A DNA stretch of 64,000 bases. Source: Nitrosopumilus sp. GTDB lineage: Archaea; Thermoproteota; Nitrososphaeria; Nitrososphaerales; Nitrosopumilaceae. Within the stretch, counting starts at the first letter, position 1. Each line of letters starts with the position of its first letter. Location of the stretch: positions 192,001-256,000 of the forward strand of contig OZ241981.1 in the NCBI GenBank assembly GCA_965204345.1. Direction: 5' to 3'. Shown piece after piece: positions 1 through 64,000 of this stretch. The position numbers and the translations under genes were made by a program. The notes beneath the pieces are model-generated. The model did no database searches and had not been told where the DNA came from. It saw only the letters and a program-made list of their open reading frames with translations.

Positions 1-2
1 AA

Positions 3-389
3 TCAGATTATGAGAAAACAATCAAGAGATCCATCAAAAAGACAATGCAGGAAGTCAACGTGATTTTTCAGCAGGTTTACATGTTTTCAAATGATTATGA
101 CTATGACTCTGAAATGCCAACCAGACGGATAACTGGTTTCATGCGCACGTCTGCAATAAAGATTCATAATTATTCATTCATAATAACCCACAACTCCTCT
201 CTGATTAATTTGAGTGATGATGAATCTAAAAACATAGATGTATTTTTGGCTATGGTGGACTGGTTTGTTGAGAACTATACCTTCTCAGACAATCCGCTGC
301 CCAAACAAATTTCCAATTGGAAGATGAATCACAGAGAAGATCTTGGCAAGAACGCAACCAAAGTGGAAGAGATATCAGATATTTTTTAA
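3..389 (+). CDS. Hypothetical protein, probably 5'-truncated by the window edge
   Basis: Frame of ORF 45..389 is open back to position 3; no recognisable motif. Confidence 0.5.
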   Translation, partial: SDYEKTIKRSIKKTMQEVNVIFQQVYMFSNDYDYDSEMPTRRITGFMRTSAIKIHNYSFIITHNSSLINLSDDESKNIDVFLAMVDWFVENYTFSDNPLPKQISNWKMNHREDLGKNATKVEEISDIF

Positions 390-650
390 AATATCTAATT
401 CATCTTCGACATTTTTTTGGCCTGTTTAGACAACATTCTCTTGCTATGGCTCAAATTTATAATTACATTCTTTGCACTGACGCTACTGATTGCCAACATT
501 AGGAATTTCTTGAAGGGTTTGAAACTGCAGAAATAATGTTTATGGAGAATAAAAAAAATTGGCATGCACCCTAAATTGGCTGAAAAAGAAGCATGCCGTA
601 ACTCAATAAAACTGCTTAAATAACGAAAGCACATAGGGGTTAGTAATAAC

Positions 651-1486
651 ATGAAAAACATAACAAACAAAACAAAAACAATACTGTTTGCATCTCTGAT
701 TGCCCAATGATATTGCCATTTAGCGGTATGGGAGTTGCAGAAGCAAAAGTAGATGAAATCAAATACACCAAATCAGAAATTGACAAATCCTTCAGAAATT
801 CAGAAGGTTATGTTAGTTATGAAAACAAGAACAACCAGATGAAAGTAGATATAAATAAAATGATCGATGATGGCATTGAAAATAAAGATATAAAAATCAT
901 GTCAGAGTGGGCAGAACTCCACAATAAAGTCATGATAGGACATATGAATGGAGATAAGGAAAAAACAGGTACTGCTTTGTTCGAAGCTGCAAATGGTCCT
1001 TTTAGCTATCTAGTAAATGCCAAAACAACAAAACTTGGATCAGTAGATGATAACATTAGTAATGTTTCATATGTTACACCTATTAGCTATTGGTCTTTAT
1101 CCGCATGCGGAATCACTTATGGCACTACTGAACATTCAGAACCACCTATCGAAATCTATCTTCATAGTTATCCTGATCTATCTTCTGCACAAACAGTAAT
1201 AGAAAATGATGGATATTATCAAGTGCAATGGCCTTGGATTGATTTTAATGATGGCGGAAAAGTTTATGCCAAAATAAACACAACAGGTTATGGTGATTGT
1301 ACTAGTGGCGAATTCAGAGATGAAAATCACATCTACGATGTATATAATGTCAAGGTCAACCATGTGTGGTATAAACCTGTTCTTAGTTTAGTACAGGTAA
1401 ACGAACCAAATCCTGATCTTGCTGCATATTCTGCACCAACATTTTGGTGGGATGTTTATGTTGCTACATGGCACTATGGCAACTAA
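651..1486 (+). pseudogene. Secreted Trp-rich protein (family copy 1), frameshifted in the signal peptide
   Basis: ATG at 651 gives MKNITNKTKTILFASLIA; GCC-CA-ATG versus GCC-GCA-ATG in paralog 61740..62555 is a 1-bp deletion near 705; C-terminal C..G.FRD...EPNP....Y..P.WW...Y...WH motif shared with the paralogs. Confidence 0.75.
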
Positions 1487-1512
1487 CCCCCTCTTTTCTT
1501 TTTTATTGAATC

Positions 1513-1773
1513 ATGAAAAAAATAATTAAAATCACGATAATCATTTTGAGTGTTATAGCATTTTTATTCTGTCTTCTTTTAATTGCCAATTATATTTTAT
1601 ACGAAACATGGGGCAGTAATGAGAATTTCTATATCCCACAAAACGGACAAAAAGTGAAATGTGATATTAATCTATTACAAAAACCTAGCAATTGCAGGAC
1701 TATAATTGATAATGAATTGACTGTGATACCAATTGAAGAATGGCCCAATCATGATATAAACCCCGAAAAATGA
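1513..1773 (+). CDS. Small membrane-anchored protein downstream of secreted protein copy 1
   Basis: N-terminal hydrophobic helix, two Cys, 26 bp after the upstream stop. Confidence 0.65.
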   Translation: MKKIIKITIIILSVIAFLFCLLLIANYILYETWGSNENFYIPQNGQKVKCDINLLQKPSNCRTIIDNELTVIPIEEWPNHDINPEK

Positions 1774-1812
1774 AACCATAATTAATAATGAATTGACTGT
1801 GATACCAATTGA
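1702..1812 (+). repeat. 35-bp direct repeat (1702-1736 / 1778-1812, one mismatch)
   Basis: ataatt(g/a)ataatgaattgactgtgataccaattga seen twice, 76-bp period. Confidence 0.9.
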
Positions 1813-1838
1813 GAGGTAATGTTTAATTTGCAGTGTTA

Positions 1839-2399
1839 TTAACTGCCTTGTTCCAGGTAGAAATACCTGTCAATCCTGACTGTTTTTATTTCGTTATCAT
1901 TGAAAATATCTCGTTTGGTCAGTATATAGTATCTTGAATTTTTCTTGTCAACCACACAATGCAGTCTGTAATTCATAAAAGCAAACAGTGGGTTGACAAA
2001 TACTAGATCAGATTTCAAATAAATTATACCGACAGCACACATGAATATCAGTATTGCCACCAAATCATTAATACCAAATGCGTCATGCAGGATAAATGGA
2101 ATCGTGTATGTCACAAAATACAACAGAAATTCCTTTGTAAGGTTAGAGTGGTGCCATACGACAATTGTCTTTTTTTCAGTCTTACTTGTTTTCATTTTAC
2201 GAATGAAAACCACTGCAAATAGTGCTGGAATCACGGTCATACATACAAGAAACAAAAACACCCCAAATTCTACATTGATCAAATCCCACTGAATCATGGC
2301 CTGATTGCTTGCCCAAAAGAAAAAAACCAATGTAAGCCATAATGGGACAAACGAGCTTAGAAACAACATCAGGCGTATGAGGGGATTTAGGTCTGACAT
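1839..2399 (-). CDS. KwaA-like four-TM protein (Kiwa anti-phage family-like), no KwaB adjacent
   Basis: LFLSSFVPLW...EFLLYFVTYTIPF...YLKSDLVFVNPLFAFMNYRL pattern typical of KwaA. Confidence 0.6.
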   Translation of the reverse strand: MSDLNPLIRLMLFLSSFVPLWLTLVFFFWASNQAMIQWDLINVEFGVFLFLVCMTVIPALFAVVFIRKMKTSKTEKKTIVVWHHSNLTKEFLLYFVTYTIPFILHDAFGINDLVAILIFMCAVGIIYLKSDLVFVNPLFAFMNYRLHCVVDKKNSRYYILTKRDIFNDNEIKTVRIDRYFYLEQGS

Positions 2400-2855
2400 G
2401 ACACATATGATATGTCGTTGCTGTTATTTGTAATTTGTAATTACTGTCTTTTTTGTAATAATTCAGGCTATTGAATGTGATTAGAACCACCATGGTTTGC
2501 CTGTGCGTTGTTTGTAAAAGTTATTTTAAATAGACATCAAGGTTTTGCATTTTCAAAGCGTGTTGAAATTATTGGTAGTAAGAGAGAGTCCTTTCCGTGT
2601 TTTAAGAGCAAGAAAAAACTAATGACCCCCAAAATTCTTATCCTTTTCAGGTTTTGGCCACAGATACACTGGTAATCAGTCTAGAACCGCTTGGAGCAAT
2701 TGCCAGCAATCAGCTATTTTATGGCAGTAATTTTAATTGAGATTCTGCCTGTTGCAAAAAATACATTATAACTAATCTAATACGTCAAAAAAAATCAGAC
2801 AGGGCTTGATTCTGTCTTAGGAATAGAAAGTTTTAGGTACTGATGATTTTTTTTA

Positions 2856-3827
2856 TTGTTATTGAAGGCAATTTTTGTCGCAATTCTTGCTGTGGGCGTG
2901 CTTGGATATGCGTGGTATTCTGACTTGCTGCCGTTTGCAGCAGATAGTTCTTCTGCGAGGCTCTCCCCATCCATGGAAAGCATCCAACAAATATCTGACG
3001 CGGTTACATCCAAAACCAATCAGATAATTTATTATTCTTTTGAGGATGTTCCTGACGTACCAGATAAGCAGATACCCCTTGATGCATTAAAAAAAGCAGT
3101 TGATACTTGGGAAAGTAATAACCCGCATATGGAATTCATAGAATCATCTAATCCTAACATTGAAATTAAATGGCAAAAATATGCATCATCTACGCATACT
3201 GGTCTTGCAACCTGTAATTCCGTTCTGTTTGGAATTTTAAGCCACTGTGTCTTAGACATTTCAATTGGTGCTAGAGATTGCAATTCAAATTTTGTACAAA
3301 GTGATGAAAACATGGTTGCAAACATCCTGATGCACGAAATAGGTCATGCCTTGGGATTGGAGCATACTGATGAACTTGATAATCTGATGTATTCTACAGA
3401 GTCGCCTAAAGCCTCTTTTAACTCAAAGGGTTATGCCATTCCAGAAAGATTTGAAGGATTATTTGTTGGTCAAAAAACGTTACTGTCAAAAGAAAATGAG
3501 CTGAAATCTGATATTGAATCCCTTGATATTGCAGTATCTCATGAACAGTTGCGATATGATCAATATTACAAACAGTATGAATATTATGATGGCAAAATTC
3601 TATCTTCTGAAGAGTTCAGAAAAGCTGAACTTGCGCATGAGTTGATCAGTGCACAAGTAAAAAAAATCAATGAGTTAATTGCTGAACAAAACGTGTTGAT
3701 TACTGAAGTTAATGACGTTGTAGATCAGCTTGGATGCAATCCAAACTTTGAAATTAAATCCCCTTATCCAAATAACAAAACTAGTCCTACTGCCAATGAT
3801 GCCACTGAAATTCCCATCCAAACATAA
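2856..3827 (+). CDS. Matrixin-family (M10-like) zinc metalloprotease, membrane-anchored/secreted
   Basis: HEIGHALGLEH motif plus Met-turn (NLMY); N-terminal TM; C-terminal coiled coil. Confidence 0.85.
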   Translation: MLLKAIFVAILAVGVLGYAWYSDLLPFAADSSSARLSPSMESIQQISDAVTSKTNQIIYYSFEDVPDVPDKQIPLDALKKAVDTWESNNPHMEFIESSNPNIEIKWQKYASSTHTGLATCNSVLFGILSHCVLDISIGARDCNSNFVQSDENMVANILMHEIGHALGLEHTDELDNLMYSTESPKASFNSKGYAIPERFEGLFVGQKTLLSKENELKSDIESLDIAVSHEQLRYDQYYKQYEYYDGKILSSEEFRKAELAHELISAQVKKINELIAEQNVLITEVNDVVDQLGCNPNFEIKSPYPNNKTSPTANDATEIPIQT

Positions 3828-3841
3828 AATTTTTTCAACAT
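3764..3841 (-). CDS. Possible 25-aa membrane peptide MLKKFYVWMGISVASLAVGLVLLFG
   Basis: Manual translation; basic N-terminus plus one TM helix; overlaps the protease 3' end. Confidence 0.35.
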   Translation of the reverse strand: MLKKFYVWMGISVASLAVGLVLLFG

Positions 3842-4261
3842 TTGTGTTTTGTTATGATCACTGAAATTAATAGTTTAAAATTGAGAAAGTAAGCAAATTT
3901 GATATCAGTTTTCATCGGCCCTTTGGGGGTTACACTTTGGATATCAAACTAGCAATCATCTTACTTTCAATGTTTATGTTGATTATCCTGTCTCAAAATT
4001 CTTAAAATAAAACATGTCTTGATTTTTGGTCAAAAAGGGTTGAAAAAACGATCCATTTTACTTGATTTGCATACCTGAGCCTGCATCTGAAATTCTTTAG
4101 ATATACGCCTGCCTGATATGTGCACGCATTTTCTTTGTTTCATTTGTTGATTAAATGCCGAGTCATCTCTCTCTGATGGCATTTTCTACACCGGTCCTAG
4201 CTTGACCACGCCCAAGTATTGATTTGCCATCAAGCATTATCCGCGTTTAATTTCCAAGGCC

Positions 4262-4837
4262 ATGAAAAATAATTTTATTCCCTTGCATGATATGCCTTGC
4301 ATGGGCAATCCTGATGTCTTAGAATGGCAAAAAAACTCTCTTTTGAGCTGGTCTGATTTTAAGGCAGAGTCAAATCCCGCTGTTTTTGAAGATTCTCATA
4401 GCGTCATAAAATATCGGTTCACCTGGACTGTAAACTCTGATAAGATTAATGATCAAATCGTATTCTTAATTGAGGATATTCGTCTTTTTGTTGAATTTCA
4501 CTCTCTTCTGTCTTGGATTAGATTATCTGAGTCAAGTGATGTGTTATTGGGGTATGAGCAAGGGAATTTTGATCTTGCTGAGTTAATCATGCGTGAAAAT
4601 CTTGAAGAACTACAAAATGAATTTCGTTCTAAAACATTTCTCACAAGGGGGAAAAATGAAGAGCAAAGAAAGCAATTTGCAAAAGAAGATTCTGGAAAAA
4701 TGATCTCATCCAAAGTCGAAAAATTACAAGAACTGTATGATCAGAAACGCATGGAATATCAAGAAAAAACTAATTTTGGCCAAAATACTGATGAACAGCT
4801 AAAATATAATTTGCTTTTTGAACAACTAAAATCCTGA
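4262..4837 (+). CDS. DUF922-like protein with degenerate zinc motif
   Basis: W....LSWSDFK and SW motifs; YEQGNFD where HEQxHFD is expected. Confidence 0.6.
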   Translation: MKNNFIPLHDMPCMGNPDVLEWQKNSLLSWSDFKAESNPAVFEDSHSVIKYRFTWTVNSDKINDQIVFLIEDIRLFVEFHSLLSWIRLSESSDVLLGYEQGNFDLAELIMRENLEELQNEFRSKTFLTRGKNEEQRKQFAKEDSGKMISSKVEKLQELYDQKRMEYQEKTNFGQNTDEQLKYNLLFEQLKS

Positions 4838-5146
4838 ATTGTTTGTTGTTTTATTTTTTAATCATTATGATGACTTGGAGACGCTATACGGTCTACAGCT
4901 CATCCATGAATTTGAATCCTGAGAGTAGGCCCCAAAAAAACTTACAGTTCATTTGGACTAGTAAAAGACAGCCCTAAACTCCAACTGCACAATGCCAAAA
5001 TTAGTTTGATGAATAGTCTCTACAACATTTATGGCAAACCCTCAAAGATAACGTTTCCAATTTTCATGAACTTTAACTAGCAAGATCCAAAGCATCCGGT
5101 ACATCAAAATGATAATCTAGACTGATATTTACACTCAAAAATTGAT

Positions 5147-6511
5147 TTGGCATATTCTTTGTCTTTGGAAAACAACAAAGCATTTGATAGCACTTCTAAT
5201 ATAGTATGCCAAAAAACCAACAAACCGATGCGGATTCTGCTTGCCATATCCATTGTATCACTTTTTGGAGTTGCTAATGCATATGCTGAGATTGCCTCCC
5301 CCTATGAGCAGCTAAAATCCGATGTTCCACTATATGAAATCCAGTGTGAGTATCAAAAGACTCTGTTGGAATCTCCTAGGAACAACAAGCCTGTATGTGT
5401 GAAAAGTGATACGGCAGACATACTGGTAGAGCGCGGCTGGTTCATGATAAAAATATTTGATGAGCAGCCAACTGCTGAGTTACAAGTTGATGAGCTGCCC
5501 ACTGCTGAGCTGCCCACTGCTGAGCTGCCTATAACAACTACTAGTAATCAAACAGAAAGCAGTTCATATGCTGTCTCTGATCCTGTACAGACAGAGACAT
5601 ACTATCCTCACCACAAAGACCGGTATGTTATTGGCAGTATAGATCTGTCTGGAATCAAACCCCTTCCTGAAGGTGTCTACCTTCCCACAACCATAGAAAA
5701 CTATGAGCGCATCATGCAGAAAATACTTGATGGCATAGACGACAAACTGATACTTCCAAATCCTGAAGGTCCAAGATATGACTATGCTATTGAGGAGTTT
5801 CCCGGATATCCAGAAATAGGAAAGTGGGTAAATTATACGTACTATACAGAACAAGGAAACATGATCAGGCCATTGGGCAATGCCAAAATAGAGCTGATAA
5901 TATTAGAACCTGATGAAATATTCAGGTCAGATTATTTGGATAAAAAATGGGACGAATATGACTCCCTTGACCGAGAGGATGAGCTTGCATTTGCCAAAAA
6001 TCTAATTGCGGGTCCAGAAGAATTCATACAAAACTTTGTGGAAAAATCAGGACTGCCAAGGATAGTAAAGACGAATCATAGTTTTGACCGTTCATGGATA
6101 ACTCTTGAAAATGGTGAAATAGAAATGCGAATGGAATGGGATAACATGTACATGTTTTTTGTGTATAAGGAAGAACCTCACTTTCATGGATTGTCAACAA
6201 ATATGATGCGTCAATTAATGCATCAGTTTGCTATTGATAATGCACATGTAATAGATCGAGAATGGTGTGATAACCTTGTCCTATACGATAGCAAGGATGA
6301 TATCCGAACAGTTTCAGTTATGTACTATAGAGCAGGGATTCCAATATGGGAAGCAATTGTGGGAACATGTGACCCAATTTTGAATCGTCCTATAGATATC
6401 ATATTTCTTCGTATGGAGGGCATTACCGGAGAAATTGGCTGGTTTAAAAATGGTATGATAGATAACTGGATTGACAAGATAAACATTCCAGAACATGCCA
6501 AGGTAAGTTAA
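5147..6511 (+). CDS. Secreted thaumarchaeal protein with SP(Y/L)xQ..C..P.CV..RGW domain (true start probably near 5228)
   Basis: Signal peptide MRILLAISIVSLFGVANAYA; Cys domain shared with 18851..19849; ELPTA tandem repeats. Confidence 0.7.
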   Translation: MAYSLSLENNKAFDSTSNIVCQKTNKPMRILLAISIVSLFGVANAYAEIASPYEQLKSDVPLYEIQCEYQKTLLESPRNNKPVCVKSDTADILVERGWFMIKIFDEQPTAELQVDELPTAELPTAELPITTTSNQTESSSYAVSDPVQTETYYPHHKDRYVIGSIDLSGIKPLPEGVYLPTTIENYERIMQKILDGIDDKLILPNPEGPRYDYAIEEFPGYPEIGKWVNYTYYTEQGNMIRPLGNAKIELIILEPDEIFRSDYLDKKWDEYDSLDREDELAFAKNLIAGPEEFIQNFVEKSGLPRIVKTNHSFDRSWITLENGEIEMRMEWDNMYMFFVYKEEPHFHGLSTNMMRQLMHQFAIDNAHVIDREWCDNLVLYDSKDDIRTVSVMYYRAGIPIWEAIVGTCDPILNRPIDIIFLRMEGITGEIGWFKNGMIDNWIDKINIPEHAKVS

Positions 6512-6968
6512 CACAGACCTGAATATTGTCATTACGCCTCAAAAAGTAAAGATTGGTCATAGATATATGACCAAAAACAGATTTTCAGGATGCAAATTTT
6601 AATACGCTGTTCTCTTTGGACCTGATGTAAGCTGTGAGCAATCCTCTGATATGGATGAAATATACAATTCAGAGGAATCCTACATTGTAGGATTTGAGTA
6701 CGACAGATTTATCAAAAAACTGCTCAGACGTATTCCTAACAGCAACTACTGACATAATTAGCAAATAGGATTACTTGGCAAGACCCATGCATCCTGGGTA
6801 ATACATCACACAAATTATACGCATAAAGAAAATGATATTTGGATTAAACTCAATCTCGTAGATTTTATGATATACGCGCAATGGCAAGACCAACAGTTTG
6901 AGCACTGATCCTGATAATTTCTGATTCCCAGATGAGGGTAACTTGGATCATTTCAATTGGAAAAATGA

Positions 6969-7265
6969 CTATGTTCGATGTTCCATAATCTTGTTTGCCG
7001 GAATCGAGTTGATGTAATTTGCCAAGCTTCTATAGTATTTTAAATGAAAATTCAAGTCTTTCATTTCAGTCTGTTTTAACTCTTCAAGTTCAGGACCGAA
7101 GTCATTTTTGTTTGATTGAATGCGGTTCAGCGTATTTTCATTGACCTCAATCATGTGAAATAAACTATGCAACACTTCTTCTTTTGTGAGTGTCCTATCA
7201 CAGGATTTTTTTAATAACAGTTCTACCCAATCCATGCTGAATTCTGACATAATTGCTATATCCAT
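6969..7265 (-). CDS. Hypothetical protein
   Basis: 98-aa ORF with plausible composition. Confidence 0.55.
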   Translation of the reverse strand: MDIAIMSEFSMDWVELLLKKSCDRTLTKEEVLHSLFHMIEVNENTLNRIQSNKNDFGPELEELKQTEMKDLNFHLKYYRSLANYINSIPANKIMEHRT

Positions 7266-7568
7266 TCCAGAATTTAAAAAGTTCTGACCTTGACTCTATT
7301 TTTTTAGTCTAGGCTGCCTGCTGTATGATTGCTCCTTTTTCATCTGTCTTTTCTCATTTCTGATTTTTTTTATTACGTCTTATTTCCAAATGAATTTCCA
7401 GCGTCAATATACCTATTTTTGGTTCAGATGATTCCTTTGCAACAATGACTGCTGCCTGCTTTACCTGTAAACATTTACAACAAGCCCATTTTTTTTAACT
7501 TTGTACAAAGCCTGTTCCCGAGATTTTTTTAGCGTCACTCTTTGTTTTTCATTGTTTTCAATGACAGA

Positions 7569-7886
7569 TTAGCTGGTTTCTATTTTAATTTCAGTATTGC
7601 ATATGGGATTTTTCCCTGTATCATTTTTGACTTTTTGAATTAATTCCAATTGCAATTCTCTTGGATTTTCAATAAACACCCTTTGGTATGACGATGTCTT
7701 TTGTTTGCATTTGTTTCCTTCAAATTCATCATCCACATACTTTGCAAAGGTCTCCTCAAGATTGTTTGATTCCCCTATGTATATTGGATCCTTGTTTCTG
7801 TTGTACAGGACATATACTCCGGCATTTGGTTTTACAAATTTTGCACTGTCCGTCCAAACCCGCATCTTGTCATCTAGTAATTCCAT
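7569..7886 (-). CDS. GIY-YIG-like domain protein
   Basis: GVYVLY...IYIGES and C-terminal P.CN. Confidence 0.7.
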   Translation of the reverse strand: MELLDDKMRVWTDSAKFVKPNAGVYVLYNRNKDPIYIGESNNLEETFAKYVDDEFEGNKCKQKTSSYQRVFIENPRELQLELIQKVKNDTGKNPICNTEIKIETS

Positions 7887-7985
7887 ATGATAACTAATTT
7901 GGACTAGATATTAAACTAGATTGCAAAAATCGTGATATTACAAGAACCTTCATGCTTTTAATACTGAATATATGTAGATGTAATC

Positions 7986-9665
7986 CTGTCTCTGCTAGAA
8001 AAATTCCCGGATCAGTTTACACCTAGAGATATCCAAAAAGAGATCCTCTCTGAGATTGAGGAAAAGTTAAAGTCGGGATTTAAGAAAATAATCCTTTGTG
8101 CTCCTACCGGAGTCGGAAAATCCCTCGTAGGTGCAACTGTTTCTAATTATTTTGACAGTTCTTTTACCGTGACTGCATCAAAGCATCTTCAGGATCAATA
8201 CATCAAGGATATTCCATTTTTAAAACCAGTTAAGGGAAAGCAGAACTTTCCTTGCCTCAAACTAATGTCTGCTGAAAAAGTAGACGATGACAAAAGTGCC
8301 CTAAGGGGGGGATTGACTTGCGACAAGGGCCAGTGCCAAGAGCGGACTGTTAAAAATGGCAAGGATGTTTTTGAATCCTGTAAATTCAAGCCTACCATTA
8401 GGCAGGTTGAGGATAATGCAACTGATGCTACCTCGTGTCATTATTATCTGCAAAAATATGAGGCTCTTGCATCAAAGCATTCCCTGTGGAACTATCATGC
8501 ATTTTTTACAATAATGAAATTTAACAAGAAACTCTTTGAGGAATACCTGGATAGAAAGATAACCGTGTTTGATGAGGCACATAAGATTGAAGATCAGATT
8601 ATCCAGTTTGTCGGATTTGACATCTTTGCCAGCCAGATAGATGAGTGCGACCTAAGCTCTGAAAAGTATGACTTTGCTGATTTGGATTCGATGATAAAAT
8701 TAACTGAGGATATGGCTTACTCGTATGCCAAAAAGATTAGGGATATCAAGCAAAGCGCCCTCTTTCAGAACAGTCCTGATTACAAATTGATTACAAGCCT
8801 GGAACGCCGTTATGACCGTTCTGCACAGGCAAAAATCGACATCATGTCTGATAAAAATAACTTTGTGGTAAATGACCCCGTCAAAGACTTGGATGGTAAT
8901 TTTAGAATTATCTCTGTTAAACCAATCGATGTTTCAAAATTTGCAAGCTCCTTTTTTGAAACTGATTATCAGATTTTCATGTCTGCCACCATTGACAAGT
9001 CCAGTTTTTGTGAAAATATGGGGTTATACCCTGATGATGTTGCGTTTGTTGATACCCCAAGATCCCCCTTCCCCATTGAAAACAGGAAAGTTGATCTTCT
9101 AAACATTAAAAGGCTAAGCTACGGCTCTACTGAAGAGGACGAGCTTGAGGTAATCAGAGCCATTGACAGAATAATGAATGAGCATTCTGATGAGCGCGGC
9201 TTAATTCTGACTTCCTCCATTCCCAGGTGCAAAAAAATTATCAGACATCTTTCTCCCAAAAACAAGCAAAGGACTAGGCTATGTCATAGTAAAAATCAGG
9301 ACGGGAAAACACAGGATGAGATAATTTCAGAGCATGCATCAGACCCTGCCGGAGTCTTGCTTTCTTCCTCGCTTTGGGAGGGCGTTGATTTGAAAGATGA
9401 CCTGTCTAGATTTCAGATTATAGCAAAGGTTCCCTATCCCAACTATACTGAAAAAAGAACCAGAACAAAAATGAACAAGTTCCCTTTGTGGTATACCTCC
9501 CAAACCCTCACCAAAATTTTGCAGGGATTTGGACGTTCAATCAGAGGCGATGCTGATTGGGCCAAAACATATGTTTTGGATACTGCGGTAAACAATGTTT
9601 TTTTCAAAGGGCAGCAGATGATTCCAAAGGCATACCATGATGTATTGGGAATGGACGAGATCTGA
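7986..9665 (+). CDS. DinG/XPD-like SF2 helicase (helicase C2 domain); probable CTG start
   Basis: In-frame extension upstream of 8169 carries TPRDIQ (Q motif) and APTGVGKS (Walker A); DEAH, SAT, EGVD, QGFGRSIR motifs. Confidence 0.85.
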   Translation: MSLLEKFPDQFTPRDIQKEILSEIEEKLKSGFKKIILCAPTGVGKSLVGATVSNYFDSSFTVTASKHLQDQYIKDIPFLKPVKGKQNFPCLKLMSAEKVDDDKSALRGGLTCDKGQCQERTVKNGKDVFESCKFKPTIRQVEDNATDATSCHYYLQKYEALASKHSLWNYHAFFTIMKFNKKLFEEYLDRKITVFDEAHKIEDQIIQFVGFDIFASQIDECDLSSEKYDFADLDSMIKLTEDMAYSYAKKIRDIKQSALFQNSPDYKLITSLERRYDRSAQAKIDIMSDKNNFVVNDPVKDLDGNFRIISVKPIDVSKFASSFFETDYQIFMSATIDKSSFCENMGLYPDDVAFVDTPRSPFPIENRKVDLLNIKRLSYGSTEEDELEVIRAIDRIMNEHSDERGLILTSSIPRCKKIIRHLSPKNKQRTRLCHSKNQDGKTQDEIISEHASDPAGVLLSSSLWEGVDLKDDLSRFQIIAKVPYPNYTEKRTRTKMNKFPLWYTSQTLTKILQGFGRSIRGDADWAKTYVLDTAVNNVFFKGQQMIPKAYHDVLGMDEI

Positions 9666-9677
9666 TTTTCCCGGCAA

Positions 9678-9875
9678 TTATCTTCTTTGTGCGCATCCGC
9701 ATTTTACATACGCTATCTTAAACTCCCCGTCTGTCTTGATGTTGTGTGAGATTGGCCTGCGGCATTGCTGGCACTCGTTGAATCCAAAATATTCTTCCAC
9801 CTGAATCATTTTATACTCCCATGATTTTCTCTCTTCGTTCCAGTACACCGAATTAATTTCAGATGGACCATCCAT
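9678..9875 (-). CDS. Small Cys-containing conserved protein
   Basis: CQQC...CGC. Confidence 0.65.
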   Translation of the reverse strand: MDGPSEINSVYWNEERKSWEYKMIQVEEYFGFNECQQCRRPISHNIKTDGEFKIAYVKCGCAQRR

Positions 9876-9912
9876 GATGTGTACTGTAGGATCAGTTTCA
9901 TTAATTAATTTT

Positions 9913-10128
9913 CTATGGGTTCAGGTTTTTAAAATCCAAACACTTTGAATCAAATTCGCCCAAATACTGTCTTGCATTAATTTTGGAATCTATAATGTAT
10001 AATTCGCAGGTTTCCGAATCAATCATCGGCCTAGAGTTATCATTGCTTATGAACTGAATTACCAGTATTGCCACCAGAATTACTATCAACATCATGGCAA
10101 ATTTGCTTGAATAGATATCCATGATCAA
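9913..10128 (-). CDS. Small membrane protein
   Basis: One TM helix plus two Cys. Confidence 0.6.
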   Translation of the reverse strand: MIMDIYSSKFAMMLIVILVAILVIQFISNDNSRPMIDSETCELYIIDSKINARQYLGEFDSKCLDFKNLNP

Positions 10129-10301
10129 ATGCCGCTGAGCTTTAGTTTAATCATTGTGGGAGCAAGGCAGCCATGCTGAGGAGTTAACCTGTAGTAGACA
10201 ACAGTAATTTGACAAGCATAAAGTTATTTTCTTCTTTTTCCTGTTATCTCTAATAGTTCTTTGATATTGCGATCTATAAAGCTTGTGGACAATTTGTTCT
10301 T

Positions 10302-11975
10302 TTAGGGGCTTGCTGTGGTAATTGCACCCTGTGCTGCTGAACCCACCAATGTTGCGTATTTTGCAAGAGCTCCTGATGTGTAGTTGGGTTCTGGACGTAT
10401 CCATTTCTGCCTTCTTTTTGCCAGCTCCTCTTCTGAAACATCGATATCGATAACTGTGGTTTTAGTATCTATTGTAATTTTGTCTCCATTTTGCACTAGT
10501 GCAATAGGTCCTCCGATATATGCCTCTGGTGCAACATGTCCCACCATGAATCCTCTAGTTCCTCCTGAAAACCGCCCGTCTGTGACCATTGCCACTTTTT
10601 TGCCCAAACCCTGTCCCACAAGAGCGGCAGTAGTTGCAAGCATTTCCCTCATGCCCGGTCCCCCCTTTGGCCCCTCATACCTAATCACCACAACATCTCC
10701 CTCTTGCACATCTCCCTTGGATACTGCATCAAATGCGTGTTCTTCTCTGTCATAGACTTTGGCCCTGCCTGTAAATCTGGTCATCTCTACTCCTGCAGTC
10801 TTAATCACTGCTCCCTCAGGTGCAAGGCTTCCCTTGAGTATCACTGCCGTTCCTACCGGGTGTATTGGATTCTCAACGGGCCTTATGATTGACTGCTCAG
10901 GCTCTGATATGTTCATTGCGTCAAGATTTTCTTGCATCGTTTTGCCTGTGACTGTAATGCAATCCACGTTTAGCAGCCTTTTGTCTGCCAACTTTTTTAG
11001 CACAAAGGGAATCCCTCCAATTTTGTCTAAACTGTTCATCACATAATTTCCGCCCGGCTTCATGTCTGCAATGTGTGGCGTCTTTTTTCTAATTCGTTCA
11101 AAGTCATCATAAGTCAGCTTGATTCTTGCTTCATTTGCCATTGACAGCAAATGCAGTATGCCGTTTGTTGATCCTCCAACTGCATTTAACATGACAATGG
11201 AGTTCTCAAAGGCCTCATATGTCATGATATCCCTCGGCCTGATGTTTGATTCTAATAGTTTTGCACATGCAGCACCGGTATCGTAGACCATCTTGCTGCG
11301 TCTGTCATCTTCTGCCGGGGGACTTGCACTTCCGGGCAATGCCAGTCCAATGGCTTCTGAAATTGATGCCATTGTATTTGCCGTAAACATTCCCCCGCAC
11401 GAGCCCGAACTTGGGCATGCGGTATTTTCAATATTTTTTAGCATCTCCAGGGATATCTGGCCTGCATCATATGCTCCTACTGCCTCATACACATCTACGA
11501 CAGTCAGTTCCTTGCCATCTAGGATTCCGGGCATTATTGTTCCCCCATAAACAAACACTGACGGCAGGTTCAATCTGGCCATTGCCATCATTGTACCTGG
11601 CAAACTTTTGTCACATCCTGCAATTCCTACAATTCCGTCGTATTGATGGGCCCTAACCATAAGTTCTATGGAATCTGCAATGACCTCCCTGGAAATTAAG
11701 GATGATTTCATGCCTTCGTGACCCATTGCAATCCCGTCACTTACTGCAATTGTTGAAAATATTCTTGGGGTTGCACCGTTTTGTCCAACCCCACGCTTTG
11801 CTTCTTCGGCCAATGCAGGCAATAATATGTTGCACGGTGTTGCCTCATTACCTGTGTGGCAAACGCCAATGAAAGGCCTACTGAGATCATCATCATCTAG
11901 TCCCATGGCCTTGTACATTGCCCTGTGCGGCGAACGAGCCGTCCCTCCTACAACATTCTGACTGGATATTTCCAT
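10302..11975 (-). CDS. ilvD: Dihydroxy-acid dehydratase
   Basis: [38 protein letters not shown] motifs. Confidence 0.97.
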
Positions 11976-12119
11976 AACATGTAATTTTTGGATTGCTATA
12001 ATTTAGACTTTATCTAGATTCTGAATCTCAGGATTTTATGCCTTGTGGGGGGAGGAGCAGGGAATCTGTTTTTAAATGCGGCACAATCCTTAATTTGTAT
12101 TAAATTCAATGAGAACAGA

Positions 12120-12242
12120 TTGGTTTGTCTTAGATGTGATGGAAAAGGTCAATACAAGAATGAGTTTGGAATAATGGAAAAATGTGAGTCATGTCAAAAA
12201 AGGGATATGACTTTTGAAAGGGCAGATACAGAGCCGGATTAA
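12120..12242 (+). CDS. Small zinc-finger protein (CxxCxGxG...CxxC)
   Basis: LVCLRCDGKG...KCESCQ; probable TTG start near 12120. Confidence 0.5.
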   Translation: MVCLRCDGKGQYKNEFGIMEKCESCQKRDMTFERADTEPD

Positions 12243-12309
12243 ACGAAGAGTGTACTGTGTTAAAATAAATTTCCACTTGGTTTAAATTCCAAATGTCTTC
12301 GGGTCAATC

Positions 12310-12507
12310 ATGGAACAAAAAACACTTGAATGTCCAGTATGCAAGAGTAACAAGGCAGAGATTGCAGGAGAAAATGTAAAACTGGGTGGCAGATTTGAAG
12401 ACAAGGAATTTCTTACTACTGAACTAACTGTTTTGCGGTGTACCCGTTGTGGATATTACATGTTTTTTGACAAAATGGCCCAGTTTACAACCAGGGATGA
12501 ACTTTAA
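12310..12507 (+). CDS. Zinc-ribbon protein
   Basis: CPVC...CTRCGY. Confidence 0.75.
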   Translation: MEQKTLECPVCKSNKAEIAGENVKLGGRFEDKEFLTTELTVLRCTRCGYYMFFDKMAQFTTRDEL

Positions 12508-12511
12508 GACT

Positions 12512-13108
12512 CTACTTGACGAGTTGCTGCTGATCTAACTGCAGCAAGTATCCTTCTATTTCTTCAGGTGTTTCATCACCAAATGTAATTAAAACCCTGT
12601 CGTCTTCTGTTATCTCATAGTCTCTGATATCTGATACCTGTTCCCTGTTGATGAAAAATTGCAGTGTATAGTCCTCATTTGTACAGAAAGATTTTCCATC
12701 TGGGAATACAAAACATTCATCATCTAATCCTATAGATAACGTTTCAAACAGATATCCCAAATCTACTCCTGTTGCATGCTTGTGAATGGTTGTTCCATCC
12801 CTTCCTTCAAAATGAATCCAGCTTGATTTGATTTGGAAAGCCGGACTTGAAAAGTCAAATGTATCTCCAAATATTTTTACTAGCAATGCTGCATGAGAGT
12901 GCTCACTTCCTAGTGCTCCTGCATCATCTGGTCCTCCCGGTACAGTCTCTGACATATTTACAAATATCCAAGCTGCATATCCCACTATAACTGCAATAAC
13001 TCCTAAAACCCCGATGGTAATCAGCATGTGTTTTCGTTTTTCAGCCGAGTGCTTGGTTGCGTAATTTTCGCGCTTTTCTTCACGACTACGCCTTTCTTTT
13101 CTGCCCAT
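12512..13108 (-). CDS. Conserved thaumarchaeal membrane protein (His-rich putative metal site)
   Basis: Basic N-terminus, TM helix, EHSHA...IHFE...TIHKHATG. Confidence 0.8.
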   Translation of the reverse strand: MGRKERRSREEKRENYATKHSAEKRKHMLITIGVLGVIAVIVGYAAWIFVNMSETVPGGPDDAGALGSEHSHAALLVKIFGDTFDFSSPAFQIKSSWIHFEGRDGTTIHKHATGVDLGYLFETLSIGLDDECFVFPDGKSFCTNEDYTLQFFINREQVSDIRDYEITEDDRVLITFGDETPEEIEGYLLQLDQQQLVK

Positions 13109-13384
13109 GAGACAATCAAACTCTAAAATTTACCCTAATTAACTTACTGTCCATTCCACCAATCAAATATTGGATACTTGATCGGCAATAAATTTTGGAA
13201 TCTGCATCATTGATCATATCCTCAAGAATACTCTTAGGGAATTTGAATTAGTTTCATGATTTTTTTTGCTTTTTTAATTTGATTTGCTCAATCCTGATTT
13301 TTTTGCAAGACTATGAAAACGACTGTTGTTCATGGATGGAAGGGTGTGCTATGCTGTATGAACTGCAATCAAATCTATGAGTTT

Positions 13385-14530
13385 CTACATTTTATCTATT
13401 TGAATTAATTGATCATACAGATAGGCCTGTTCTGCAAGTAGATTTTTCATCTGTTTTCCCTCATCGCTGTTCTTGCCATATTTTGACACTAGTTTTTTAC
13501 ATTCATTTCTTTTTTCTATATCTTCTAATGCAGATAAATTACGTAGTTTATTGAGCATCTGTTTTGTTTTTTTGGTTATCGTTTCTGATTCAATTCCATT
13601 AAATTTTTTCAGAATTAATTTGACCATTACTTTAATCAATAAAATATCAGCCACATGAGCATAACTGGGATAACGTCTATTTCCCAACATCTCTTTGGCA
13701 AATTTTTGAAATCGTCCTTGATAAGAAAGATTTAATTTTATTTGATTATTTGTAATCAATATTTTATCTGAAAAAGTGTCAAGATCATCTGACATTTCTT
13801 TAAAAGTTGGGGGATTTTCTTTAAAATAAGTTGTCTCATCCAAAGAGATTTTTTCAAAAGTATCAATTATCATCTCCATTGACAATTCACCTGTAACTGA
13901 TTTTAACAAAGTTGCAATATCATAGATTTGTTTTGGTACATCAAGTTCCCTCCTATGATCTATTCCTATTGTGTTAAACGGAAGAGCTGTCGATTTATCG
14001 CCAATCAAAGATTCACGATCATAAATAGACAAAGGAAAATTTATTCCGAGTCCCATAATTTCAGTTTTATTTTTTATTTTCTTTGATTGAATTTGCATAT
14101 TGTTTCCATAAAAAATTTCAATTTTTATTTGAGGATTTTCATCAACTGAGGACTGATAGTCACAAAAATATGTCAGCAGCGGTAATGTTTTGTTACTATT
14201 TCCTTTTGGGATATGTGGTTTGCCAATTTCCACTTTACTTTTGAGTTTTTCTGAAACTATTTTCATTGCTTTAACAATTTCTTCCCTAGAACTGCCTGTT
14301 ACAATATCAATATCTACGCTCAATCGTCGTAGTGTTCTGTCATGAAGATGAAAAGGTACTGCCATACCGCCTTTAACAACACAGTCAGGGATTACTTTCT
14401 GAATGTGGGTTAGCATTTCAAAATCCATTATGAATTTTTCTAACAGCGATGCATCTCTAAATCCATAAGATTTTCTAATTGTGTCAATGTGTTCTTTATT
14501 CAAAATGTCTTTAAAGTGCAGTTCTACCAT
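13385..14530 (-). CDS. AbiEii/AbiGii-family nucleotidyltransferase toxin
   Basis: LEKFIMD, VKGGMAV, RRLSVDIDI, KIEI, K.IYDI motifs. Confidence 0.85.
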   Translation of the reverse strand: MVELHFKDILNKEHIDTIRKSYGFRDASLLEKFIMDFEMLTHIQKVIPDCVVKGGMAVPFHLHDRTLRRLSVDIDIVTGSSREEIVKAMKIVSEKLKSKVEIGKPHIPKGNSNKTLPLLTYFCDYQSSVDENPQIKIEIFYGNNMQIQSKKIKNKTEIMGLGINFPLSIYDRESLIGDKSTALPFNTIGIDHRRELDVPKQIYDIATLLKSVTGELSMEMIIDTFEKISLDETTYFKENPPTFKEMSDDLDTFSDKILITNNQIKLNLSYQGRFQKFAKEMLGNRRYPSYAHVADILLIKVMVKLILKKFNGIESETITKKTKQMLNKLRNLSALEDIEKRNECKKLVSKYGKNSDEGKQMKNLLAEQAYLYDQLIQIDKM

Positions 14531-16448
14531 CAAAGCTCATCTCCCAAAATGTTTCCAAGCAACTCTAATTTTTTGATAAACTTTGCATAGGTTTGTAAAT
14601 TTTCATAATCGATCAAGTTAGATCTTTTCATCGTTGCAAACATTCGTCGTAGTTCTAATTCGTCTAATTGGCCATGATACTATGTGTTTCATTTACTAGA
14701 TCAAGAAATGCTTTTTCAGGGGTGGCTATTGTGGAGCCCCTAATTACTGCATATTCTCTTATGGCGATAACTCTTTTAGTAGTAGGTATTTTTAGGAATA
14801 TCCCCAGTACCTTTCTATCTGATGCATGTATTACGTCGAATTTTTGGTGAAATTTATCTGCCAATAATTCTGCAAGATATTCTCCCTTTGCAGGCTCTGT
14901 GTAAAGTGTATAGGTTAGTTTTCCACGCAAGTTATGCAGGTACGGGGTGAGTGTAGTTAACGCAGTAAACTGGAATTTGAATCCAAAGTTTTCTTTGAGA
15001 TGGTCATGAACTTCAATTAATTCATCTGTTAATTTGTAATTTGGTATGTTGGGAATGCCAACTTCTCGGTCTCTAAAAATCTCTTTTTTATTACTTTTTT
15101 CTGACCATGTATTTAGAAATCCTTTGATATCCTGATTTCTTTTTTCCAATAATTTTTCAAAGTTTGGATTTTCTCCAAGCAATTTTATTTCTGAGGCAAT
15201 TATGCCAATGAGAAACAAGGGGTTTTTTACAAATCTAAATGAATCATCATCTTTGTTTATCGTTACTTTGATGTCTGAATTATTTTTTTCTATAATGTAC
15301 AAGGGCTTGTTTTTAAGTGATTTTATGCCTATTTCTACCAAATTACCGCCTATTTTCATTTCAAAAGGCTCTGTGTTATCTAGCAGTTCCTGTGAAACCT
15401 GAGAACGTACGCTGCGTTCTAGATGTTGTGCTGAAGAATTCTTATTAAAATAAGCAAAGACGGATTCAACAGATACTGTGCTTTCACTTTTAGATTTTGA
15501 TGATTGTATTGTTTGCTTGAATGCAGGTGATAACTTAAAAGCATTAACTGCTTTTTTATATTCTGAACTTTCTTCAATGAAGGCACTCTTGCTGAAATTT
15601 ACAGGAACATGGTCCATATTCAATTCTCCAACTATCTTGGCATTTTCCGGATGTGCGGGAAATCCAAATTTTTCAAATGCTTTTATCAGCCTTCCATGCC
15701 TAAACAAATGCATTCCATAATCTCCCTTTATCGAACGTTTCTTCAATAATGCAACATAACCACTAATTTTTTTTCCAAATCCTAATTCAAGCTGAATGTT
15801 TTTTTTACTTTCTTCTACAATATTTGGCTTTTTAGGTTTGCAAAATACACTATTGATTTGGATTGAAACTTGGTTTGTTTCCAAGTAAGGAAAATAACGT
15901 ATGCCAAAACTTTCTTTGAATTTTGAAACTTGGTTTGGGTATAACGGCACGTTCAACTCAGAAATTATAATTCTTGTTCCATGCCAGTCTTCTCTTTCTT
16001 CTGTTAGAGTTTTTTCAGTAATGACAAAATTTCTCCAGTTTTGCGCTTTATCAGATAGCCAATTTTTTTCATCATATTCTGTACGATATTCTTTGTTGGA
16101 GTTAATTTTAGATGTAGTAACAGTGAATTTTTTTCCTAATGCAGAACATGCACTTTTCATTCCAATTCCAAATTGTCCCAATTCATCGTCAGCTTTTGTC
16201 CCCTTTGCAATAGTCATTGCATTTGTCAGATCTTGCTTATCCATTCCATTACCATTGTCTCTCACTTCGATCCATTTTTCTTGGAAATCCAAATGAACTT
16301 TGATTGTTCCTTTTTCATCAGAAATTCTAGCATCTATAGAATTATCTAACAATTCGGCAACTGCTTGTTCTGTTCTATATCCGGCAAAACCCAATTTTTG
16401 GACAAGTGATTTGTCTGGTGTGATATCTACCTGAATATTGCTATCCAT
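14530..16448 (-). CDS. GHKL (HATPase_c_3/MORC-like) ATPase fused to an AbiEi-like C-terminal domain; frameshift near 14670
   Basis: ELLDNSIDA, DNGNGM, GQFGIGMKSA, GT motifs; C-terminal IATPEKAFLDL; alternative frame continues DELELRRMF...GDEL* and its TGA overlaps the AbiEii ATG. Confidence 0.8.
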
Positions 16449-16464
16449 ATAAAAAGAACTTAAA

Positions 16465-16572
16465 TCTAGAATTAAAGGCTTTTTCTAGATATATGCTCAT
16501 ATTGAGCCTGCATGCATTAGATATACAAATTGTATACATTTTATATGTCTAGAAAATGCTCATTTTTCTAGA
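16465..16572. promoter_or_regulatory. Two 25-bp inverted-repeat operator-like sites, TCTAGAA-N11-TTCTAGA
   Basis: 16465-16489 and 16548-16572, directly upstream of the ATPase start. Confidence 0.6.
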
Positions 16573-16928
16573 TTTAAATTCATTAGTTAAATACTAAATT
16601 TTTAAAGTAATATCTAAACAAGTCAAAAGACCATGAATTAAAGGCTCTGTCTATCTTTATTGAAAGTGTTGATCCTTGATCGATATTGTTGTTGACAAGA
16701 TATCTTTGTATCGCCCATCAAATGACATTCTATGTGGGTTGCAAGGAAGGATTTATTCATGATTTTGTGTGGTTTGAGATATTATCCTCAAAAAGATGCA
16801 TGCATTGTGGGCAAGAAGAAAGATGAAAAGTCTTTTGGATTCGCATTCTACACCTAAATTGTGCCTGTTCCTCAAAAAATCCTTCTGACTAGTCAAAACA
16901 ATAAATAAAATTACAAAATGCTATCTTT

Positions 16929-17333
16929 ATGGGTTGTATTTTTTGTGATATTTTGGATGAAAAACGCGAGGGTCATTTTATTTATGAAGATGATTCACAT
17001 GTTGCATTTTTAGATAAATATCCCATTGATGTGGGTCACAGTCTAGTAATTCCACGAAAACACCATGAGCGAATCACCGATATGGACTCCCAAGACGTTG
17101 GGCGCCTGTTTGCAATAGTTCCAAAAATTGCAAAGGCCGTCTTAGAAGCTGCCGGGGCAGATGCCTTTAGTCTTGGTCAAAATAATGGCCGTGCAGCCAA
17201 ACAGATCATCCCTCATGTCCACATCCATATCATCCCCCGCTACAATGCCAAAGGGACTGTGTGGACAAAACGTCAAATTGCAGATGGCGATGAGCTTGTA
17301 AAACTAGCTGCTAGAATTCGTAGTCTTACTTAG
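16929..17333 (+). CDS. HIT family hydrolase
   Basis: CIFC and HVHIHIIPR. Confidence 0.95.
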   Translation: MGCIFCDILDEKREGHFIYEDDSHVAFLDKYPIDVGHSLVIPRKHHERITDMDSQDVGRLFAIVPKIAKAVLEAAGADAFSLGQNNGRAAKQIIPHVHIHIIPRYNAKGTVWTKRQIADGDELVKLAARIRSLT

Positions 17334-18606
17334 AATGGCCTGGGTTGTACCTTAAAATCGCTCCAATTTTTCCCAGACTTGCCAGATTGTTTCCATGCTC
17401 TGCACTTCCTGAAATAACCTCTAGTTGAGTACCCACCTTTGCTGCAAGTAGTTCCAAATAATCTACAATGTCTTGTTCACTTGTCTCTACTTCCATTGCG
17501 TTACATTCAGGACATGGCTTGTTGGCATATTCTGTTTTTTTTGGAATAACTAGGGGCCTTTCTACTATCTCTTCTTGGATATGATTACATCGTTTGCACT
17601 TGCCCTCAACTCTGTGCAAGTTAGTGTTATCTGTAATTAACAAAATACTGACTACGTTATTTTTTAGGTATTCTATGACTTCTTGCAATCCGTATGATCC
17701 TTTTCCCGTGTTGGTGTTTATCTCACGAAACAAATCTTCGACTAATTTTTTCTCTTCTACCATTCTGAAACTTCCCAAGATATCTGATGATTTTTCAAAT
17801 GCTTCCCTAATTCCTTCTGATCCCGAATATGATGCATCAATCGTGCTGATGATGTTATTTTGCAATCTGTATTCCAAATAATTACCGTTGATGAAATCCT
17901 CTTTTGTAGGACCAGGACCCGAAATTATCAGTCCTTTGACCGGATAAATATCGATAAAAAATTCTCTTGTCGTTTGTGCAACCCTGTTGTAAAAATAATT
18001 TAATTCCATCTCTCTTAATTTCTGGAATCTTTTTGCAGATTGTCCTCCTTGCCTGTGCTTTCCTGCTACCCCTGACCCCGTATGATCTAACACTTCGATC
18101 TTATCCCCCTGCAGCAATCCCCATCCTGCGTCTTTTGCATCTATTGCTAAAAATCCTATAAGATTGTCGTCTTTTAGCATGTCTTTGAGAATATCTACAT
18201 GAAAATGATCATCGCATCGGTACAGATACTGATTCAAGTCTTTAGGAGGATCAACTTCCCATACTGTAACTACTTCACTTCCTAGTGGTCCCCCTTCTTC
18301 TGGAGGCAATGCCCCGCAGAACATCACCAATCCTCTCTCTGGAGTTTTCTTGTATAGTTTTAGCCTTTGTACAACTTTTCCTAGGGAATCTACCACATGT
18401 GATCTTGTGAGATCTGATTTTATGTTATCTGCCGTACCCTGTTCCTGTTGAAGCGAACTGATTATTTCATGTAGTTGCTTTCCCTTTGGAATATACACCG
18501 TAATAAGCTCTGTGCCTCTGCCTGATTTTTTTGATAATTCCTCAAGCGTTTTTCTGATTTTGTAGAGTTTTACTGAATCCTGTTTCTCTATGTTAATTTT
18601 GCCCAT
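17326..18606 (-). CDS. prf1: Archaeal peptide chain release factor aRF1
   Basis: NIKS, YRCD, GGQS motifs. Confidence 0.97.
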   Translation of the reverse strand: MGKINIEKQDSVKLYKIRKTLEELSKKSGRGTELITVYIPKGKQLHEIISSLQQEQGTADNIKSDLTRSHVVDSLGKVVQRLKLYKKTPERGLVMFCGALPPEEGGPLGSEVVTVWEVDPPKDLNQYLYRCDDHFHVDILKDMLKDDNLIGFLAIDAKDAGWGLLQGDKIEVLDHTGSGVAGKHRQGGQSAKRFQKLREMELNYFYNRVAQTTREFFIDIYPVKGLIISGPGPTKEDFINGNYLEYRLQNNIISTIDASYSGSEGIREAFEKSSDILGSFRMVEEKKLVEDLFREINTNTGKGSYGLQEVIEYLKNNVVSILLITDNTNLHRVEGKCKRCNHIQEEIVERPLVIPKKTEYANKPCPECNAMEVETSEQDIVDYLELLAAKVGTQLEVISGSAEHGNNLASLGKIGAILRYNPGHSK

Positions 18607-18850
18607 TTGTGTTTTTATTCATATTTGCAAATATTAATTGATTCACTTGCAACTCATCAAATGTTTCTAAGAAATACCTCTGTGGCTGGTTTCCTCAAAT
18701 TTTGATAGTTTTTTATTCACAAGACCAAAAATCCGTATGAGTCATGTACTAAATCTGAACATTTGACCTGCAATAGAGTCATGTGTTGGTGATTTTCAGG
18801 CAGACAGAATCCAATTAAAACAGGGGCAAATGCCCGATTCTAACATCTGA

Positions 18851-19849
18851 TTATTGGTAGTAGGCATTTTTGACAGGTTTGATATCATCTTGGCCAGACG
18901 GAAATTCGGTATCTGAGAGATATACAAACCCGTTATTAATTGACGTGTATGCTACGGCTGATACAAGACCGTGAGATCGTGACATCTTAAAATATCCATA
19001 GTCATACGTGTCCTCCCCTGAAAGCAGGCTAAGATCATATACATGGCCGGAACTCGACCTCGCATGGTCATCAGCATCATAGACTATATCTTTCAAATCA
19101 TTTATTTTCATCTGAAAAGTTAATGGTGATTGGTTGTATTTGATATCAGGAATATACATGCCCTGAGTAATTCTGAGTGGTTTATAGTCGTCATTTATGT
19201 AGATATGGCCTTGTTCTAGACCCCCACCCATTGCCTCATAATTTGTAGGATAGTTGATGTCAAAGTCGGTATCACAGTTATGATCCCAGAATTCATCAGT
19301 TCCATATTGTGAAGGATATATCAAGCGTGAGGCGTTAACATAAGTATCCCAGTATTCTTTATTGTTTATTGGATCTTCTACAAATGAAAACGATGCAGTG
19401 ACATTGAACACTTCGCCAACTCTGACTTTGTTTGGAATCTCAAGGGTTATCTCATTTTGGAAAAGGCAGTGAGAATGCCAACTCAGTGGACCCAATTTAA
19501 TTGATTCAGGGATTGGTGGTAACGGTGATTTGATTGTAATTATTTGAGGGACAAACTCGCCTGGTTCTTCTTTCATGATTGCTTTATCTGTCTTTGCTGA
19601 TTCCTCCAAGACTGCTTTCCATCCAGTCCTATCAAGCATCTTGATGGACGTATCCAAAGTTACGCAGACGGGTCTTTCGCTTTGTGACCATGTCATAATT
19701 TTCTCACCATTGCACATGATCTTCTCCAACTGCACGTTGTCTTTGAGCTGTTTTAGAGGAGGATGAAGATATTCAGATTCTGCCAGTGCAGGCACTAATG
19801 TCATTACTGCTGCCAGGATTGCAAGTCCCAACAGTGTCGCTTTGATCAT
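18851..19849 (-). CDS. Secreted thaumarchaeal protein with PPLKQ..C..P.CV domain
   Basis: Signal peptide; domain similar to 5147..6511. Confidence 0.7.
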   Translation of the reverse strand: MIKATLLGLAILAAVMTLVPALAESEYLHPPLKQLKDNVQLEKIMCNGEKIMTWSQSERPVCVTLDTSIKMLDRTGWKAVLEESAKTDKAIMKEEPGEFVPQIITIKSPLPPIPESIKLGPLSWHSHCLFQNEITLEIPNKVRVGEVFNVTASFSFVEDPINNKEYWDTYVNASRLIYPSQYGTDEFWDHNCDTDFDINYPTNYEAMGGGLEQGHIYINDDYKPLRITQGMYIPDIKYNQSPLTFQMKINDLKDIVYDADDHARSSSGHVYDLSLLSGEDTYDYGYFKMSRSHGLVSAVAYTSINNGFVYLSDTEFPSGQDDIKPVKNAYYQ

Positions 19850-20454
19850 TGTGTAATATGGGTAATCAACGGTATTAACTGTGATCTATGGTACAGGTGG
19901 TGGTGTAAACCCTTGATAACATCGATTAGTTGCGTTGATTGTAAATACGAAAAGGGCCAAGAAATAATAAAATTCAGATTTGGCAATACAAAAAAAGGCA
20001 TCCATAAGAGTCTGTCATTTGTGATTTAGACTGTATCCAAATTTTTACATCCCAAGAGCACATGACAAAGAGACGATCTATAGTTTATCAACAAAAAGTT
20101 GACAGATAAAAAATCAAGCAAGAAAATTAAGAATCTGTTTCTTTCAGGCTTGGTCTCTCTTGTTTGTTTGTGTCTCCATCTTTTTCTGATTTACCACAGA
20201 TTTTTGATCATTGCTTCCATGATTGATTTGCATCCTTTTGAGCATGCAGATCTGCCAATTTTTCTTAAATGATCTCTCAAATCTGAATTTTGTATTCATT
20301 TTTCTACCCAAAGTGCTCATTTTCTGATTTGCCTGCAACTATTGCATCAAAAATACCGGCATGTCAGATCCTGCAGTGACATGTTTGATGAAGATAAACT
20401 GATCTCCTTATAAATTGGGTAATCATCCAAGAGCTTAAATATATTCAGAGAATC

Positions 20455-20691
20455 ATGTTTTTTATGTATGAATCAAGTCAAGTCGCTGTCTCAAAAGCAG
20501 GCATTTCAAAGCTAGCGATTCTTGCACTAGCAGTTGTGTTTGCAACCGGATTATTTGCTGTTGGATTCGATAACGGTCATATCGTAAATTTGATTTTTGC
20601 TGAAGATGGCTCTGCTGTAGGCATTGATCCATTGGTAATCCATGAGTTCACTCATGACATGAGACATGCAGCAGGATTTCCATGTCACTAG
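20455..20691 (+). CDS. cbtB: Cobalt transporter subunit CbtB
   Basis: C-terminal HEFTHDMRHAAGFPCH. Confidence 0.9.
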   Translation: MFFMYESSQVAVSKAGISKLAILALAVVFATGLFAVGFDNGHIVNLIFAEDGSAVGIDPLVIHEFTHDMRHAAGFPCH

Positions 20692-20703
20692 GAATCACTT
20701 AAC

Positions 20704-21432
20704 GTGAAAACATTTCTTTTTATCACCATTGTGTTACTTTCAGGTGCATTAGCTGGCCTTGTTCATGGAACAGTAAACTTTGCACTTGTTGAACCCTATC
20801 TTGATCAGGCAATTGGAATTGAAAATCAGAATCTCTTTGATTCTGGAGACCAAGAAGACACTCCTCAATTTTGGGCCAAATATGAGGGGTACCGCATGTG
20901 GCAAAAAAGCGGTCAAATAATTGCAGGTGTTGTGCTGGGAACATCTATTGGAGCACTGTTTGGAATTGTATTTGCATTATCTAGGGACTCTATACCGGGT
21001 AAAAATGACATTCAAAAATCCATGCTGTTATCTGCAATTATGTGGGTTACCTTGTATTTGGTACCATTTCTAAAGTATCCTGCCAATCCTCCGACTGTTG
21101 GTGATGGTGAAACTATAGTTCTTCGAGCAGTCCTTTATCTCTCCTTTATTGCAATATCTGGAATGGGCTCTCTAATTTTTTACAAGTTATCTAAGAGATT
21201 TCACAGTCGTAAAAAACTTGTCTCTCTAGCAGGTTATGCTGCCTTTATGTCTCTGGCCTTCATTCTCATGCCTGAAAGCCCCGATAAAGTATCTGCCCCT
21301 ATGAATTTGGTAAATGAATTCAGGCTAATGTCAGTATTTGGCGTGGCCTCCTTTTGGGTATCTGTCGGAATTATTCTGGGAGTCTTTTGGAATCGCCTGG
21401 ATTCTCCTAGGGAAACTGATCAATACCAATAG
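20704..21432 (+). CDS. cbtA: Cobalt transporter subunit CbtA
   Basis: EPYLDQAI.E, PFLKYPANPP.VG, multiple TMs, follows cbtB. Confidence 0.9.
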   Translation: MKTFLFITIVLLSGALAGLVHGTVNFALVEPYLDQAIGIENQNLFDSGDQEDTPQFWAKYEGYRMWQKSGQIIAGVVLGTSIGALFGIVFALSRDSIPGKNDIQKSMLLSAIMWVTLYLVPFLKYPANPPTVGDGETIVLRAVLYLSFIAISGMGSLIFYKLSKRFHSRKKLVSLAGYAAFMSLAFILMPESPDKVSAPMNLVNEFRLMSVFGVASFWVSVGIILGVFWNRLDSPRETDQYQ

Positions 21433-21502
21433 CTGTTCTGAATCTCTAGAATGAGAACAGGTGCATTTTGTTTAAATATACATGATTATTTCTGATATTT
21501 GA

Positions 21503-21832
21503 ATGTCAAGAAAATTAACATTGCCTCAGCTAAAAAAATATGATATCACTCAAAAAGTCATAGAAGCATTAGCTGATTCTGAATCCCGAGCTATTCTGTT
21601 CTCTATTATTAAAAAAGGAAATACCGCAGCCGAACTTTCTGATAATCTTAAAATCCCCCTCAGTTCTGTGTATAAGAAATTGACTGATCTTGAAGAATTA
21701 ACCCTAATTGAAATCGAAAAATGGATGTTATCTGACAAGGGCAGAAAATACAAGGTTTATCGGAGCAGAATTAGCAAAGCCGATATTTCCATCAGAAAGC
21801 CCGAGCCGGTTCTTACATTAATCCCAAACTGA
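21503..21832 (+). CDS. ArsR-like winged-helix regulator
   Basis: wHTH pattern IPLSSVYKKL. Confidence 0.85.
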   Translation: MSRKLTLPQLKKYDITQKVIEALADSESRAILFSIIKKGNTAAELSDNLKIPLSSVYKKLTDLEELTLIEIEKWMLSDKGRKYKVYRSRISKADISIRKPEPVLTLIPN

Positions 21833-22183
21833 GTGATAAAATTGCCAAAGCCAAACATCATACAATTATCAGAGTTTGACATTACTCAGAAGATAATAGA
21901 ATCCCTCAGCAATGTTTGCACCCGTTCTGTCCTGTTCTCAGTTAAAGCCGAATCCAAGGATGCAACTCAAATTGCCGATGAATTAAAAATCTCTCTTTCT
22001 ACTGTATACAAAACCTTGGCTACCCTAGAAGATTTGGCACTTGCAGAAGTTGACAAGTATGTGATTTCTGAGGAAGGAAAGAAGATCAAGATGTACCGCA
22101 GCAGAATCGGCAAAGTCGAGATTACTTTGGATGATTTAGAACCTAGTCTGAACTTGTATCCAAACACTAGAAAATCTCACTAG
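21833..22183 (+). CDS. ArsR-like winged-helix regulator (paralog of upstream gene)
   Basis: wHTH pattern ISLSTVYKTL. Confidence 0.85.
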   Translation: MIKLPKPNIIQLSEFDITQKIIESLSNVCTRSVLFSVKAESKDATQIADELKISLSTVYKTLATLEDLALAEVDKYVISEEGKKIKMYRSRIGKVEITLDDLEPSLNLYPNTRKSH

Positions 22184-22299
22184 AATACCAGTATGATAAC
22201 AAGAGGAATATTCTGATTCAAAATGCAAAGGAAAGATAGTTACTGCCCACCATTGAATCCGCACAAAGTCAGAGTTTTGATTTTATGTTCAAAGTTTTT

Positions 22300-22593
22300 T
22301 CAGAAAAACCAACACAGAATACATGTTATGAAATTAACATCTCTGTTTTTTTGTTTTATTTTGGCACGCGTTAGAATTTTAACATCATCTTTTTGTATAT
22401 TTAATTTTTTGTCAACGCACTTTAAAATGGGTTTTGATTGAGTTGAATTATTTTGTGATCACGTGCTTTTGCTTTTCATTATGCGTGATGGAATAACTAA
22501 ATCATGCCCTAATTCAAGAACTTTATCTATCAGATTAGGACAGTTAATTTCATTAAATATTGCAATAATCGCTGCGGCATCTAAAATTTTCAA
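22300..22593 (-). pseudogene. Decayed PIN-domain toxin remnant
   Basis: TTG at 22593 gives MKILDAAAIIAIFNEINCPNLIDKVLELGHDLVIPS..., stop at 22459; downstream fragment DDVKILTRA...FIT. Confidence 0.45.
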
Positions 22594-22607
22594 AATTTAT
22601 CCCAAAA

Positions 22608-23180
22608 TCATAATGCCTCTTCTTTCATTTGTTTAATGACGTGCTCAAGAGGTCTGTTTAATAATTCAGCTGCACGCTGTGCACTTAATTTTTGTTTTTT
22701 TACTAATGAAAGAACATGGTATTCCATATCTGGTTTTAGATTTTCATATTCAACAGATTCTTCAGTCATATCCGGATATGCAGAATAAACATATGCCAAT
22801 AATTCTTTACTGGTAAGATCATTTAAAAATTTCTTATATTCAATTAATGCAGAAATGGTATTCCCATTCTCATTTTTCATCATTTCTTTGGCAATTTCTC
22901 TTCCTTCATTAGTGATAGTAATTTCTCCATTATTACTAGACAAAACACCAATCTGTTCTAAATATTTTGATTCCTCGTCAATCACTTCACTGTAAGGACC
23001 ATAATTGCCAGCACAATAGCTACTCTGTTCTTTAATTTCATCAATTTTATCAGACAGTAAAAACATCATTTTTTGAAGTTTTAATCGTCCTCGTATGGGT
23101 TCGTTGTTAGCATTAGCTAGTAAAATAATGAATTTTTGTAATTGATCAACATGTTCCAATACTTTCTCTTTAATTCCCAT
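22608..23180 (-). CDS. YwgA/SocA(Panacea)-like antitoxin with C-terminal UPF0175-like HTH
   Basis: GRLKLQKMMFL, YGPYS, ELLAYVY..YP; C-terminal LSAQRAAELL. Confidence 0.7.
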   Translation of the reverse strand: MGIKEKVLEHVDQLQKFIILLANANNEPIRGRLKLQKMMFLLSDKIDEIKEQSSYCAGNYGPYSEVIDEESKYLEQIGVLSSNNGEITITNEGREIAKEMMKNENGNTISALIEYKKFLNDLTSKELLAYVYSAYPDMTEESVEYENLKPDMEYHVLSLVKKQKLSAQRAAELLNRPLEHVIKQMKEEAL

Positions 23181-23734
23181 ATGCTACATCTCCTATGAAA
23201 TAATTACTAGTCGGGTATAATATAATACTCTTCAGTGTTTAATCTTGTTTTGCAACTATAATTTTAGGAGAATTTGATTTCCAATCACATGTCCTACAAC
23301 AGCATTCAAAGTTCAACTCAAAAAGATAACATGATGTAAATAAAAGAATGTAATTTCAGATACTTTGAATTGTAATTCCATACTAAAACATCAAGTTGGG
23401 ATAAAATTTCAAACCATGCATTCTCAACAGGACATCATTATTCAAATCAGCTTCACCTGATAAGAAATTTAGATTCAAATGCCATACACCCAAAATCCTC
23501 ACAGGCTGCCAGTAGTCAAAACTGGTTCCAACCTTCACAGACCTGTATTTATCGCCCTAAACAGACTGCCTGTGGCACTGGTTATCAAAAAATATTTTCA
23601 GACCAAATGCGACCCTCATTTTTTGATTGAATAGTCCCAAAAGCCTTTGAGCCTATTCTCATTCTATAGACTTGGAATGATGATTTAGAATGAGGTTTTA
23701 CTTTAAATAATTTAGCTTGCCCTAATTTTTTAAC

Positions 23735-24823
23735 ATGAGACGACAGGTGATTTTAGCATTTGTTGCCGTATCTGCGGTAATTGGCGGCTTGTCTTTACCA
23801 TTCTCTGAAGATGCCCGGGCAGAAAGCCTGATTCCTGATTGGATTAAGGCAAATGCCGGCTGGTGGGCAGCCGGCGAGATAGACGATGAAACTTTTCTAA
23901 ATGGAATCACGTACCTAATAGAAAATCGAATCATTGATGTCTCGTCTGGTTCAGGTGCGATAGACGCTGATACTCTTACAATCGGATTTATTCCAGTTGA
24001 AAAGGCAGATGAGTTAAACTCCAAAGCCAAGGCACTAGAGGCATTTTTAGAGTCCAAACTTGGCATCGATGTAGAAATTGTTGTGCCGACAAACTATGAG
24101 ACCATAATCGAAGGAATGAGATTTGGGCACATTGATGCGGCCTTTATGGATACCGGTCCTGCATGGATTACCCACCAGAGAACCGGTGCAGAAGCTGTAA
24201 TGGCAGAACTAGTTGCAGGCAAGGTAAACTATCAGGCAACTGTATGGGCCTTGTCTGATAATGATTCCATATCTTCCCTGGAGGATACAGTTGGCAAGCG
24301 GGTTGCATTTACTAGCATTACTGGCTCTTCAGGATTTGTCAGGCCCATGGGCACATTGGTTACAGACGGGCATGTGAGCATTGAAGGCGATGACATTGTT
24401 GCCTTAAATTCCGCATTGGCAAAGAATTTTGAGAGCTATACCTTTGCAGGAGGCTACAAGGCTGCCCTGACACTGCTTCTTGAAGACAAGGTAGACGTTG
24501 CATTTGGCTCAGATATTGCCCCGCAAAAATATCTCGAGTCAGAGGATCAGGCAAAGCTGCGCCCAGTCACTACAATCGGACCTGTGCCATCACACGTGTT
24601 TATGGTAAGTGCGGACATGTCAGATTCTACCAAAAATGCCCTAGTTGATGCATTAATCAGACTCAATTATGATGAGAACAATCATATCTTGAGGGATTTG
24701 TACGGCGCAGAAGCGCTAGTCCCGACTACAACTACTATGCATATTGGAGAATTTGGAACATTCATTGATGCACTCACAGGGCTTGATCAGAAGATTCTTG
24801 ACAAGTACAACAAGAGCAAATAA
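23735..24823 (+). CDS. phnD: Phosphonate/phosphite ABC transporter substrate-binding protein
   Basis: TIGFIP.E, YETIIEGM, S.TGSSG; N-terminal IPDWIKANAGWW domain. Confidence 0.9.
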   Translation: MRRQVILAFVAVSAVIGGLSLPFSEDARAESLIPDWIKANAGWWAAGEIDDETFLNGITYLIENRIIDVSSGSGAIDADTLTIGFIPVEKADELNSKAKALEAFLESKLGIDVEIVVPTNYETIIEGMRFGHIDAAFMDTGPAWITHQRTGAEAVMAELVAGKVNYQATVWALSDNDSISSLEDTVGKRVAFTSITGSSGFVRPMGTLVTDGHVSIEGDDIVALNSALAKNFESYTFAGGYKAALTLLLEDKVDVAFGSDIAPQKYLESEDQAKLRPVTTIGPVPSHVFMVSADMSDSTKNALVDALIRLNYDENNHILRDLYGAEALVPTTTTMHIGEFGTFIDALTGLDQKILDKYNKSK

Positions 24824-24840
24824 AGCCTGGGATTTCCAAA

Positions 24841-25668
24841 ATGAAACAAATTCGAATGTCCCAAAACCCCCCTCTTTCATTAATTTCTACAAACAAGATT
24901 ATCCAAATGAGCGATGTCTGGACCTCTTATGATTCCAAAAGTTTTGCCTTGGAGGGAGTAAATCTATCCATTGACAGGGGAACAAATTATGCCATTGTTG
25001 GCCAATCCGGCTCTGGCAAATCCACCTTGCTGAAACTGATAAATGGCATGATGATTCCAAGCAAAGGTATAATCAAAATTGACTATGAAACTCCCGACAT
25101 AAATGATAAAAAATTTAAAAAAATGATGCACACTATAGGGTACATTCCACAAAGCCTTGGCCTGATCAAAAACATCTCAGTTATTGAAAATATTCTGGTT
25201 GGCGCGCTGCCTAGACTGACCACGACCCAATCCCTGCTCAAAAAATTCCCTGATCATGAAATCAGGGAGGCAAAAAGAATCATGTCCCTTGTCGGTCTGT
25301 CTGGCAAAGAGCAAAGAAAGGCGCACATGCTAAGTGGCGGTGAAAAACGCAGAGTCGCAATTGCCAGAGCACTGATGCAAAAGCCCTCAATACTGCTTGC
25401 AGACGAGATTGTCTCTGAGCTAGATCACGTCACTGCACGCGAGATAATGAACCTGATTGCCGATGCGCAAAAAAGAATGAATCTGACTGCCATTATGGTG
25501 CATCATGACATGAAGTTGGCATTAGAGTATGCAAATCGCGTTGCCGTAATTAAGGAAGGCAGCAAAATCTTGGAAATTGGCGTCGAAGGGGATACCATAG
25601 TCGATTTCCAAACTGGCGATTTGAACACTGAGGAAATCATGGAGATGTATGATGACTCCAAAAAGTAA
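24841..25668 (+). CDS. phnC: Phosphonate ABC transporter ATPase
   Basis: GQSGSGKS, LSGGE, LLADE. Confidence 0.9.
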   Translation: MKQIRMSQNPPLSLISTNKIIQMSDVWTSYDSKSFALEGVNLSIDRGTNYAIVGQSGSGKSTLLKLINGMMIPSKGIIKIDYETPDINDKKFKKMMHTIGYIPQSLGLIKNISVIENILVGALPRLTTTQSLLKKFPDHEIREAKRIMSLVGLSGKEQRKAHMLSGGEKRRVAIARALMQKPSILLADEIVSELDHVTAREIMNLIADAQKRMNLTAIMVHHDMKLALEYANRVAVIKEGSKILEIGVEGDTIVDFQTGDLNTEEIMEMYDDSKK

Positions 25669-26455
25669 CCTCATCATCGGGATTATTGTTGCATTGATAG
25701 CAGTTGCGTCCTATAATGTCGATGCAAATCCTCTGGAATTTGCCGGGGGAATTCCCAATCTGGTCATTGTTTTAGAAGAGGTTCTTGTTTTAGAAAATAT
25801 TGTCGAGAATCTAAAGTATGTCCCAACAGCTTTTTGGGCAATGCTTGAGACATTACAGATGGCATTTATTGGAACTGTGATCGGCGTTGTAATCGCACTG
25901 CCCTTTAGCATGCTTGCTGCAAGAAACCTAAACAACAAGTTTGTTTATGCCCCAATCCGGGCATTGCTGGCAGCTATTCGAACGTTTCCTTCCATTTTGT
26001 GGGCACTCTTGTTTGTCATCATGGTTGGTCTGGGACCATTTGCAGGTGTCTTGGCCATTGTCATGTATACGATTGGATTTGTGACAAAGCTGCAATACGA
26101 GTCCATTGAGACCATTGATTCGGAGCCCATGGATGCCATAAGTTCCATTGGTGTTTCAAAACTGCAGTTAATCCGATACGTTGTAATTCCGGAATCTGCC
26201 TCCCATCTTCTCGGACAGATGCTTTACATGTTTGACTATAACGTGCGTCAGACCAGCATTCTTGGAATTGTAGGTGCCGGGGGGATTGGATTCTTTATCA
26301 TAGAGTATATCAAATTCTTTGAGTATGGAAAGGCTGCCGTCTTTATGGCTGTCGTACTAGTCACCGTCCTAGTTATTGATTGGGCAAGCGTCAAGATTCG
26401 TGACAGGTATATTGTAAAATCCCAGCACGGCATGGAAGCTGCTGTAAAAAAATAG
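25649..26455 (+). CDS. phnE: Phosphonate ABC transporter permease
   Basis: ETLQMAF, RTFP, NVRQTSILGIVGAGGIG. Confidence 0.92.
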   Translation: MMTPKSNLIIGIIVALIAVASYNVDANPLEFAGGIPNLVIVLEEVLVLENIVENLKYVPTAFWAMLETLQMAFIGTVIGVVIALPFSMLAARNLNNKFVYAPIRALLAAIRTFPSILWALLFVIMVGLGPFAGVLAIVMYTIGFVTKLQYESIETIDSEPMDAISSIGVSKLQLIRYVVIPESASHLLGQMLYMFDYNVRQTSILGIVGAGGIGFFIIEYIKFFEYGKAAVFMAVVLVTVLVIDWASVKIRDRYIVKSQHGMEAAVKK

Positions 26456-26459
26456 CCTT

Positions 26460-27485
26460 TTAGGTCGTAATCTTATCTAGCTGGTTTGATTTTGTTGCAG
26501 TCCTTACCTCTCTTGCGATTCTTTTGCCCATGCTCATTGTTTCATTAAACAGCAGTGAATAGTAGGGGGAACCATCCATGTAGATGTTTGATCCCGCAAC
26601 TATTCTTGCTGAAAATTCAAACGAGGTAAACCTTGCATTCTCATCGTATACTCCCTCTATGCAGAACGGCCCGTTCATTCCCGGTGCCACGACCCTTTTT
26701 GCAGCCTCTACAAAGTTTTCCCCCATTTTGTATACCTCATCTAGCAATGATTCGCGCAAAACAAGGGGGCTGTTGCCAATTACATTAAATGACGGAACCT
26801 TCTCTGACTTGATTTGCTGCCCTGCAGGAATCCTTCCCAGTCCCTCAATGTCTGACTCGTGCCGCTGATCAACTCCAAAAAACTCCAACTCTTCTTTTAG
26901 CGGCGAATAAAAGAATGTCAGGTAGGCCAAAACCCCTGCGGCATACTCTTGGATGTACAATGTTTCATCCTTGGAGATTGTTCCCTCTGAGATAAGCTGG
27001 TTCCTTTTGGCATGATAGTCATCCTCGCTGGCTGCCATAAAGTAGCCCTTTCCGCCTGCGGCGCCCTGTCTTTTAACAATGGACAGTTTTTCAATATCTT
27101 TAGGATTTGTAACTGGTTCTGGCATTGGGAGCTTTGCCTCTGCCATGAGCTTTTCCTTCATCTCCCTGTCTGATTCCCATCTTAGAATCCACTTGTTTCC
27201 AAATACTGGAGTTTTAATCGATTCAATCTCCTCAGAACTCATCTGGGCAACTAGTGTTCCATGCGGAATCAGGACGGCATTATTTTCTTCAAGGGTTTTT
27301 TGACACCTTTGATCAAGCACCTCCTTGAATGAATCCACGATAATCAGTTCGTCAATAAATGGGAATCTTTTGTATAACTTTTCACGTTTTTTTTCACATA
27401 CCAGAATTGTCTTTAGGCCTTCGTCTTTTGCGCCCTTTAGAACTTGTAAAGAACAGTGGGAGCCCAGCGTAGCTATGGAGGTCAT
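26460..27485 (-). CDS. purP: Formate-phosphoribosylaminoimidazolecarboxamide ligase (PurP family)
   Basis: IATLGSHCSL, GGKGYF, FEFSARIVAG, MSMGKRIA. Confidence 0.92.
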   Translation of the reverse strand: MTSIATLGSHCSLQVLKGAKDEGLKTILVCEKKREKLYKRFPFIDELIIVDSFKEVLDQRCQKTLEENNAVLIPHGTLVAQMSSEEIESIKTPVFGNKWILRWESDREMKEKLMAEAKLPMPEPVTNPKDIEKLSIVKRQGAAGGKGYFMAASEDDYHAKRNQLISEGTISKDETLYIQEYAAGVLAYLTFFYSPLKEELEFFGVDQRHESDIEGLGRIPAGQQIKSEKVPSFNVIGNSPLVLRESLLDEVYKMGENFVEAAKRVVAPGMNGPFCIEGVYDENARFTSFEFSARIVAGSNIYMDGSPYYSLLFNETMSMGKRIAREVRTATKSNQLDKITT

Positions 27486-27511
27486 TGATACTCTAGGTGT
27501 CGTTTTGTACT

Positions 27512-27721
27512 TTATGAATTATGTGCAAAAGTGACATACTGGAATACCTCGTCTATTAGCTCCACGCTTAGCTCTGGCTTTATGTTTTCTGGAATTACTT
27601 TTAATATAAAATCATACATTGTTGTATTTTTGGGCAGCTCGTCTCTTTCTTGTAATAGTGAAAAAACCGCAATTCCATTTGAGATTACTGCAATCATTTT
27701 TTCCTTATCTGATAGTGTCAT
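27512..27721 (-). CDS. Conserved hypothetical protein
   Basis: 69-aa ORF co-oriented with purP. Confidence 0.7.
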   Translation of the reverse strand: MTLSDKEKMIAVISNGIAVFSLLQERDELPKNTTMYDFILKVIPENIKPELSVELIDEVFQYVTFAHNS

Positions 27722-27742
27722 GGCTATGAATGCTGGTGTAAT

Positions 27743-27952
27743 TTAATACAAGTTCGGCACCAAGATATCTATGACTGATCTGCCCTGCTCTGGATTTTGA
27801 GGGATTTGAACCGTGTTTGAATCCTCGCTGAGAGCCTCTAGATTAACAGTTGCATCATGCCCTTCTGCGGGGACATCCTGTGATGCGTGATATCCGACAT
27901 ATGCCCCGACTATGATAAACATTGCAATTACTAGCCCCATTAAGACCATCAT
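27743..27952 (-). CDS. Small membrane protein
   Basis: N-terminal TM helix. Confidence 0.5.
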   Translation of the reverse strand: MMVLMGLVIAMFIIVGAYVGYHASQDVPAEGHDATVNLEALSEDSNTVQIPQNPEQGRSVIDILVPNLY

Positions 27953-28062
27953 CTTGCTTTGTTGTGGAATTTTTGCAGGCTATAAGCATTATGAAAATTA
28001 AGGAAATGGTACATTATTTTGTGTAAAAAATAATAACACCTGACTTGAAGACAAATTAAATC

Positions 28063-29373
28063 ATGATAGAAACTGAACTGGGGTCATTGCGTAGAACTCA
28101 CTATTCAAATGAGATCAATCCGGGGATGGATGGAACCTCAGTCACCATCATGGGCTGGGTCTTGACAATTAGGGGGCATGGAAATATCAGTTTTGGTACA
28201 ATTCGTGACAAAAACGGGGATCTCTCAATCGTAGCAAAAAAGGGGGATTGTCCTGATCAAATACGTGAAAAAATTTCTTCCCTAAAGGCACATTCTTCAA
28301 TTGCAATTACTGGCAATGTCAAGGCATCAGAGAAAGCCCCAAGCGGATTTGAGATCATTCCCACAGAATTGCGTGTCTTCTCAGATGTTGAAAAAACGCC
28401 TCCCTTTGAGCCCACAGTCAAAACTGTAAAGAATATCGATACCAGACTTGAAGTCAGACCCATTGATCTTAGACGTGAGATGTTGCAGCATATCTTTAAG
28501 ACCAGAAGTCTAGTCTTAAAATCCATCAGAGAATACCTTGGCAATCAGAATTTTGTTGAAATCAATACCCCAAAAATAATCGCAACTGCCACAGAGGGCG
28601 GCGCTGCACTGTTTCCAATCTTTTATTATAACAAGGAGGCATTTTTAGCTCAGAGTCCCCAGCTGTACAAGGAACAGCTGACCATGAGTTTTGAGAAGGT
28701 ATTTGAGATTGCCCCCATTTTTAGGGCAGAGCCTTCTAGAACAAACCGTCACTTGGCAGAAGCAATCTCCATTGATTTGGAGGAGGCATTTGTTGATTAC
28801 AATGACGTAATGAACAGAATCGAAGAGATTGTCAAAATTTCCATCCGGGCCGTCCATGATTATGCAAAAGACAACCAGACTGCTGAATTCACGCTGCCTG
28901 ATGTTGTTGAGACGATTCCGAGATATACCTATGATGACCTAGTTGATAAAATGCAAAGGGCAGGTGCAAAAACTGAATGGGGCGATGATCTGTACCCTTC
29001 AAATCTTAAAAAAATTGGTCTTGAAGGATTTTATTTTATTACCGACTGGCCTTTGGCTCCCAAGCCCTTTTACGTAAAAGACAGCAAAGCAAACCCCAAG
29101 GTTTCCGAATCCTTTGACCTGATGTTTGGGGATTTGGAGCTATCCTCAGGCAGTACCAGGATTGAAAAGCGTGATGAGCTAACTCAACGAATGAAGAACA
29201 AGGGCATGAAGACTGACACGTTTGAGTATCACCTTGGCGCGTTTGATTATGGCGTCCCTCCTCACGCCGGCTGCGGCATTGGTCTTGAGCGGCTCATAAT
29301 GGCACTTACAGGCACAGAAAATATCAGAGACGTAACGTTTTATCCAAGAGACGTTGATAGGTTGACACCCTAG
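28063..29373 (+). CDS. aspS: Aspartate-tRNA(Asp/Asn) ligase
   Basis: OB fold, LAQSPQLYK, FRAE, GIGLER; linked to gatCAB. Confidence 0.97.
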   Translation: MIETELGSLRRTHYSNEINPGMDGTSVTIMGWVLTIRGHGNISFGTIRDKNGDLSIVAKKGDCPDQIREKISSLKAHSSIAITGNVKASEKAPSGFEIIPTELRVFSDVEKTPPFEPTVKTVKNIDTRLEVRPIDLRREMLQHIFKTRSLVLKSIREYLGNQNFVEINTPKIIATATEGGAALFPIFYYNKEAFLAQSPQLYKEQLTMSFEKVFEIAPIFRAEPSRTNRHLAEAISIDLEEAFVDYNDVMNRIEEIVKISIRAVHDYAKDNQTAEFTLPDVVETIPRYTYDDLVDKMQRAGAKTEWGDDLYPSNLKKIGLEGFYFITDWPLAPKPFYVKDSKANPKVSESFDLMFGDLELSSGSTRIEKRDELTQRMKNKGMKTDTFEYHLGAFDYGVPPHAGCGIGLERLIMALTGTENIRDVTFYPRDVDRLTP

Positions 29374-29382
29374 GTGTATTGT

Positions 29383-29652
29383 ATGGTTACAGAAGAAGAG
29401 ATAGAGCACGTGTCAAAATTGATGCGAATAGATATCGATGATCATAAGGAATATGTTGAAAAAGTACACATGATGATTAAATATTTTGATATTTTGGATT
29501 CAGCAGGTGTAGAGTCTGAAGAAATCTCAATGCCTGAAACCTCGCTTTCAAGTCTGAGAAAAGACAAGCACGTGCAGTTTGATGATAAGTTAATTGAAAA
29601 GCTAAACCACTACAAGGGAACGTACATTCGTGCACCAAAGATGTCTTCATGA
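29383..29652 (+). CDS. gatC: Asp/Glu-tRNA amidotransferase subunit C
   Basis: MVTEEEIEHVSKL...LR.D...YIRAPK; position in operon. Confidence 0.9.
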   Translation: MVTEEEIEHVSKLMRIDIDDHKEYVEKVHMMIKYFDILDSAGVESEEISMPETSLSSLRKDKHVQFDDKLIEKLNHYKGTYIRAPKMSS

Positions 29653-31094
29653 ATCTCAAAATATCTGCCCTTGACTATGTTCGGGAAGTAAAATCTGGAA
29701 ATATCTCTGCAGAGGACTTTGCTGCAAGAACCCTTGAGAGAATCCAGAGTGTTGATGAGGACCTTCACGCATTTTTATCTGTAAATAGCAATGCCGTCAA
29801 TCAGGCCCGCCAAATTGACAAGAAAATCAAATCAGGACAAAGTGTTGGCAGCTGTCTTGGAATGCCAATATCAATCAAGGACAACATCTGCATTAAAGAC
29901 TCTAAAACTACATGCGCATCAAAGATGCTTGAGGACTTTGTTGCACCGTATGATGCCACTGTAATTGCAAAGCTAAAACAGCAAGACGCAGTCTTTGTTG
30001 GCAAGACCAACATGGATGAATTTGCAATGGGACTAACTACTGAGTTTAGTGCGTTTGGTCCTAGCAAAAACCCTTGGAATCCCGATTATGTCCCAGGCGG
30101 TTCCTCCGGCGGTAGTGCCGTTTCAGTAAGTGCCTTTGAGTGTGTCATGTCCCTTGGCTCAGACACTGGCGGCTCTGTTAGAAATCCTGCCAGCTTTTGC
30201 TCCACTGTAGGTTACAAGCCAACATATGGCCTGATTAGCAGGTATGGACTGATCTCCTATGCCAACAGTATCGAACAGATTGGCCCCCTAACTAGAACAG
30301 TCAAAGACAGCGCGTTTATGCTAAACCTGATTTCTGGAATTGATCCCAATGATAACACCACCATAGATAATCACAACGAAGACTATCTTGCAGGCATTGA
30401 TTCCGGCATTGAGGGCAAAAAAATAGGAATAATCAAGGAGATGATCGGGGATGGGATTGATTCAGCAGTATTATCTGCAACCAGGGATGCCGTTTCAAAA
30501 CTAGAGGGTCTTGGGGCAGCATGTGAGGAAATATCCCTGGAAATGGTAAAATATTCAGTTGCAGCATACTATACAATTACTGCCACCGAGGCTGGCAGCA
30601 ATCTTGCACGATATGACAATATCAGATATGGCTATGACTTTCCACTTGAGGGTTATGAGTTTAATTCCTACATCTCAAAGGCCAGGCACAACTTTGGACC
30701 TGAGGTGACCCGAAGAATGATAATTGGAGGCTTTGTTCCATCTGCGGGACATGCAGGAAAGTATTTCCTAAAAGCATTAAAAGTAAAAAGCAAGCTTACA
30801 AAGGAGATAAACGAGGCATTTAAAAAATTTGACCTGCTGATTGCGCCCACTGTCCCAATACCGCCATTTAAGCTAGGTGAAAAAATCGATGATCCCGTAT
30901 CCTTGTTTCTGATTGACATTAACACCGTAACTGCCAACCTTACCGGCAAGCCTGCAATCTCAGTTCCTTTTGCAAATTCAGCAGGACTGCCAATCGGAAT
31001 TCAGCTGATGGCAAATTCCATGAACGACAAGCTGTTACTGCAGGCAGCATATGCCTTGGAACAGACCGTCTCCTTGCCGGAGGTTCCATTATGA
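29649..31094 (+). CDS. gatA: Asp/Glu-tRNA amidotransferase subunit A
   Basis: Amidase signature GGSSGGSA, GSDTGGSVR. Confidence 0.97.
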   Translation: MNLKISALDYVREVKSGNISAEDFAARTLERIQSVDEDLHAFLSVNSNAVNQARQIDKKIKSGQSVGSCLGMPISIKDNICIKDSKTTCASKMLEDFVAPYDATVIAKLKQQDAVFVGKTNMDEFAMGLTTEFSAFGPSKNPWNPDYVPGGSSGGSAVSVSAFECVMSLGSDTGGSVRNPASFCSTVGYKPTYGLISRYGLISYANSIEQIGPLTRTVKDSAFMLNLISGIDPNDNTTIDNHNEDYLAGIDSGIEGKKIGIIKEMIGDGIDSAVLSATRDAVSKLEGLGAACEEISLEMVKYSVAAYYTITATEAGSNLARYDNIRYGYDFPLEGYEFNSYISKARHNFGPEVTRRMIIGGFVPSAGHAGKYFLKALKVKSKLTKEINEAFKKFDLLIAPTVPIPPFKLGEKIDDPVSLFLIDINTVTANLTGKPAISVPFANSAGLPIGIQLMANSMNDKLLLQAAYALEQTVSLPEVPL

Positions 31095-32497
31095 CTATGA
31101 TTGGATTGGAAATTCACTGCCAACTAACTAACCTAAATAGCAAGCTGTTTTGCCCATGCAAGGCAAATTACCGTGAACTAAAAATCAATGAGAACATCTG
31201 TCCTGTCTGTGTAGGGCTGCCTGGAAGCCTGCCTAGGTTAAACCAAGAGGCAGTCAAAAAAGCAACAGTAATTGCCATGGCACTAAACTGTTCCATTCCT
31301 GAAAAGATTGCGTTTTTTAGAAAAAATTATTTCTATCCAGACTCTCCAAAAAATTTCCAGATCACACAGCTGAATATTTATGGCAATACCAGCGTTGGGG
31401 GTACCGGCTCAGTTATGGTAGGCGATAAAAAAATCAGAATCACGCGAATTCAGCTAGAAGAGGATCCGGGCCGTCTGATTTACGAGGGCAGTTCTGCCAA
31501 AAATCAGATAACCCTAGTTGATTACAACCGGGCAGGTACGCCTCTAGTGGAGATAGTAACAGAGCCTGATTTTGAAACCCCAAAGGAAGTGAGGGACTTT
31601 CTTAACATTTTATCTGACCTTCTTGCAAACCTTGGCGTAGCAGACCCCAGTTTGGAGGGTGCCATGAGGGCTGATGCCAACGTCTCAATTCAGGGCGGCA
31701 AAAAAGTCGAAATTAAGAACATCGGCTCCTTTCATGATTTAGAAAAGGCCGTCCACTTTGAGATTACAAGACAGGAAAGCCTGAATTCCAGAGGCATAGA
31801 AATCATTCAGGAAACCCGCCACTGGGACGACAGGAGAAAAATTACTGTTTCTTCCCGTTCTAAGGAAGAGGATCTTGACTATCGTTATTTCTTAGAGGGG
31901 GACATTCCATGGATTAGGATGGATTCTGAAATTCAAAAGACACTCAAATCCGAGATGCCTGAGAGCATCAGCTCCAAAAAAGAGCGGTACGTTTCCAAAT
32001 ATTGCATCCCTCCCCAGGTCGCAGACGTCTTATCATCTGACAAGTATTACTCTGATCTGTTTGAGGAATCCCATACCGCATCCAATGCAAAAGAAGTCGC
32101 AAATATTATTACAACAGAGTTGATGGGACTAGTAGATACCCGGGAAAAACGGGAATCATCCAAGCTTTCATCCAAACATCTCAGGGAATTGGCAGATTCC
32201 ATTAAATCCGGTAGAATTTCCAGAAATTCATCCAAAAATGCACTGCATGAAATTTTAAAGACAGGCAAGGAACTCTCCGTTGTTATCTCAGAGCTAGACC
32301 TTGGAAATGTTTCTGATGCAGATGAATTGCAGGATATTATTGCACAGATAATCTCTGAGGAGGCATCTGCTGTAGAACAGGCAAGATCAAATCCCCAGGC
32401 AATCAATTATCTGGTAGGCAAAGTCATGCAAAAGACGAGGGGAAAGGCAGATCCTGCATTAACGTTGGATTTATTGAAGAAGCAAATTGAGACCTGA
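31091..32497 (+). CDS. gatB: Asp/Glu-tRNA amidotransferase subunit B
   Basis: IGLEIHCQL, RKNYFYPD, DYNRAGTPLVEIV. Confidence 0.97.
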   Translation: MTMIGLEIHCQLTNLNSKLFCPCKANYRELKINENICPVCVGLPGSLPRLNQEAVKKATVIAMALNCSIPEKIAFFRKNYFYPDSPKNFQITQLNIYGNTSVGGTGSVMVGDKKIRITRIQLEEDPGRLIYEGSSAKNQITLVDYNRAGTPLVEIVTEPDFETPKEVRDFLNILSDLLANLGVADPSLEGAMRADANVSIQGGKKVEIKNIGSFHDLEKAVHFEITRQESLNSRGIEIIQETRHWDDRRKITVSSRSKEEDLDYRYFLEGDIPWIRMDSEIQKTLKSEMPESISSKKERYVSKYCIPPQVADVLSSDKYYSDLFEESHTASNAKEVANIITTELMGLVDTREKRESSKLSSKHLRELADSIKSGRISRNSSKNALHEILKTGKELSVVISELDLGNVSDADELQDIIAQIISEEASAVEQARSNPQAINYLVGKVMQKTRGKADPALTLDLLKKQIET

Positions 32498-32760
32498 TGG
32501 CTGATCTTTCCTTGGAAAATATTGAATTTATCAAGATTCTAGCTGCATCTGATGCAACCATTCTTCAGGCAGGGATAAATGACGCCACTAGGCACAGGTT
32601 GGATGGTGAGATAGGCGTTATTTTACGGGAATATTACCGTGAAAATACAATGGGTGCCAAAACCGGCTGGACTCAAAAGTTACTTGATGCCGGAATAGAC
32701 GAGGATGCAGGCAAGGCAGCTATTGCATGTGCCAGACGCCTTGGTATTGATATTTCTTGA
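32497..32760 (+). CDS. Conserved hypothetical protein
   Basis: Overlaps gatB stop. Confidence 0.75.
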   Translation: MADLSLENIEFIKILAASDATILQAGINDATRHRLDGEIGVILREYYRENTMGAKTGWTQKLLDAGIDEDAGKAAIACARRLGIDIS

Positions 32761-32812
32761 GAGAGAGATAAAAAAAATCTTTTTACCCTCCTAGGTTTTA
32801 AAAAACTAAACC

Positions 32813-34741
32813 TTGTCTGATTTTGAATTTGTTCCAACCAAGCAGCAGATCCAAGAATCCAGCATTTACAAATTTATGAAAAAACACAACATCTCCTCTC
32901 TTAGGGAACTATCTGAGAATGCCAGGCATGATCTACAGTGGTTTTGGAGGTCAGTAGATGAGGATGTTGGCATTGTCTGGGACAAGCCTTACTCCAAAGT
33001 ACTAGACAGTTCACAGGGAATTGCATGGACAAAATGGTTTGTAAATGGAAAAACAAACATCTACAAATCATCTGTAGAAAGATTCTCCAGGCTTTCACCT
33101 GAAAAGACTGCATATTACTTTGTATCTGAGGATGGAAAGAAATCGCAGTTATCCTATTTGGAATTGGACAAAAAAGTATCCAAGCTTGCAAATGGGCTAA
33201 AGTCCATCGGTGTCAAAAAAGGAGACGTAGTTGCAATATATTTGCCCATGATTGAAGAGTCGATTTTGGCCATCCTGGCATCTGCAAAAATCGGAGCAGT
33301 CCAAACTGTTATTTTTTCTGGATACAGCACAGAATCACTGCAGATACGACTGCAGGACTGTCATGCAAAGGTTCTTTTAGTTTCTGATGGGTTTAATCGG
33401 AAAGGAAAAGCAGTATCCCAAAAAAAATCTGTCGAATCTGCAGTTTTGAATACTATGGTTGAAAAAATAATCATAATTCCATACAAGGGAGTTGACAAAC
33501 ATTCAGAGTCTGAGAAAATCATTTTTTATGACAAGCTTGTTTCTGCTCAAAATGACAACTGCATGACAGAGGTTCTTGATTCAGAGGATCCGTTGTTTGT
33601 TTTGTATACATCTGGCACTACGGGCAAGCCCAAGGGAGTCATTCACACGCATGGCGGCTTTTCTGTTTTTGCAGGACATCAGGCCGCCTACCTGACAGAC
33701 ATTCAGGCACAAGATACCCTGTTTTGGCCTGCAGATATCGGATGGATTACAGGACTAGTGTGGAATGTTTATGGTCTTTTGATTAGGGGTGCCAATGCAG
33801 TAATTTATGACGGCGCACTGGATTTTCCTACAGCTGACAGGGTTTGGAGGATGCTATCAGACTATAATGTGACAATTTTTGGAATATCTCCAACAGCTGT
33901 AAGATTATTTAAAAAAAACAATGCCGAGCCCTTGAAATCTTTTTCATTGGATAAAATAAAAAACATTCCAACAACAGGAGAGCCCTTGGATGAGGATTCA
34001 TGGTGGTGGCTGTATGAAAAAGTCGGCAATAAAAAAATTCCAATAGTGAATTTGTCTGGAGGTACTGAAATTGGCGGTGCAATGCTGTCTGTGTTTCCCG
34101 GCATGAGCTTAAAGCCCTCCACTGTTGGAATTCCCGTACCCGGAATGGACCTGAATGTAGTTGATGATGAAAAAAATCCCATACGCCAAAAAAATGGCTA
34201 TCTGATTATTAATTCGCCGTGGCCTGCAATGACTCGCGGCCTGCTAAATGATGATGACCGATATATTCAGACATACTGGTCTCGCTTTGAGGATACTTGG
34301 TTTCATGGTGACTATGTCTATGTTGATGGTGATGATCTTTGGTACATGCGTGGAAGAACAGATGATGTGATCAACGTTTCTGGCCACAGGATGAGTACTG
34401 CTGAAATCGAGCATGCCGTAATCTCCCACAGCAAGATATCTGATGCTGCATCCGTTGCAATTCCTGATGATCTTACCGGCGAGGCAATCGTCGTATTTTT
34501 TGTGGCAGATGACAAATCCGAATCAGTTAGTTCCTCTGAAATATCAGACTATGTCTCTGAAAAGATAGGCAAGGTAGCAAAGCCCAAATTTCTTTTTCAG
34601 CTATCTGATCTTCCAAAAACCAGAACCGGAAAAATTATGCGCAGATTACTAAAATCAAAGATTCTAGGAGATGACCCTGGCGACCTGTCTTCGCTTGAAA
34701 ACCCTCAAATTTTGAGTGAAATTCCAAAATTAGGTCGATAA
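32813..34741 (+). CDS. acs: AMP-forming acyl-CoA synthetase (acetyl-CoA synthetase-like)
   Basis: YTSGTTGKPKG, GRTDDVI.VSGHR, PKTRTGKIMRR. Confidence 0.9.
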   Translation: MSDFEFVPTKQQIQESSIYKFMKKHNISSLRELSENARHDLQWFWRSVDEDVGIVWDKPYSKVLDSSQGIAWTKWFVNGKTNIYKSSVERFSRLSPEKTAYYFVSEDGKKSQLSYLELDKKVSKLANGLKSIGVKKGDVVAIYLPMIEESILAILASAKIGAVQTVIFSGYSTESLQIRLQDCHAKVLLVSDGFNRKGKAVSQKKSVESAVLNTMVEKIIIIPYKGVDKHSESEKIIFYDKLVSAQNDNCMTEVLDSEDPLFVLYTSGTTGKPKGVIHTHGGFSVFAGHQAAYLTDIQAQDTLFWPADIGWITGLVWNVYGLLIRGANAVIYDGALDFPTADRVWRMLSDYNVTIFGISPTAVRLFKKNNAEPLKSFSLDKIKNIPTTGEPLDEDSWWWLYEKVGNKKIPIVNLSGGTEIGGAMLSVFPGMSLKPSTVGIPVPGMDLNVVDDEKNPIRQKNGYLIINSPWPAMTRGLLNDDDRYIQTYWSRFEDTWFHGDYVYVDGDDLWYMRGRTDDVINVSGHRMSTAEIEHAVISHSKISDAASVAIPDDLTGEAIVVFFVADDKSESVSSSEISDYVSEKIGKVAKPKFLFQLSDLPKTRTGKIMRRLLKSKILGDDPGDLSSLENPQILSEIPKLGR

Positions 34742-34807
34742 AATCTCACTCTTTGATATTTTCTATTTCACGTTTTATCTATAATTCATGCTTTATAAGA
34801 CACATCA

Positions 34808-36166
34808 ATGAAGTTTGTAGTTGATCAGCAAGTAGAAGACATTGAGATGCCTGAAAATCTCAAGCTGAATACGTTTTTGCAGGAATTTCACTCAGATTGC
34901 CCTAGTCCTCAATGTAATTTCGGGTTTTACGGCTTTGCCTTTGGACAGTCCCCATTTCCGGTTCCAAAACTAATTCAGGATGCACTAATCAAAAATGCTG
35001 ACAAGGGTGCATATGCTGCTGTACCGGGCATTTCTGAGCTGCGCAATGCCATTTCCAAATACAACAAACACTATTTTGGCATGGACGTTGCACCAGAAAG
35101 GATCTATGTGGGCCCTGGAACCAAGGAGTTAATCTTTAATTTGCTGGAAATTCTGCATGGAACCGTAATTTTACCTACTCCTGCCTGGCTGGGATATCTT
35201 CCGCAAATCCGGTTTTTGAAGAAAAATTATCACATGCTGCCAACTAGGGCAAATAAAAAAATATCCCCAAATGATCTAAGAAAGCTGGCATTACGGCTGC
35301 AGGACAGGCAAAAGGTGCTGATCCTAAACAATCCCCACAATCCCACGGGTCTGCTTTATGACAAGTTGGAATTAGAAGAAATTGCCGATGTGTGCAGAGA
35401 GCAAAACATTGCCATCATCTCTGATGAAATTTATGCTCAAACAACATATGATTTTTCCAGGTTTGTTAGTATGGGGAAGATATATCCAGAGGGCACATTT
35501 GTAACAAACGGCCTTTCCAAATCCCATGCGGCAGGCGGTTACAGGCTGGGCTATGTCGTATTTCCACAGCATGCAGTCGACTTGAAGGGCCAATTTAAAA
35601 AAATCCTTGCAACTGAATATACGGCAGTTTCAACCCCGATTCAGCATGCAGCCGTTGCAGGATTTGAAATAAGCAAGGAAATGGACGAGTATTTTGATGT
35701 AACGCGTAGCATCCATCAGATTATGGGCGAATATACCCATCATGCATTATCTGCCATTGACGGAGTTAAAACTACAAAGCCTGATGCGACATTTTATCTC
35801 TTAGCTGATTTTAACGCATTTGGTACGGACCTGCAAAAATTAAAAATCAGCACGTCCCAAAAGCTATCCGAATCCCTAATAGTTCATCCATATCACACTG
35901 CAATAGTTGGGGGAGACAGTCTTGTTCTAGAAAGAACTGACTTTAGTGCCCGAATTGCATATGTGGATTATGATGGCTCTAGCGTATATCAGAACTATCT
36001 AGAACACAAACCCAAATCTCATTCTGAAAAACTTGAATTTATACAAAGTAATGCACCCAAAGTTGTTTCTGGGATTAAGATGATTGAGAGCTTTTTTGAC
36101 GCTGTAAAAAAGGGAGATATCCCCAATACTGCGCCTAAATTAAATACAGTAATCCCTTCAGCCTGA
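34808..36166 (+). CDS. PLP-dependent class I/II aminotransferase
   Basis: NNPHNPTG, SDEIY, GLSKSHAAGGYRLG. Confidence 0.92.
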   Translation: MKFVVDQQVEDIEMPENLKLNTFLQEFHSDCPSPQCNFGFYGFAFGQSPFPVPKLIQDALIKNADKGAYAAVPGISELRNAISKYNKHYFGMDVAPERIYVGPGTKELIFNLLEILHGTVILPTPAWLGYLPQIRFLKKNYHMLPTRANKKISPNDLRKLALRLQDRQKVLILNNPHNPTGLLYDKLELEEIADVCREQNIAIISDEIYAQTTYDFSRFVSMGKIYPEGTFVTNGLSKSHAAGGYRLGYVVFPQHAVDLKGQFKKILATEYTAVSTPIQHAAVAGFEISKEMDEYFDVTRSIHQIMGEYTHHALSAIDGVKTTKPDATFYLLADFNAFGTDLQKLKISTSQKLSESLIVHPYHTAIVGGDSLVLERTDFSARIAYVDYDGSSVYQNYLEHKPKSHSEKLEFIQSNAPKVVSGIKMIESFFDAVKKGDIPNTAPKLNTVIPSA

Positions 36167-36656
36167 TATTTTTTAGTCCTTCATGTTCTTTTAGGGCATC
36201 ATCTTTAACAATCTCATTTGTAAAATTTCTTTGTAGATTGAACGTAAAATTAGGTGGGTTATTTTTTCTTAATCGTATTTATTCTAAGAGAACTCTGACC
36301 TGAATTGTAATCTACTTGTCGTTTTACTCCATACATAGCTCCAAACAATATTCCTAGCAATCTAATTGTTACGGCTATTTGAGAAATCACTGAATTATCT
36401 GTTGTTTCTTGTTTATGTTTTCTGGTATGTGCGATGGTTCTGCTTTTGGAATTATGTCTTTATTCATCATCTTTTGAATTGCAGATTTTATTATTTCAGG
36501 GAGATATAAAGTCAGGAAAATCTGTTACTATATCTGATCCTCTAGGTAGTGGAAAAATTACATTGGGATTATAGCGCAGGTAAGACTGCTGCGATAAAAA
36601 AGATCCATTGATAACTAATCTCAAACAATAATAACATGGCAATTTAATGACAAACC

Positions 36657-37214
36657 TTGCATGCAAACAAAAAGCCAAAGATTAGAAATGTGGTGTGTAC
36701 TGCCGATCTTAAGCAAAATGTGAATGTCCCCAAACTATCAAAACTGTCTTGTGGAATCTATGATCAGGCAATATATGGGGGGCGGTGTGGTTATGTCAAA
36801 ACCCCAGATATGGAAGGCAAAGTCACCATATTTCCTAGTGGAAAGATGATCTCAGTTGGTGCCAAATCTACAACAAATGCAGTCAAACAGCTCAACCACG
36901 CAAAATTTCTTCTAGTTCAGGAAAAATTGATTTCAGACATTAAATTAAAACCCAACATAAGAAATATTGTTGCGACCATAGATGTTGGGCATATCATACC
37001 AATAGACAAACTATCACTCAGCATTTCTGGTTCAATTTATGAACCTGAAACTTTTCCTGCACTTATTGTGAAGGGGCTAGATAGTTGTAGTTTTCTTGTG
37101 TTTGCCTCAGGAAAGATAGTGATTGTAGGTGCAAAATCTGTAAAAGAGACAAACACTTCATCATTTGAGTTGTTACAAAAACTGAATAGTTTTATGAAAC
37201 ATGAAAAAGATTAA
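36657..37214 (+). CDS. tbp: Divergent TATA-binding protein paralog
   Basis: Two TBP repeats: NVVCT...IFPSGKMISVGAKS and NIVAT...YEPETFPAL...VFASGKIVIVGAKS. Confidence 0.85.
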   Translation: MHANKKPKIRNVVCTADLKQNVNVPKLSKLSCGIYDQAIYGGRCGYVKTPDMEGKVTIFPSGKMISVGAKSTTNAVKQLNHAKFLLVQEKLISDIKLKPNIRNIVATIDVGHIIPIDKLSLSISGSIYEPETFPALIVKGLDSCSFLVFASGKIVIVGAKSVKETNTSSFELLQKLNSFMKHEKD

Positions 37215-38124
37215 TTCTGTATTTACTAACCTTCACATTAATTTTTAGCAGTTATAAAATTATGCTATTTTAGTTTCTAAACTAATCAAATGTTGTCTTT
37301 TCTATATCACATGAAATCATCTAGATGTAACGCATGTACAGTATGATTTGGATTTAAAGTTGAACATCAGCAAAGAGATGTGGATTCTCTCATCAAATTA
37401 GTTCTTTAATTTTATTACTAATAAAGTTCTGTTAGCAGAAATATGATTTTTTCAGTATCTAATTTGTGGATTATTATTTTGTCTTATTCCTTTTATAAAA
37501 TTCTTATTTCTCCTGACATTAATTTTGGTAAAAGCGAATCTCGAATTTGCATCAGATTAGATATCTGTTTATAATTATTTTTTATTTCTTTAAATAATAT
37601 CTTGAGAATATTTTCTAATTGTGACTGAGTTTTTTGCTTAGGAAGTACAAACTTCAGATTATACATATTATTTTGATTTATTTTTGGCTGTACCGCTCCC
37701 GTTACAATATGATTTACATTCGTATTTTTTAGATAAACATACAATAATTCATTAGATATTTTTTTCCCTTTCAAAACATGAGCATGATTGTTTACCCAGA
37801 ATTTTTCCCAAACATATTGTAAAATTGGATGCCCTTTCTCATCGATGACTGAACCGTCCTCACCCATCAAAACATAAGTCCCATCAAAAATAAAATCATC
37901 AACATAATCTAAGATCTTAGTTGCACCATAATAGGGATAACATCCTTTTTTGGCAAGTCTTTCAATACTTGATAAGGGAATTCGTTTAGAATCAAAATTT
38001 TTTACAACTTCTTTTAATTTCTTTACTTCCCAGCCCTCAGGTATTTCTATCCCTAATTCTTCATTGTAAACCATCTTTCCTCCTGATGATTTGTATGGAT
38101 TATCTTTTTCATTTGGAAATTCAT

Positions 38125-38185
38125 AGTCAACAAACCATGATTTGAAGACTATGCAAACAAGTCAACAAACCATGATTTGAAGACT
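38125..38185. repeat. 26-bp direct repeat (38125-38150 / 38160-38185) with 9-bp spacer; candidate recombination core site
   Basis: agtcaacaaaccatgatttgaagact x2. Confidence 0.92.
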
Positions 38186-38226
38186 GTCTGGGCGATTTGT
38201 TCGAGGATTTTGTTCTGTTTTTGAAG
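38160..38226 (-). repeat. Left arm of ~67-bp inverted repeat (partner 45584-45649)
   Basis: Reverse complement matches 45584-45649 except A5 versus A4. Confidence 0.95.
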
Positions 38227-38740
38227 GTTTTCTATTGTCGTGTCAAGTGCATCTAATTTAGCAATAATTTTGTCTTGTTTATCTAAAGGAGGTAAATGGA
38301 TTTTAATTTCATCAAAGGTTGACATAGTAATTGTATCAAATACAGTTCCATTGGAAATTTGGGTATACTTATTTTTCAGATTTTTTAAAATATAAAATAA
38401 GTAAAGAGGTCTGACGGATTTAGGAAAAACTTCTAAAGCATAACATGATTGGTTACAACTCATTTCTGATGGAAGGATGCATAATGATCCAACAGTTCCC
38501 CTAGATGAGATAATAATAGTATGCTTTTTTAGTACTTTTGCAGAACTATTGCTAATTCCTTCTGATGTTATTTTTCTTTCGGTATCATAAATATACCTAC
38601 CATTAATTTTTGTGATATCTGTTGGAGTTATCCATTTGATATTTCCGTTCCAATATTCTGGTACTGATGTTTTTGGTGTGCCACTTAAAATTATTTTACA
38701 CATTTCAGAAAGTTTCTTACTGTTTAATTCTTGAATCGGT

Positions 38741-41700
38741 TTAACTGTCAAATCCAACCTCTTGATAATTATTTTCCGTCTGTTGCATAATCACAGGAAT
38801 CACTTTTTCAATCTCGTCAGTTGGGAAATCTTCTTTTATTAATATTTTAGTTACTCCAACTCGAATTTCGGCTTTGACTTGTTCTTGATTTAACCAATCA
38901 ATCTTTAGATTTTTCTTCAGATAATCAACAACATCTATTGCAATCTTTCGTGCATCGATGTCATTTTCCAGATATTCTCTGCCCATCCTAATGATATCAT
39001 AAAATGCAATTTCCTCATTAGTCATTTCTAGTTCATCCGTTCTTTTTGACTCATCAGTAATATCAGATGCTACCTTTTCAAATTCTGGATATAGTGTGTC
39101 AAAATCTTCAAATTTTCCATGATACCTTGATAATGTCTTTTCAATTCTTTCCTGGAAAGTCTTTTGTTTTGAGATATTCCCTTTTAGTCGCGCCTTAATT
39201 GCATCATCAAGTAACTTGTATGCCAATTCCATCTTGAGATTTTTTTGGGAAAATTTCTTTATCTTTTCCATGTATTCCTTGTTTAGATCAATTTTTTCAT
39301 CATCGTACTTGATGTCATAAAATCGAATATTCTCATCAGCATCAATTGCCTCTTCCACCAAATCCCGGATTGCATCTTCCTTTTCAGGAGGTGTGTAAAG
39401 TATTCCTGCGACTGATTTTGACATGATTCTACGCATTAGCTGGAAGAATCTCAAATCATCTTCTACTTCCTGGCATGCCGGATGTGGCGTACACACAGCA
39501 TATGCTTTGGTCAGTTCTGCAACATTTTTTATGAATTGCTTTCGAACTTCTTGATCATCTAGAATTTCTTCTATTGCATCATCAAGGTATGAGCCTTGTC
39601 TTCTCTGTGAATACGGTTTGTCAACCCCAATATCTACAGTAAAAAAGCTACATAATTCCAAGTGCTTCTTTTGCATGTACAAAACAATCTCCTCAGTTGG
39701 TATCATTGCGCCCCTAACATCGGATTCATTATATGATCGAAACGCAGATTTTAAATCATCAGTAATTCCAATATAGTCAATAATCATTCCACGTGGTTTG
39801 TCCTTGTGAACGCGGTTGACACGGGATATTGCCTGGATTAGGTTATGGTCCCGTAGTAGTTTGTCCACATACATTGTATGTATTACAGGTGCATCAAATC
39901 CTGTCAGATACATGTCACAAACAATTAGTAATTCCAAATCACTGTTTTCATCTTTGAACTCTCTTACCAATTCTTCCATTTCAGATTTTGATTTGTAATG
40001 TTTTGATACTGTTTGTTCTCTATTCTTTTTTTCTTCAGATGCATCATCTGCAAGTGGTTTTGCTAACCCGGAAATCACACAAGTACATTTTGGAGCATCA
40101 GGAATTTGAGAAATTAAATCAGCATATCGAGCAGCTGCTAGTTTTGTTGATGTTGCAAGCATGGCCTTTCCTTTGAGTGTTTTTTGTTTTTCTTTAAAGT
40201 GACAAACCAAGTCTTTTGCAATTACCTCTAGTCTGTCAGGATCCTCCAGCATTGTTTTTAGCTCGGACCATTTTTTTGAAAGGGACTCTATTACATCAGG
40301 ATCTAAATCTTCTGTAATCTTATTAAAATCAGCACCAATCATTTTGTTTTGCAAGTGGAGTTGGACTAGTCTGCTTTGACAGGTAATTTCTACAGTGGCC
40401 CTGTCTCGTACTGCATCGCTAATTCTGTAGGCAGAGAGAACATCTCCAAATACGTGCGTAGTTGACTTGTCTTCTTTCTCAATTGGCGTGCCTGTGAAGC
40501 CAATTTTAAGCGCATTTGGAAGTGCTCTTTGCAGGTTTTGAGCCATGGTCTTGTACTGTGAGCGGTGTGCCTCATCAGCTATTATGATGATGTTTCTCCT
40601 CTCAGAAATTAATGGATATTTTACCATCCCTTCTTTTTCGTCTTGTGTTGTTTGGAATTTCTGAATTGTTGTAAATATTATCTTTCCAGCCGGAACTGCC
40701 AACTTTTCTCTTAAATCAACTATGGAATCAGCTTCCAACATTGCAGTCTTTGGTTTTGGATATGGAAATCCTGCAACCTTGAAGAAATTTCCCAGCTGGC
40801 CATCCAAATCCTTTCTATCAGTTAGGATTACAAAGGTTGGATTTTCCAATTGTTTTATTTGAGAAACAATATTTGTATACAAAATCATTGTTAGTGATTT
40901 ACCACTGCCTGTTGTATGCCAGATAACACCAATTTTATTATCTCCACTTTGTGGATAAACTTCTAATGTTCGTTTAACTGCTGCCTTAACTCCGGTGTAC
41001 TGGTGTTGTTGTGCAATTTTTTTAATTGTTTTACTTCCATCTGATTCGTATTCAGTGTAGTTTTGAATTATTTCCAATAATGATTCTTTGGTTAACATTA
41101 GATGTTGCATCATCTCTAATCTGTTTGCAACTGTCTTGTCAGGATCTTCAGGGTCATTCCAATCTGAAAATCTTTCAAAGGGCGCAGTCATTGTTCCATA
41201 TCTTGCATATATTCTATCGCTGATTATCAAAAATGAAACATAGTTGAATAGACGAGGGATAAATTTTTGATAGTTAGTAATTCCCAGTTGCTTGTATGCT
41301 GAAACAATATCAGTTGATGAGTTTGTTGGATCTTTGTACTCTAAAAGAACCAAAGGCAACCCATTTACAAATATAATGTGATCTGTCCGTCTTTGTTCAT
41401 GTTGCTTAATGATTAGTTGCCTAACTGCCAAAAAGTCATTGTTTTCTGGAACCTCAAAGTCTACTAGTTTTATGGCATAGTATCTGGTCTGACCCTCTGA
41501 TTGATATGGCACCTTGACACCTGCAAGCAGCATTTGGTGAAACTCTCGATTGTTTTCTATCGTAGTTGGATTTGTCAGTGATTTTACCTGGTTTATTGCA
41601 GTTGTGTAGACAGTTTCAGGTAAATTTGGGTTTAATTGACGGATTTTTGTGCCTAACCGGTCTAGTAAGAGAACGTCACTGTAGTTTTTTCGCTCATTGT

Positions 41701-41800
41701 TTAGATCAGTTCCTTCCAATATTTCGTAACCCAACTCTTCGAATGTCTTATGAGCTGGTAGTTCAACTAATTCAATCTCATTTAGTTCTGATGGGGACAT
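38741..41800 (-). CDS. hsdR: Type I restriction endonuclease subunit R
   Basis: D.IIFVNGLPLVLLEYK, WHTTGSGKS, DEAH, FTGTP, LTGFD, QAISRVNR. Confidence 0.96.
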   Translation of the reverse strand: MSPSELNEIELVELPAHKTFEELGYEILEGTDLNNERKNYSDVLLLDRLGTKIRQLNPNLPETVYTTAINQVKSLTNPTTIENNREFHQMLLAGVKVPYQSEGQTRYYAIKLVDFEVPENNDFLAVRQLIIKQHEQRRTDHIIFVNGLPLVLLEYKDPTNSSTDIVSAYKQLGITNYQKFIPRLFNYVSFLIISDRIYARYGTMTAPFERFSDWNDPEDPDKTVANRLEMMQHLMLTKESLLEIIQNYTEYESDGSKTIKKIAQQHQYTGVKAAVKRTLEVYPQSGDNKIGVIWHTTGSGKSLTMILYTNIVSQIKQLENPTFVILTDRKDLDGQLGNFFKVAGFPYPKPKTAMLEADSIVDLREKLAVPAGKIIFTTIQKFQTTQDEKEGMVKYPLISERRNIIIIADEAHRSQYKTMAQNLQRALPNALKIGFTGTPIEKEDKSTTHVFGDVLSAYRISDAVRDRATVEITCQSRLVQLHLQNKMIGADFNKITEDLDPDVIESLSKKWSELKTMLEDPDRLEVIAKDLVCHFKEKQKTLKGKAMLATSTKLAAARYADLISQIPDAPKCTCVISGLAKPLADDASEEKKNREQTVSKHYKSKSEMEELVREFKDENSDLELLIVCDMYLTGFDAPVIHTMYVDKLLRDHNLIQAISRVNRVHKDKPRGMIIDYIGITDDLKSAFRSYNESDVRGAMIPTEEIVLYMQKKHLELCSFFTVDIGVDKPYSQRRQGSYLDDAIEEILDDQEVRKQFIKNVAELTKAYAVCTPHPACQEVEDDLRFFQLMRRIMSKSVAGILYTPPEKEDAIRDLVEEAIDADENIRFYDIKYDDEKIDLNKEYMEKIKKFSQKNLKMELAYKLLDDAIKARLKGNISKQKTFQERIEKTLSRYHGKFEDFDTLYPEFEKVASDITDESKRTDELEMTNEEIAFYDIIRMGREYLENDIDARKIAIDVVDYLKKNLKIDWLNQEQVKAEIRVGVTKILIKEDFPTDEIEKVIPVIMQQTENNYQEVGFDS

Positions 41801-41835
41801 TTTGATTTACATATTGGATCAGATTCAATCATAAT

Positions 41836-43182
41836 TTAAGTTTGAGTTGTTTTTATTTTTGTATTTTCTAGTACAGATAAAATGGTATAAAGAATGTTTT
41901 CTAGTCGTAAGAGGTGGCTTTGATGCTGGTTCATATCTTTTTGAATGCTACATACTGAACGTTCAATGAATGTCAAATTACATGGTTTGTCATTTACAGT
42001 CTTGTTATTCTGTGTGGTAGAATGTTTCTTACATGAATAGTTGGTAGAGCCTGTAAGGAGATTTATTCTCTCAGATGCTTTTGAGAATTCGTGGATGCTT
42101 GATTCAGGATATAATACAAATTGTTTTTCGTAACTATCCTTTGGACTGTGTCCTATTATGTGATCTGCAACATCTGGCCTGCATCCTGAATCAATAAGTG
42201 TTGATTTGAGAAGATCTCGCATTCGATGTAATCTGTATTGATTTTTGGTCTGAAGGTTTGGCACATGGTTTTGTAGTTTGGATCTTGCAGCCAACTTGCG
42301 AAATCTTTTGTATATCCAGTTAACTGTGATTGGATTTCCCTCCGTATCTACAAACAACGCATTGTCAATTTTGGGTTTATCCTGTCTTGTCTTTAGATAT
42401 TCAGTTATTGCTACAACTGCATCAACATCAAGAAATCCCGTATGCATGAATCCTGTCTTTACCCTGACAAGTGGAATAGGAATCGGTGTGTTATTCAAAT
42501 TCCATGATTCGGGATTCTCAGATCTAAAATGCTTGAGAAGGCACTCCCATACCTCAAAATTAAATCTGTCTACCAGTGTTGAACTATCTAGTCCTCTCTG
42601 AAACTTGCACAAAAGTACAGCTTTCTCTATTGGCTGTATGTCATTGACGGTTAGAATTCCCCAAAGATCTTCAATGGTAAACAATTGATCATGATGTTTT
42701 TTCTCATTTCTGTTGATTCTGTGTTTGAATTGAAACGTAATGTCGGACTCATTTTCCCTAAAAAATGATCTGATGGAATACATGGCAATTTTTGTAGTGG
42801 ATTGTTTTCTTACAGATAACATTTCTGCCAGGTATTTCTTGATCAAGTGTGCAAAATCTGCCTTGTTGGCATAGTCTTTTCTGCTGAGCTCAAGCAAATG
42901 TTCTATTCCTGCAAGTTGTGTAATGGTTTTATGCTGTTGCAAGATGTTTGTATCTACTTGTATCGGTACAACAAACTGAAATTCCTTGTTTAAAAGCCAC
43001 TTGTGAAATCCCAATAATCCATATGTGTATGCATCCCTTGTACCGCCATGTCGTGATTTACCCTTTATGTTTTTTGTATTGGTACCACTCAACTGCTGTC
43101 TCCAATATTTTACAGATTCAAGTTTACAAAAATCATCAAAAGACATATTTGTATAATTTGGTGTGCCTGCAAGTTTTTTCAA
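41836..43182 (-). CDS. Tyrosine recombinase/integrase
   Basis: RVKT, HRMRD (HxxR), IIGH...Y C-terminal motifs. Confidence 0.85.
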   Translation of the reverse strand: MKKLAGTPNYTNMSFDDFCKLESVKYWRQQLSGTNTKNIKGKSRHGGTRDAYTYGLLGFHKWLLNKEFQFVVPIQVDTNILQQHKTITQLAGIEHLLELSRKDYANKADFAHLIKKYLAEMLSVRKQSTTKIAMYSIRSFFRENESDITFQFKHRINRNEKKHHDQLFTIEDLWGILTVNDIQPIEKAVLLCKFQRGLDSSTLVDRFNFEVWECLLKHFRSENPESWNLNNTPIPIPLVRVKTGFMHTGFLDVDAVVAITEYLKTRQDKPKIDNALFVDTEGNPITVNWIYKRFRKLAARSKLQNHVPNLQTKNQYRLHRMRDLLKSTLIDSGCRPDVADHIIGHSPKDSYEKQFVLYPESSIHEFSKASERINLLTGSTNYSCKKHSTTQNNKTVNDKPCNLTFIERSVCSIQKDMNQHQSHLLRLENILYTILSVLENTKIKTTQT

Positions 43183-43461
43183 GTCATGTCAGACTCTGAA
43201 TCTTTGAATAAAAAATACACTGGCAAAACAAGTGATCATATCAATTATTGTTGGATCTGTTGTTATTTTTTATATTGATATTCTCACAATATATGATTAG
43301 ATATGGGAACTGTATTACTTGATATTTAATTCACATTTGTTTCAACAACCATAATGATTATAATATAGATATGATGGTTTGTTATTGGATAAAATTTGAT
43401 ATGCCAAAACTAATCATGGTAACAGTAGGATATTTCAAAGGGTAAAATATGCAATAAAGAG

Positions 43462-45021
43462 ATGGCAATAAAAAAACAAGATCAGACACTTGAAGACAAA
43501 CTTTGGGATACAGCAGAACTATTAAGAGGAAAGGTATCTCCAACTTCATACAAAGACATTGCATTAGGTTTACTATTTCTAAAATTCATTTCAAACAGAT
43601 ATGATAAAAGACGGGCAGAAATTGAAAAGGAAACCAAGGATTTATCAGAGAAAGAAAGAAAATATCTGCTAAATCTAAAGGATCAGTACACAGCAAAGGG
43701 TGTCTTTTACCTCAAAGAAGGAGATAACTGGAATGACTTGACAAAAATGGCATCAAGTGAGAAAAACCTGGCAATAAAAATTGATGAGATGATTCAGGAG
43801 ATAGAAAACGACAATCCTGACTTGGAAAATGTGCTGCCTAAGGTTTTTGCAGGCTCTGGCATTCCAAATGATAGTTTACAGCAATTAATTGAAACATTTG
43901 ATACGATACCCACTGACGAAATTTCTAAAGATCACTTTGGGCAAATCTATGAATATTTCTTGAGAAACTTTCACAAAAAGATTGGTCAAAAGGGTGGAGA
44001 ATTTTTCACACCAGAATCCATTGTGCAGTTGCTAGTTGAGATTATTGAGCCATATGAGGGAATCATCTATGATCCAACATGTGGTTCAGGCGGAATGTTT
44101 GTGCAAAGCAAAAAGTTTCAGGATGCACACAAAGACAAAAGCAAAAAGGGAACTTCAATTTATGGAGTAGATTCTCAACAAGACATTTGGCGAATTGCAA
44201 AAATGAATCTCACAATGAGGGGAATTGAGGCAAAAAATATCAAAAATGCAGACTGTTTACTGGACCATCCATTTGAAAAAGTAAAGGCAAACCGTATCTT
44301 GGCTAATCCGCCATTTAACATGGGAGAATGGGGACATGAAAAATTAGCCAATGATGCAAGATTTGCAAAGTACGGGATGCCTAGTAATGGAAAACCAGGT
44401 GGAAACTATGCATTCATGTCTCATATGATTCATCATCTGGATGAAAAAGATGGCAAGCTTGGATTGGTATTAGCCAATGGTTCAATGAGTGCAGGTGGAA
44501 AAGAAGGAGACATTAGAGAAAAACTAGTAAAAGATGATTTGATTGATTGTATGATTGCATTACCAACCAATCTGTTTTACACAGTCACAATTCCTGCATG
44601 CCTTTGGTTTATCTCAAAAAATAAAGATGATAAAAAATCAAGAAAAAGAAATGGCGAAACTCTATTCATTGATGCAAGAAAGATTTTTACCCCTGTTGAC
44701 AGGGCACACAATGAATTATCCGAAGAACAGATTCAAAAGATTGCTGGCACTTATCGTTCATTTATCGGAGAGAAGGGACATCCAAAATACAAAGATAAAG
44801 CAGGTTATTGTAAGGCAGTAAAAATTTCAGACATTGAGAAAAACAATTTTGTTCTAACTCCGGGCAGATATGTTGGTGCAGAAGAGATTGAAGATGACGG
44901 AGAGCCATTTGAAGATAAAATGAAACGATTGACTACTGAATATGCAAAACTTTCAGAAGAATCTAAGAAATTAGATAAAGAAATTCGTAGAAATTTGAAG
45001 GGGATTGGTTTTGAAATCTAA
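43462..45021 (+). CDS. hsdM: Type I R-M methyltransferase subunit M (m6A)
   Basis: GEFFTP, DPTCGSGG, ANPPF, LTPGRYVG. Confidence 0.96.
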   Translation: MAIKKQDQTLEDKLWDTAELLRGKVSPTSYKDIALGLLFLKFISNRYDKRRAEIEKETKDLSEKERKYLLNLKDQYTAKGVFYLKEGDNWNDLTKMASSEKNLAIKIDEMIQEIENDNPDLENVLPKVFAGSGIPNDSLQQLIETFDTIPTDEISKDHFGQIYEYFLRNFHKKIGQKGGEFFTPESIVQLLVEIIEPYEGIIYDPTCGSGGMFVQSKKFQDAHKDKSKKGTSIYGVDSQQDIWRIAKMNLTMRGIEAKNIKNADCLLDHPFEKVKANRILANPPFNMGEWGHEKLANDARFAKYGMPSNGKPGGNYAFMSHMIHHLDEKDGKLGLVLANGSMSAGGKEGDIREKLVKDDLIDCMIALPTNLFYTVTIPACLWFISKNKDDKKSRKRNGETLFIDARKIFTPVDRAHNELSEEQIQKIAGTYRSFIGEKGHPKYKDKAGYCKAVKISDIEKNNFVLTPGRYVGAEEIEDDGEPFEDKMKRLTTEYAKLSEESKKLDKEIRRNLKGIGFEI

Positions 45022-46281
45022 AACTATTCGAGAGTTTAAAGAAACTGAAATTGGTAAAATCCCTACAGATTGGGAAGTAAAAAAATTGGAAGAATTACTT
45101 TTTATCAAAGGCAGAATAGGTTGGAAGGGATTAAAAAAATCTGAATTTGGAAAAGAAGGAATAATCATTATCAACGGTCCTCAAATAAAAAATAATAAAG
45201 TAAATTGGAATCAGTGTTTACGAGTTCCTAAATGGAGATATGATGAATCACCGGAAATATCTGTTAAAGAAGAAGATATTCTAATGACCAAAGATGGCAC
45301 AATTGGTAAAACAGCTTATATTGAAAACATTCGTGAATCTGCTACTTTAGCTTCTGGAATATTTTTAATCCGAAGTATTTCTGAAAAACTAGATCAGCGT
45401 TTCCTTTACTTGTATTTTAATTCTCAATTTTTTAGCAAATTAGTAGAAAGTAGAATTGAAGGTTCTGTCATTCCTCATCTTTATCAACGTGATATTATAC
45501 AACTTTCTATTCCTTTACCCTCAATTTCTGAACAACAGTTGATTGCAAAAATCATCTTAAATATTGATTCAAAAATTAAAAATCTTCAAAACAGAACAAA
45601 ATCCTCGAACAAATCGCCCAGACAGTCTTCAAATCATGGTTTGTTGACTATGACGGGATAACCGAGTTTGAGGATTCGGAGCTGGGTAAAATTCCAAAAG
45701 GATGGAAAGTAGTTAAAATTGGTAGTATATGTAATACATTTGGAGGAGGTACACCATCTACCACAAATCAAGATTATTGGAATGGATGCATTCATTGGCT
45801 TGTTCCACGAGATCTTACTAATTCAGATAGATTATTTTGTACATCTTCTGAAAGAAAAATCACTGAATTAGGATTAAAAAATTGTTCATCACAATTACAT
45901 CCTGAAAATTCAATTTTCATGACGTCGAGAGCTACTATAGGCGCATTTACTATTAATCGAATACCACTAGCTACAAATCAAGGATTCATTGTAATGAGAC
46001 CAAATAATCCAAATCATCTGTATTACCTATTTCTTAATTTTGTTAGTAGAATTGATGAATTTATCAATCATGCAAATGGTAGTACTTTTTTAGAAATTAG
46101 TAGAGGTGATTTTAGACAATTATTAATTGTTATTCCTCCTTCATCAATTCTAGATATATTTCATAATAAAATAAAACCGTTATTTGAGAATAGGTTTGTT
46201 AATGAAAAAAAAATTACGTCTCTTACAAAACTACGTAATATCTTACTGCCAAAACTAATGTCAGGAGAAATCAGAGTATAA
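45005..46281 (+). pseudogene. hsdS: Type I R-M specificity subunit HsdS-B, frameshifted by 1-bp loss in an A tract at 45588-45591
   Basis: Adding one A gives NLQKQNKILEQIAQTVFKSWFVDYDGITEFEDSELGKIPKGW... open to LLPKLMSGEIRV*. Confidence 0.9.
45584..45649 (+). repeat. Right arm of inverted repeat; contains 26-bp core at 45624-45649
   Basis: cttcaaaacagaacaaaatcctcgaacaaatcgcccagacagtcttcaaatcatggtttgttgact. Confidence 0.95.
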
Positions 46282-46921
46282 TTACATCTTAAATGAAACT
46301 AGCAATTACATCAGTCAATCAAGAAATCAGATTCGAATTTGATATGTTTTCCAGATCTTACCTACTGTCAATCTGTTATACATGGACAACCTCTTATTGC
46401 TCTTGTATGACAAAATATTTTGTTATATTTAGAATCATGTCGTGACACCTTGTTATAAAAAATGCCTTGACATGTAGATTGACACTCCTTATTGAAGGTA
46501 GAACATACTTTGAAAGGTTGGCGACATCCGGACGCTTTGGTTCAAATTCAGATATAAGACAGATCGTATTAAGATGTGATCTGTTGTTCATAAGAATGTC
46601 TGTATGAGTCCCACATCAGGATAATCAGATCTTTTCTTTAGATGTTCCTTGAGATCTTGCGTTACAGCATTAATTAAGAGTTCACAAATTTGACACTCAT
46701 TTGTTGGAATGCACTTGTTTTTAATTATCATAGTATTTGCAGTCTTTTATAACATACAGAAAATCATCGTTTATTTTGACTTTATTTTTCTTGTCAAGTA
46801 TTCCATGCGATTTTAGCATTCATAGTTCGAACATAAATTCTTGGAGTTCCTCTCTCAGATTTTTATCATGTTTTCTTCTTGATTAAATCTTTTCATCATT
46901 ACTGGATGTAAATTTCGATAG

Positions 46922-47024
46922 TTTTGAGACAAAACTGTTTCACGTAAATTTAACACATTTACTGGATGTGACTTTGAGGGTTTTTGATAATTTTACAGAA
47001 AATTCAGATCACATAAATTTAACA
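46922..47024 (-). repeat. Dispersed ~103-bp repeat, inverted copy of 60026-60129
   Basis: Manual alignment, roughly 85% identity; two TGTTAAATTTAyGTGA boxes. Confidence 0.85.
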
Positions 47025-47066
47025 TCTTTACTGGATGCACTCATCTCCAAATTATTGAGATAGTAT

Positions 47067-47579
47067 ATGATAGGTCCAATTGATATTTCATATGAGCAAG
47101 AATCTAATTTTGCATTTATATCAATCGTTATTGGAATAGACGAGAATATAGAACACATGTACAAAAGATTAGGGTCAAAGAAAATTCACATGAGTACTCT
47201 ATGTATAATCCAACAAGATGAGAGTCTATCTAAAATAGAATTTGATGATAAAAATAACATTGCATTTTGTGTTAAAATAAACAAAAATATGAAAAAGATC
47301 ACAAACACGCGAAAGATTAAACAAAAAAGTATTCCTACTGGAAAAATATATCAGTTACAACACGGCCAATTATTATATTCAATACAAGAACGCATTGAAA
47401 AATTTCCATTAACACACAATTATGAACTAGATGATATTTTCTTTCGATGTGATAGTGACAGTAAAGGATTTGTAAGGGATGTCAGTTGCACTTTTGATCC
47501 TAAAAATATTCACGAAATTGTCGATACAGTAGCCTGGTTGAATAAACAGGGCAGATACATAAAGAATCTATTGGGATAG
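47067..47579 (+). CDS. DUF3800-like (RNase H-fold) protein, possibly degenerate
   Basis: N-terminal IDIS, IHM, central D.D, C-terminal D.VAW pattern. Confidence 0.45.
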   Translation: MIGPIDISYEQESNFAFISIVIGIDENIEHMYKRLGSKKIHMSTLCIIQQDESLSKIEFDDKNNIAFCVKINKNMKKITNTRKIKQKSIPTGKIYQLQHGQLLYSIQERIEKFPLTHNYELDDIFFRCDSDSKGFVRDVSCTFDPKNIHEIVDTVAWLNKQGRYIKNLLG

Positions 47580-47630
47580 GCAAAGTAGAAAAAAATTAAC
47601 ACAAAAATTCTCAAAGAATTAAGATAAATT

Positions 47631-47695
47631 GCCTCGCACACACATCAGCCCCTAGTTCGCCTGCAAAAGCAGACCTAGAGGGTTCGAGTACGGAC
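47631..47695 (+). ncRNA. Candidate structured RNA 3' of the DUF3800-like gene
   Basis: GC-rich nested stems in AT-rich context: CTCG/CGAG, AGCCCCTAG/CTAG(A)GGGTT, CTGC-AAAA-GCAG. Confidence 0.45.
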
Positions 47696-47956
47696 AATAT
47701 ACATAAACAGTAATACCATTTAAACAATCTATTACAATTCCGTTAAACGTAAGCCGTTAGCGTAACAGGCACACCTACAAAACATCCATCAGATGAATTA
47801 CCAAAAGAACGCACGGCTATGGCAAATCTTTCTTGTGCTTTGTGTTTTATCCCATCAATTATGATCTTATCGTCTATACGTTCCATGTTTTTATCCTTTG
47901 ATAGATTCCTTGAATTCATTGTGTTGGTCTTTTGTTTCAGGTATCTCTTTTTTCTC

Positions 47957-48190
47957 CTAATCCACTGATTCTTGTGTATCTGGTTCATCCTTGCTTTCTC
48001 CAGCGATTTGCTTTACACGACCCACTTGGCCGTCTTTTAACCTGACCTTTATCCCATGAGGATGTACTTGACTGGAGGTAAGAATTTCAGATACGGTCCC
48101 CTGTGTTAATTTTCCAGTACCTTGATTCTCTTTTGTTTCTATTAAAACGGTAATTCCTTCCTTGATATGATCTCGTCTTGGAGTCGACAT
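47957..48190 (-). CDS. YwbE (DUF2196) family protein
   Basis: KENQGTGKLTQG.V..ILT....HPHGIKVRL.DGQVGRV; likely start MSTPRR. Confidence 0.9.
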   Translation of the reverse strand: MSTPRRDHIKEGITVLIETKENQGTGKLTQGTVSEILTSSQVHPHGIKVRLKDGQVGRVKQIAGESKDEPDTQESVD

Positions 48191-48514
48191 AATATTCCAA
48201 GACACATGATGGTTTATCAACATATCATAAACAGGAGTAATTCGGTTCAAGAGGGGCTCTGATTCAGGCAGGCTTTACTCACGGTTCAGGGAACTCGATA
48301 CAAACCAGGGAAGACTTGAGATACGATATTCAATTCAGAATAAGATAATTGTCAAGAAAATTATCTCTGACAATTTACTGTTAAATTCCAGTGATCAGAT
48401 AATCAAAATTTGCCAGAACCGCCTGCAACATCTAAAACAGTACATTACGTCACACCCATGTAAGCAAAACTTGACTTGGAAGGCATGCGATTGCTATCTG
48501 AGATTGACTCGTGA

Positions 48515-49741
48515 TTATCTCTTTTTTTTCTTAATCTCTTGAGCTACCATTGGCAAAAACGCCCCGACATCAGAGACTATTCCCAACGCTTGCCAAGTTC
48601 CACGATCCATTAGTTTTGTAACTGTTGGCTGACTAATGTCTACGACGATCACCTTGACATTTGCAGGAAGCATATTTCCTGTTGCAATAGAGTGCAACAT
48701 GGTTGAAATCATAATTACCATGCTGGCGTCCTTTAGGACCCTTTTATATTCACGCTGAGCTTGTGCGACATCGGTAATGACATCAGGCAGTGGACCATCA
48801 TCCCTGATAGAGCCTGCCAAAACAAATGGAACGTCATTTTTTACGCACTCGTACATTATTCCTTTTGTTAATTTTTTAGTTTTTACCATGTTGGAAATTG
48901 AACCTGCCTTAAAGACTGCATTGATGGTATCCATATGGTTTCGATGCCCGTGAAATGCCAATGTCGCATCATGAACATTCATCCCCAAGGATGTCCCTAG
49001 TGTGGCATATTCTATGTCGTGAACTGCAAGGGCATTGCCTGCCAGTACCCCATCAACATATCCGGATCTGATTAGTTCTGATACTGCATCATCTGCTCCG
49101 GTATGAACTATTGCAGGACCTCCAACAATGACTATTTTTCCGCCCTTCTTTTTGGTGTTGTAAATATCATCTGCAACCTTTTTAGCTATGTGTTGGGTTG
49201 GGCGTTCACTGGAACTTGAACTTCCCATAAATTCAAATACATTGACGCCTTCCCTTGGGCGTTCAGGAGGAATAATCTTAATGCCCTCCTCTCCAACAAT
49301 TATCTGATCACCTTTTCTGACATCCCTGACAGGAACACAAAATGCTCGTCTTCCTTTTACCATGATACATTTATCCATCATCATATTTTCAACTGAGATC
49401 CATTGCCCCTTATGAAAAACATTTGTGTGATTGTTAGTAGTGCTGTAAAAATTATCAGGCATCACATAGTTTTTAGGGGATTTCTTCAGAGTAATCTCCT
49501 TTTGAATCTTAGAGACAGCACCCAGACGGTAAACAGTTTCTAGAATTTCATTCAAATGCTTTTGATTTTTGCCTGAAATTAGCAATCTTGCAAATGACTG
49601 ATCCTGCTTCATTTTGCCAATGTCAATTTCCTGTACTTGAAATTCCCCTTGCAAATCCATGATTTTATCAAATATTTTTGTTAAAATTGAGGAATCAATC
49701 AGGTGACCGTTAACCTCAATCTCTTGGGAAAACCTGCTCAT
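48515..49741 (-). CDS. TIGR00300/LOR-SDH-like protein (ArgZ/AgrE C-terminal ornithine cyclodeaminase-like)
   Basis: GHLIDS, FYSTTN, GNALAVHDIE, LAGSIRDDGPLPD, TKLMDRG. Confidence 0.88.
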   Translation of the reverse strand: MSRFSQEIEVNGHLIDSSILTKIFDKIMDLQGEFQVQEIDIGKMKQDQSFARLLISGKNQKHLNEILETVYRLGAVSKIQKEITLKKSPKNYVMPDNFYSTTNNHTNVFHKGQWISVENMMMDKCIMVKGRRAFCVPVRDVRKGDQIIVGEEGIKIIPPERPREGVNVFEFMGSSSSSERPTQHIAKKVADDIYNTKKKGGKIVIVGGPAIVHTGADDAVSELIRSGYVDGVLAGNALAVHDIEYATLGTSLGMNVHDATLAFHGHRNHMDTINAVFKAGSISNMVKTKKLTKGIMYECVKNDVPFVLAGSIRDDGPLPDVITDVAQAQREYKRVLKDASMVIMISTMLHSIATGNMLPANVKVIVVDISQPTVTKLMDRGTWQALGIVSDVGAFLPMVAQEIKKKKR

Positions 49742-49791
49742 TTGTTATCCTATGCCATATCATAACTAAAGTTTTACGTTTTATTTTGAGG

Positions 49792-50148
49792 TCATACGGG
49801 TAAAATTACTTTGCCTTCAAATTTTGCAATTTTGTCATTTTGGAATATTTTCTCCCATGCCTCCTTTTGTTGCCTGGTTACACCTTGGACTATGGTCTTT
49901 GAAGACCCTGTCTTATCAACTAGTGCAAGGATATATCCGCTAGTATCTGTCAGAACAAATCCTGCGGATTCATCAACAAAGGCATACAGGTTTTCTTGGC
50001 CTACAGGCTCCCATACATTGGATTTTGTGTCTACTAGGGCCAAAGCAGGCATGGCTTTTCCATCAGTTATCCTGTTTAGATATTCCCTGGACTCTGCAAC
50101 TCTTTTTTGGCCTAGTTTTAAAGCCTGAAAATATTGCATAGCTGGCAA
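49792..50148 (-). CDS. Conserved hypothetical protein
   Basis: 118-aa ORF, co-oriented with neighbour. Confidence 0.75.
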   Translation of the reverse strand: MPAMQYFQALKLGQKRVAESREYLNRITDGKAMPALALVDTKSNVWEPVGQENLYAFVDESAGFVLTDTSGYILALVDKTGSSKTIVQGVTRQQKEAWEKIFQNDKIAKFEGKVILPV

Positions 50149-50217
50149 ATATTCAAATCATTATAAAAACAATTTCACTTCAAAAGATTGTTATAGAATT
50201 TCAAGCTAATCTAGTCA

Positions 50218-50517
50218 GTGCCCCTAACAAACAATGTCATAATCAAACTAAATGAAATCACCACCATGGTTGAGGACAAATCCAAGCTGTCTGAATCAGA
50301 ACAGGAGGATATCAAAACAATCTTTAGAAATCTTGTAGAAAATAACGAAAGATATGATCTGGATGAAATTGAATTTTGGTTTGAAAATGAGGGGAGCTGG
50401 TCCTTTAGGGAGCCGAGAATACGAATTACAAACCTGGCAAGCTACATTCAAGACAAGCATCAGCAAACAGCACACTTGCGAATAATTTCCGATGATGATT
50501 GCGGCTGCGGAAGCTAG
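50218..50517 (+). CDS. Conserved hypothetical protein
   Basis: 99-aa ORF ending CGCGS. Confidence 0.75.
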   Translation: MPLTNNVIIKLNEITTMVEDKSKLSESEQEDIKTIFRNLVENNERYDLDEIEFWFENEGSWSFREPRIRITNLASYIQDKHQQTAHLRIISDDDCGCGS

Positions 50518-50765
50518 GTTTCCAATTTCTCTAACAGCGTACTGACAATTTTTGCATTTTCAGTTCTCTTACTTAATATTCTTTCAATACGATCATGGTT
50601 CTTAGCTTCCTTTGTAATGATCTTAAAATATTCCTCATCCAAATTGTTGTTTGCTTGTAATCTTTTCACAACTTCAAACAGTATTCCAATTACCTGTTTT
50701 TGCGCATCAATTAACTGATCCTTTTCATCCTGGGCCATAGCATCATTTATCCATAATTTGTCCAA
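50514..50765 (-). CDS. Hypothetical coiled-coil protein
   Basis: Follows HD gene. Confidence 0.7.
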   Translation of the reverse strand: MDKLWINDAMAQDEKDQLIDAQKQVIGILFEVVKRLQANNNLDEEYFKIITKEAKNHDRIERILSKRTENAKIVSTLLEKLET

Positions 50766-51276
50766 ACAGCTCTTTTAATTTAGTATTTGTAATGCTGCTT
50801 TCTGCCGACTTTGAAAATAAATTTGTTTTTTCCTTAGAATATCCTTCCCTTTCATATAACTTGGCCTGAAGTGCCATTTCCAACTTGTCAACTTGATGTA
50901 CTAGCTGTGATTCAAAAGAACTGTTTTCTTGATACTCTTGCCATAATTTCAGATAAGCAGCCTGTATGCGTTGAGGCAAATTTTGCAGTATGTCCTCAAA
51001 TGCACTGTTTTCCAATTCCCTCTTTTTTTCTGCCGTGATTTGCTCCGGGGTATAATCTCCAACGAGGGATTCGGCCAAGTCATGCAGCAAAATCATTTTG
51101 AGGATTTTTTCAGAATTATAATTTTCAAGATCAGATATTACCATGCCCATTATTGCCATGACGTAAGTGTGGTCTGCAACGGATTCGGGCACATCCACAG
51201 ATAGCTTGTCGACCCATCCCTGTCTTTGAACTTTTTTTAGCTTTGCAGCTATTCTGAAGAAATCAGAGATCGTCAT
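50743..51276 (-). CDS. HD-domain hydrolase (YfbR/HDDC2-like 5'-deoxynucleotidase)
   Basis: RQGW, ESVADH, LLHDLAE..GD.TP, DKLEM. Confidence 0.92.
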   Translation of the reverse strand: MTISDFFRIAAKLKKVQRQGWVDKLSVDVPESVADHTYVMAIMGMVISDLENYNSEKILKMILLHDLAESLVGDYTPEQITAEKKRELENSAFEDILQNLPQRIQAAYLKLWQEYQENSSFESQLVHQVDKLEMALQAKLYEREGYSKEKTNLFSKSAESSITNTKLKELFGQIMDK

Positions 51277-51361
51277 GTGTATATTGCAGTCTTTTCTCCT
51301 AATGAATTTTAATACAAAATGACTGCGAATAACATAATAATTATCTCAAAGTAACAAACTT

Positions 51362-51901
51362 GTGAAGATATACACAAAAACAGGGGATGATGGAAATACA
51401 GGACTGCAAGGAAATTACAGGATATCAAAATCTCATACAAGAATTATCTCATATGGCACGGTAGATGAGGCAAATGCTTCCATAGGGATTGCGCTTGCAA
51501 ATACTTTGGATGGAGACATCACTCAAATTTTAACAAGAATTCAAAATGAGCTTTTTTTGGTAGGAGCTGATCTCTCAAATCCAAATCTAAATGATGTAAA
51601 AAACAGGGTTTCATTGGGGATGATTGAATCCTTGGAAAAAGATATTGATCTGCTTGAGTCAGAGTTGCCGCCACTAACAAACTTTGTTTTGCCAGGAGGC
51701 AATAGTGCAGCAGCTCAAATACACCACGCACGAACCGTTGTAAGACGTGCAGAAACCCAAGTTGTCCAATTAAGTGAAAAAGATGAAATCAATTCAAACT
51801 GCATAAAATATCTTAACCGGTTGTCGGATTTACTGTTTGTGATTGGCAGACTAGTCAATAAACGAAAAAACATAAAAGATGTGCCATGGAAGATCAGCTA
51901 A
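51362..51901 (+). CDS. PduO-type cob(I)alamin adenosyltransferase
   Basis: KIYTKTGDDG.T, YGTVDEAN, RTVVRRAE, YLNRLSD. Confidence 0.95.
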   Translation: MKIYTKTGDDGNTGLQGNYRISKSHTRIISYGTVDEANASIGIALANTLDGDITQILTRIQNELFLVGADLSNPNLNDVKNRVSLGMIESLEKDIDLLESELPPLTNFVLPGGNSAAAQIHHARTVVRRAETQVVQLSEKDEINSNCIKYLNRLSDLLFVIGRLVNKRKNIKDVPWKIS

Positions 51902-52352
51902 TCGCATAGCATGCCAAAATTTTTTAATTTGCTATAAAAATAGACAGGCTCAAAATCAGGGTCTGCTAAGTTAGTGCCGCCTTCTTATCCGTGTCAAGTG
52001 CCGTCATCTAAATCTGGTCATATTGGAAAAATTTGGCTTGTTAACCTGCGTGATTGAATAAAGCAAATGACCTAATTTCTTAACGCAAAAAATATCGCCT
52101 GTTGCAAATTTGGATTTAACACCTAGTTGACCGGATCAAATCCTTCCTACTTTGCCAAGTTCCAAATTAACCGCCTTATTACCAACATAACCGTCAATCG
52201 GACTTTTGAGTAGAGAAAGCATGTTTTCTCTAGCTGTCTTTCAACGTGGATATGCCGCCTTTGGGATTCTGATATGCCAGTGGTTTGCGTATACTCCATC
52301 ACAACACAAAGCATTAACGTATCTTATATAATCTCTAAACTGTGGTTAGATA

Positions 52353-52982
52353 TTGGAAATAGGGGATCTTTTTACAGATTTGGATATTGTTAAAAAAATA
52401 AACACAAAATTACCAAAGTTATTCGTCATGGCCGAAGCTGAAGCATTAAGAGGTGGCAAATTAGGAATGGAAATAGGTTCAGTGCGAGAAAGAATCATAA
52501 TTGCATTACTGCGTCATTATTTTGGAAAACCCAATATCTCTACGGACATGCCAATTACAGAAAAGGAAATCGATGTTATTGTGTTAGATACAAGAATATC
52601 AATAAAGACCATAACAGGAAATACCTTTTCTGGAATAAAGGTTATCTGGACGGTTGATTGGAATAAAATCGACTCGTTTGTGGATTCTTACACCCCTACT
52701 GCCGATATGATATTTATTCAAATCGTATGGAACTCAAGTGATGGCGGATTCTTCTATATTCCCCAAGCAGTACAAAATAAAATTTTTAACAATCTAGGAG
52801 AGAATGATTACTTTAAGAAACCTCCAAAAAATACAAATCCTCGGGGCGTTGAGTATTCAAAAGAAGCCATCAGACTAATGGTAGAAGATTCAGAGACTAA
52901 AAAAATCCCGATAGACTGGATAAGAGAGGATGGCAAAGATATTGATATTTACAAGAAATGGGAGGGCTATTGGGAATCTTGA
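52353..52982 (+). CDS. ThaI-family type II restriction endonuclease
   Basis: KLP.LF..AE.E..RGGK.GMEIGSVRERIIIALL, PITE.EIDV...ISIKT, NPRGVE. Confidence 0.8.
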   Translation: MEIGDLFTDLDIVKKINTKLPKLFVMAEAEALRGGKLGMEIGSVRERIIIALLRHYFGKPNISTDMPITEKEIDVIVLDTRISIKTITGNTFSGIKVIWTVDWNKIDSFVDSYTPTADMIFIQIVWNSSDGGFFYIPQAVQNKIFNNLGENDYFKKPPKNTNPRGVEYSKEAIRLMVEDSETKKIPIDWIREDGKDIDIYKKWEGYWES

Positions 52983-53902
52983 ATGTTCTTATTAAACGAT
53001 TTGATTCTATCTTTTGCCACCTTTGTGTATTTTGAATTGTTGTCTACCATAACATAATGACGATCTGATAATATTGCAGCTATAGCTGATGAGCCGGACC
53101 CACAAAAAGGATCAAAGATTACATCGTTTTTGAACGTGTACAACTGAATACATCGATAGGGTAACTCTATGGGGAATGGTGCAGGATGCTTGATTTTTTT
53201 TGCCTGTTCTGTTTTAAATGACCAAACACTTTTTGTGTACTCTAAAAATTCATCACGTGTTATGGTGCTTTTCTTTTTTACGCGGTTGTATTTTCCCTTG
53301 GAAAACACAAGTATGTACTCATGTGTATCCCTTAAAACAGGATTTGAAGCTGATAGCCAAGAGCCCCAGGCAGTAGAACTTCCGGCAGAAGCTCCTTTTT
53401 CCCAAATCACCTCGCCTCGCATCAGAAATCCATTTCTTAGCATTGAATCAATAATGAATTTGTGATACGGAACGTACGGTTTACGTCCTACATTTGCTAT
53501 GTTGATACAAACTCTACCGCCATTGATTAATATCCTGTAAGTTTCTGCAAATACGTTATCTAGCATTTTGACATATTCGATTAGATTCAAGTCCTGATCA
53601 TAATCCTTGCCTACATTGTAAGGGGGCGAAGTGACCATCAAATGAACACTCGAATCCGGTATACATTTTAGATTTTCACTGTTTTTACATAGTACGCTGT
53701 CAAGATATTTGCCTAATTTGTTTTCTTTTTCTGTTTGTTGGTCTTTTTTTTCTTTTGAATCAAATAGTTTTCTATCATAGAACCTGCTTGAATCGTGGTT
53801 TATTCTACTAGTTCCACCAAATCCATTCATGGATGTTTTTTTTATTTTTGTGACATTCAATTGTTTATCGTCAACTATAGTATGTTTTAATGTTTTAACC
53901 AT
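52967..53902 (-). CDS. Beta-class N4-C/N6-A DNA methyltransferase
   Basis: VTSPPY (motif IV) before HPAPFP and DPFCGSG (motif I); convergent with the endonuclease. Confidence 0.93.
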   Translation of the reverse strand: MVKTLKHTIVDDKQLNVTKIKKTSMNGFGGTSRINHDSSRFYDRKLFDSKEKKDQQTEKENKLGKYLDSVLCKNSENLKCIPDSSVHLMVTSPPYNVGKDYDQDLNLIEYVKMLDNVFAETYRILINGGRVCINIANVGRKPYVPYHKFIIDSMLRNGFLMRGEVIWEKGASAGSSTAWGSWLSASNPVLRDTHEYILVFSKGKYNRVKKKSTITRDEFLEYTKSVWSFKTEQAKKIKHPAPFPIELPYRCIQLYTFKNDVIFDPFCGSGSSAIAAILSDRHYVMVDNNSKYTKVAKDRIKSFNKNIQDSQ

Positions 53903-54499
53903 CTGTCGATCAATCCCTCTTGATTGCCATCATACTGCTCTGCTAATTATATGATCCTTTATTTTTCCAGAGTTCAAAGAATTCACGTCTTTTCCCAGAT
54001 AACCCATGTTAAAATCCTTTAAGTTATTCCCGTCAAAATCAATTCTGCATAATCATTTGATTTTCTAATGGTTGGAAAACCCTTTTTGATTTCTGGGATT
54101 AGATTACTCCTTGAAACCATGTATTTTGTGATCAAAAACTTGAATATCTGACGCTGGTTTGGATTCAAAGCAAAGGAGCATAGCACAAAGGAGAAGGCAG
54201 TATCAGCTTGGCCGAATCTGAAATTAAGAAAATTTGGTTGTTATGCCTAGGGGTTTTACATAAGATGCAGGGATGATGGTTATCTGCATCAGAGCGTATC
54301 ACTGCCTGAACAGTCTGAAATACATTGCAAAAGTGATTTGTAAATAGTGACAAATAAGATCCTGTCAAGAAAAGACGGATATCCTGAGAATGTCCAAATG
54401 CCGCTGATCTGCTTATTTTTAGATCAAATTTGGCGTGTGATTCCATCAATATGAAAAAGACAAACTTTAATTCCTCAACTAGATTAATTTTTTCTAAGT

Positions 54500-54576
54500 G
54501 CCGAGGTAGCTCAGCCTGGGAGAGCACTCGGCTGAAGACCGGGCTGTCGCTTGTTCAAATCATGCCCTCGGCACCA
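54500..54576 (+). tRNA. tRNA-Phe(GAA), CCA encoded
   Basis: Acceptor GCCGAGG/CCTCGGC, anticodon loop CTGAAGA, TTCAAAT T loop. Confidence 0.95.
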
Positions 54577-54727
54577 CCATTATACAATATTTTTTGATCG
54601 TTGAGACAAACAAAAAGAAATTATTTTGGTTTTGGGCTGTCTATAAAATATACATGATGAATTTCATGGTAAAAACATATTCTGCATAATCTTTAAAAGC
54701 TATCCCACCTCTTGATTTTCGACATTA

Positions 54728-55099
54728 ATGGCTGAAAAAAAGACAGTAAAGAAAGATGCAAAAAAAGATGCAAAAAAAGCACCTGCAAAGACCAGTAAAT
54801 CCAAGGCAAAAACTGCCAAATCCAAGGCAAAGACCAAAAAAGTACCTGCAAAGACCACAAAAGCACCTGCAAAGACCACAAAAGCACCTGCAAAGACCAG
54901 TAAATCCAAGGCAAAGACCAAAAAAACAAAGGCAAAAACTGCCAAATCCAAGGCAAAGACCAAAAAAGCAAAGGATGAGTCAATTGGAGACATGGGCATA
55001 GTCATAGTTGATGATGATATTGAGATTGACCAGGAAAAAGTCAACGAGGAAAGGCGGGCATATCTTGAGGAATCCCGCTCTCAAGAGGCATTTGATTAG
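54728..55099 (+). CDS. Lys/Ala-rich histone-H1-like repeat protein with acidic tail
   Basis: KAPAKT / KSKAKT repeats. Confidence 0.75.
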   Translation: MAEKKTVKKDAKKDAKKAPAKTSKSKAKTAKSKAKTKKVPAKTTKAPAKTTKAPAKTSKSKAKTKKTKAKTAKSKAKTKKAKDESIGDMGIVIVDDDIEIDQEKVNEERRAYLEESRSQEAFD

Positions 55100-55133
55100 G
55101 AATCTTTATCCGATCCAATGACGTATACTATCT

Positions 55134-55373
55134 ATGAGAGCACTGTGTCTAATTACGGTTAGGCCTGGAAAAGTGGATTTTGTTGTTAGTATTCTAAAGA
55201 AAAAGCGTAAAATTGTAAAACAGGTAATGATTGTTGCAGGCAGGGCAGATATCAGCGTTCTTTTACAAGGAAACATCGATGAGATCAATGGCATGGTTAT
55301 TGATTTTAAAAAAATCAAGGATATCGTAACAACTGAGACACTGATTGAAGTGGAGGTTAATTTGGGTTGGTAA
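55134..55373 (+). CDS. Lrp/AsnC ligand-binding (RAM) domain protein
   Basis: V.GRADI...I..TET pattern. Confidence 0.85.
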   Translation: MRALCLITVRPGKVDFVVSILKKKRKIVKQVMIVAGRADISVLLQGNIDEINGMVIDFKKIKDIVTTETLIEVEVNLGW

Positions 55374-55585
55374 GGGCAATAATCTTGGTAAAATCCCCTA
55401 AAAAATTGATTGCCGCAAGACTGAGAAAAATTACAAACGTGGCAGATTCTTTTCCCACCAGTGGGCAGTTTGATGCAGTTGCAATAATTGATGTGGAAGA
55501 ATTATCACAAATAAAAGATGTGGCAAATCAGATTCAGAAAATCATAGGAGTGGACAGGACCGAGACCATGGTTGAAGTACAATAA
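55367..55585 (+). CDS. Lrp/AsnC ligand-binding domain protein
   Basis: TSGQFDAV...GVDRTET. Confidence 0.85.
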   Translation: MVRAIILVKSPKKLIAARLRKITNVADSFPTSGQFDAVAIIDVEELSQIKDVANQIQKIIGVDRTETMVEVQ

Positions 55586-55624
55586 CAATTAATTTAAAGA
55601 AGAACTTCTCTGAGTATAATTAAC

Positions 55625-56038
55625 GTGAACATCAAAAAAGTAGGCAACGTAATTTTGGCTGTCAAGGACATAGACAAATCCCTGCAATTTTACCACGAAA
55701 TCATAGGCCTTCCAATCAAGAGTCAGAGAAGGTCATGGGTGGATCTGGGCACGTCTGGAGCTTTATTGAGTTTGCATCCCGCATCACTAACAGCACAGCA
55801 CATTGGAAGTTCTATTGAAAACGGAATAACCATCGGCTTTCTTGTGGGGGATGTAAAATCAGCAGTTGATGAATTAAAATCCAAAGGCGTTACAATTCAT
55901 CGAGACATTGTCGAGAAGGATGCAGGTAAAAATGCGGTAATTTTAGATCCAGACGATTATCTCATATCTTTGTTTGAGCCAAGCTTTGATGACAAGGATC
56001 AACAAACAGGCGGATACCAGGGATTTACCCCAGCTTAG
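55625..56038 (+). CDS. VOC/glyoxalase family protein
   Basis: LAVKDIDKS..FY...DPD. Confidence 0.9.
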   Translation: MNIKKVGNVILAVKDIDKSLQFYHEIIGLPIKSQRRSWVDLGTSGALLSLHPASLTAQHIGSSIENGITIGFLVGDVKSAVDELKSKGVTIHRDIVEKDAGKNAVILDPDDYLISLFEPSFDDKDQQTGGYQGFTPA

Positions 56039-56421
56039 ATTGATTTTTTGATTAGAGATATTATTTTCTCTAAATTCTTTTCTTTTCTGTTTATTGAGAC
56101 GTAATATGTCATGTTATTTTTGTGTAAGATTACAATTGAAACCTTTTGATGCTGTAAAACAACATGTTCGAGTTTTCCAACAGTGCTGCCAGTATCTTTT
56201 CTCAGGGACATTAGAGTTGAAACTATAAAAAATTCATTTTTTACTTGTTCGGATTTTAAAAGGGGCTTGAGATTGGGTCTTACTATTCCGGTCAAGGTTC
56301 TGCCATAGGCATTGATAATTCCCGCATATCTTATGCTGTCAGATATTTCCATAATTTTTTGACATTGTTTTTTGTGTTTTGTTATAATGCCTCTCCATTT
56401 GTCTGCAGGAGTTTTTGTCAT
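56035..56421 (-). CDS. Thaumarchaeal roadblock/profilin-like protein (DUF6659-like)
   Basis: C.KI......IRYAGIIN.YG pattern. Confidence 0.75.
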   Translation of the reverse strand: MTKTPADKWRGIITKHKKQCQKIMEISDSIRYAGIINAYGRTLTGIVRPNLKPLLKSEQVKNEFFIVSTLMSLRKDTGSTVGKLEHVVLQHQKVSIVILHKNNMTYYVSINRKEKNLEKIISLIKKSI

Positions 56422-56459
56422 ATAGTAAAACTGATTTTTGAAAGTAATAAGGATTCTGA

Positions 56460-56831
56460 CTATGCTGAACCGGGCTTTTTCTCTAGTTTTTTCTTGAGTT
56501 CCATGTTCTCCTTTAGTAATTTTTCATTTTCAGTCCGAAGTGCAGACACTGAGGTCTGTCGTGTGTACAGCGGGTGTCCCGGAGGAATAATTCCAGAACT
56601 CATCGTAAGCAGACCCGCGGCATACTGCTGATACATGTGCTGGAATCCCTGAAGTTTTTGATTAATCGTATCAGCATTACGTAAGAATTGTTCCTTCATG
56701 GGATTTTCATGGACCTTAAACATTGGGTTGGATAACCTTGGTGGCAGTCGTGGAAATTGAAATGCCATGTGTGGGATGCCAGGATTTAATCCATATAGAT
56801 CCCGCATGTGGTTATCTGTCATATTATCCAT
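56460..56831 (-). CDS. Hypothetical protein with C-terminal coiled coil
   Basis: IPPGHPL...L.TENEKL. Confidence 0.65.
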   Translation of the reverse strand: MDNMTDNHMRDLYGLNPGIPHMAFQFPRLPPRLSNPMFKVHENPMKEQFLRNADTINQKLQGFQHMYQQYAAGLLTMSSGIIPPGHPLYTRQTSVSALRTENEKLLKENMELKKKLEKKPGSA

Positions 56832-56967
56832 AATTTTCTCTAATATTTGCCATATTTGTGGCTTGCCTTAGTCATTTGATATACTGTTTAGCTAAATCTG
56901 AGGTGTTTTAGCTCAAATTGAGCTGATCGCAGATCCTTATAGATTCGTATTTTAGATCGCATATACG

Positions 56968-57114
56968 ATGGTGAAATCAAAGAAAGCCTGTCTGAGATGC
57001 AAAAAAGACATTCAGGAAAAGGATCTACACAAGATTGTAATTTATGTAGTGCAAGAAAAATTTACCGAGCATCATTATGAACACGTGGAATGTCCAGATA
57101 AATTTACAGTTTGA
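56968..57114 (+). CDS. 48-aa zinc-finger protein (missed by ORF track)
   Basis: MVKSKKACLRCKKDI...HYEHVECPDKFTV; CxxC...HxxC. Confidence 0.7.
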   Translation: MVKSKKACLRCKKDIQEKDLHKIVIYVVQEKFTEHHYEHVECPDKFTV

Positions 57115-57128
57115 TCATTGATTAAAAA

Positions 57129-57953
57129 TTATCCGTTAAATTCAAACACGCTGTATATTTCACCTGTCACTCTGGAGCGATATTTCCATTCGTCTTTTTT
57201 CCAGATTATTTCTGTAAAGTCTTTTTGAAACTTTGGGTGCAGCCGCTGATAGACGTCACTTCCAATTAAGATTTGGTTGGGTTTTGCCATGTTTTGAATT
57301 TTTGCCGCAATATTCATGGCAGGTCCCATTAAATCAACGTGAGAATGCTCGACATCAGAGCCGTATCTTACCACGATATTTTTTCCAAAATCAACGCCGA
57401 TTTTTACCATTAAATCGGGATAGTCATACTGATTCAGAATGGGGTTAATCCCCTTTTGAATTATGGATATCATGGACTTTGCACAGTTGACGGCATGATC
57501 TGCTGCAAATAATCCGTTTCCCTCTCCAATAAAATAACCAATTACAGCATCACCTACGAATTTTAAAACGTAGCCCTGGTGCCGCATAATCATAGAGGCC
57601 ATCTCCTGAGCAAATGAGCTTATAATGATTGCAATTTTTTCTTCAGGCATTTCCAAGGTCATGGTGGTTGAACCGACCAAGTCCACATAAAGGACTACCA
57701 TGTCTAGTTTTGAGAAGACGTTTGCCCGCAGAAATTTATCAGACTCGTCAATGGTTCCAGAGTATTCATAGCCCTTCTTGAGTGCGCCCCAAACACGTTT
57801 CTGTGTCTCCAAAATCATGGTTTCAGAATCTAGTGTTTGCATGGGACTTTTGCTCAATAGCATATCTACAAGATTGTTATTGTTTTGTTTTGTGCTGTCT
57901 GCCTTGTTTTCATCAGATGTGTTTTTATTGTCTGTACTAGGCATGGCACTCAC
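57129..57953 (-). CDS. Class III adenylate/guanylate cyclase domain protein
   Basis: YVDLVGST, KFVGDAV, DLMG..MN.AAKIQ. Confidence 0.92.
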   Translation of the reverse strand: MSAMPSTDNKNTSDENKADSTKQNNNNLVDMLLSKSPMQTLDSETMILETQKRVWGALKKGYEYSGTIDESDKFLRANVFSKLDMVVLYVDLVGSTTMTLEMPEEKIAIIISSFAQEMASMIMRHQGYVLKFVGDAVIGYFIGEGNGLFAADHAVNCAKSMISIIQKGINPILNQYDYPDLMVKIGVDFGKNIVVRYGSDVEHSHVDLMGPAMNIAAKIQNMAKPNQILIGSDVYQRLHPKFQKDFTEIIWKKDEWKYRSRVTGEIYSVFEFNG

Positions 57954-58636
57954 TTTATTCTAATGGAAAATCCACTCCGCATTTTGGGCACCTGCCACGC
58001 TTGCCCCTGTAACCAATATGATAGTATTCTGTAATATCCACCCCACAATTATCACATGTAAACTGAGATTTATTCATGCCTAATTCTTATTGTATGCTTT
58101 GCTTTATTTTATTTGTTAAAATCAATGATTTTTACGCCTAAATTTAGCCAATTTCAATAATTACTGCTCTATAGAGTGTTACATTACATTGGCATCACTT
58201 GCATTATCCGTTGAGAATTTGCGAGTTTCTGTCTGCTGTGATTATGTGGTTTGTAAGTGAATGGTCACATTCAGAACAGACACTTTTCTGTTCCACGCAG
58301 ATTCTGACTCTCTCATAGTTTTCATACTGTCTTCTTGTTGTTAAATTTTTGCTGCCATGTCTTGGCCTTTGCTACTTGGATGGTAATTTTGGATAGGAAT
58401 AGTCTTATTCCAAACCACAAATAACCAGCTGGTCTTCTACTTTGCCGTCAGGTTACGGTGATCAGCTAATCAAAATCTGCCTGAGGCAAAACACTCATCA
58501 GTCTGTTCCTATTCCAATTGCAACAAGATAACTGATTGCTAGAATTCCCCCCCTGATGCAGTCAATCTATATGCTCCGAAAATCTATTTCAAGTGCAACA
58601 AGATGACTGATTGTCAGAAACAAGGCTGACAACCCT

Positions 58637-58843
58637 TCAAAAACAGTATATGCACCGAAAATCTATTTCAAGTGCAACAAGATAACTGATTGTCAGAATT
58701 CCCCAAACACAAGACGACCCAATTGCCAGTTTGAAGCTTTTTCTGACAACATCTTTGTCATCATATGCAAAAGAATTTGAAATCATTGCATGACCTACAA
58801 ATCCAAATAGTATTGGTAAAAAATACCAAAGAAAATTAGTCAT
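58637..58843 (-). CDS. Small two-TM membrane protein (copy A)
   Basis: LWYFLPILFGFVG...; paralog of 61508..61705. Confidence 0.7.
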   Translation of the reverse strand: MTNFLWYFLPILFGFVGHAMISNSFAYDDKDVVRKSFKLAIGSSCVWGILTISYLVALEIDFRCIYCF

Positions 58844-58877
58844 TATTCATCAAAAAAAGAAAAAAATTTCGGATTGA

Positions 58878-59824
58878 TTACCACTGTGTAGGTTTGCCTA
58901 TTTCGTCAGCGTGCCAAACACCTGTGTACCAAATCCACCACCATACAGGAGGATAATAATCTAGAAATGAAGGATTTGGTTCTTTAATTTGCTTGTTAAA
59001 ATCCCATCTGCCATCATTATCTAAAACAATCTGATCTCTAAATGCTCTGAAATTACAATTGTATGCACTGATTTCTTTTCCATAATCTAGAGAGTTGGAG
59101 TTAAACCATTCAGAAGGACTTGATGCATATTCTGGAACCCTCACATATCCCCAATTTTCTACTATAGATATGGCAGCGCTTTTACTGCTAATTGAGTAGA
59201 TTTCTTTTCCATAATCTAGAGAGTTGGAGTTAAACCATTCAGAAGGACTTGATGCATATTCTGGAACCCTCACATATCCCCAATTTTCTACTATAGATAT
59301 GGCAGCGCTTTTACTGCTAATTGAGTAGATTTCTTTTCGGATATATTCGGGATGTGGGTTATCAAAAGAACCGCCACAAACATCAGTCCATGCAAATGCC
59401 TCAGGAAGAATCCAATCAGATATGTAATCTGTATATTTGATCTTATTCTTACTTTCTTTGATTTGCTTCTTTAATTCAGAGAATTTATTTTCTGTTTCTG
59501 AATCAAAAGAATGTTTTATGTTTGGGTTTTTCTTTACCTTGTCTACGTAATCATTTTGCATTTTAACAAAATCCTTGATGATTTTGATTTCGTGATCAGA
59601 CATTGTTGTCTTTGCAGATTTTTTATCAAAACTTAAAACATACGAGTTTTCGGTAATATAATTATCTGCTTTTCGCATGGCGTTTTTTTATGTTCTCAGG
59701 TGTGTATTTTTCATCGTTTGCCTGCTTTGCTTCTGCAACTTCCATACCGCTAAATGGCAATATCATTGCGGCAATCAGGGATGCAAACAGTATTGTTTTT
59801 GTTTTTTTTTGTGATGTTTTTCAT
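58878..59824 (-). pseudogene. Secreted Trp-rich protein copy A: two +1 T-tract frameshifts and an in-frame 129-bp duplication
   Basis: T7 versus T6 near 59685 and a T9 run near 59805 relative to copy B; 43-aa block KEIYS...LDYG repeated. Confidence 0.8.
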
Positions 59825-60004
59825 GTTATTACCAGCCCCTATGTGTCTTCATTATTTAAATATTGATATTGATTTGCGGTATGCCTTTTTTTATATGACG
59901 TTTTAATTTTTTGCAGTATAGTGAAATCTCACTCAGCAAAGATAGGCTGCCTTTTACAGATGCAGTAAATGTGGTATACCTGCATTTCCTTGGACACTTA
60001 AGAA

Positions 60005-60172
60005 TACGTGACATAGAGTTTTCACTGTTAAATTTACGTGATCTAAATTTTCTCCAAAATTATCAAAAATTCCCAAAATTCACATCCAGCAAAGGTGTTA
60101 AATTTACGTGACATAGTTTTGCCTCAAAATCTAGCTCAGATACAGGTGTTAAATTTACGTGACATAGTTTTG
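60005..60172 (+). repeat. Cluster of TGTTAAATTTACGTGA boxes (60026, 60096, 60147)
   Basis: 28-bp ggtgttaaatttacgtgacatagttttg identical at 60094 and 60145. Confidence 0.9.
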
Positions 60173-60269
60173 AAGTTTGTAAATATACGTTGAATCTATC
60201 ATAATTGTCGCTTTATTGGACAACGTATGATAAATTTCATTTCTTGACAGCAATTAAGATGTTATATTA

Positions 60270-60730
60270 AAGAGAACTTTGGGTGTTGGCCTGTATATGA
60301 TCTAAACCGACTGGGTCACAAATGCTTGATCTTTTGTCAAACAAACATCTCAACTAGTTCCAACAGCCCCTAGACATGAAATATCAAACAATGTGCTTCA
60401 CTCTGACAACTGTGACTCCATATGTACAATGGAGATTGCTGTTCCACTTTACCTTACACAATACAGCCCTACAATTTTGTCATTTTTGCTTTTTATGGAT
60501 TCCAGTCTTGATCGAGATGAATGCCTCTAGGTAGAACTGTATAATGGAAATTCATGGAATATAATATACCACTGGTCAGATAATCTTGGCGGTGATCACC
60601 ATCCAGACAATCCGACTATCTCACATTTGACAGGTTGGTCGGCTCTGGACTAGATTCTGGCGAATATCTCAAAGTCGAGCTGTATGATGGCAGCCCATGG
60701 AATACAATATTTGACTGGTAGGCATCTGCA
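60270..60730 (+). pseudogene. Decayed fragments of a thaumarchaeal surface-protein beta-sandwich domain
   Basis: SDNCDS..., DSSLDRDECL*VELYNGNSWNIIYHWSDNLGGD and GLDSGEYLKVELYDGSPWNTIFDW with stops and frameshifts. Confidence 0.55.
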
Positions 60731-61507
60731 AACTAGTTGCTACCATCGTCCCTTACCGAACAGTTTTTGCACTCATTCTTGGAAAAGAGAGGTCAAAAAC
60801 CTATTTTAAAAAAGTTAGAATTATAATTTTTAGGACTTTGTGATCTTATTTCTAAGTCACTTGGATCTTAACTAATTCTTTCAAAATAGACTAATTCTAA
60901 TTGACAACTATCAAACTTGGGATAATCATCAATCATATTGTTTCATGTGTTTCCTGACCACCAAATTCAATACTATCAATAGATGAAAAACCAAATGTTA
61001 CAGTATTGCCTTCAACATCCACACTCTTAAAACATCATAATCCAAACCATATGAACCTGAATTGATACTTGATACACAATAAACAATGGCATTTCTGTAA
61101 GAAAATAATTACTGTTCAATGGATAGCGTTCCATCACATTGACATGACTTGTATTTTCCGTGAACAATTTGTGAGTTTCTGTCTGCGGTGACTGTGGTTT
61201 GTAAGTAAATGCTCGCATCTAAAACAAGCACTTTTCTGTTCCACGCAGATTCCAACTCTCATAGTTTCCATATTATCTCCTTTTGTGAAATTTTTGTTGC
61301 CATGTATTGGACTTTGCTACTTGGATGGTAATTTGGGATAATAGTCTTATTCCAAACCACAAATAACCAGATGGTCTTCTACTTTGCCGTCAGGTTACGG
61401 TGATCAGCTAATCAAAATCTACCTGAAGCAAAACACTCATCAAACTGTTCCTATTCCAATTGCAACAAGATAACTGATTGCTAGAATTCCCCCCTGATGC
61501 AGTCAAT

Positions 61508-61705
61508 CTATATGCTCCGAAAATCTATTTCAAGTGCAACAAGATGACTGATTGTCAGAATTCCCCAAACACAAGACGACCCAATTGCCAGTTTGAAGCT
61601 TTTTCTGACAACATCTTTGTCATCATATGCAAAAGAATTTGAAATCATTGCATGGCCTACAAATCCAAATAGTATTGGTAAAAAATACCAAAGAAAGTTA
61701 GTCAT
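61508..61705 (-). CDS. Small two-TM membrane protein (copy B)
   Basis: 34 bp downstream of the secreted protein stop. Confidence 0.7.
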   Translation of the reverse strand: MTNFLWYFLPILFGFVGHAMISNSFAYDDKDVVRKSFKLAIGSSCVWGILTISHLVALEIDFRSI

Positions 61706-61739
61706 TATTCATCAAAAAAAGAAAAAAATTTTGAATTGA

Positions 61740-62555
61740 TTACCACTGTGTAGGTTCGCCTATTTCGGCATCGTGCCAAACACCTGTGTACCAAATCCAC
61801 CACCATACAGGAGAATAATAATCTAGAAATGAAGGATTTGGTTCTTTAATTTGCTTGTTAAAATCCCATCTGCCATCATTATCTAAAACAATCTGATCTC
61901 TAAATGCTCCGAAATTACAATTGTATGCACTGATTTCTTTTCCATAATCTAGAGAGTTGGAGTTAAACCATTCAGAAGGACTTGATGCATATTCTGGAAC
62001 CCTCACATATCCCCAATTTTCTACTATAGATATGGCAGCGCTTTTACTGCTAATTGAGTAGATTTCTTTTCGGATATATTCGGGATGTGGGTTATCAAAA
62101 GAACCGCCACAAACATCAGTCCATGCAAATGCCTCAGGAAGAATCCAATCAGATATGTAATCTGTATATTTGATCTTATTCTTACTTTCTTTGATTTGCT
62201 TCTTTAATTCAGAGAATTTATTTTCTGTTTCTGAATCAAAAGAATGTTTTATGTTTGGGTTTTTCTTTACCTTGTCTACGTAATCATTTTGCATTTTAAC
62301 AAAATCCTTGATGATTTTGATTTCGTGATCAGACATTGTTGTCTTTGCAGATTTTTTATCAAAACTCAAAACATACGAGTTTTCGGTAATATAATTATCT
62401 GCTTTTCGCATGGCGTTTTTTATGTTCTCAGGCGTGTATTTTTCATCGTTTGCCTGCTTTGCTTTTGCAACTTCCATACCGCTAAATGGCAATATCATTG
62501 CGGCAATCAGGGATGCAAACAGTATTGTTTTTGTTTTGTTTGTGATGTTTTTCAT
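61740..62555 (-). CDS. Secreted Trp-rich protein (intact family copy)
   Basis: Signal peptide, charged linker, ILPEAFA|W, C-terminal CGG...C.FGAFRD...EPNP...PVWWWIWYTGVWH. Confidence 0.85.
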   Translation of the reverse strand: MKNITNKTKTILFASLIAAMILPFSGMEVAKAKQANDEKYTPENIKNAMRKADNYITENSYVLSFDKKSAKTTMSDHEIKIIKDFVKMQNDYVDKVKKNPNIKHSFDSETENKFSELKKQIKESKNKIKYTDYISDWILPEAFAWTDVCGGSFDNPHPEYIRKEIYSISSKSAAISIVENWGYVRVPEYASSPSEWFNSNSLDYGKEISAYNCNFGAFRDQIVLDNDGRWDFNKQIKEPNPSFLDYYSPVWWWIWYTGVWHDAEIGEPTQW

Positions 62556-62883
62556 GTTATTACCAGCCCCTATATGTCTTCATTATTTAAATATTGATAT
62601 TGATTTGCGGTATGCCTTTTTTTATATGACGTTTTAATTTTTTGCAGTATAGTGGAATCTCACTCAGCAAAGATAGGCTGCCTTTTGCATTACTGTAAAT
62701 GTAGTATATCTGAATTTCTTTGGCATGTACGGCATATGCGAAAATCATTTATCTGTATTTTTTGTCCATAAGACCAAAAAAAGTCCGCGATGAGCCAAGT
62801 TCAAAATGATCTGGCTTGGCCTGCAAGGGATGTTCTTGAGGGTTTCCAAGATCCCAATGCGGCATATTTTTATATATTAACCT

Positions 62884-63729
62884 GTGTCACTTTGTGGCAT
62901 GTCTTTGAAGGATGTGCCATCCCATGGAAATCTGGCATCATACCGCACATATACGGGTCCTGTTGCCAGAGAACTCTACGGCTATGCAGGCATTCGCAGA
63001 TCAAAGCACCAAAAGAACATCTGCAGTTTGCTGCACATACTGTTCATGCACGGCAAGTGCACCACATGGGAGATGGCACAGACGCACATGCGCGGCGTTC
63101 CCGCAATAAGAGAACAGGAAAAATCATACAGGCGTCTGCTGGTGGGCAGAACAGACAGGAGCAAACGCAGCTCCGGCCTGATGGAGACTGGGCTGGTGGT
63201 ACGCACCAAGTACACAAGAGAGTACGCCGATTCCGCACCGCATCCTAAAAAAGGCAGGCCCTACTACGAGTACCGGCTTTCCCTTCACGGCATACTCTAT
63301 TGCATAGAGGCACTGGAACCAGACAATGCCGAGATAGATGTCATGGCCATACAGTATGCCGGATTGCTTCCGATGGTGTTTGGAAGGTGGAGACAGATAA
63401 GGTCGGTGCTGGGTGCTGACACCTACGGCCTGCGCATACTTGCCAGCAGTATCTTCCTTGATGGCACGGACACATCGCCGCTCTACGAGCTAATGTCATA
63501 TATCCACACAAAGTATCAGAAAAACTTTGAGTCCATATCAGAAGAGGATCTTGCAGAGCAGATATCGTACTGGTTTTACACGCATCTGCTGCACACAAAC
63601 CCAGGCAAGCTCAAAAAGATTATGCGACGCGATGCGCAGCTTGGATCATGGTATAACAATTTTGTCGGGGAGGCGCGGCAATACTATTTGCAAAGAGCCC
63701 AACATATCAGAAACGTCGACATACTGTGA
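62884..63729 (+). CDS. Thaumarchaeal winged-helix-like hypothetical protein
   Basis: CTTWEMA..., Y.YRLSLHGILYC pattern. Confidence 0.7.
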   Translation: MSLCGMSLKDVPSHGNLASYRTYTGPVARELYGYAGIRRSKHQKNICSLLHILFMHGKCTTWEMAQTHMRGVPAIREQEKSYRRLLVGRTDRSKRSSGLMETGLVVRTKYTREYADSAPHPKKGRPYYEYRLSLHGILYCIEALEPDNAEIDVMAIQYAGLLPMVFGRWRQIRSVLGADTYGLRILASSIFLDGTDTSPLYELMSYIHTKYQKNFESISEEDLAEQISYWFYTHLLHTNPGKLKKIMRRDAQLGSWYNNFVGEARQYYLQRAQHIRNVDIL

Positions 63730-63741
63730 GGAGAGGAAGAA

Positions 63742-64000
63742 CTACTTTGCATACTCCCTTATCATCCTCCGTATGACGGCAGGCTCTGTGGGTTTTTTAA
63801 TCCTGACCACCTTGTGTCTTGACCTTATCTCCTCGTACAGTGTGTCGTCCATATCGTAGCTTGAGGTAAATACGACTCTGAGATCTCTGTCACGCTTTCT
63901 TATCTGTATGAATGCCTTGTACCCATCGATGTCTGGCATCCGTATGTCCATAAATACCAAGTCCGGTTTGATCTGAGGGTATAGAGATATGGCCTCGCGT
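63742..64000 (-). CDS. Response regulator receiver (CheY-like), 5' truncated by the window edge
   Basis: PDLVFMDIRMPDIDG, FTSSY, KKP. Confidence 0.88.
   Translation of the reverse strand, partial: REAISLYPQIKPDLVFMDIRMPDIDGYKAFIQIRKRDRDLRVVFTSSYDMDDTLYEEIRSRHKVVRIKKPTEPAVIRRMIREYAK

Follow-up and report, generated by a model that had tools for sequence, protein, structure and literature searches.

A MORC-like ATPase fused to an AbiEi-type domain and paired with an AbiEii nucleotidyltransferase in a candidate toxin-antitoxin cassette of Nitrosopumilaceae

Introduction

Can an antitoxin of the AbiE type be built on an ATPase in place of its usual winged helix? The question is raised by two neighboring genes of Nitrosopumilus sp. 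in the window, that is, the whole 64,000-nucleotide stretch of DNA analyzed here, whose positions are used throughout. Toxins of the AbiE/MenAT type belong to the commonest modules of toxin-antitoxin and abortive-infection systems, and recent work on how their neutralization is released points to reversible phosphorylation of the toxin. To our knowledge, very little is known about the immunity of ammonia-oxidizing archaea. An earlier note on this DNA had read gene 1 as a GHKL ATPase with a middle domain and an AbiEi-like C-terminal region, had placed a frameshift near 14670, and had read gene 2 as AbiEii. We examined how far each of these readings holds and what the pair may do.

Results

An AT-rich insert with a patchy distribution

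The two-gene AT-rich insert described in the earlier note is borne out by its reading frames, its composition, and its absence from relatives. Both open reading frames lie on the minus strand, gene 1 at 14664..16448 (594 aa) and gene 2 at 13385..14530 (381 aa from its ATG), and GC content is 0.285-0.345 over ~13200-16800 versus 0.36-0.49 in the flanks. Three of the four same-genus genomes examined (G183, G203, and G209) have an empty site, in which window position ~13143 is joined directly to ~16663 or ~16896 with ~50-60 nt between. The insertion site is a conserved syntenic one, and DNA similarity to related loci elsewhere is limited to ~13355..16634.

13144..16662, no strand: AT-rich inserted cassette of ~3.5 kb with both genes (empty sites in relatives, local DNA similarity, low GC)

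When the borders were checked for target-site duplications or terminal repeats, just 8-10-nt matches at chance level were found, and no integrase was seen adjoining the cassette.

Matches are patchily distributed, occurring in 23 of 201 genomes of the family Nitrosopumilaceae and in 8 of its 27 genera, with at most five per genome. A genome scan for related loci returned 48, and a protein database search with gene 1 gave 423 matches at E<=1e-3, the best 120 of which are mostly 633-670 aa long. These counts refute the idea that the fusion is unique to this assembly. No record with the fusion was found in the plasmid and phage collections, where one plasmid and three phages gave weak matches to the GHKL part only. 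Given the empty sites and the patchy distribution, the insert is, as read from the genomes, a mobile cassette. The design of gene 1 is widespread, yet apparently undescribed.

Gene 1 joins a MORC-like ATPase to an AbiEi-type domain

Gene 1 divides into the following parts.

14664..16448, minus strand: gene 1 in its present form, 594 aa to a premature TAG, a GHKL-S5 ATPase with a truncated AbiEi-type C-terminal domain (85% identity to the 638-aa homolog P0001)
15954..16448, minus strand: GHKL (Bergerat-fold) ATPase domain, about residues 1-165 (Pfam, P0001 model, Foldseek)
15537..15953, minus strand: S5-fold transducer-like domain, about residues 166-304 (Pfam Morc6_S5, Foldseek)
15042..15536, minus strand: middle alpha/beta domain and low-confidence linker, about residues 305-469, assigned to no family (P0001 model)
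14667..15041, minus strand: AbiEi-type C-terminal domain (DUF6577-like), its N-terminal three quarters, with the motifs FQFTALxTL, IREY, and ATPEKAFLDL (profile and structure comparisons)

The GHKL motifs seen in the earlier note are supported by Pfam HATPase_c_3, which matches residues 24-127 (E 3.8e-22, 79.2 bits versus a cut-off of 25). The translation shows the Bergerat motifs ExxxDNxxD, DxGxG, and GxxGxG, which fall on invariant columns of 64 homologs, in which D35, N36, D64, G68, G91, G94, G96, and T112 never vary. Morc6_S5 matches residues 197-304 of the window's protein just below its cut-off (E 4e-5, 24.1 bits versus 26.2) and exceeds it in several related metagenome proteins. A Foldseek search with the full-length P0001 model, whose pLDDT dips at residues 450-461, returned MORC4, MORC3, SMCHD1, Hsp90, and MORC2 at the top (E ~1e-16); the alignments to the MORC4, MORC3, and SMCHD1 ATPase modules span ~380 columns (E 5e-17 to 6e-16), and the DNA-bound MORC2 ATPase (9cdj, 9cdh) and TRAP1 are also among the top matches. 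NCBIfam adds weak matches to histidine kinases, RsbW, and SpoIIAB (E 0.002-0.1). By family and fold matches, gene 1 is a MORC-like GHKL and S5 ATPase. Related GHKL-S5 modules adjoin Trypsin_2, Hypoth_Ymh, Schlafen-AlbA_2, and ResIII-helicase genes, and some related GHKL-S5 proteins have Sigma70_r4 and DnaA_C helix-turn-helix (HTH) domains; the varied gene neighbors fit a reusable ATPase module of conflict systems.

The middle domain has no Pfam match in gene 1 or in seven intact homologs, and a search of Atlas features gave just unnamed clusters at 0.91. That the usual winged helix-turn-helix (wHTH) is gone, as the earlier note had supposed, agrees with the lack of any HTH family at E<=1 (Pfam) in the same eight proteins and with an hhalign probability of 0.2% between the middle region and stand-alone AbiEi proteins. 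A winged helix could still lie in the middle domain if it had diverged far enough to escape both tests.

The C-terminal region is AbiEi-like, as its ATPEKAFLDL motif had suggested. An hhalign comparison of 30 fused C-terminal domains with 22 stand-alone proteins consisting of an AbiEi_4 wHTH and DUF6577 gave a probability of 99.9% (E 6e-33, 162 columns). A profile of the 30 domains retrieved 200 representatives at E<=1e-3; beyond fused forms, these are proteins of 230-310 aa, and 11 of 34 scanned profile matches have an AbiEi_4 wHTH followed by DUF6577 at E<=0.01 (Pfam). PADLOC AbiEi models match three stand-alone bridging proteins (E 1e-18 to 3e-26) and, weakly, the C terminus of four of five fused proteins (E 3e-4 to 1e-3). 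Pfam AbiEi models do not match gene 1 directly, and the C-terminal domain profile found no AbiEi among PDB sequences, only a chance match at E 0.83. Pfam DUF6577 (PF20217, cut-off 27.8 bits) misses the truncated protein of the window; among the seven intact homologs it exceeds the cut-off in P0046 (28.1 bits), falls below it in four, and is absent from two. It reaches 31.3 bits in one metagenome copy, and 18 of the 30 C-terminal pieces match it at E<=1 (best 2e-7), mostly under the Pfam cut-off. Matches to T_Ag_DNA_bind at residues ~512-568 (E 1e-5 to 2e-3) were rejected as spurious, since they fall within the AbiEi-type domain and seldom reach the cut-off.

Structure prediction, which the earlier note had put forward as a check, gave a model of the C-terminal domain with a pLDDT of 86 and a pTM of 0.82. 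Compared with 48,161 PDB representatives by VIA, its best match is the AbiEi of Streptococcus agalactiae, 6Y8Q (Z 9.5, rmsd 3.0 over 123 residues), in chain residues 57-195, which follow the N-terminal wHTH of 6Y8Q; the runner-up reaches Z 7.2, and Rv2827c (1ZEL) reaches Z 6.1. Foldseek also places 6Y8Q first, but weakly (E 0.046, TM 0.42). By profile and predicted fold, the C-terminal domain is homologous to the toxin-neutralizing domain of AbiEi antitoxins.

Gene 2 is a predicted AbiEii toxin and travels with gene 1

13385..14530, minus strand: gene 2, predicted AbiEii/DUF1814 nucleotidyltransferase toxin, 381 aa, frame intact (Pfam, PADLOC)

The AbiEii assignment of the earlier note is upheld by Pfam AbiEii (E 7e-14, 52.8 bits versus a cut-off of 22.5) and by the PADLOC AbiEii model PDLC02299 (E 1.1e-27 over 8-341). 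The motifs GG, RRLSxDxD, DK..T, and PKQxYD are conserved, and G54, G55, R69, S71, D73, D75, K179, and D204 are invariant in 27 AbiEii sequences, the window's included. These residues parallel G49, G50, D67, D69, and D192 of S. agalactiae AbiEii (PMC3985639), and the motif also parallels its phosphoacceptor T65 (bioRxiv 10.64898/2026.01.19.700257). Gene 2 is thus predicted to be an AbiEii nucleotidyltransferase with intact catalytic motifs; the family matches of both reading frames are strong, which speaks against chance ORFs.

Among the 48 loci, 39 include the 3' end of gene 1, and these were used to count pairing. A search for the fusion beside AbiEii, also proposed earlier, finds a full AbiEii gene directly downstream in 31 of the 39, a truncated remnant in 4, and none in 4; at paired loci, the gene 1 stop and the AbiEii start overlap or abut. 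Two metagenome loci have the same pair. The metagenome scan by GHKL and S5 patterns, which met mostly other architectures and is no gauge of how frequent the fusion is in bacteria, yielded only four full-length loci (L052-L055), with DUF6577 in all three scanned (L052, L053, and L055; Pfam).

Complex prediction for AbiEii and the C-terminal domain gave a score of 0.47, the best control reaching 0.00. This passes a mark that 116 of 157 solved complexes attain, as against 2 of 215 mismatched pairs; at scores <=0.60, only 18 of the 157 and both passing mismatches attain it. Between runs, at least 85% of contacts agree, and the partner pLDDT is at least 81. The prediction lends weak support to binding of the C-terminal domain by AbiEii. 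A like complex has already been solved, and the pass may merely mirror that likeness.

A strain-specific frameshift in gene 1

14678..14679, minus strand: net one-base deletion (frameshift), from alignment with nine relatives and from runs X5 and X6
14533..14679, minus strand: out-of-frame rest of gene 1, 49 codons (...QLDELELRRMF...GDEL), continuing the homolog sequence

In the window, gene 1 stops at a TAG at 14664-14666. The frameshift suspected near 14670 is located at 14678/14679, where one base net is lost relative to nine aligned relatives; two runs from other studies, X5 and X6, otherwise near-identical, have an extra G behind 14678 on the plus strand and are in frame. The out-of-frame piece, which drew no match by itself from Pfam, NCBIfam, or PADLOC, matches the final three helices of the AbiEi-type domain and shares 74% identity with residues 585-637 of P0001. 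In the restored frame, the TGA at 14530-14532 overlaps the ATG of gene 2, so that the TGATG overlap described earlier is found at 14532-14528, and the intact protein would, like its intact homologs, measure ~638 aa.

An assembly error is unlikely: 14678/14679 lies in no homopolymer, and the window's sequence was recovered when X1, the likely source run and not an independent sample, was assembled independently (depth 165). Programmed frameshifting was rejected, since the nine relatives and the two near-identical strains read straight through. The frameshift is a lesion of this strain, not a trait of the system. The deletion leaves the antitoxin domain short of its last ~44 residues and breaks the TGATG stop/start coupling; because of both losses, the window's copy is probably impaired or decaying. 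No further lesion is present across the 594 codons. At 15798, in a T8 run, X5 has a further +2 indel, which may be a sequencing error. A contig from an RNA library covers 15659-16431, with DNA carry-over possible. The same genome has a second copy, in which gene 1 is kept and the toxin is an 85-aa remnant.

A truncated antitoxin beside an intact toxin frame is expected to be harmful in an active toxin-antitoxin pair. The truncated protein may still work, the toxin may be poorly translated without the coupling, the second paralog may protect, or the toxin may be inactive.

Conserved palindromes upstream of gene 1

16449..16634, minus strand: conserved upstream region, promoter/operator-like, with palindromes (alignment of 10 upstream regions)

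Conserved blocks emerge when 10 upstream regions are aligned, and the inverted repeats I2 and I4 were found. Three palindromic elements are conserved within ~190 nt upstream of gene 1 in these loci: TCTAGAAAA-N7-TTTTCTAGA at 16548-16572, TATACAAATTGTATA around 16518-16551, and TTAAATCTAGAATTAA, which adjoins the start codon. The palindromes would also be compatible with a purely regulatory role of gene 1.

Discussion

We consider it fairly probable that the locus is a mobile two-gene AbiE-type toxin-antitoxin or abortive-infection cassette with an unusual antitoxin. In the intact protein, the last ~170 residues would be the AbiEi C-terminal domain, and the place of the AbiEi winged helix is apparently taken by a MORC-like GHKL ATPase, followed by an S5 transducer domain and an uncharacterized middle domain. 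In S. agalactiae, the AbiEi C-terminal domain is reported to be enough for toxin neutralization (PMC3985639), and AbiEi is reported to bind AbiEii and to induce its autophosphorylation (bioRxiv 10.64898/2026.01.19.700257). By analogy with AbiE of this species and with MenAT systems, the C-terminal domain would bind the AbiEii toxin and keep it off, probably by induced autophosphorylation of the invariant Ser in RRL-S-x-D-x-D. ATP-dependent dimerization or clamping by the GHKL-S5 module may make neutralization depend on a signal (for example, the nucleotide state, a phage protein, or incoming DNA); upon infection, neutralization would fail and the toxin would stop translation.

A bolder version is possible but, in our judgment, rather doubtful. 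In it, these genes would form an ATP-gated class of AbiE, in which a MORC-like GHKL clamp on the antitoxin domain reads an invasion signal (foreign DNA or a viral protein), and either ATP-driven dimerization pulls the AbiEi-type domain off the toxin or a kinase-like activity sets toxin phosphorylation. The pair, under phosphorylation control, would then be a triggered immune switch of ammonia-oxidizing archaea, sponge-associated ones included, and GHKL-S5 a swappable sensor also used with proteases, Schlafen-like nucleases, and helicases.

Other explanations draw on the same observations. Whatever the family does elsewhere, the locus in this strain may be a nonfunctional, decaying relic, a reading that we rate just short of an even call. 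The frameshift in gene 1, the 85-aa toxin remnant of the second copy, the 4 truncated and 4 missing toxins among 39 related loci, and the X5 indel, if it is no sequencing error, all point to decay, whereas the toxin frame and all conserved toxin motifs are intact, gene 1, which shares 85% identity with P0001, is otherwise undamaged throughout its 594 codons, near-identical strains keep the reading frame at 14678/14679, and the RNA-library contig, if not carried-over DNA, covers part of the gene. It is most improbable that the genes serve no conflict system but are a housekeeping nucleotidyltransferase (RNA or small-molecule modifying, for example) with an Hsp90-like ATPase as chaperone or regulator. 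A patchy presence in 23 of 201 genomes, insertion into a conserved syntenic site, an AT-rich, multicopy, and often decayed state, and specific homology to AbiEi and AbiEii all argue otherwise, even if the best structural matches include Hsp90 and TRAP1 and some DUF1814 proteins are reported to have no linked antitoxin (PMC3985639).

Two further readings keep the toxin-antitoxin pair and assign the ATPase another task. As a dimerizing, DNA-binding operon repressor, the GHKL-S5-middle module would act on the upstream palindromes and be no sensor, with neutralization constitutive as in ordinary AbiE. The three conserved palindromes, the DNA-bound MORC2 ATPase among the structural matches, and the HTH domains of some related GHKL-S5 proteins suit such a role, as does canonical AbiEi, in which autoregulation goes through the wHTH and repression requires the C-terminal domain too (PMC3985639). 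Yet Pfam and hhalign of the middle region found no sequence-specific DNA-binding domain in gene 1, another regulator could bind the palindromes, and ~470 residues of ATPase are a costly replacement for a wHTH of ~60. GHKL-S5 clamps, moreover, bind DNA with no known sequence specificity, and we regard the repressor as unlikely. Alternatively, the GHKL domain could be a protein kinase that phosphorylates the conserved AbiEii Ser directly, with the AbiEi-type domain as a docking module. AbiEii and MenT toxins are reported to be switched off by phosphorylation beside the catalytic DxD (bioRxiv 10.64898/2026.01.19.700257; PMC11375011), the Ser in RRLSxDxD is invariant in 27 sequences, and the GHKL superfamily contains kinases (histidine kinases and anti-sigma Ser kinases), in line with the weak NCBIfam matches (E 0.002-0.1). 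We find this very unlikely: the nearest relatives by sequence and structure are not kinases but ATPases that have an S5 transducer (MORC, MutL, and Hsp90), and the S. agalactiae toxin phosphorylates itself while AbiEi binds no nucleotide, so that no kinase would be needed (bioRxiv 10.64898/2026.01.19.700257).

If the cassette reading is true, a neutralizing domain coupled to a MORC/MutL/Hsp90-class ATPase would offer a direct handle on how AbiE/MenAT neutralization is released. It would also give many archaeal "ATP-binding proteins" and Pfam DUF6577 their first functional context, add a GHKL-based member to ATPase-controlled defense toxins, and provide a record of moving, decaying defense or addiction cassettes in ammonia-oxidizing archaea.

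The earlier note knew of no description of such a fusion, and we found none of a GHKL ATPase joined to AbiEi in the literature searched. The fused protein has no model of its own in PADLOC v2 and gives only weak, partial matches to MzaB and AbiEi models. MzaB of the MZA anti-phage system (NF041932, PDLC02204) is the best named match in a defense library and resembles gene 1 in the GHKL core of the first ~120 residues; at 54.6 bits versus a cut-off of 850, over residues 21-128 and 110 of 480 profile positions, gene 1 is not a member. Prokaryotic MORC and paraMORC proteins, described by Iyer, Abhiman, and Aravind in 2008 in restriction-modification-like contexts (PMC2292703), likewise have a GHKL domain with ATP-binding motifs followed by S5 and are sporadic and laterally mobile. 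Going by their published description, MORC and paraMORC1-5 differ in gene context, since the neighbor here is AbiEii and not a restriction or modification gene; the main text of that paper contains none of the terms "nucleotidyltransferase," "COG2253," "COG5340," or "DUF1814."

On the toxin-antitoxin side, MenA-MenT/TakA-TglT of Mycobacterium tuberculosis (Rv2827c-Rv2826c and Rv1044-Rv1045) also combine AbiEi-like antitoxins with DUF1814-type toxins under phosphorylation control, but their antitoxins have no fused ATPase and the sequence similarity is remote. The stand-alone AbiEi_4 and DUF6577 proteins (PF13338 and PF20217, 230-310 aa) share the motifs F-x-x-T-G/A-L, RE, and A-S/P-E-K/R-A-x-x-D-L with gene 1 and differ in their ordinary antitoxin layout with a wHTH. 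AbiE itself, known from S. agalactiae and Lactococcus, has been called type IV (PMC3985639), and type VII has been proposed (bioRxiv 10.64898/2026.01.19.700257). The predicted pair described here differs from AbiE in its archaeal host (Nitrosopumilaceae) and in the ~470 residues of MORC-like GHKL, S5, and middle domain that stand where AbiE has the N-terminal wHTH. Like AbiE, it is bicistronic, with the antitoxin gene first and a stop/start overlap, and it combines a DUF1814/AbiEii toxin bearing the same GG, S/T-x-D-x-D, K, and D motifs with a partner that, by sequence profile and predicted fold, has the AbiEi C-terminal domain.

Organization of the locus and insertion in the genome

As the earlier note had proposed, an AT-rich insert of two genes interrupts a housekeeping region. 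Two open reading frames make up this cassette:

14664..16448, minus strand: gene 1, a 594-aa open reading frame, head to tail with gene 2
13385..14530, minus strand: gene 2, a 381-aa open reading frame counted from its ATG

GC content falls to 0.285-0.345 across ~13200-16800, compared with 0.36-0.49 on both sides in the window. Judging from their translations, the flanking genes are presumably ordinary archaeal ones, namely, a dihydroxy-acid dehydratase (10302..11975), a HIT-family protein (16929..17333), and aRF1 (17326..18606).

DNA similarity between the window and related loci is limited to ~13355..16634, the flanks being unrelated. Among four same-genus genomes examined, three carry the flanks next to each other, with window ~13143 joining ~16663 or ~16896 and ~50-60 nt between them; in the fourth, the left flank differs. 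Thus, the cassette is a ~3.5-kb insertion. Empty sites (L138, L140, and L141) fix its left border to a few bases, after ...CCCTAATTAAC, and the borders lie at window 13144 and 16662. These borders showed no target duplication, no terminal repeat, and no integrase. Within the family, matches at E ≤ 1e-40 occur in 23 of 201 sampled genomes (20 of 144 high-quality genomes; 8 of 27 genera), and a single genome has as many as five. Just outside the insertion, two adjacent plus-strand open reading frames of 65 aa each (12045-12242 and 12310-12507) have paired CxxC motifs resembling zinc ribbons; the second falls inside a stretch kept in relatives (window 12310-13143).

Gene 1 combines a MORC-like ATPase with an AbiEi-type domain

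Gene 1 matches HATPase_c_3 in Pfam at residues 24-127 (E 3.8e-22) and Morc6_S5 at residues 197-304 (E 4e-5; 24.1 bits, slightly below the 26.2 cut-off). All the GHKL motifs that had been noticed can be read in its translation: the ATP-binding motifs ExxxDNxxD, DxGxG, and GxxGxG, together with a TTS motif. In an alignment of 64 sequences, the motif columns D35, N36, D64, G68, G91, G94, G96, and T112 are invariant. We made a full-length AlphaFold model of P0001, the closest intact homologue (85% identical), which has a pLDDT of 84.4 and a pTM of 0.50, the latter lowered by a linker of low confidence at 450-461. Its best Foldseek match in the PDB is human MORC4 (7k7t, E 5.4e-17); further top matches are mouse and human MORC3, SMCHD1, MORC2 with DNA, and Hsp90/TRAP1. 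Taken together, the Pfam, motif, and Foldseek matches identify the N-terminal ~300 residues as a MORC-like GHKL+S5 ATPase module. An alpha/beta domain follows at residues ~305-450; Pfam, an Atlas search, and hhalign against stand-alone AbiEi proteins assigned it to no family.

The C-terminal domain is less easily recognized. In Pfam, no AbiEi family matches the window's shortened gene 1 protein, and intact homologues match DUF6577 at residues ~470-635 with sub-threshold to borderline scores; one of them, P0046, reaches 28.1 bits (cut-off 27.8). DUF6577 appears at E ≤ 1 in 18 of 30 C-terminal pieces of gene 1 homologues (best 2e-7). The relation of this domain to AbiEi rests on three kinds of evidence: sequence bridging, profile-profile comparison, and fold.

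A profile of 30 C-terminal domains (A2) was run against 1.84 billion representatives and retrieved 200 proteins at E ≤ 1e-3, fused forms of ~620-670 aa first and then proteins of 230-310 aa. In 11 of the 34 matches scanned in Pfam, DUF6577 comes after an AbiEi_4 winged helix (E ≤ 0.01), and in several others it comes after another HTH domain (TrmB, DeoR). PADLOC AbiEi models align over the entire length of three such stand-alone proteins (E 1.4e-21, 3.9e-18, and 3.4e-26) and weakly match the C terminus of four of five fused proteins (E 3e-4 to 1e-3). Aligned as profiles, A2 and 22 stand-alone proteins agree over 162 columns with a probability of 99.9% (E 6.2e-33), A2 pairing with the part that follows the winged helix-turn-helix (wHTH), columns 71-234. 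A model of the C-terminal domain (pLDDT 86.1, pTM 0.82) has as its top fold match among 48,161 PDB representatives the AbiEi antitoxin of Streptococcus agalactiae, 6Y8Q (Z 9.5; rmsd 3.0 across 123 residues, model 26-190 onto chain 57-195), ahead of MenT1, which comes second (7.2), and of the AbiEi homologue Rv2827c (6.1). Foldseek also places 6Y8Q first, weakly (E 0.046, probability 0.89, TM 0.42). The matches to nucleotidyltransferase folds just under 6Y8Q suggest that the AbiEi domain is distantly like that fold. The AbiEi-like character proposed for the C terminus is therefore borne out by both profile and fold.

The middle region of gene 1 does not resemble the wHTH part of the stand-alone proteins (probability 0.2%). 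We therefore consider the winged helix absent from gene 1, so far as sequence methods tell; in this respect, an ATPase appears to stand in the place of the usual wHTH.

Gene 2 encodes an AbiEii nucleotidyltransferase

Gene 2 matches AbiEii in Pfam (E 7e-14) and in PADLOC (PDLC02299, E 1.1e-27, residues 8-341). Eight residues are invariant across 27 aligned partners (G54, G55, R69, S71, D73, D75, K179, and D204), and the window copy has all of them. They parallel G49/G50, D67/D69, and D192 of S. agalactiae AbiEii, which Dy et al. mutated (PMC3985639), and the phosphoacceptor T65, two residues ahead of the first Asp (bioRxiv 10.64898/2026.01.19.700257). From its position in the motif, the conserved Ser of gene 2 would be the equivalent of T65.

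A one-base deletion in the window copy

Intact homologues of gene 1 are ~638 aa long and read ...ATPEKAFLDLVNETHSHDGQLDELELKRMF...GDEF; gene 1 of the window terminates as ...THSIMAN-stop. What follows is out of frame:

14533..14679, minus strand: remainder of gene 1, continuing as YHGQLDELELRRMF...GDEL

The frameshift that the earlier note had placed near 14670 is a net loss of one base at 14678/14679, according to a DNA alignment with nine relatives, and the site is not a homopolymer. In the restored frame, the TGA of the remainder shares its A with the gene 2 ATG (TGATG). Contigs from two sequencing runs of other studies, X5 and X6, have an extra G behind 14678 (plus strand) that restores the frame, and they are otherwise near-identical to the window (X5 has 23 different letters and 3 gaps over 4001 bases). 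X1, probably the source run, gave a contig (depth 165) that agrees with the window. The deletion is therefore confined to this strain or sample. Because of it, the AbiEi-type domain lacks its last three helices, and gene 1 is no longer coupled to gene 2 through overlapping stop and start codons; the window copy of the cassette is damaged. The remaining one-base gaps of X6 all fall within T runs and look like sequencing errors. Inside gene 1, an A8/T8 homopolymer (window 15798-15806) has two added bases (TT) in X5, which would shift the frame, and one base fewer in X6; these indels may come from faulty sequencing, or a sister strain may carry a second, independent lesion.

Distribution of the fusion

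A scan of one genome per species yielded 48 loci, all except one in Nitrosopumilaceae and other Thaumarchaeota. According to HMMs built from our own alignments, the 3' end of gene 1 lies within 39 of them, the remaining 9 being contig ends or fragments. Directly downstream, 31 of the 39 have a full-length AbiEii, 4 a shortened one, and 4 none, and the gene 1 stop and gene 2 start overlap or abut across loci. AbiEii is also the downstream frame in the two full-length fusion loci from a metagenome scan whose downstream frames were examined (L052 and L053). The fusion extends beyond this assembly. One database homologue is labelled Acidoferrales bacterium; therefore, the fusion may not be confined to archaea. 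Database names of the homologues are only "ATP-binding protein" or "hypothetical protein."

Eight loci with an intact gene 1 are orphan or decaying cassettes:

L006, L012, L022, L039: truncated toxin
L009, L033, L035, L044: no toxin

Loss of the toxin with retention of the antitoxin is the usual direction of toxin-antitoxin decay. In these eight loci, decay runs opposite to the window's lesion, which hits gene 1 and keeps the toxin frame. The window's own genome has a second gene 1 copy, 47% identical, with an intact 639-aa open frame and an AbiEii reduced to an 85-aa N-terminal remnant:

G000:C1:799885-801762 (locus L050, 1498..3417), minus strand: second copy of gene 1, toxin remnant at 1176..1433

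Upstream region and possible mode of action

Ten loci share a conserved stretch of ~190 nt ahead of gene 1. This region (window 16449-16634) contains the perfect palindrome TCTAGAAAA-N7-TTTTCTAGA, TATACAAATTGTATA, and, beside the start codon, TTAAATCTAGAATTAA; all three elements recur in relatives whose DNA is 65-80% identical, and they resemble operators of a dimeric regulator. From a sponge metatranscriptome library (X13), a contig of 773 nt covers 15659-16431 and differs from the 5' half of gene 1 at a single position; it may be a hint of transcription in situ or, alternatively, DNA carry-over.

GHKL ATPases of the MORC type form dimers with ATP and act as clamps on DNA. Our hypothesis is that the ATPase cycle of gene 1 would control the availability of the antitoxin domain to the toxin. 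The C-terminal domain of AbiEi suffices for toxin neutralisation (PMC3985639), and a 2026 preprint reports that AbiEi binds AbiEii and induces its auto-phosphorylation, abolishing nucleotidyltransferase activity (bioRxiv 10.64898/2026.01.19.700257). The fused domain may neutralise the gene 2 toxin in the same way. Complex prediction from alignments of AbiEii and the C-terminal domain scored 0.47 (best control, 0.00), with runs agreeing in at least 85% of contacts and partner pLDDT of at least 81. Of 157 solved complexes, 116 attain the pass mark, as do 2 of 215 mismatched pairs, and passes at ≤0.60 comprise only 18 of the 157 solved complexes and both passing mismatches; moreover, this pass may only reflect likeness because a like complex is already solved. 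The prediction lends weak support to binding.

Gene 1 might instead be purely regulatory, acting by binding DNA, a role to be considered beside the putative operators and the MORC2-DNA structures among the Foldseek matches. Less probably, gene 1 might act as a kinase: histidine kinases, with MzaB and MutL, are among the NCBIfam and PADLOC matches, which concern the GHKL core only and are far under cut-offs. Finally, the window copy may be decaying, having lost the end of its antitoxin domain; its toxin retains every invariant residue, and the X5 and X6 copies are in frame at the deletion site. Related GHKL-S5 modules on metagenome contigs (L057-L131), 30-43% identical to the first ~300 residues of gene 1, occur in other layouts, some of them fused:

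~680 aa, with Sigma70_r4 and Bac_DnaA_C HTH domains
~420 aa, with a PEP-utilizers mobile domain
~548 aa, with a C terminus of no assigned family

Others precede genes for a Trypsin_2 peptidase, Hypoth_Ymh, Schlafen AlbA_2, a ResIII helicase, or a WYL regulator. These layouts are consistent with an ATPase module that conflict systems reuse.

Comparison with known systems

The earlier note knew of no description of this fusion, and, provisionally, the literature searched, subscription papers aside, contains none. In that search, DUF6577 was not found, and AbiEii with GHKL or DUF1814 with HATPase never appeared together; the listings of wider queries likewise held no paper on the subject. AbiE-related terms are absent from the main text of the prokaryotic MORC paper of Iyer et al., and DUF1814-COG5340 has been described with an HTH antitoxin only (Makarova et al. 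2013). Overall, the original observation is confirmed, and its interpretation is supported as far as architecture goes. The system shares with AbiE the type of toxin, the neutralising domain, and the layout of the operon; sequence methods detect no wHTH in it, and it is best called a variant of AbiE rather than a canonical member.

Follow-up and report, generated by a model that had tools for sequence, protein, structure and literature searches.

[quoted passage not shown] This arrangement is probably a recombinase-linked hsdS switch, in which a block of DNA would be inverted by the recombinase it encodes and the unit would silence one copy. If so, an ammonia-oxidising archaeon probably changes the sequence targeted by restriction through flipping DNA.

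The window, meaning the whole stretch of 64,000 nucleotides analysed here (GCA_965204345.1 OZ241981.1:192001-256000), was searched with ORF calls, Pfam and NCBIfam, and all coordinates are counted from its first letter. The locus was situated in a low-GC island (approximately 36.5-47.5 kb, at 29-38%), compared with about 40-45% upstream and 36-41% downstream. Its features were as follows.

36657..37214, plus strand: TBP (TATA-box-binding protein) paralog (PF00352, 2.3e-30)
37493..38149, minus strand: hsdS-A distal half, TRD2-A and C-terminal conserved region (PF01420, 1.6e-19)
38125..38150, minus strand: outer copy of core P, 26 nt, a direct repeat and part of an inverted pair, running in frame into TRD2-A
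38151..38159, minus strand: unit spacer, 9 nt, of which the final T and the AG opening the outer core copy make TAG
38149..38757, minus strand: hsdS-A proximal half, TRD1-A and central conserved region (PF01420, 7.8e-31)
38160..38226, minus strand: inverted-repeat arm A, in the hsdS-A central conserved region, holding the inner core P (38160-38185)
38741..41800, minus strand: hsdR, 1019 aa (PF04313, PF18766, PF22679, PF11867)
41836..43182, minus strand: tyrosine recombinase, 448 aa (PF00589, 33.6 bits, cut-off 27.1)
43183..43461, no strand: divergent intergenic region, AT-rich, 279 nt (from reading the sequence)
43462..45021, plus strand: hsdM, 519 aa (PF02384, 1e-98; PF12161, 9e-23)
45005..46281, plus strand: hsdS-B, TRD1-B, central region and TRD2-B (PF01420 on both halves)
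45584..45653, plus strand: inverted-repeat arm B, holding the lone core P of hsdS-B (45624-45649)

The gene order, <-hsdS-A <-hsdR <-tyrosine recombinase / hsdM-> hsdS-B->, was the one given in an earlier note on this DNA, and several other claims of that note also stood. The ORF map placed each hsdS across the end of the gene upstream of it, by 17 nt in both cases (hsdS-A start at 38757 and hsdR end at 38741; hsdS-B start at 45005 and hsdM end at 45021). All four TRDs matched PF01420 and each was unlike the others. The recombinase said to lie in the block scored above the PF00589 cut-off and had a predicted tyrosine-recombinase fold; its gene shared the hsdR strand and lay 35 nt upstream of hsdR. 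Against NCBIfam models, hsdR scored 584 bits (TIGR00348, cut-off 285), and hsdM scored 187 (TIGR00497), under the equivalog cut-off of 243. The locus encoded the components of a Type I restriction-modification system: an HsdR with nuclease N-terminus and SF2 motor, an HsdM N6-adenine methyltransferase and a two-TRD HsdS. [quoted passage not shown] The region between the recombinase-hsdR-hsdS-A and hsdM-hsdS-B genes presumably contains their promoters. The TBP paralog was convergent with hsdS-A and lay within the low-GC island; NCBIfam TBP models matched it below their cut-offs. The related loci L023, L033, L159, L169 and L170 likewise had a TBP paralog, either within them or next to them.

The inverted repeat, described previously as being about 67 bp, is real. 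Positions 38160-38221 and 45588-45649 were identical over 62 nt (100%), and the likeness extended across a 1-nt indel to 38160-38226 and 45584-45649, so that arm A comprised 62 nt at 100% and 4 nt past the indel; with five A residues (A5) in hsdS-B, as discussed below, the repeat becomes a perfect 67 nt. No third copy of it was present in the 2.12-Mb genome. A second inverted arm pair, absent from the earlier note, was found at 38121-38150 and 45624-45653 (30 nt, 100%), arm B also having 4 nt equal to the hsdS-A sequence after the unit. In an assembly of public run X7 the repeat was collapsed into a single 71-nt node with a depth of 266, which is about double. No codon differed between hsdS-A and hsdS-B in the repeat (0/22), compared with 4/11 in the C-terminal conserved block, which suggests that the repeat has been homogenised more than the protein requires and favours a recombinase-linked invertible locus. 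Identity between the two repeat copies was 62/62 in the window, 98.7% over 77 nt in genome G303 and 99% over 114 nt in G321; overall it was 97-100% within genomes in three of the four two-hsdS loci, against 75-86% between genomes over the same stretch. The repeats of G333 were only 88-89% identical to each other.

The 35-bp unit splits hsdS-A into ORFs of 202 aa and 193/218 aa. It is made up of a 9-nt spacer (38151-38159) and a 26-nt near-palindrome that occurs here for the second time (38125-38150 = 38160-38185), and produces an in-frame TAG at 38149-38151 together with a frame shift. The near-palindrome, core P, has a 10-nt arm, a 6-nt centre (TCATGG) and another 10-nt arm. When translated, the proximal half ran from a TTG start to a C-terminus of ...FKSWFVDLFA-stop, and the distal half gave a stop-free translation of 218 aa from the outer core copy (listed ORF 37493..38074). 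It is therefore wrong to regard both hsdS as genes expressed at full length, as the earlier note did, since hsdS-A is broken by a conserved stop unit. A 106-nt contig of run X6 matched 38121-38226 without any difference, and arithmetic from its depth of 187.6 placed unit-specific words at approximately single-copy depth.

As assembled, hsdS-B was frameshifted by -1, the A-run at 45588-45591 having four residues (A4) compared with A5 in hsdS-A, and met a stop at 45659-45661. However, an additional A followed 45587 in contigs of public runs X1, X6 and X7, supported at full depth each time (31.7/31.7, 129.7/129.7 and 130.6/130.6 respectively). The A4 frameshift is therefore probably an assembly error and hsdS-B most likely intact in reality, forming a single frame only if the extra A is accepted. 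The repeat and the 35-bp unit were likewise considered as artefacts of assembly, and this was refuted; contigs of independent runs (X6 records 17-21, X7 records 25-29, and X1, from another study) carried both in unaltered form.

Conservation of the gene content, the repeat and the unit was observed directly among relatives. The adjacency of recombinase and hsdR and the inverted hsdS pair recurred in related genomes, and in all four two-hsdS loci one hsdS was intact while the other was interrupted by the 35-nt unit. A unit with 35-nt period was also present in G333, G321, G322, G329 and G303, and the pattern occurred in 6 of 401 genomes of the family, all belonging to genus g1 (reversed control, 0). 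Both the period and an in-frame TAG or TAA were kept through four different 9-nt spacers. The openness of the half-genes was examined in the window, G333 and G321. Both flanking halves of the interrupted hsdS were open in the window and G333, at around 200 codons each, but only the TRD2 half was open in G321 (206 aa), where the TRD1 part was a 124-aa ORF and a W codon read TGA. G333 and G303 shared the same topology, but the unit occupied the recombinase-proximal hsdS of the former and the distal hsdS of the latter. These two genomes were 83.7% identical over 789 nt covering the hsdM end, TRD1 and central region, and the likeness ended exactly at the end of the core. Decay or rearrangement was evident in both, as hsdM fragments and IS elements. 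Head-to-head TRD2 pairs were found in G329 (locus L167) and G322 (L168), with no match to TRD1, hsdM or recombinase within 20 kb; L168 had short hsdR N-terminal remnants only. Between the two TRD2 of each pair lay a palindromic hybrid of the core (arm'-centre-arm) and, after it, one or two units, and by their sequence these junctions look like the product expected if a crossover at the core centre removed the inner block from a locus resembling that in the window. A near-identical copy of the locus was present in a sponge metagenome.

An AlphaFold2 model of the recombinase (mean pLDDT 77.2, pTM 0.51) was compared with the PDB using Foldseek, and matched XerA (4a8e, E = 2.9e-6), Tn1549 Int, lambda Int, XerD and Cre with a probability of 1.0. 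The model points to a tyrosine-recombinase catalytic-domain fold with a core-binding domain. A profile search of PDB sequences produced 0 matches. In an alignment of 21 sequences, H319-x-x-R322, H345, Y351, Y358 and Arg residues including R196 and R240 were invariant; these include candidates for the catalytic set of tyrosine recombinases (Arg, His-x-x-Arg, His/Trp, Tyr). The nearest relatives found were all thaumarchaeal; a close clade (52-65% identity) was nested within thaumarchaeal integrases in a FastTree phylogeny of 60 sequences, in which the recombinases of the window, L023 and L159 shared a node (support 0.955), the L033 sequence having been dropped by the ORF filter. Among species-representative genomes, the close clade was found in 4 of 150 from genus g1 and 0 of 302 from 26 other genera. 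In four of five visible contexts, namely the window, G333/L023, G321/L033 and G303/L159, its gene shared the strand of hsdR and lay 35-160 nt upstream of it; adjacency was kept in G321 despite an hsdR only 35% identical.

Taken together, these data suggest the following switch, in which the inversion, its catalysis by the recombinase and the movement of the unit are inferred steps. Two operons, recombinase-hsdR-hsdS-A and hsdM-hsdS-B, would diverge from the one intergenic region. A crossover between the inverted cores would flip a block of ~7.4 kb holding TRD1-A, hsdR, recombinase, hsdM and TRD1-B, most likely under catalysis by the locus's own tyrosine recombinase, after which each TRD1 would be joined to the other TRD2 and specify a new bipartite target for methylation and restriction. 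The unit, a core copy plus 9-nt spacer, would end translation just past the central region of one hsdS, such that hsdS-B would be on and hsdS-A off in this genome. With the unit always in one copy, just one full-length HsdS would be made at a time. Because core copies bracket the unit, crossover at the inner or outer copy could hand it to either gene, and all four TRD combinations would therefore be possible, singly.

Another account, which we consider unlikely, would make the recombinase the integrase of an acquired defence island with Type I restriction-modification genes as its cargo, the repeat a result of conservation and occasional gene conversion, and hsdS-A a decaying pseudogene, without any programmed inversion. 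The low-GC island is consistent with this, as are the IS elements and hsdM fragments of related loci and published restriction-modification cargo on thaumarchaeal integrated elements (PMC6563490). By sequence the wider family of the recombinase resembles the integrases found on integrated mobile elements: distant relatives (34-44% identity) were often about 400 nt from contig ends, and hsd genes lay within 10 kb at 6 of 80 metagenome loci of such relatives. A partial match of the close clade in G324 (L160, residues 107-390) had no hsd gene within 20 kb. However, the att direct repeats of integrated mobile elements, often at a tRNA gene, were not seen for this island; no direct repeats of at least 16 nt flanked it within 28-58 kb (seed 13, by which diverged or short att sites would escape), and the sole tRNA of the window (Phe, 54500-54576) was 11 kb from the locus. 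The recombinase is instead inside the restriction-modification locus, directly upstream of hsdR in 4/5 contexts, even beside the divergent hsdR of G321. Repeat copies were also more alike within than between genomes, and a pseudogene would hardly be expected to keep lesion length and stop constant over four spacer variants, nor to leave both half-genes open, as in the window and G333, or the TRD2 half, as in G321.

It is improbable that the block inverts through general homologous recombination at the 67-nt repeat, with the recombinase put to some other use, for example moving the island or excising the core block. A perfect identity of 62-67 nt may be sufficient for this, pneumococcal spnIII is reported to invert independently of its recombinase (PMC6620402), and the orphan TRD2 pairs would fit excision of the inner block; yet the G329 and G322 junctions fall within a 26-nt near-palindrome with arm-centre-arm geometry like that of tyrosine-recombinase sites, rather than at random in the repeat, G303-G333 homology stops at the core end, and linkage of recombinase to hsdR is conserved. 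Slightly less credible still is a programmed split, by which a half-size HsdS of TRD1-A and central region would homodimerise on a palindromic target beside HsdS-B, giving two specificities at once. That the stop comes four codons past the central motif in every spacer variant, and that the TRD1-A half retains its hsdR-coupled start, are compatible with such a protein, as is a truncated NgoAV HsdS of altered specificity (PMC7394358). Under this reading there is no reason for the unit to sit in exactly one copy of the two in 4/4 loci, or for the TRD2 half behind it to remain open, and the TGA at the W codon in the first core copy of G321 would leave such a half-protein short of the last part of the central motif. 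We give very little credence to assembly artefacts as a general explanation of repeat, 35-bp duplication and frameshift: the A4 of hsdS-B is indeed contradicted by three runs, and lies at a repeat edge, where polishing probably often fails, but the repeat arms and unit were unchanged in independent contigs and the unit recurred in five other genomes.

A recombinase-linked switch would be expected in both orientations, within a population or between near-identical genomes. The k=31 contigs ended at the repeat (inner contig 38197-45612) with no strand-changing joint listed, making them powerless for or against inversion, and the opposite orientation was therefore not observed. The nearest relatives, at ~83% DNA identity, are too distant to reveal recent flips.

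The hsd loci of Mycoplasma pulmonis have hsdM and hsdR between a pair of hsdS genes in inverted orientation, so that there, as here, the enzyme genes lie within the invertible DNA. Recombination inside hsdS, which is proposed for Nitrosopumilus also, is described as yielding several alleles of hsd1 and hsd2, with vip/hrs sites and the recombinase HvsR (PMC5149525, PMC7672463). HvsR is encoded outside its target loci (PMC7672463), whereas the Nitrosopumilus recombinase is within the block, directly upstream of hsdR, and its host is an archaeon rather than a bacterium. As far as the M. pulmonis descriptions in PMC5149525 and PMC7672463 extend, they include no frame-breaking unit comparable to the 35-bp unit.

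The SpnIII/cod (ivr) locus of Streptococcus pneumoniae is reported to have its own tyrosine recombinase (PsrA/CreX) and inverted repeats in hsdS, with TRD exchange altering the methylome (PMC7672463, PMC4948785). A locus-encoded tyrosine recombinase and inverted repeats inside hsdS are common to both systems. However, in SpnIII one expressed hsdS swaps with silent, promoterless partial copies, and hsdR and hsdM are outside the invertible DNA; in Nitrosopumilus the gene overlaps suggest that each hsdS is translationally coupled to its upstream neighbour (hsdR or hsdM), silencing would be effected by the 35-bp stop unit, and the block holds hsdR, hsdM and recombinase. The 448-aa recombinase belongs to a thaumarchaeal integrase family, a placement that is based on its thaumarchaeal relatives. 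For bacterial hsdS invertases, clades 1-6 are distinguished (PsrA, TvrR, BfiA, EfiA, MfiA and HvsR). A REBASE survey of inverting Type I systems describes duplicated, differing hsdS with inverted repeats, often a recombinase, and one functional frame (Atack et al. 2020, PMC7394358). Its silent hsdS' copies are without start codon and promoter (PMC7394358); in hsdS-A, by contrast, the start is coupled and silencing would come from an internal stop/frameshift unit. The word 'archaea' is absent from the main text of that survey.

Type I restriction-modification genes are described as common cargo of thaumarchaeal integrated elements (Krupovic et al. 2019, PMC6563490), in a paper where the word 'inversion' does not occur. 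The recombinase is of the same broad family as the integrases of these elements, with relatives of 34-47% identity in Nitrosopumilaceae; it differs in being placed between hsdR and hsdM and not at the island edge, and the island differs in that att repeats were not found and no tRNA is adjacent. Literature searches agreed with the earlier statement that no hsdS shufflon has been described in Thaumarchaeota. hsdS inversion loci are well known in bacteria; the novelty of this one lies in its lineage (Nitrosopumilus), its recombinase clade and its stop unit.

The genome that holds the window comprises 2.12 Mb in nine contigs, with the window on contig 1, and G+C content was 29–38% across ~36.5–47.5 kb, against ~40–45% upstream and 36–41% downstream. 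Gene order within this region was derived from an ORF listing and Pfam matches.

Features of the locus
36657–37214, forward strand: TBP paralog (ORF; Pfam PF00352)
38757–37493, reverse strand: hsdS-A, the specificity gene linked to hsdR (ORF; Pfam)
41800–38741, reverse strand: hsdR (ORF; Pfam; NCBIfam cut-off passed)
43182–41836, reverse strand: tyrosine recombinase, 448 aa (ORF; Pfam)
Gap between recombinase and hsdM: intergenic region, 279 nt
43462–45021, forward strand: hsdM (ORF; Pfam)
45005–46281, forward strand: hsdS-B, the specificity gene linked to hsdM (ORF; Pfam)

This is the order that an earlier note had read from the sequence, with hsdS-A, hsdR and the recombinase on one strand and hsdM and hsdS-B on the other, and the start of each hsdS does overlap the preceding gene, by 17 nt in both cases. 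The accompanying claim, that both specificity genes should be expressed, did not hold for the assembled sequence: hsdS-A is cut by an inserted unit and hsdS-B is frameshifted in the assembly. The layout described by the note was confirmed in part, and its interpretation as an invertible locus was supported in part.

The note's shared inverted repeat in the central conserved region was found again. A repeat search of the window showed that 38160–38221 and 45588–45649 were 100% complementary over 62 nt (67 nt with an additional A seen in the reads), and identified a second inverted pair at 38121–38150 and 45624–45653 (30 nt, 100%); the repeat stretch matched only two places when the 2.12-Mb genome was searched. 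The repeat codes for the central conserved region (...LQKQNKILEQIAQTVFKSWFVD), where 0 of 22 codons differ between hsdS-A and hsdS-B, whereas 4 of 11 differ, synonymously, in the C-terminal conserved block (LLPKLMSGEIR); the identity of the repeat therefore exceeds what the protein requires. Among the relatives' genomes (G numbers) with comparable loci, identity within a genome was 97–100% in three of four loci (the window, G303 and G321) and 88–89% in G333, against 75–86% between genomes. Since the repeat is more alike within than between genomes, this comparison of sequences indicates concerted evolution, in which the inverted copies would still be exchanging inside each genome.

Four of 11 listed public sequencing runs were compared (X1, X2, X6 and X7), all as Logan contigs with k=31; X1 is a sponge metagenome (study P1), while X6 and X7 derive from organism A (study P3). 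In the assembly, hsdS-B has four A residues at 45588–45591, against five in hsdS-A, and a stop at 45659–45661. An extra A behind 45587 was present at full depth in X1 (31.7/31.7), X6 (129.7/129.7) and X7 (130.6/130.6). Given its presence in three runs, the frameshift is most likely an assembly error, that is, an uncorrected homopolymer error at the repeat edge that falsely breaks the gene, and the repeat is then perfect over 67 nt. An inner contig (38197–45612, 7417 nt) occurred in both X6 and X7, and the repeat node in X7 was 71 nt long with a depth of 266. The k=31 contigs all end at the repeat and list no strand-changing joint; orientation is therefore unreadable from them, and they are uninformative for or against inversion. 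Whole-contig mean depth in X7 was 130.6 for the inner contig and 170.5 and 142.2 for the outer contigs. A near-identical copy of the locus was present in X1, and X2 covered only parts of the stretch, at a depth of 2–6. Loose ends at 38765 and 45076 in X1 and X2, and a joint from 45705 to 46226 in X1, are most simply explained by other strains with other target-recognition halves (TRDs). Another loose end, at 46975, was seen in all four runs with a short double-depth contig, as expected of a collapsed tandem repeat; 29-nt repeats at 46940–46968 and 47009–47037 (69 nt apart, 90% alike) precede a 170-aa ORF that had no family match. At 54775–54984, just 3' of tRNA-Phe (54500–54576), there are at least seven tandem copies of a 21-nt unit.

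The interruption of hsdS-A is 35 bp long. The repeat is followed by a 9-nt spacer and then by a second copy of its last 26 nt (38125–38150 = 38160–38185); these 26 nt form a near-palindromic core, with 10-nt arms on either side of a 6-nt centre, TCATGG. The unit yields ...FKSWFVDLFA-TAG and a +2 frame shift, such that the TRD2-A half is open in a different frame only; the stop arises where the final T of the spacer runs into the next core arm, whose first two bases complete it. It was confirmed by record 18 of X6, 106 nt that span 38121–38226 with zero differences; the mean depth of this record was 187.6, and unit-specific words were calculated at ~119–124, which is single-copy depth. Artefact, accepted for the hsdS-B frameshift, was rejected for the repeat and for the unit, the latter being ruled out as an assembly artefact by the run contigs and by recurrence in other genomes. 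Of 401 family genomes, 6 had the unit pattern, and these 6 belong to the genus of the window (reversed control, 0); the pattern produced 0 matches in viral contigs. The spacers of the unit fell into four variants among G000 (the window's own genome), G333, G321, G322, G329 and G303, and the 35-nt period and an in-frame TAG or TAA were kept across all of them. In 4/4 loci with two hsdS genes, exactly one was interrupted and the other was intact. Both half-genes flanking the unit are open in the window and in G333, at ~200 codons each in DNA of 30% G+C; in the split hsdS of G321, the open TRD2 half has 206 aa, and the TRD1 part gives an ORF of 124 aa, where the first core copy has TGA for W. By analogy with NgoAV, as treated in the available part of PMC7394358, the unit could be a programmed means of producing a half-size HsdS, but this seems very improbable. 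No description of a 35-bp stop unit in hsdS was found in the literature examined. Within the recombinase/hsdM gap, 43360–43383 resembles the TRD2-side core arm (a weak inverted match to 38129–38152; 24 nt, 75%), and may be either a chance resemblance or a recombinase-binding half-site.

The recombinase scored 33.6 bits against Pfam PF00589 (cut-off 27.1) and matched the XerA equivalog model of NCBIfam weakly; a search of PDB sequences with its profile gave no match. An AlphaFold2 model built with 21 relatives (mean pLDDT 77) returned XerA, Tn1549 integrase, lambda Int, XerD and Cre from a fold search, over both domains, and the residues H319-x-x-R322, H345, Y351 and Y358 were invariant. A broad thaumarchaeal family at 34–47% identity took in 28 of 200 family genomes, 53 of 56 genome loci and 80 of 80 metagenome loci. 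The nearest relatives (52–65% identity) formed a clade in a 60-sequence FastTree, which leaves out the L033 recombinase (through an ORF-length filter) and the metagenome loci. Among species representatives this close clade was confined to the window's genus, where 4 of 150 genomes had it: G321, G333 and G303, plus G324 with a partial copy. It was absent from 302 genomes of 26 other genera and from the 80 metagenome loci, all at ≤44% identity. Those metagenome loci carried distant integrases, with some hsd gene within 10 kb in 6 of 80 and the core motif in 0 of 80.

Gene order at loci (L numbers) with close-clade recombinases
G333 (L023): hsdM-> hsdS1 (intact)-> ... TBP-> ... <-hsdS2 (split) <-hsdM fragment ... 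recombinase-> hsdR->
G321 (L033): <-hsdS1 (intact), recombinase-> hsdR-> hsdM-> PIN-> hsdS3 (split)-> <-TBP
G303 (L159, L171): <-hsdR <-recombinase, hsdS (intact)-> <-TBP' ... <-hsdS (split) <-hsdM part
G324 (L160): partial recombinase; no hsd gene within 20 kb

Related genomes conserve the anatomy of the locus, and the recombinase lies directly upstream of hsdR in four of five contexts. The hsdM and hsdR of G333 are 87–88% identical to those of the window; in G321 the values are only 35% for hsdR and 45% for hsdM, and its inverted repeats measure 114 nt (99%) and 275 nt (96%). With recombinase-hsdR taken as the anchor, the hsdS that holds the unit is the proximal one in G333 and the distal one in G303. 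These two genomes share an orthologous hsdM-end/TRD1/central region, 83.7% identical over 789 nt, and the similarity ends exactly at the core end. The relatives compared for recent flips were ~83% alike in hsdR and their TRD2s were not orthologous, and so are too diverged for a direct view of inversion.

Several other elements accompany these loci. TBP paralogs (PF00352) lie beside or inside R-M loci in the window and at L169 (12537–13076), L170 (6337–6888), L023 (4010–4624), L033 (18961–19500) and L159 (12046–12303), being placed between hsdR and hsdS in L169 and L170; the paralog consistently accompanies these loci and might control their expression. The window's own genome holds another Type I locus, L169 (G000:C1:66000-85999), where two inverted hsdS genes have repeats of 82–94% identity and the tyrosine recombinase is a different one, of 308 aa; the order is Nre-> hsdS-> orf229-> <-hsdM <-hsdR <-TBP <-hsdS <-recombinase. 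L170, contig C3 of that genome (10.6 kb), is a variant of the same locus: its flanks match in reverse and its TBP/hsdS segment on the same strand, hence the inner segment lies in the opposite orientation to its flanks. C3 also carries a 755-nt inverted repeat (99%). L023 contains three copies of a ~1.4-kb element that matched nothing in Pfam (2630–4030, 8528–9944 inverted, and 18972–19900), one inverted pair being 96–99% alike, and a DDE transposase (6077–7000) lies inside the locus. In L033 a PIN_12 gene (16427–17416; PF16289, 1.6e-16) separates hsdM from the interrupted hsdS, and 1626–7444 holds a separate second Type I system.

Two genomes, G329 (L167) and G322 (L168), have the unit and no recombinase match at E ≤ 1e-90; within 20 kb there was no TRD1, hsdM or recombinase match, and L168 retained only short remnants of the hsdR N-terminus. 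Each has two different TRD2 cassettes head to head, joined by a palindromic core hybrid with the TRD2-side arm on either side of the 6-nt centre, followed by one unit in G322 and two in G329. From nucleotide-level comparison of these junctions we infer that the 26-nt core is a crossover site. In a window-like locus, the unit of the interrupted copy is bracketed by inner and outer cores; crossover between that inner core and the core of the intact copy, in a 'direct' alignment that might be possible through the near-symmetry of the core centre (CATG), would lose the inner block and leave exactly this type of junction. The G329 pair is flanked by inverted IS4/5-family copies (DUF4096 + DDE; L167 8257–9133 and 10717–11592, 90–95% alike) and looks composite-transposon-like, which means that other histories are possible.

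The locus is probably a recombinase-linked hsdS switch that operates by inversion. Crossover at the cores would flip the 7.4-kb block and swap the TRD2s between the hsdR-linked and hsdM-linked genes, the unit would hold one hsdS copy off, and the use of the inner or outer core in the interrupted copy would set which gene receives it; given that choice, four TRD combinations could be displayed, one at a time. Inversion could instead proceed by homologous recombination with no need of the recombinase, but this seems quite improbable. A reading of the recombinase as an island integrase with R-M cargo, beside a decaying hsdS-A, would suit the low-GC island and the integrase background of the wider family; it is nonetheless unlikely, given the conserved place of the recombinase beside hsdR and the conservation of the unit, and because searches for att repeats and for a nearby tRNA both failed to support an integrated element.

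A bolder extension of the inversion switch, possible but doubtful, is that the unit is a portable stop cassette between two crossover-site copies, coupled with excision of the core block. Through its choice of inner or outer copy, one recombinase would then both swap TRD2s and transfer the stop between hsdS genes, so that a two-gene locus with one repeat region would give four specificities, never two at once. Occasional recombination in the other alignment would excise the recombinase-hsdR-hsdM core as a circle and leave the scars of G329 and G322; if so, the enzymatic core of the R-M system would be a mobile cassette, with resident TRD2 pairs as the places it plugs into.

According to the portions of the sources available, Type I R-M systems that switch specificity by inversion are established in host-associated bacteria, and the large surveys examined concern bacteria only: PMC7672463 surveyed bacterial invertons, 92% of them host-associated, with six invertase clades, and PMC9881135 excluded archaea from its scan by design. 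The terms phase variation, inversion and shufflon do not occur in the available text of the archaeal R-M review PMC11033074, and the word 'Archaea' is absent from the main text of PMC7394358 as available. PMC6563490 places Type I R-M genes among the cargo of thaumarchaeal integrated elements, with 0 occurrences of 'inversion' in its accessible part, and a literature search for Nitrosopumilus hsdS returned nothing relevant by title or abstract. If correct, a conserved switch of this kind in Nitrosopumilus would extend bet-hedging defence and an epigenetic mechanism to ammonia-oxidising archaea, and would agree with the excess of R-M genes described for sponge Thaumarchaeota in the available part of PMC7848895. 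As a candidate system open to testing, it would have a site defined to 26 nt and its own dedicated recombinase, whose family is known elsewhere for integrases; movement of the unit, if it occurs, would explain how the cell avoids having two specificity subunits at once. As far as the available part of PMC7672463 describes it, HvsR is not encoded within its own target loci, whereas the recombinase here lies inside the R-M locus, upstream of hsdR. The silent hsdS' copies described in the available part of PMC7394358 lack a start codon or promoter, whereas hsdS-A has an internal 35-bp stop unit instead, which would be a different route to silencing a spare hsdS.

Follow-up and report, generated by a model that had tools for sequence, protein, structure and literature searches.

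Programmed hsdS inversions are well documented in host-associated bacteria. In the hsd loci of Mycoplasma pulmonis, an inverted hsdS pair flanks hsdM and hsdR, and inversion flips these enzyme genes together with the hsdS halves; the recombinase, HvsR, is encoded outside the inverted segment, and there are two kinds of site, vip and hrs. We know of no tandem core with a stop filler in this species. Inverting hsdS loci with tyrosine invertases, some of them predicted to give truncated HsdS, have been described by Huang et al. 2020 (PMC7672463), and the sections of that paper cited here report one clade whose inversions would mostly lead to truncated HsdS, with ON/OFF switching. An asymmetry is also noted for the SpnIII-type layout, one expressed hsdS being accompanied by one or more silent 5′-truncated partners (PMC9881135). 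The word 'archaea' is absent from the main text of Atack et al. 2020 (PMC7394358), the scan of Milman et al., in the part cited here, covered bacteria only (PMC9881135), and a survey that describes chromosomal invertons as minimally investigated in Archaea lists 42 archaeal data sets, none of them thaumarchaeal (PMC10028968). No description of programmed hsdS inversion in marine archaea was found in the literature searched.

The window analysed here, a 64-kb stretch of Nitrosopumilus DNA, contains a complete Type I R-M locus in the order hsdS-A (-), hsdR (-), tyrosine recombinase (-), hsdM (+) and hsdS-B (+). The sequence features of an inverting hsdS locus are present, namely hsdR, hsdM and hsdS, opposed hsdS genes, inverted repeats and a recombinase, with hsdS-B intact if one homopolymer is read as A5 instead of A4. 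Opposed hsdS genes, identical inverted repeats and a tyrosine recombinase are shared with the bacterial 'epigenetic invertons' (SpnIII/ivr of S. pneumoniae, CreX/PsrA; PMC7672463, PMC7394358), and the predicted outcome, new TRD combinations, is that of the bacterial inverting hsdS loci. A tyrosine recombinase inside the moving segment is found in the S. pneumoniae tvr/SpnIV locus with TvrR (Kwun et al. 2018, PMC6265443). Unlike the bacterial inverting loci, this one belongs to an ammonia-oxidising archaeon that is free-living or sponge-associated; both hsdS genes are complete genes in operons and neither is a promoterless silent cassette, the segment that would invert is the whole 7.4-kb enzyme core including the recombinase, and one arm carries a tandem core with a 9-nt stop filler. 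We consider it rather probable that this archaeal locus switches hsdS by inversion and that its stop cassette can be relocated. The features of the locus are as follows.

37493..38757, minus strand: hsdS-A, running from TRD1a through the central conserved region, the inner core, the stop filler and the outer core to TRD2a; matches Methylase_S twice (E 9.7e-31 and 1.1e-19)
37493..38120, minus strand: TRD2a half, YEFPNEKDNPYKSSGGKM..., out of frame relative to the upstream ORF
37493-38074, minus strand: ATG-started ORF inside TRD2a, 193 aa
38125..38150, minus strand: outer-left core, 26 nt, exact second copy
38149..38757, minus strand: truncated hsdS-A ORF, 202 aa (TRD1a and central helix, ending FVDLFA*), a candidate half-HsdS
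38151..38159, minus strand: filler, 9 nt, forming an in-frame TAG with the first two bases of the next core
38160..38185, minus strand: inner-left core, 26 nt, an imperfect palindrome (20 of 26 positions self-complementary)
38160..38226, minus strand: left arm of the inverted repeat, 67 nt if the right arm is read with A5
38741..41800, minus strand: hsdR, 1019 aa, intact (HSDR_N, SWI2_SNF2, T1R_D3-like, T1RH-like_C)
41836..43182, minus strand: tyrosine recombinase, 448 aa (PF00589, E 4.1e-8)
43183..43461, no strand: intergenic region between the divergent sets int-hsdR-hsdS-A and hsdM-hsdS-B, from the gene layout
43462..45021, plus strand: hsdM, 519 aa, intact (N6_Mtase E 1e-98, HsdM_N)
45005..46281, plus strand: hsdS-B (TRD1b, central region, core, TRD2b), frameshifted as written, 425 aa with A5
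45584..45649, plus strand: right arm of the inverted repeat, with the right core (45624-45649) at its end
45588..45591, plus strand: A4 run of the window, A5 in the X1, X2 and X5 contigs

All four hsdS half-genes match Pfam Methylase_S. The two hsdS genes each have their own start, directly after hsdR (hsdS-A, which overlaps the hsdR end by 17 nt) or hsdM (hsdS-B), and the SpnIII-type layout with a silent 5′-truncated partner, absent at the window locus, is present in genome G274. The recombinase gene lies 35 bp upstream of hsdR on the same strand, and divergent promoters are presumed, from the gene layout, within 43183..43461. EcoR124 HsdR structures are the sole solved relatives found for the hsdR product (E 5e-46). 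In a marine metatranscriptome, RNA contigs with 100% matches were found for hsdR, hsdM and the start of TRD2b, which DNA carry-over could also produce; none of these contigs fell on the recombinase gene. The internal ATG of TRD2a, with a GGAGG-like stretch, was considered as a start of its own and rejected, since the linker motif SSGG[KE]M is conserved and occurs in G371 too.

The inverted repeat shared by hsdS-A and hsdS-B (38160-38221 and 45588-45649) is 62 nt long and 100% identical in the window as written, although the two genes are dissimilar elsewhere. The 26-nt core, AGTCTTCAAATCATGGTTTGTTGACT, occurs in two exact copies in hsdS-A (38125-38150 and 38160-38185); in the inner-left copy, the arms AGTCTTCAAA and TTTGTTGACT flank TCATGG. 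The outer-left core and the next 4 nt form a 30-nt match to the right arm (38121-38150 and 45624-45653). These two left cores, 35 bp apart, are the only direct pair among the repeats, the hsdS arms being inverted. The 35-bp insertion of hsdS-A thus consists of a second 26-bp core and a 9-nt filler with a stop codon, and because of it the minus strand reads ...VFKSWFVD-LFA*, with the stop at 38149, as the original prediction had stated from the window. Allowing up to three mismatches, the core is found at three places only in the 2.12-Mb genome, all three of them normal cores; neither a hybrid core (R'-centre-R or L-centre-L') nor a circular form of the centre was found in this genome. Searches for the exact 26-mer among genome contigs and for the tandem-core pattern among metagenome contigs each gave 0 matches. 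In 101 loci from many bacterial phyla, the 17-mer from the heart of the core is present, once in each and mostly as a single HsdS match; the core sequence is therefore for the most part the conserved HsdS motif FKSWF and no dedicated site.

The second lesion that had been predicted, a frameshift in hsdS-B, is present in the window as written, because the run at 45588-45591 is A4 where hsdS-A has A5 (38218-38222), and it is not supported by the reads. These were taken as Logan contigs from X1 and X2 (organism A, one study) and from X5 (a sponge metagenome from another study). An extra A behind 45587 was found in all three DNA runs, and the depth with the extra A equals the total depth in each (129.7 in X1, 130.6 in X2 and 31.7 in X5). 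The A5-bearing contig continues into the unique TRD1b sequence. With A5 in three DNA runs, hsdS-B, the gene linked to hsdM, can most likely be taken as complete at 425 aa, and its A4 as an error of assembly or consensus or, at most, as a variant present in a minority. The 35-bp insertion, in turn, is borne out by a 106-nt X1 contig that covers 38121-38226 with 0 differences, its filler k-mers standing at about 119x against about 130x in the flanks (arithmetic from contig depths). Of the two hsdS genes held to be broken now, one real "lesion" is thus left, and this insertion is, by comparison across the genus, a conserved feature and not a lesion. The X2 contigs run from the repeat directly into ATGA and none spans the filler, which bubble collapse could explain; a polymorphism of the filler between samples was considered on this account and is unproven, since the depths fit either case within noise and contigs collapse bubbles. 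The Logan contigs were built at k=31 and, the repeat being 67 nt long, cannot phase its arms; no joint of either orientation is reported from them.

The arrangement suggests a simple mechanism. The outward-pointing hsdS genes flank a 7.4-kb centre made of TRD1a, hsdR, the tyrosine recombinase, hsdM and TRD1b, and the 67-nt repeat sits inside the codons of the central conserved helix, ending in the 26-bp near-palindromic core (VFKSWFVD). Recombination between the arms would flip the centre, and the hsdR-linked and hsdM-linked genes would thereby trade their distal halves, TRD2a and TRD2b. Because one arm has two cores and the stop filler, the choice between the inner and the outer core as crossover site would decide if the stop cassette is left in place or transferred to the other gene. 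Four states can be enumerated, each predicted to encode one full-length HsdS and one truncated half-subunit made of TRD1 and the helix; the full-length HsdS would now be 1b/2b, and 1a/2b, 1b/2a or 1a/2a after inversions. For the exchange between the inner-left and right cores, the model gives an open frame of 409 aa that begins with the TRD1a start, crosses the junction FKSWFVDYDGITEF and closes with the TRD2b stop, which agrees with the TRD1a/TRD2b HsdS of about 409 aa predicted originally. As hsdS-B is most likely intact and the insertion conserved, the switch is likely to operate between alternative full-length HsdS proteins, each state with one truncated half-subunit, and not between OFF and ON. 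We infer that the inversion occurs, that the recombinase of the window is its catalyst and that the half-subunit is functional, possibly acting on a palindromic site as a homodimer.

The prediction of a working half-subunit agrees with published precedent. Truncated S subunits act as homodimers in EcoR124I(delta50), EcoDXXI(deltaC) and the natural NgoAV, where palindromes are recognised, and the part of the review cited here reports such homodimers only for the Type IC family (Loenen et al. 2014, PMC3874165). In the 202-aa ORF of hsdS-A, Methylase_S covers residues 12-184, and its best solved relative, the M. jannaschii S subunit 1YF2 (E 6.6e-52), aligns to it with each of its halves. Like the three precedents, the candidate half-HsdS retains the N-terminal TRD together with the central helix and ends ahead of the C-terminal TRD. 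Among solved structures, the window HsdR matched only the HsdR of EcoR124, a Type IC enzyme. A predicted complex of two 202-aa chains, from an alignment of 8 rows, scored 0.18 and 0.16 against a mark of 0.42 and speaks neither for nor against dimerisation. The origins of the truncations differ: the EcoR124I and EcoDXXI halves arose by deletion or transposon insertion and NgoAV by fragmentation of the S gene into several ORFs (PMC3874165, in the passages cited here), whereas here the stop belongs to a conserved 35-bp module between two cores that may be movable between genes, and the homodimer of the half-subunit is putative.

Core-filler-core with the 35-bp spacing was found in 6 of the 89 genus genomes of at least 95% completeness, this one included, and the reversed control pattern gave 0 matches; an earlier, tighter pattern had matched 5 of 151 genus genomes. 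The homologous arrangement of the five other species also has an in-frame stop, so that every copy is terminated (DLFA*, HDLFS* twice, DCFR*, DLIT*), G370 differing by a TGA inside the inner core, followed by FHDLFS*. As the fillers of the six genomes are homologous, they do not count as six independent events, and since any 35-nt insertion truncates the protein, the conserved immediate stop is only weak evidence of selection. Four loci are complete (this window, G274, G291 and G370), each with an inverted hsdS pair and exactly one filler. In the window, the filler belongs to the hsdR-linked gene; in G274, G291 and G370, the gene that carries it is linked to hsdM or to an hsdM fragment. The core repeats are 100% identical in G274 (97 and 69 nt, with a 35-nt offset) and G370 (110 nt), and in G291 the central region and core are identical. 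An intact recombinase of 425-448 aa adjoins the hsd genes in all four, those of G274, G291 and G370 being 55-58% identical to that of the window. G370 has kept recombinase, cores and filler with an hsdR and hsdM only 35% and 45% identical to those of the window. Relatives without a recombinase (L016, L019, L021 and L022) have the order hsdM-hsdS-hsdR-hsdS on one strand, with direct repeats of 88-96% identity in the hsdS central region, up to 628 nt in L019. A recombinase match (E <= 1e-60) occurs in 35 of the 151 genus genomes, G322 and G371 not among them; among genome contigs, a search for close recombinase relatives gave 22 pattern matches, of which 0 were confirmed. Other members of the recombinase family, with 45% identity at most, resemble integrases of mobile elements, and one stands at the edge of an insertion of about 83 kb inside the hsdM of G291.

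In G322 and G371, the other two of the six genomes, only two head-to-head TRD2 halves are left. Their join consists of a hybrid core with a right arm on either side of the centre, AGTCAACAAA-CCATGA-TTTGTTGACT, together with the filler or fillers and a normal core. Within 10 kb of these remnants, neither hsdR, hsdM nor the recombinase was found, except for a short degenerate hsdR-like fragment (L132) about 1 kb from the G371 remnant. Exactly this structure would result if two inverted cores crossed over at their centre, and the remnants thereby mark the core as a recombination site. No synteny was found between the flanks of the window locus and those of the remnants, so that the occupied site is not comparable with the empty one. 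A wider proposal, which we offer tentatively and regard as rather doubtful as a whole, combines these observations: the recombinase would move the stop by choosing between inner and outer core, always leaving one full-length HsdS (four possible) and one half-subunit (two) from two genes that both stand in expressed operons, and the same near-symmetric core may also excise the enzyme centre, leaving TRD2 landing pads as in G322 and G371.

Three other explanations have to be weighed against the switch between full-length proteins. The original prediction held that both hsdS genes are inactive now (OFF) and that one inversion gathers both lesions and rebuilds one intact HsdS (ON). The window as written does carry the hsdS-A stop and the hsdS-B A4 frameshift, and the inner-left and right cores would indeed yield the 409-aa ORF; with A5 at full depth in X1, X2 and X5, on a contig continuous with the unique TRD1b, and with an insertion conserved in the genus and not a lesion, this ON/OFF model is not supported, and we consider it very improbable. 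It is also unlikely that the locus is merely decaying, with no programmed switching, the recombinase being a mobile-element relic, the repeats a product of gene conversion or occasional homologous recombination and the filler an inherited scar. The mobile-element integrases that make up most of the recombinase family, including the one of the G291 insertion, the wide distribution of the core as an HsdS motif and the degraded remnants of G322 and G371 are compatible with decay, as is the fact that no inversion was seen in contigs whose k of 31 is shorter than the repeat; pneumococcal inversions at long repeats are, moreover, reported without known recombinases (PMC6620402, in the part cited here). 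Yet hsdR, hsdM and the recombinase gene are intact, as is hsdS-B once A5 is read; all 4 complete loci have an intact member of the recombinase subclade next to their hsd genes, even the one whose hsdR and hsdM are distant relatives; and full identity of the repeats (100%) is confined to loci with a recombinase, those without one showing 88-96%. The remnant junctions, lying exactly at the core centre, are of a kind that homologous recombination between inverted repeats cannot make.

These same junctions bear on the third explanation, according to which the centre (TRD1a, hsdR, recombinase, hsdM and TRD1b) is an excisable and insertable module, a view compatible with inversion. The near symmetry of the core centre (CATG) could also let inverted cores align the other way round, recombine and release a circle, and G322 and G371 match the predicted empty site, with a hybrid core between outward-reading TRD2 halves, the filler kept, and hsdR, hsdM and recombinase missing within 10 kb save for the G371 fragment; both genomes also lie outside the 35 with a recombinase match. 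Recombinase-driven excision and reintegration has been shown for the pneumococcal tvr locus, which circle excision can shorten, as the remnants may suggest here; tvr has direct repeats, whereas the repeats of the window are inverted and excision is deduced from two remnant loci of other species (PMC6265443, in the sections cited here). Against a module of this kind, neither a circle nor an L-centre-L' hybrid core was found in this genome, the recombinase has a phylogeny that does not follow hsdR and hsdM (G370), hence the centre does not travel as one unit, and the remnants, whose flanks are not syntenic with the window, could be one-off illegitimate deletions. We therefore judge it decidedly improbable as the explanation of the locus.

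For annotation, the preferred reading, a switch between alternative full-length HsdS proteins, means that the hsdS-B 'pseudogene' is most likely an assembly error and that the hsdS-A 'pseudogene' would be a conserved design, the tandem core with its stop filler offering a simple way to keep one of two expressed specificity genes full-length. If the relocatable-cassette reading is true, an abundant marine archaeon would possess a programmed multi-state switch of both epigenetic state and defence. If the hsdS switch is conserved and linked to the recombinase, abundant marine ammonia oxidisers would diversify restriction specificity and methylome within a population, and such population-level switching of specificity in Nitrosopumilus would bear on virus-host dynamics in the ocean.

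Open reading frames and Pfam domains revealed that positions 37493-46281 of the window form a single Type I restriction-modification locus, with the following genes:

37493-38757, minus strand: hsdS-A (ORF; Pfam Methylase_S in each half)
38741-41800, minus strand: hsdR, 1019 aa (ORF; Pfam HsdR domains)
41836-43182, minus strand: tyrosine recombinase, 448 aa (ORF; Pfam Phage_integrase)
43462-45021, plus strand: hsdM, 519 aa (ORF; Pfam N6_Mtase and HsdM_N)
45005-46281, plus strand: hsdS-B (ORF; Pfam Methylase_S in each half)

Each of the four hsdS halves (TRD1a and TRD2a in hsdS-A, TRD1b and TRD2b in hsdS-B) gave one Methylase_S match, and the only solved relatives found for HsdR were Type IC EcoR124 enzymes. 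A TATA-binding-protein gene or paralog (36657-37214) directly adjoins the locus and marks the host as archaeal; G274, a genome of another species, has a similar stretch between its own hsdS pair (L017:5977-6379), making it a recurrent neighbour of hsd loci.

On the minus strand, hsdS-A reads ...QTVFKSWFVD LFA*, a premature stop caused by a 35-bp insertion in which a 9-nt filler (38151-38159) accompanies an exact duplicate of a 26-nt near-palindromic core, AGTCTTCAAATCATGGTTTGTTGACT; the two copies occupy 38160-38185 (inner-left) and 38125-38150 (outer-left). This translation and repeat comparison bear out the stop described in the original prediction, whose manual translation of the locus was accurate. 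The inverted arms 38160-38221 and 45588-45649 are 100% complementary over 62 nt, as is a second pair, 38121-38150 and 45624-45653, over 30 nt. Apart from these two copies and the right core (45624-45649), no core was found in the whole 2.12-Mb, 9-contig genome at up to 3 mismatches. Modelling an inversion between the inner-left and right cores gave, as predicted, an open frame of 409 aa that begins at the start of TRD1a and runs through to the stop of TRD2b. In the window, hsdS-B carries CTTCAAAACAG where hsdS-A has CTTCAAAAACAG, which shifts its frame.

These two lesions were examined in Logan contigs (k=31) of four sequencing runs: X1 and X2, from the organism itself in one study, X5, a sponge metagenome from another study, and X6, a marine metatranscriptome. 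An extra A behind 45587 was present in X1, X2 and X5, the depth with it being equal to the depth at this position (129.7, 130.6 and 31.7, respectively). The 7417-nt contig bearing it ends at 45612, the unitig end expected at k=31 if the right arm has five A after its own unique base, which links the five-A run to TRD1b. The four-A run of the window (45588-45591) is an error of assembly or, at most, a variant carried by a minority; most likely, hsdS-B is intact and encodes 425 aa. The insertion is genuine: a 106-nt X1 contig spans 38121-38226 with 0 differences from the window. From X1 contig depths, filler k-mers were calculated at about 119x, compared with about 130x for the flanks; X2 yielded a 71-nt contig, covering the repeat and 4 further nt, with a depth of 266, and none covering the filler, in contigs that collapse bubbles. 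Since the 67-nt repeat exceeds k, these contigs cannot show orientation, and no inversion joint was among them. The reads thus uphold only the insertion; the claimed frameshift is absent from them, so that neither the view that both hsdS genes are now broken nor the ON/OFF model built on it is supported. X6 contigs matched hsdR, hsdM and 45620-45818 at 100%, which suggests that the locus is transcribed in the sea, with DNA carry-over possible. One X5 contig passes directly from 45705 to 46226, without the 520 nt between them, which is consistent with a related strain that has another TRD2 within the conserved ends. Read depth was also raised at a 29-nt repeat, TCACGTAAATTTAACAC..., which occurs 6 times in the genome, including 3 times within the window (46940-46968, 47009-47037 and about 60083-60111).

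Searching for a pair of cores at 35-bp spacing gave matches in 5 of 151 genus genomes. A corrected, looser pattern matched 6 of the 89 that are at least 95% complete (our own, G274, G291, G322, G370 and G371), and a reversed control pattern matched none of these 89. At the sequence level, the 35-bp insertion is conserved in the genus, with fillers that are homologous yet diverged:

TGTTTGCAT: own genome, G322
TGTTTAGCT: G274, G322, G370
GTTTTAGAT: G291
TGATCACCT: G371

Every filler copy places an in-frame stop directly 5′ of the second core, G370 having an additional TGA within the inner core, and the 35-bp core spacing, not a multiple of three, is identical in all copies.

Four of these loci are complete, each with exactly one filler and an intact recombinase of 425-448 aa, the homologs being 55-58% identical to that of the window:

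Own genome: [<S-A with filler][<R][<Int][M>][S-B>]
G370: [<S][Int>][R>][M>][S with filler>]; repeats of 110 nt at 100% and 257 nt at 98%
G274: [<R][<Int]...[hsdM fragment>][S' with filler>]...[<S][<M]; repeats of 156 nt at 98%, 97 + 69 nt at 100% (offset 35 nt) and 29 nt at 100%
G291: [<R][<Int][S1>]...[<S2 with filler][<M]; central region and core identical in the hsdS pair

Identity to the window is only 35% for the G370 hsdR and 45% for its hsdM, while recombinase, cores and filler are kept. Four related loci without the recombinase (L016, L019, L021 and L022) are arranged hsdM-hsdS-hsdR-hsdS on a single strand, and the direct repeats in their hsdS central region, which reach 628 nt in L019, share only 88-96% identity. 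Recombinase homologs at 45% identity or less resemble mobile-element integrases, one of them at the edge of a ~83-kb insertion splitting G291 hsdM. Residues 1-286 and 281-519 of this protein are encoded about 83 kb apart (L023:8250-10546 and L024:9516-10229), with a 42%-identical integrase gene directly at the break, which looks like an integrative element inserted inside the gene. Elsewhere in our own genome are a second full-length integrase (40% identical, C1:1882841-1884007) and a short integrase fragment (C1:854354-854545). The 10.6-kb contig C3 carries TRD-like and N6-methyltransferase-like stretches on both strands (about 1092-2883, plus; 6915-8159, minus), perhaps belonging to a second system that shuffles specificity or to a restriction-modification system on a plasmid.

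G322 and G371 retain just two TRD2 halves, head to head; within 10 kb, no hsdR, hsdM or recombinase was found, the sole exception being a short, degenerate stretch resembling hsdR that lies about 1 kb from the halves in G371 (L132). Their junction reads AGTCAACAAA-CCATGA-TTTGTTGACT, a centre flanked on both sides by right arms; next to it come one or more fillers and then a normal core. Such a structure would arise from crossover between the centres of an inner core in one arm and the core in the other, in an alternative alignment and with loss of the whole central segment. Homologous recombination between inverted repeats cannot produce a deletion. In our view these junctions are the strongest indication at hand that crossover at the core is site-specific, probably aided by its nearly symmetric centre, CATG. 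Near the G371 pair, self-BLAST revealed a long tandem array of 60/120-nt period (L132, about 16400-19800). The G322 locus (L133) has three copies of a ~870-nt repeat (8257-9127, 10723-11594 and 16186-17058), two of them inverted and flanking the 3′ ends of the TRD2 halves, making the remnant a large palindrome.

We infer that the recombinase, whose gene comes first in the int-hsdR-hsdS-A set, would synapse the cores of the two arms and flip the 7.4-kb centre, exchanging TRD2a and TRD2b. As one arm has two cores, crossover could carry the stop filler along or leave it. Enumeration predicts four states, each with one full-length HsdS and one half-subunit of TRD1 plus helix. In the present state, with five A, hsdM would be followed by the full-length 1b/2b gene and hsdR by half 1a. 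Both halves of the M. jannaschii S subunit 1YF2 align with the candidate half-subunit, which has the build of the EcoR124I and EcoDXXI truncations and of natural NgoAV, described as homodimers acting on palindromes (PMC3874165). The predicted inversion geometry, with its 409-aa frame, and the half-subunit idea both hold in this scheme.

A full-text search returned no paper on hsdS inversion in Nitrosopumilus or other archaea, although supplementary tables of Atack et al. and Huang et al. may list archaeal loci; one survey describes a scan of bacteria only (PMC9881135) and another presents invertons as barely studied in archaea (PMC10028968). Bacterial hsdS loci that invert by means of a tyrosine invertase are well known (PMC7672463, PMC4948785, PMC7394358), with truncated HsdS through inversion predicted for one invertase clade (PMC7672463) and excision-reintegration demonstrated for the tvr locus (PMC6265443). 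Compared with these systems, both hsdS copies are here complete genes in operons and the segment proposed to flip is the whole enzyme core. Inverting hsdS itself is thus known; what also appears to set this locus apart is its archaeal host and the conserved tandem core with stop filler borne by one arm.
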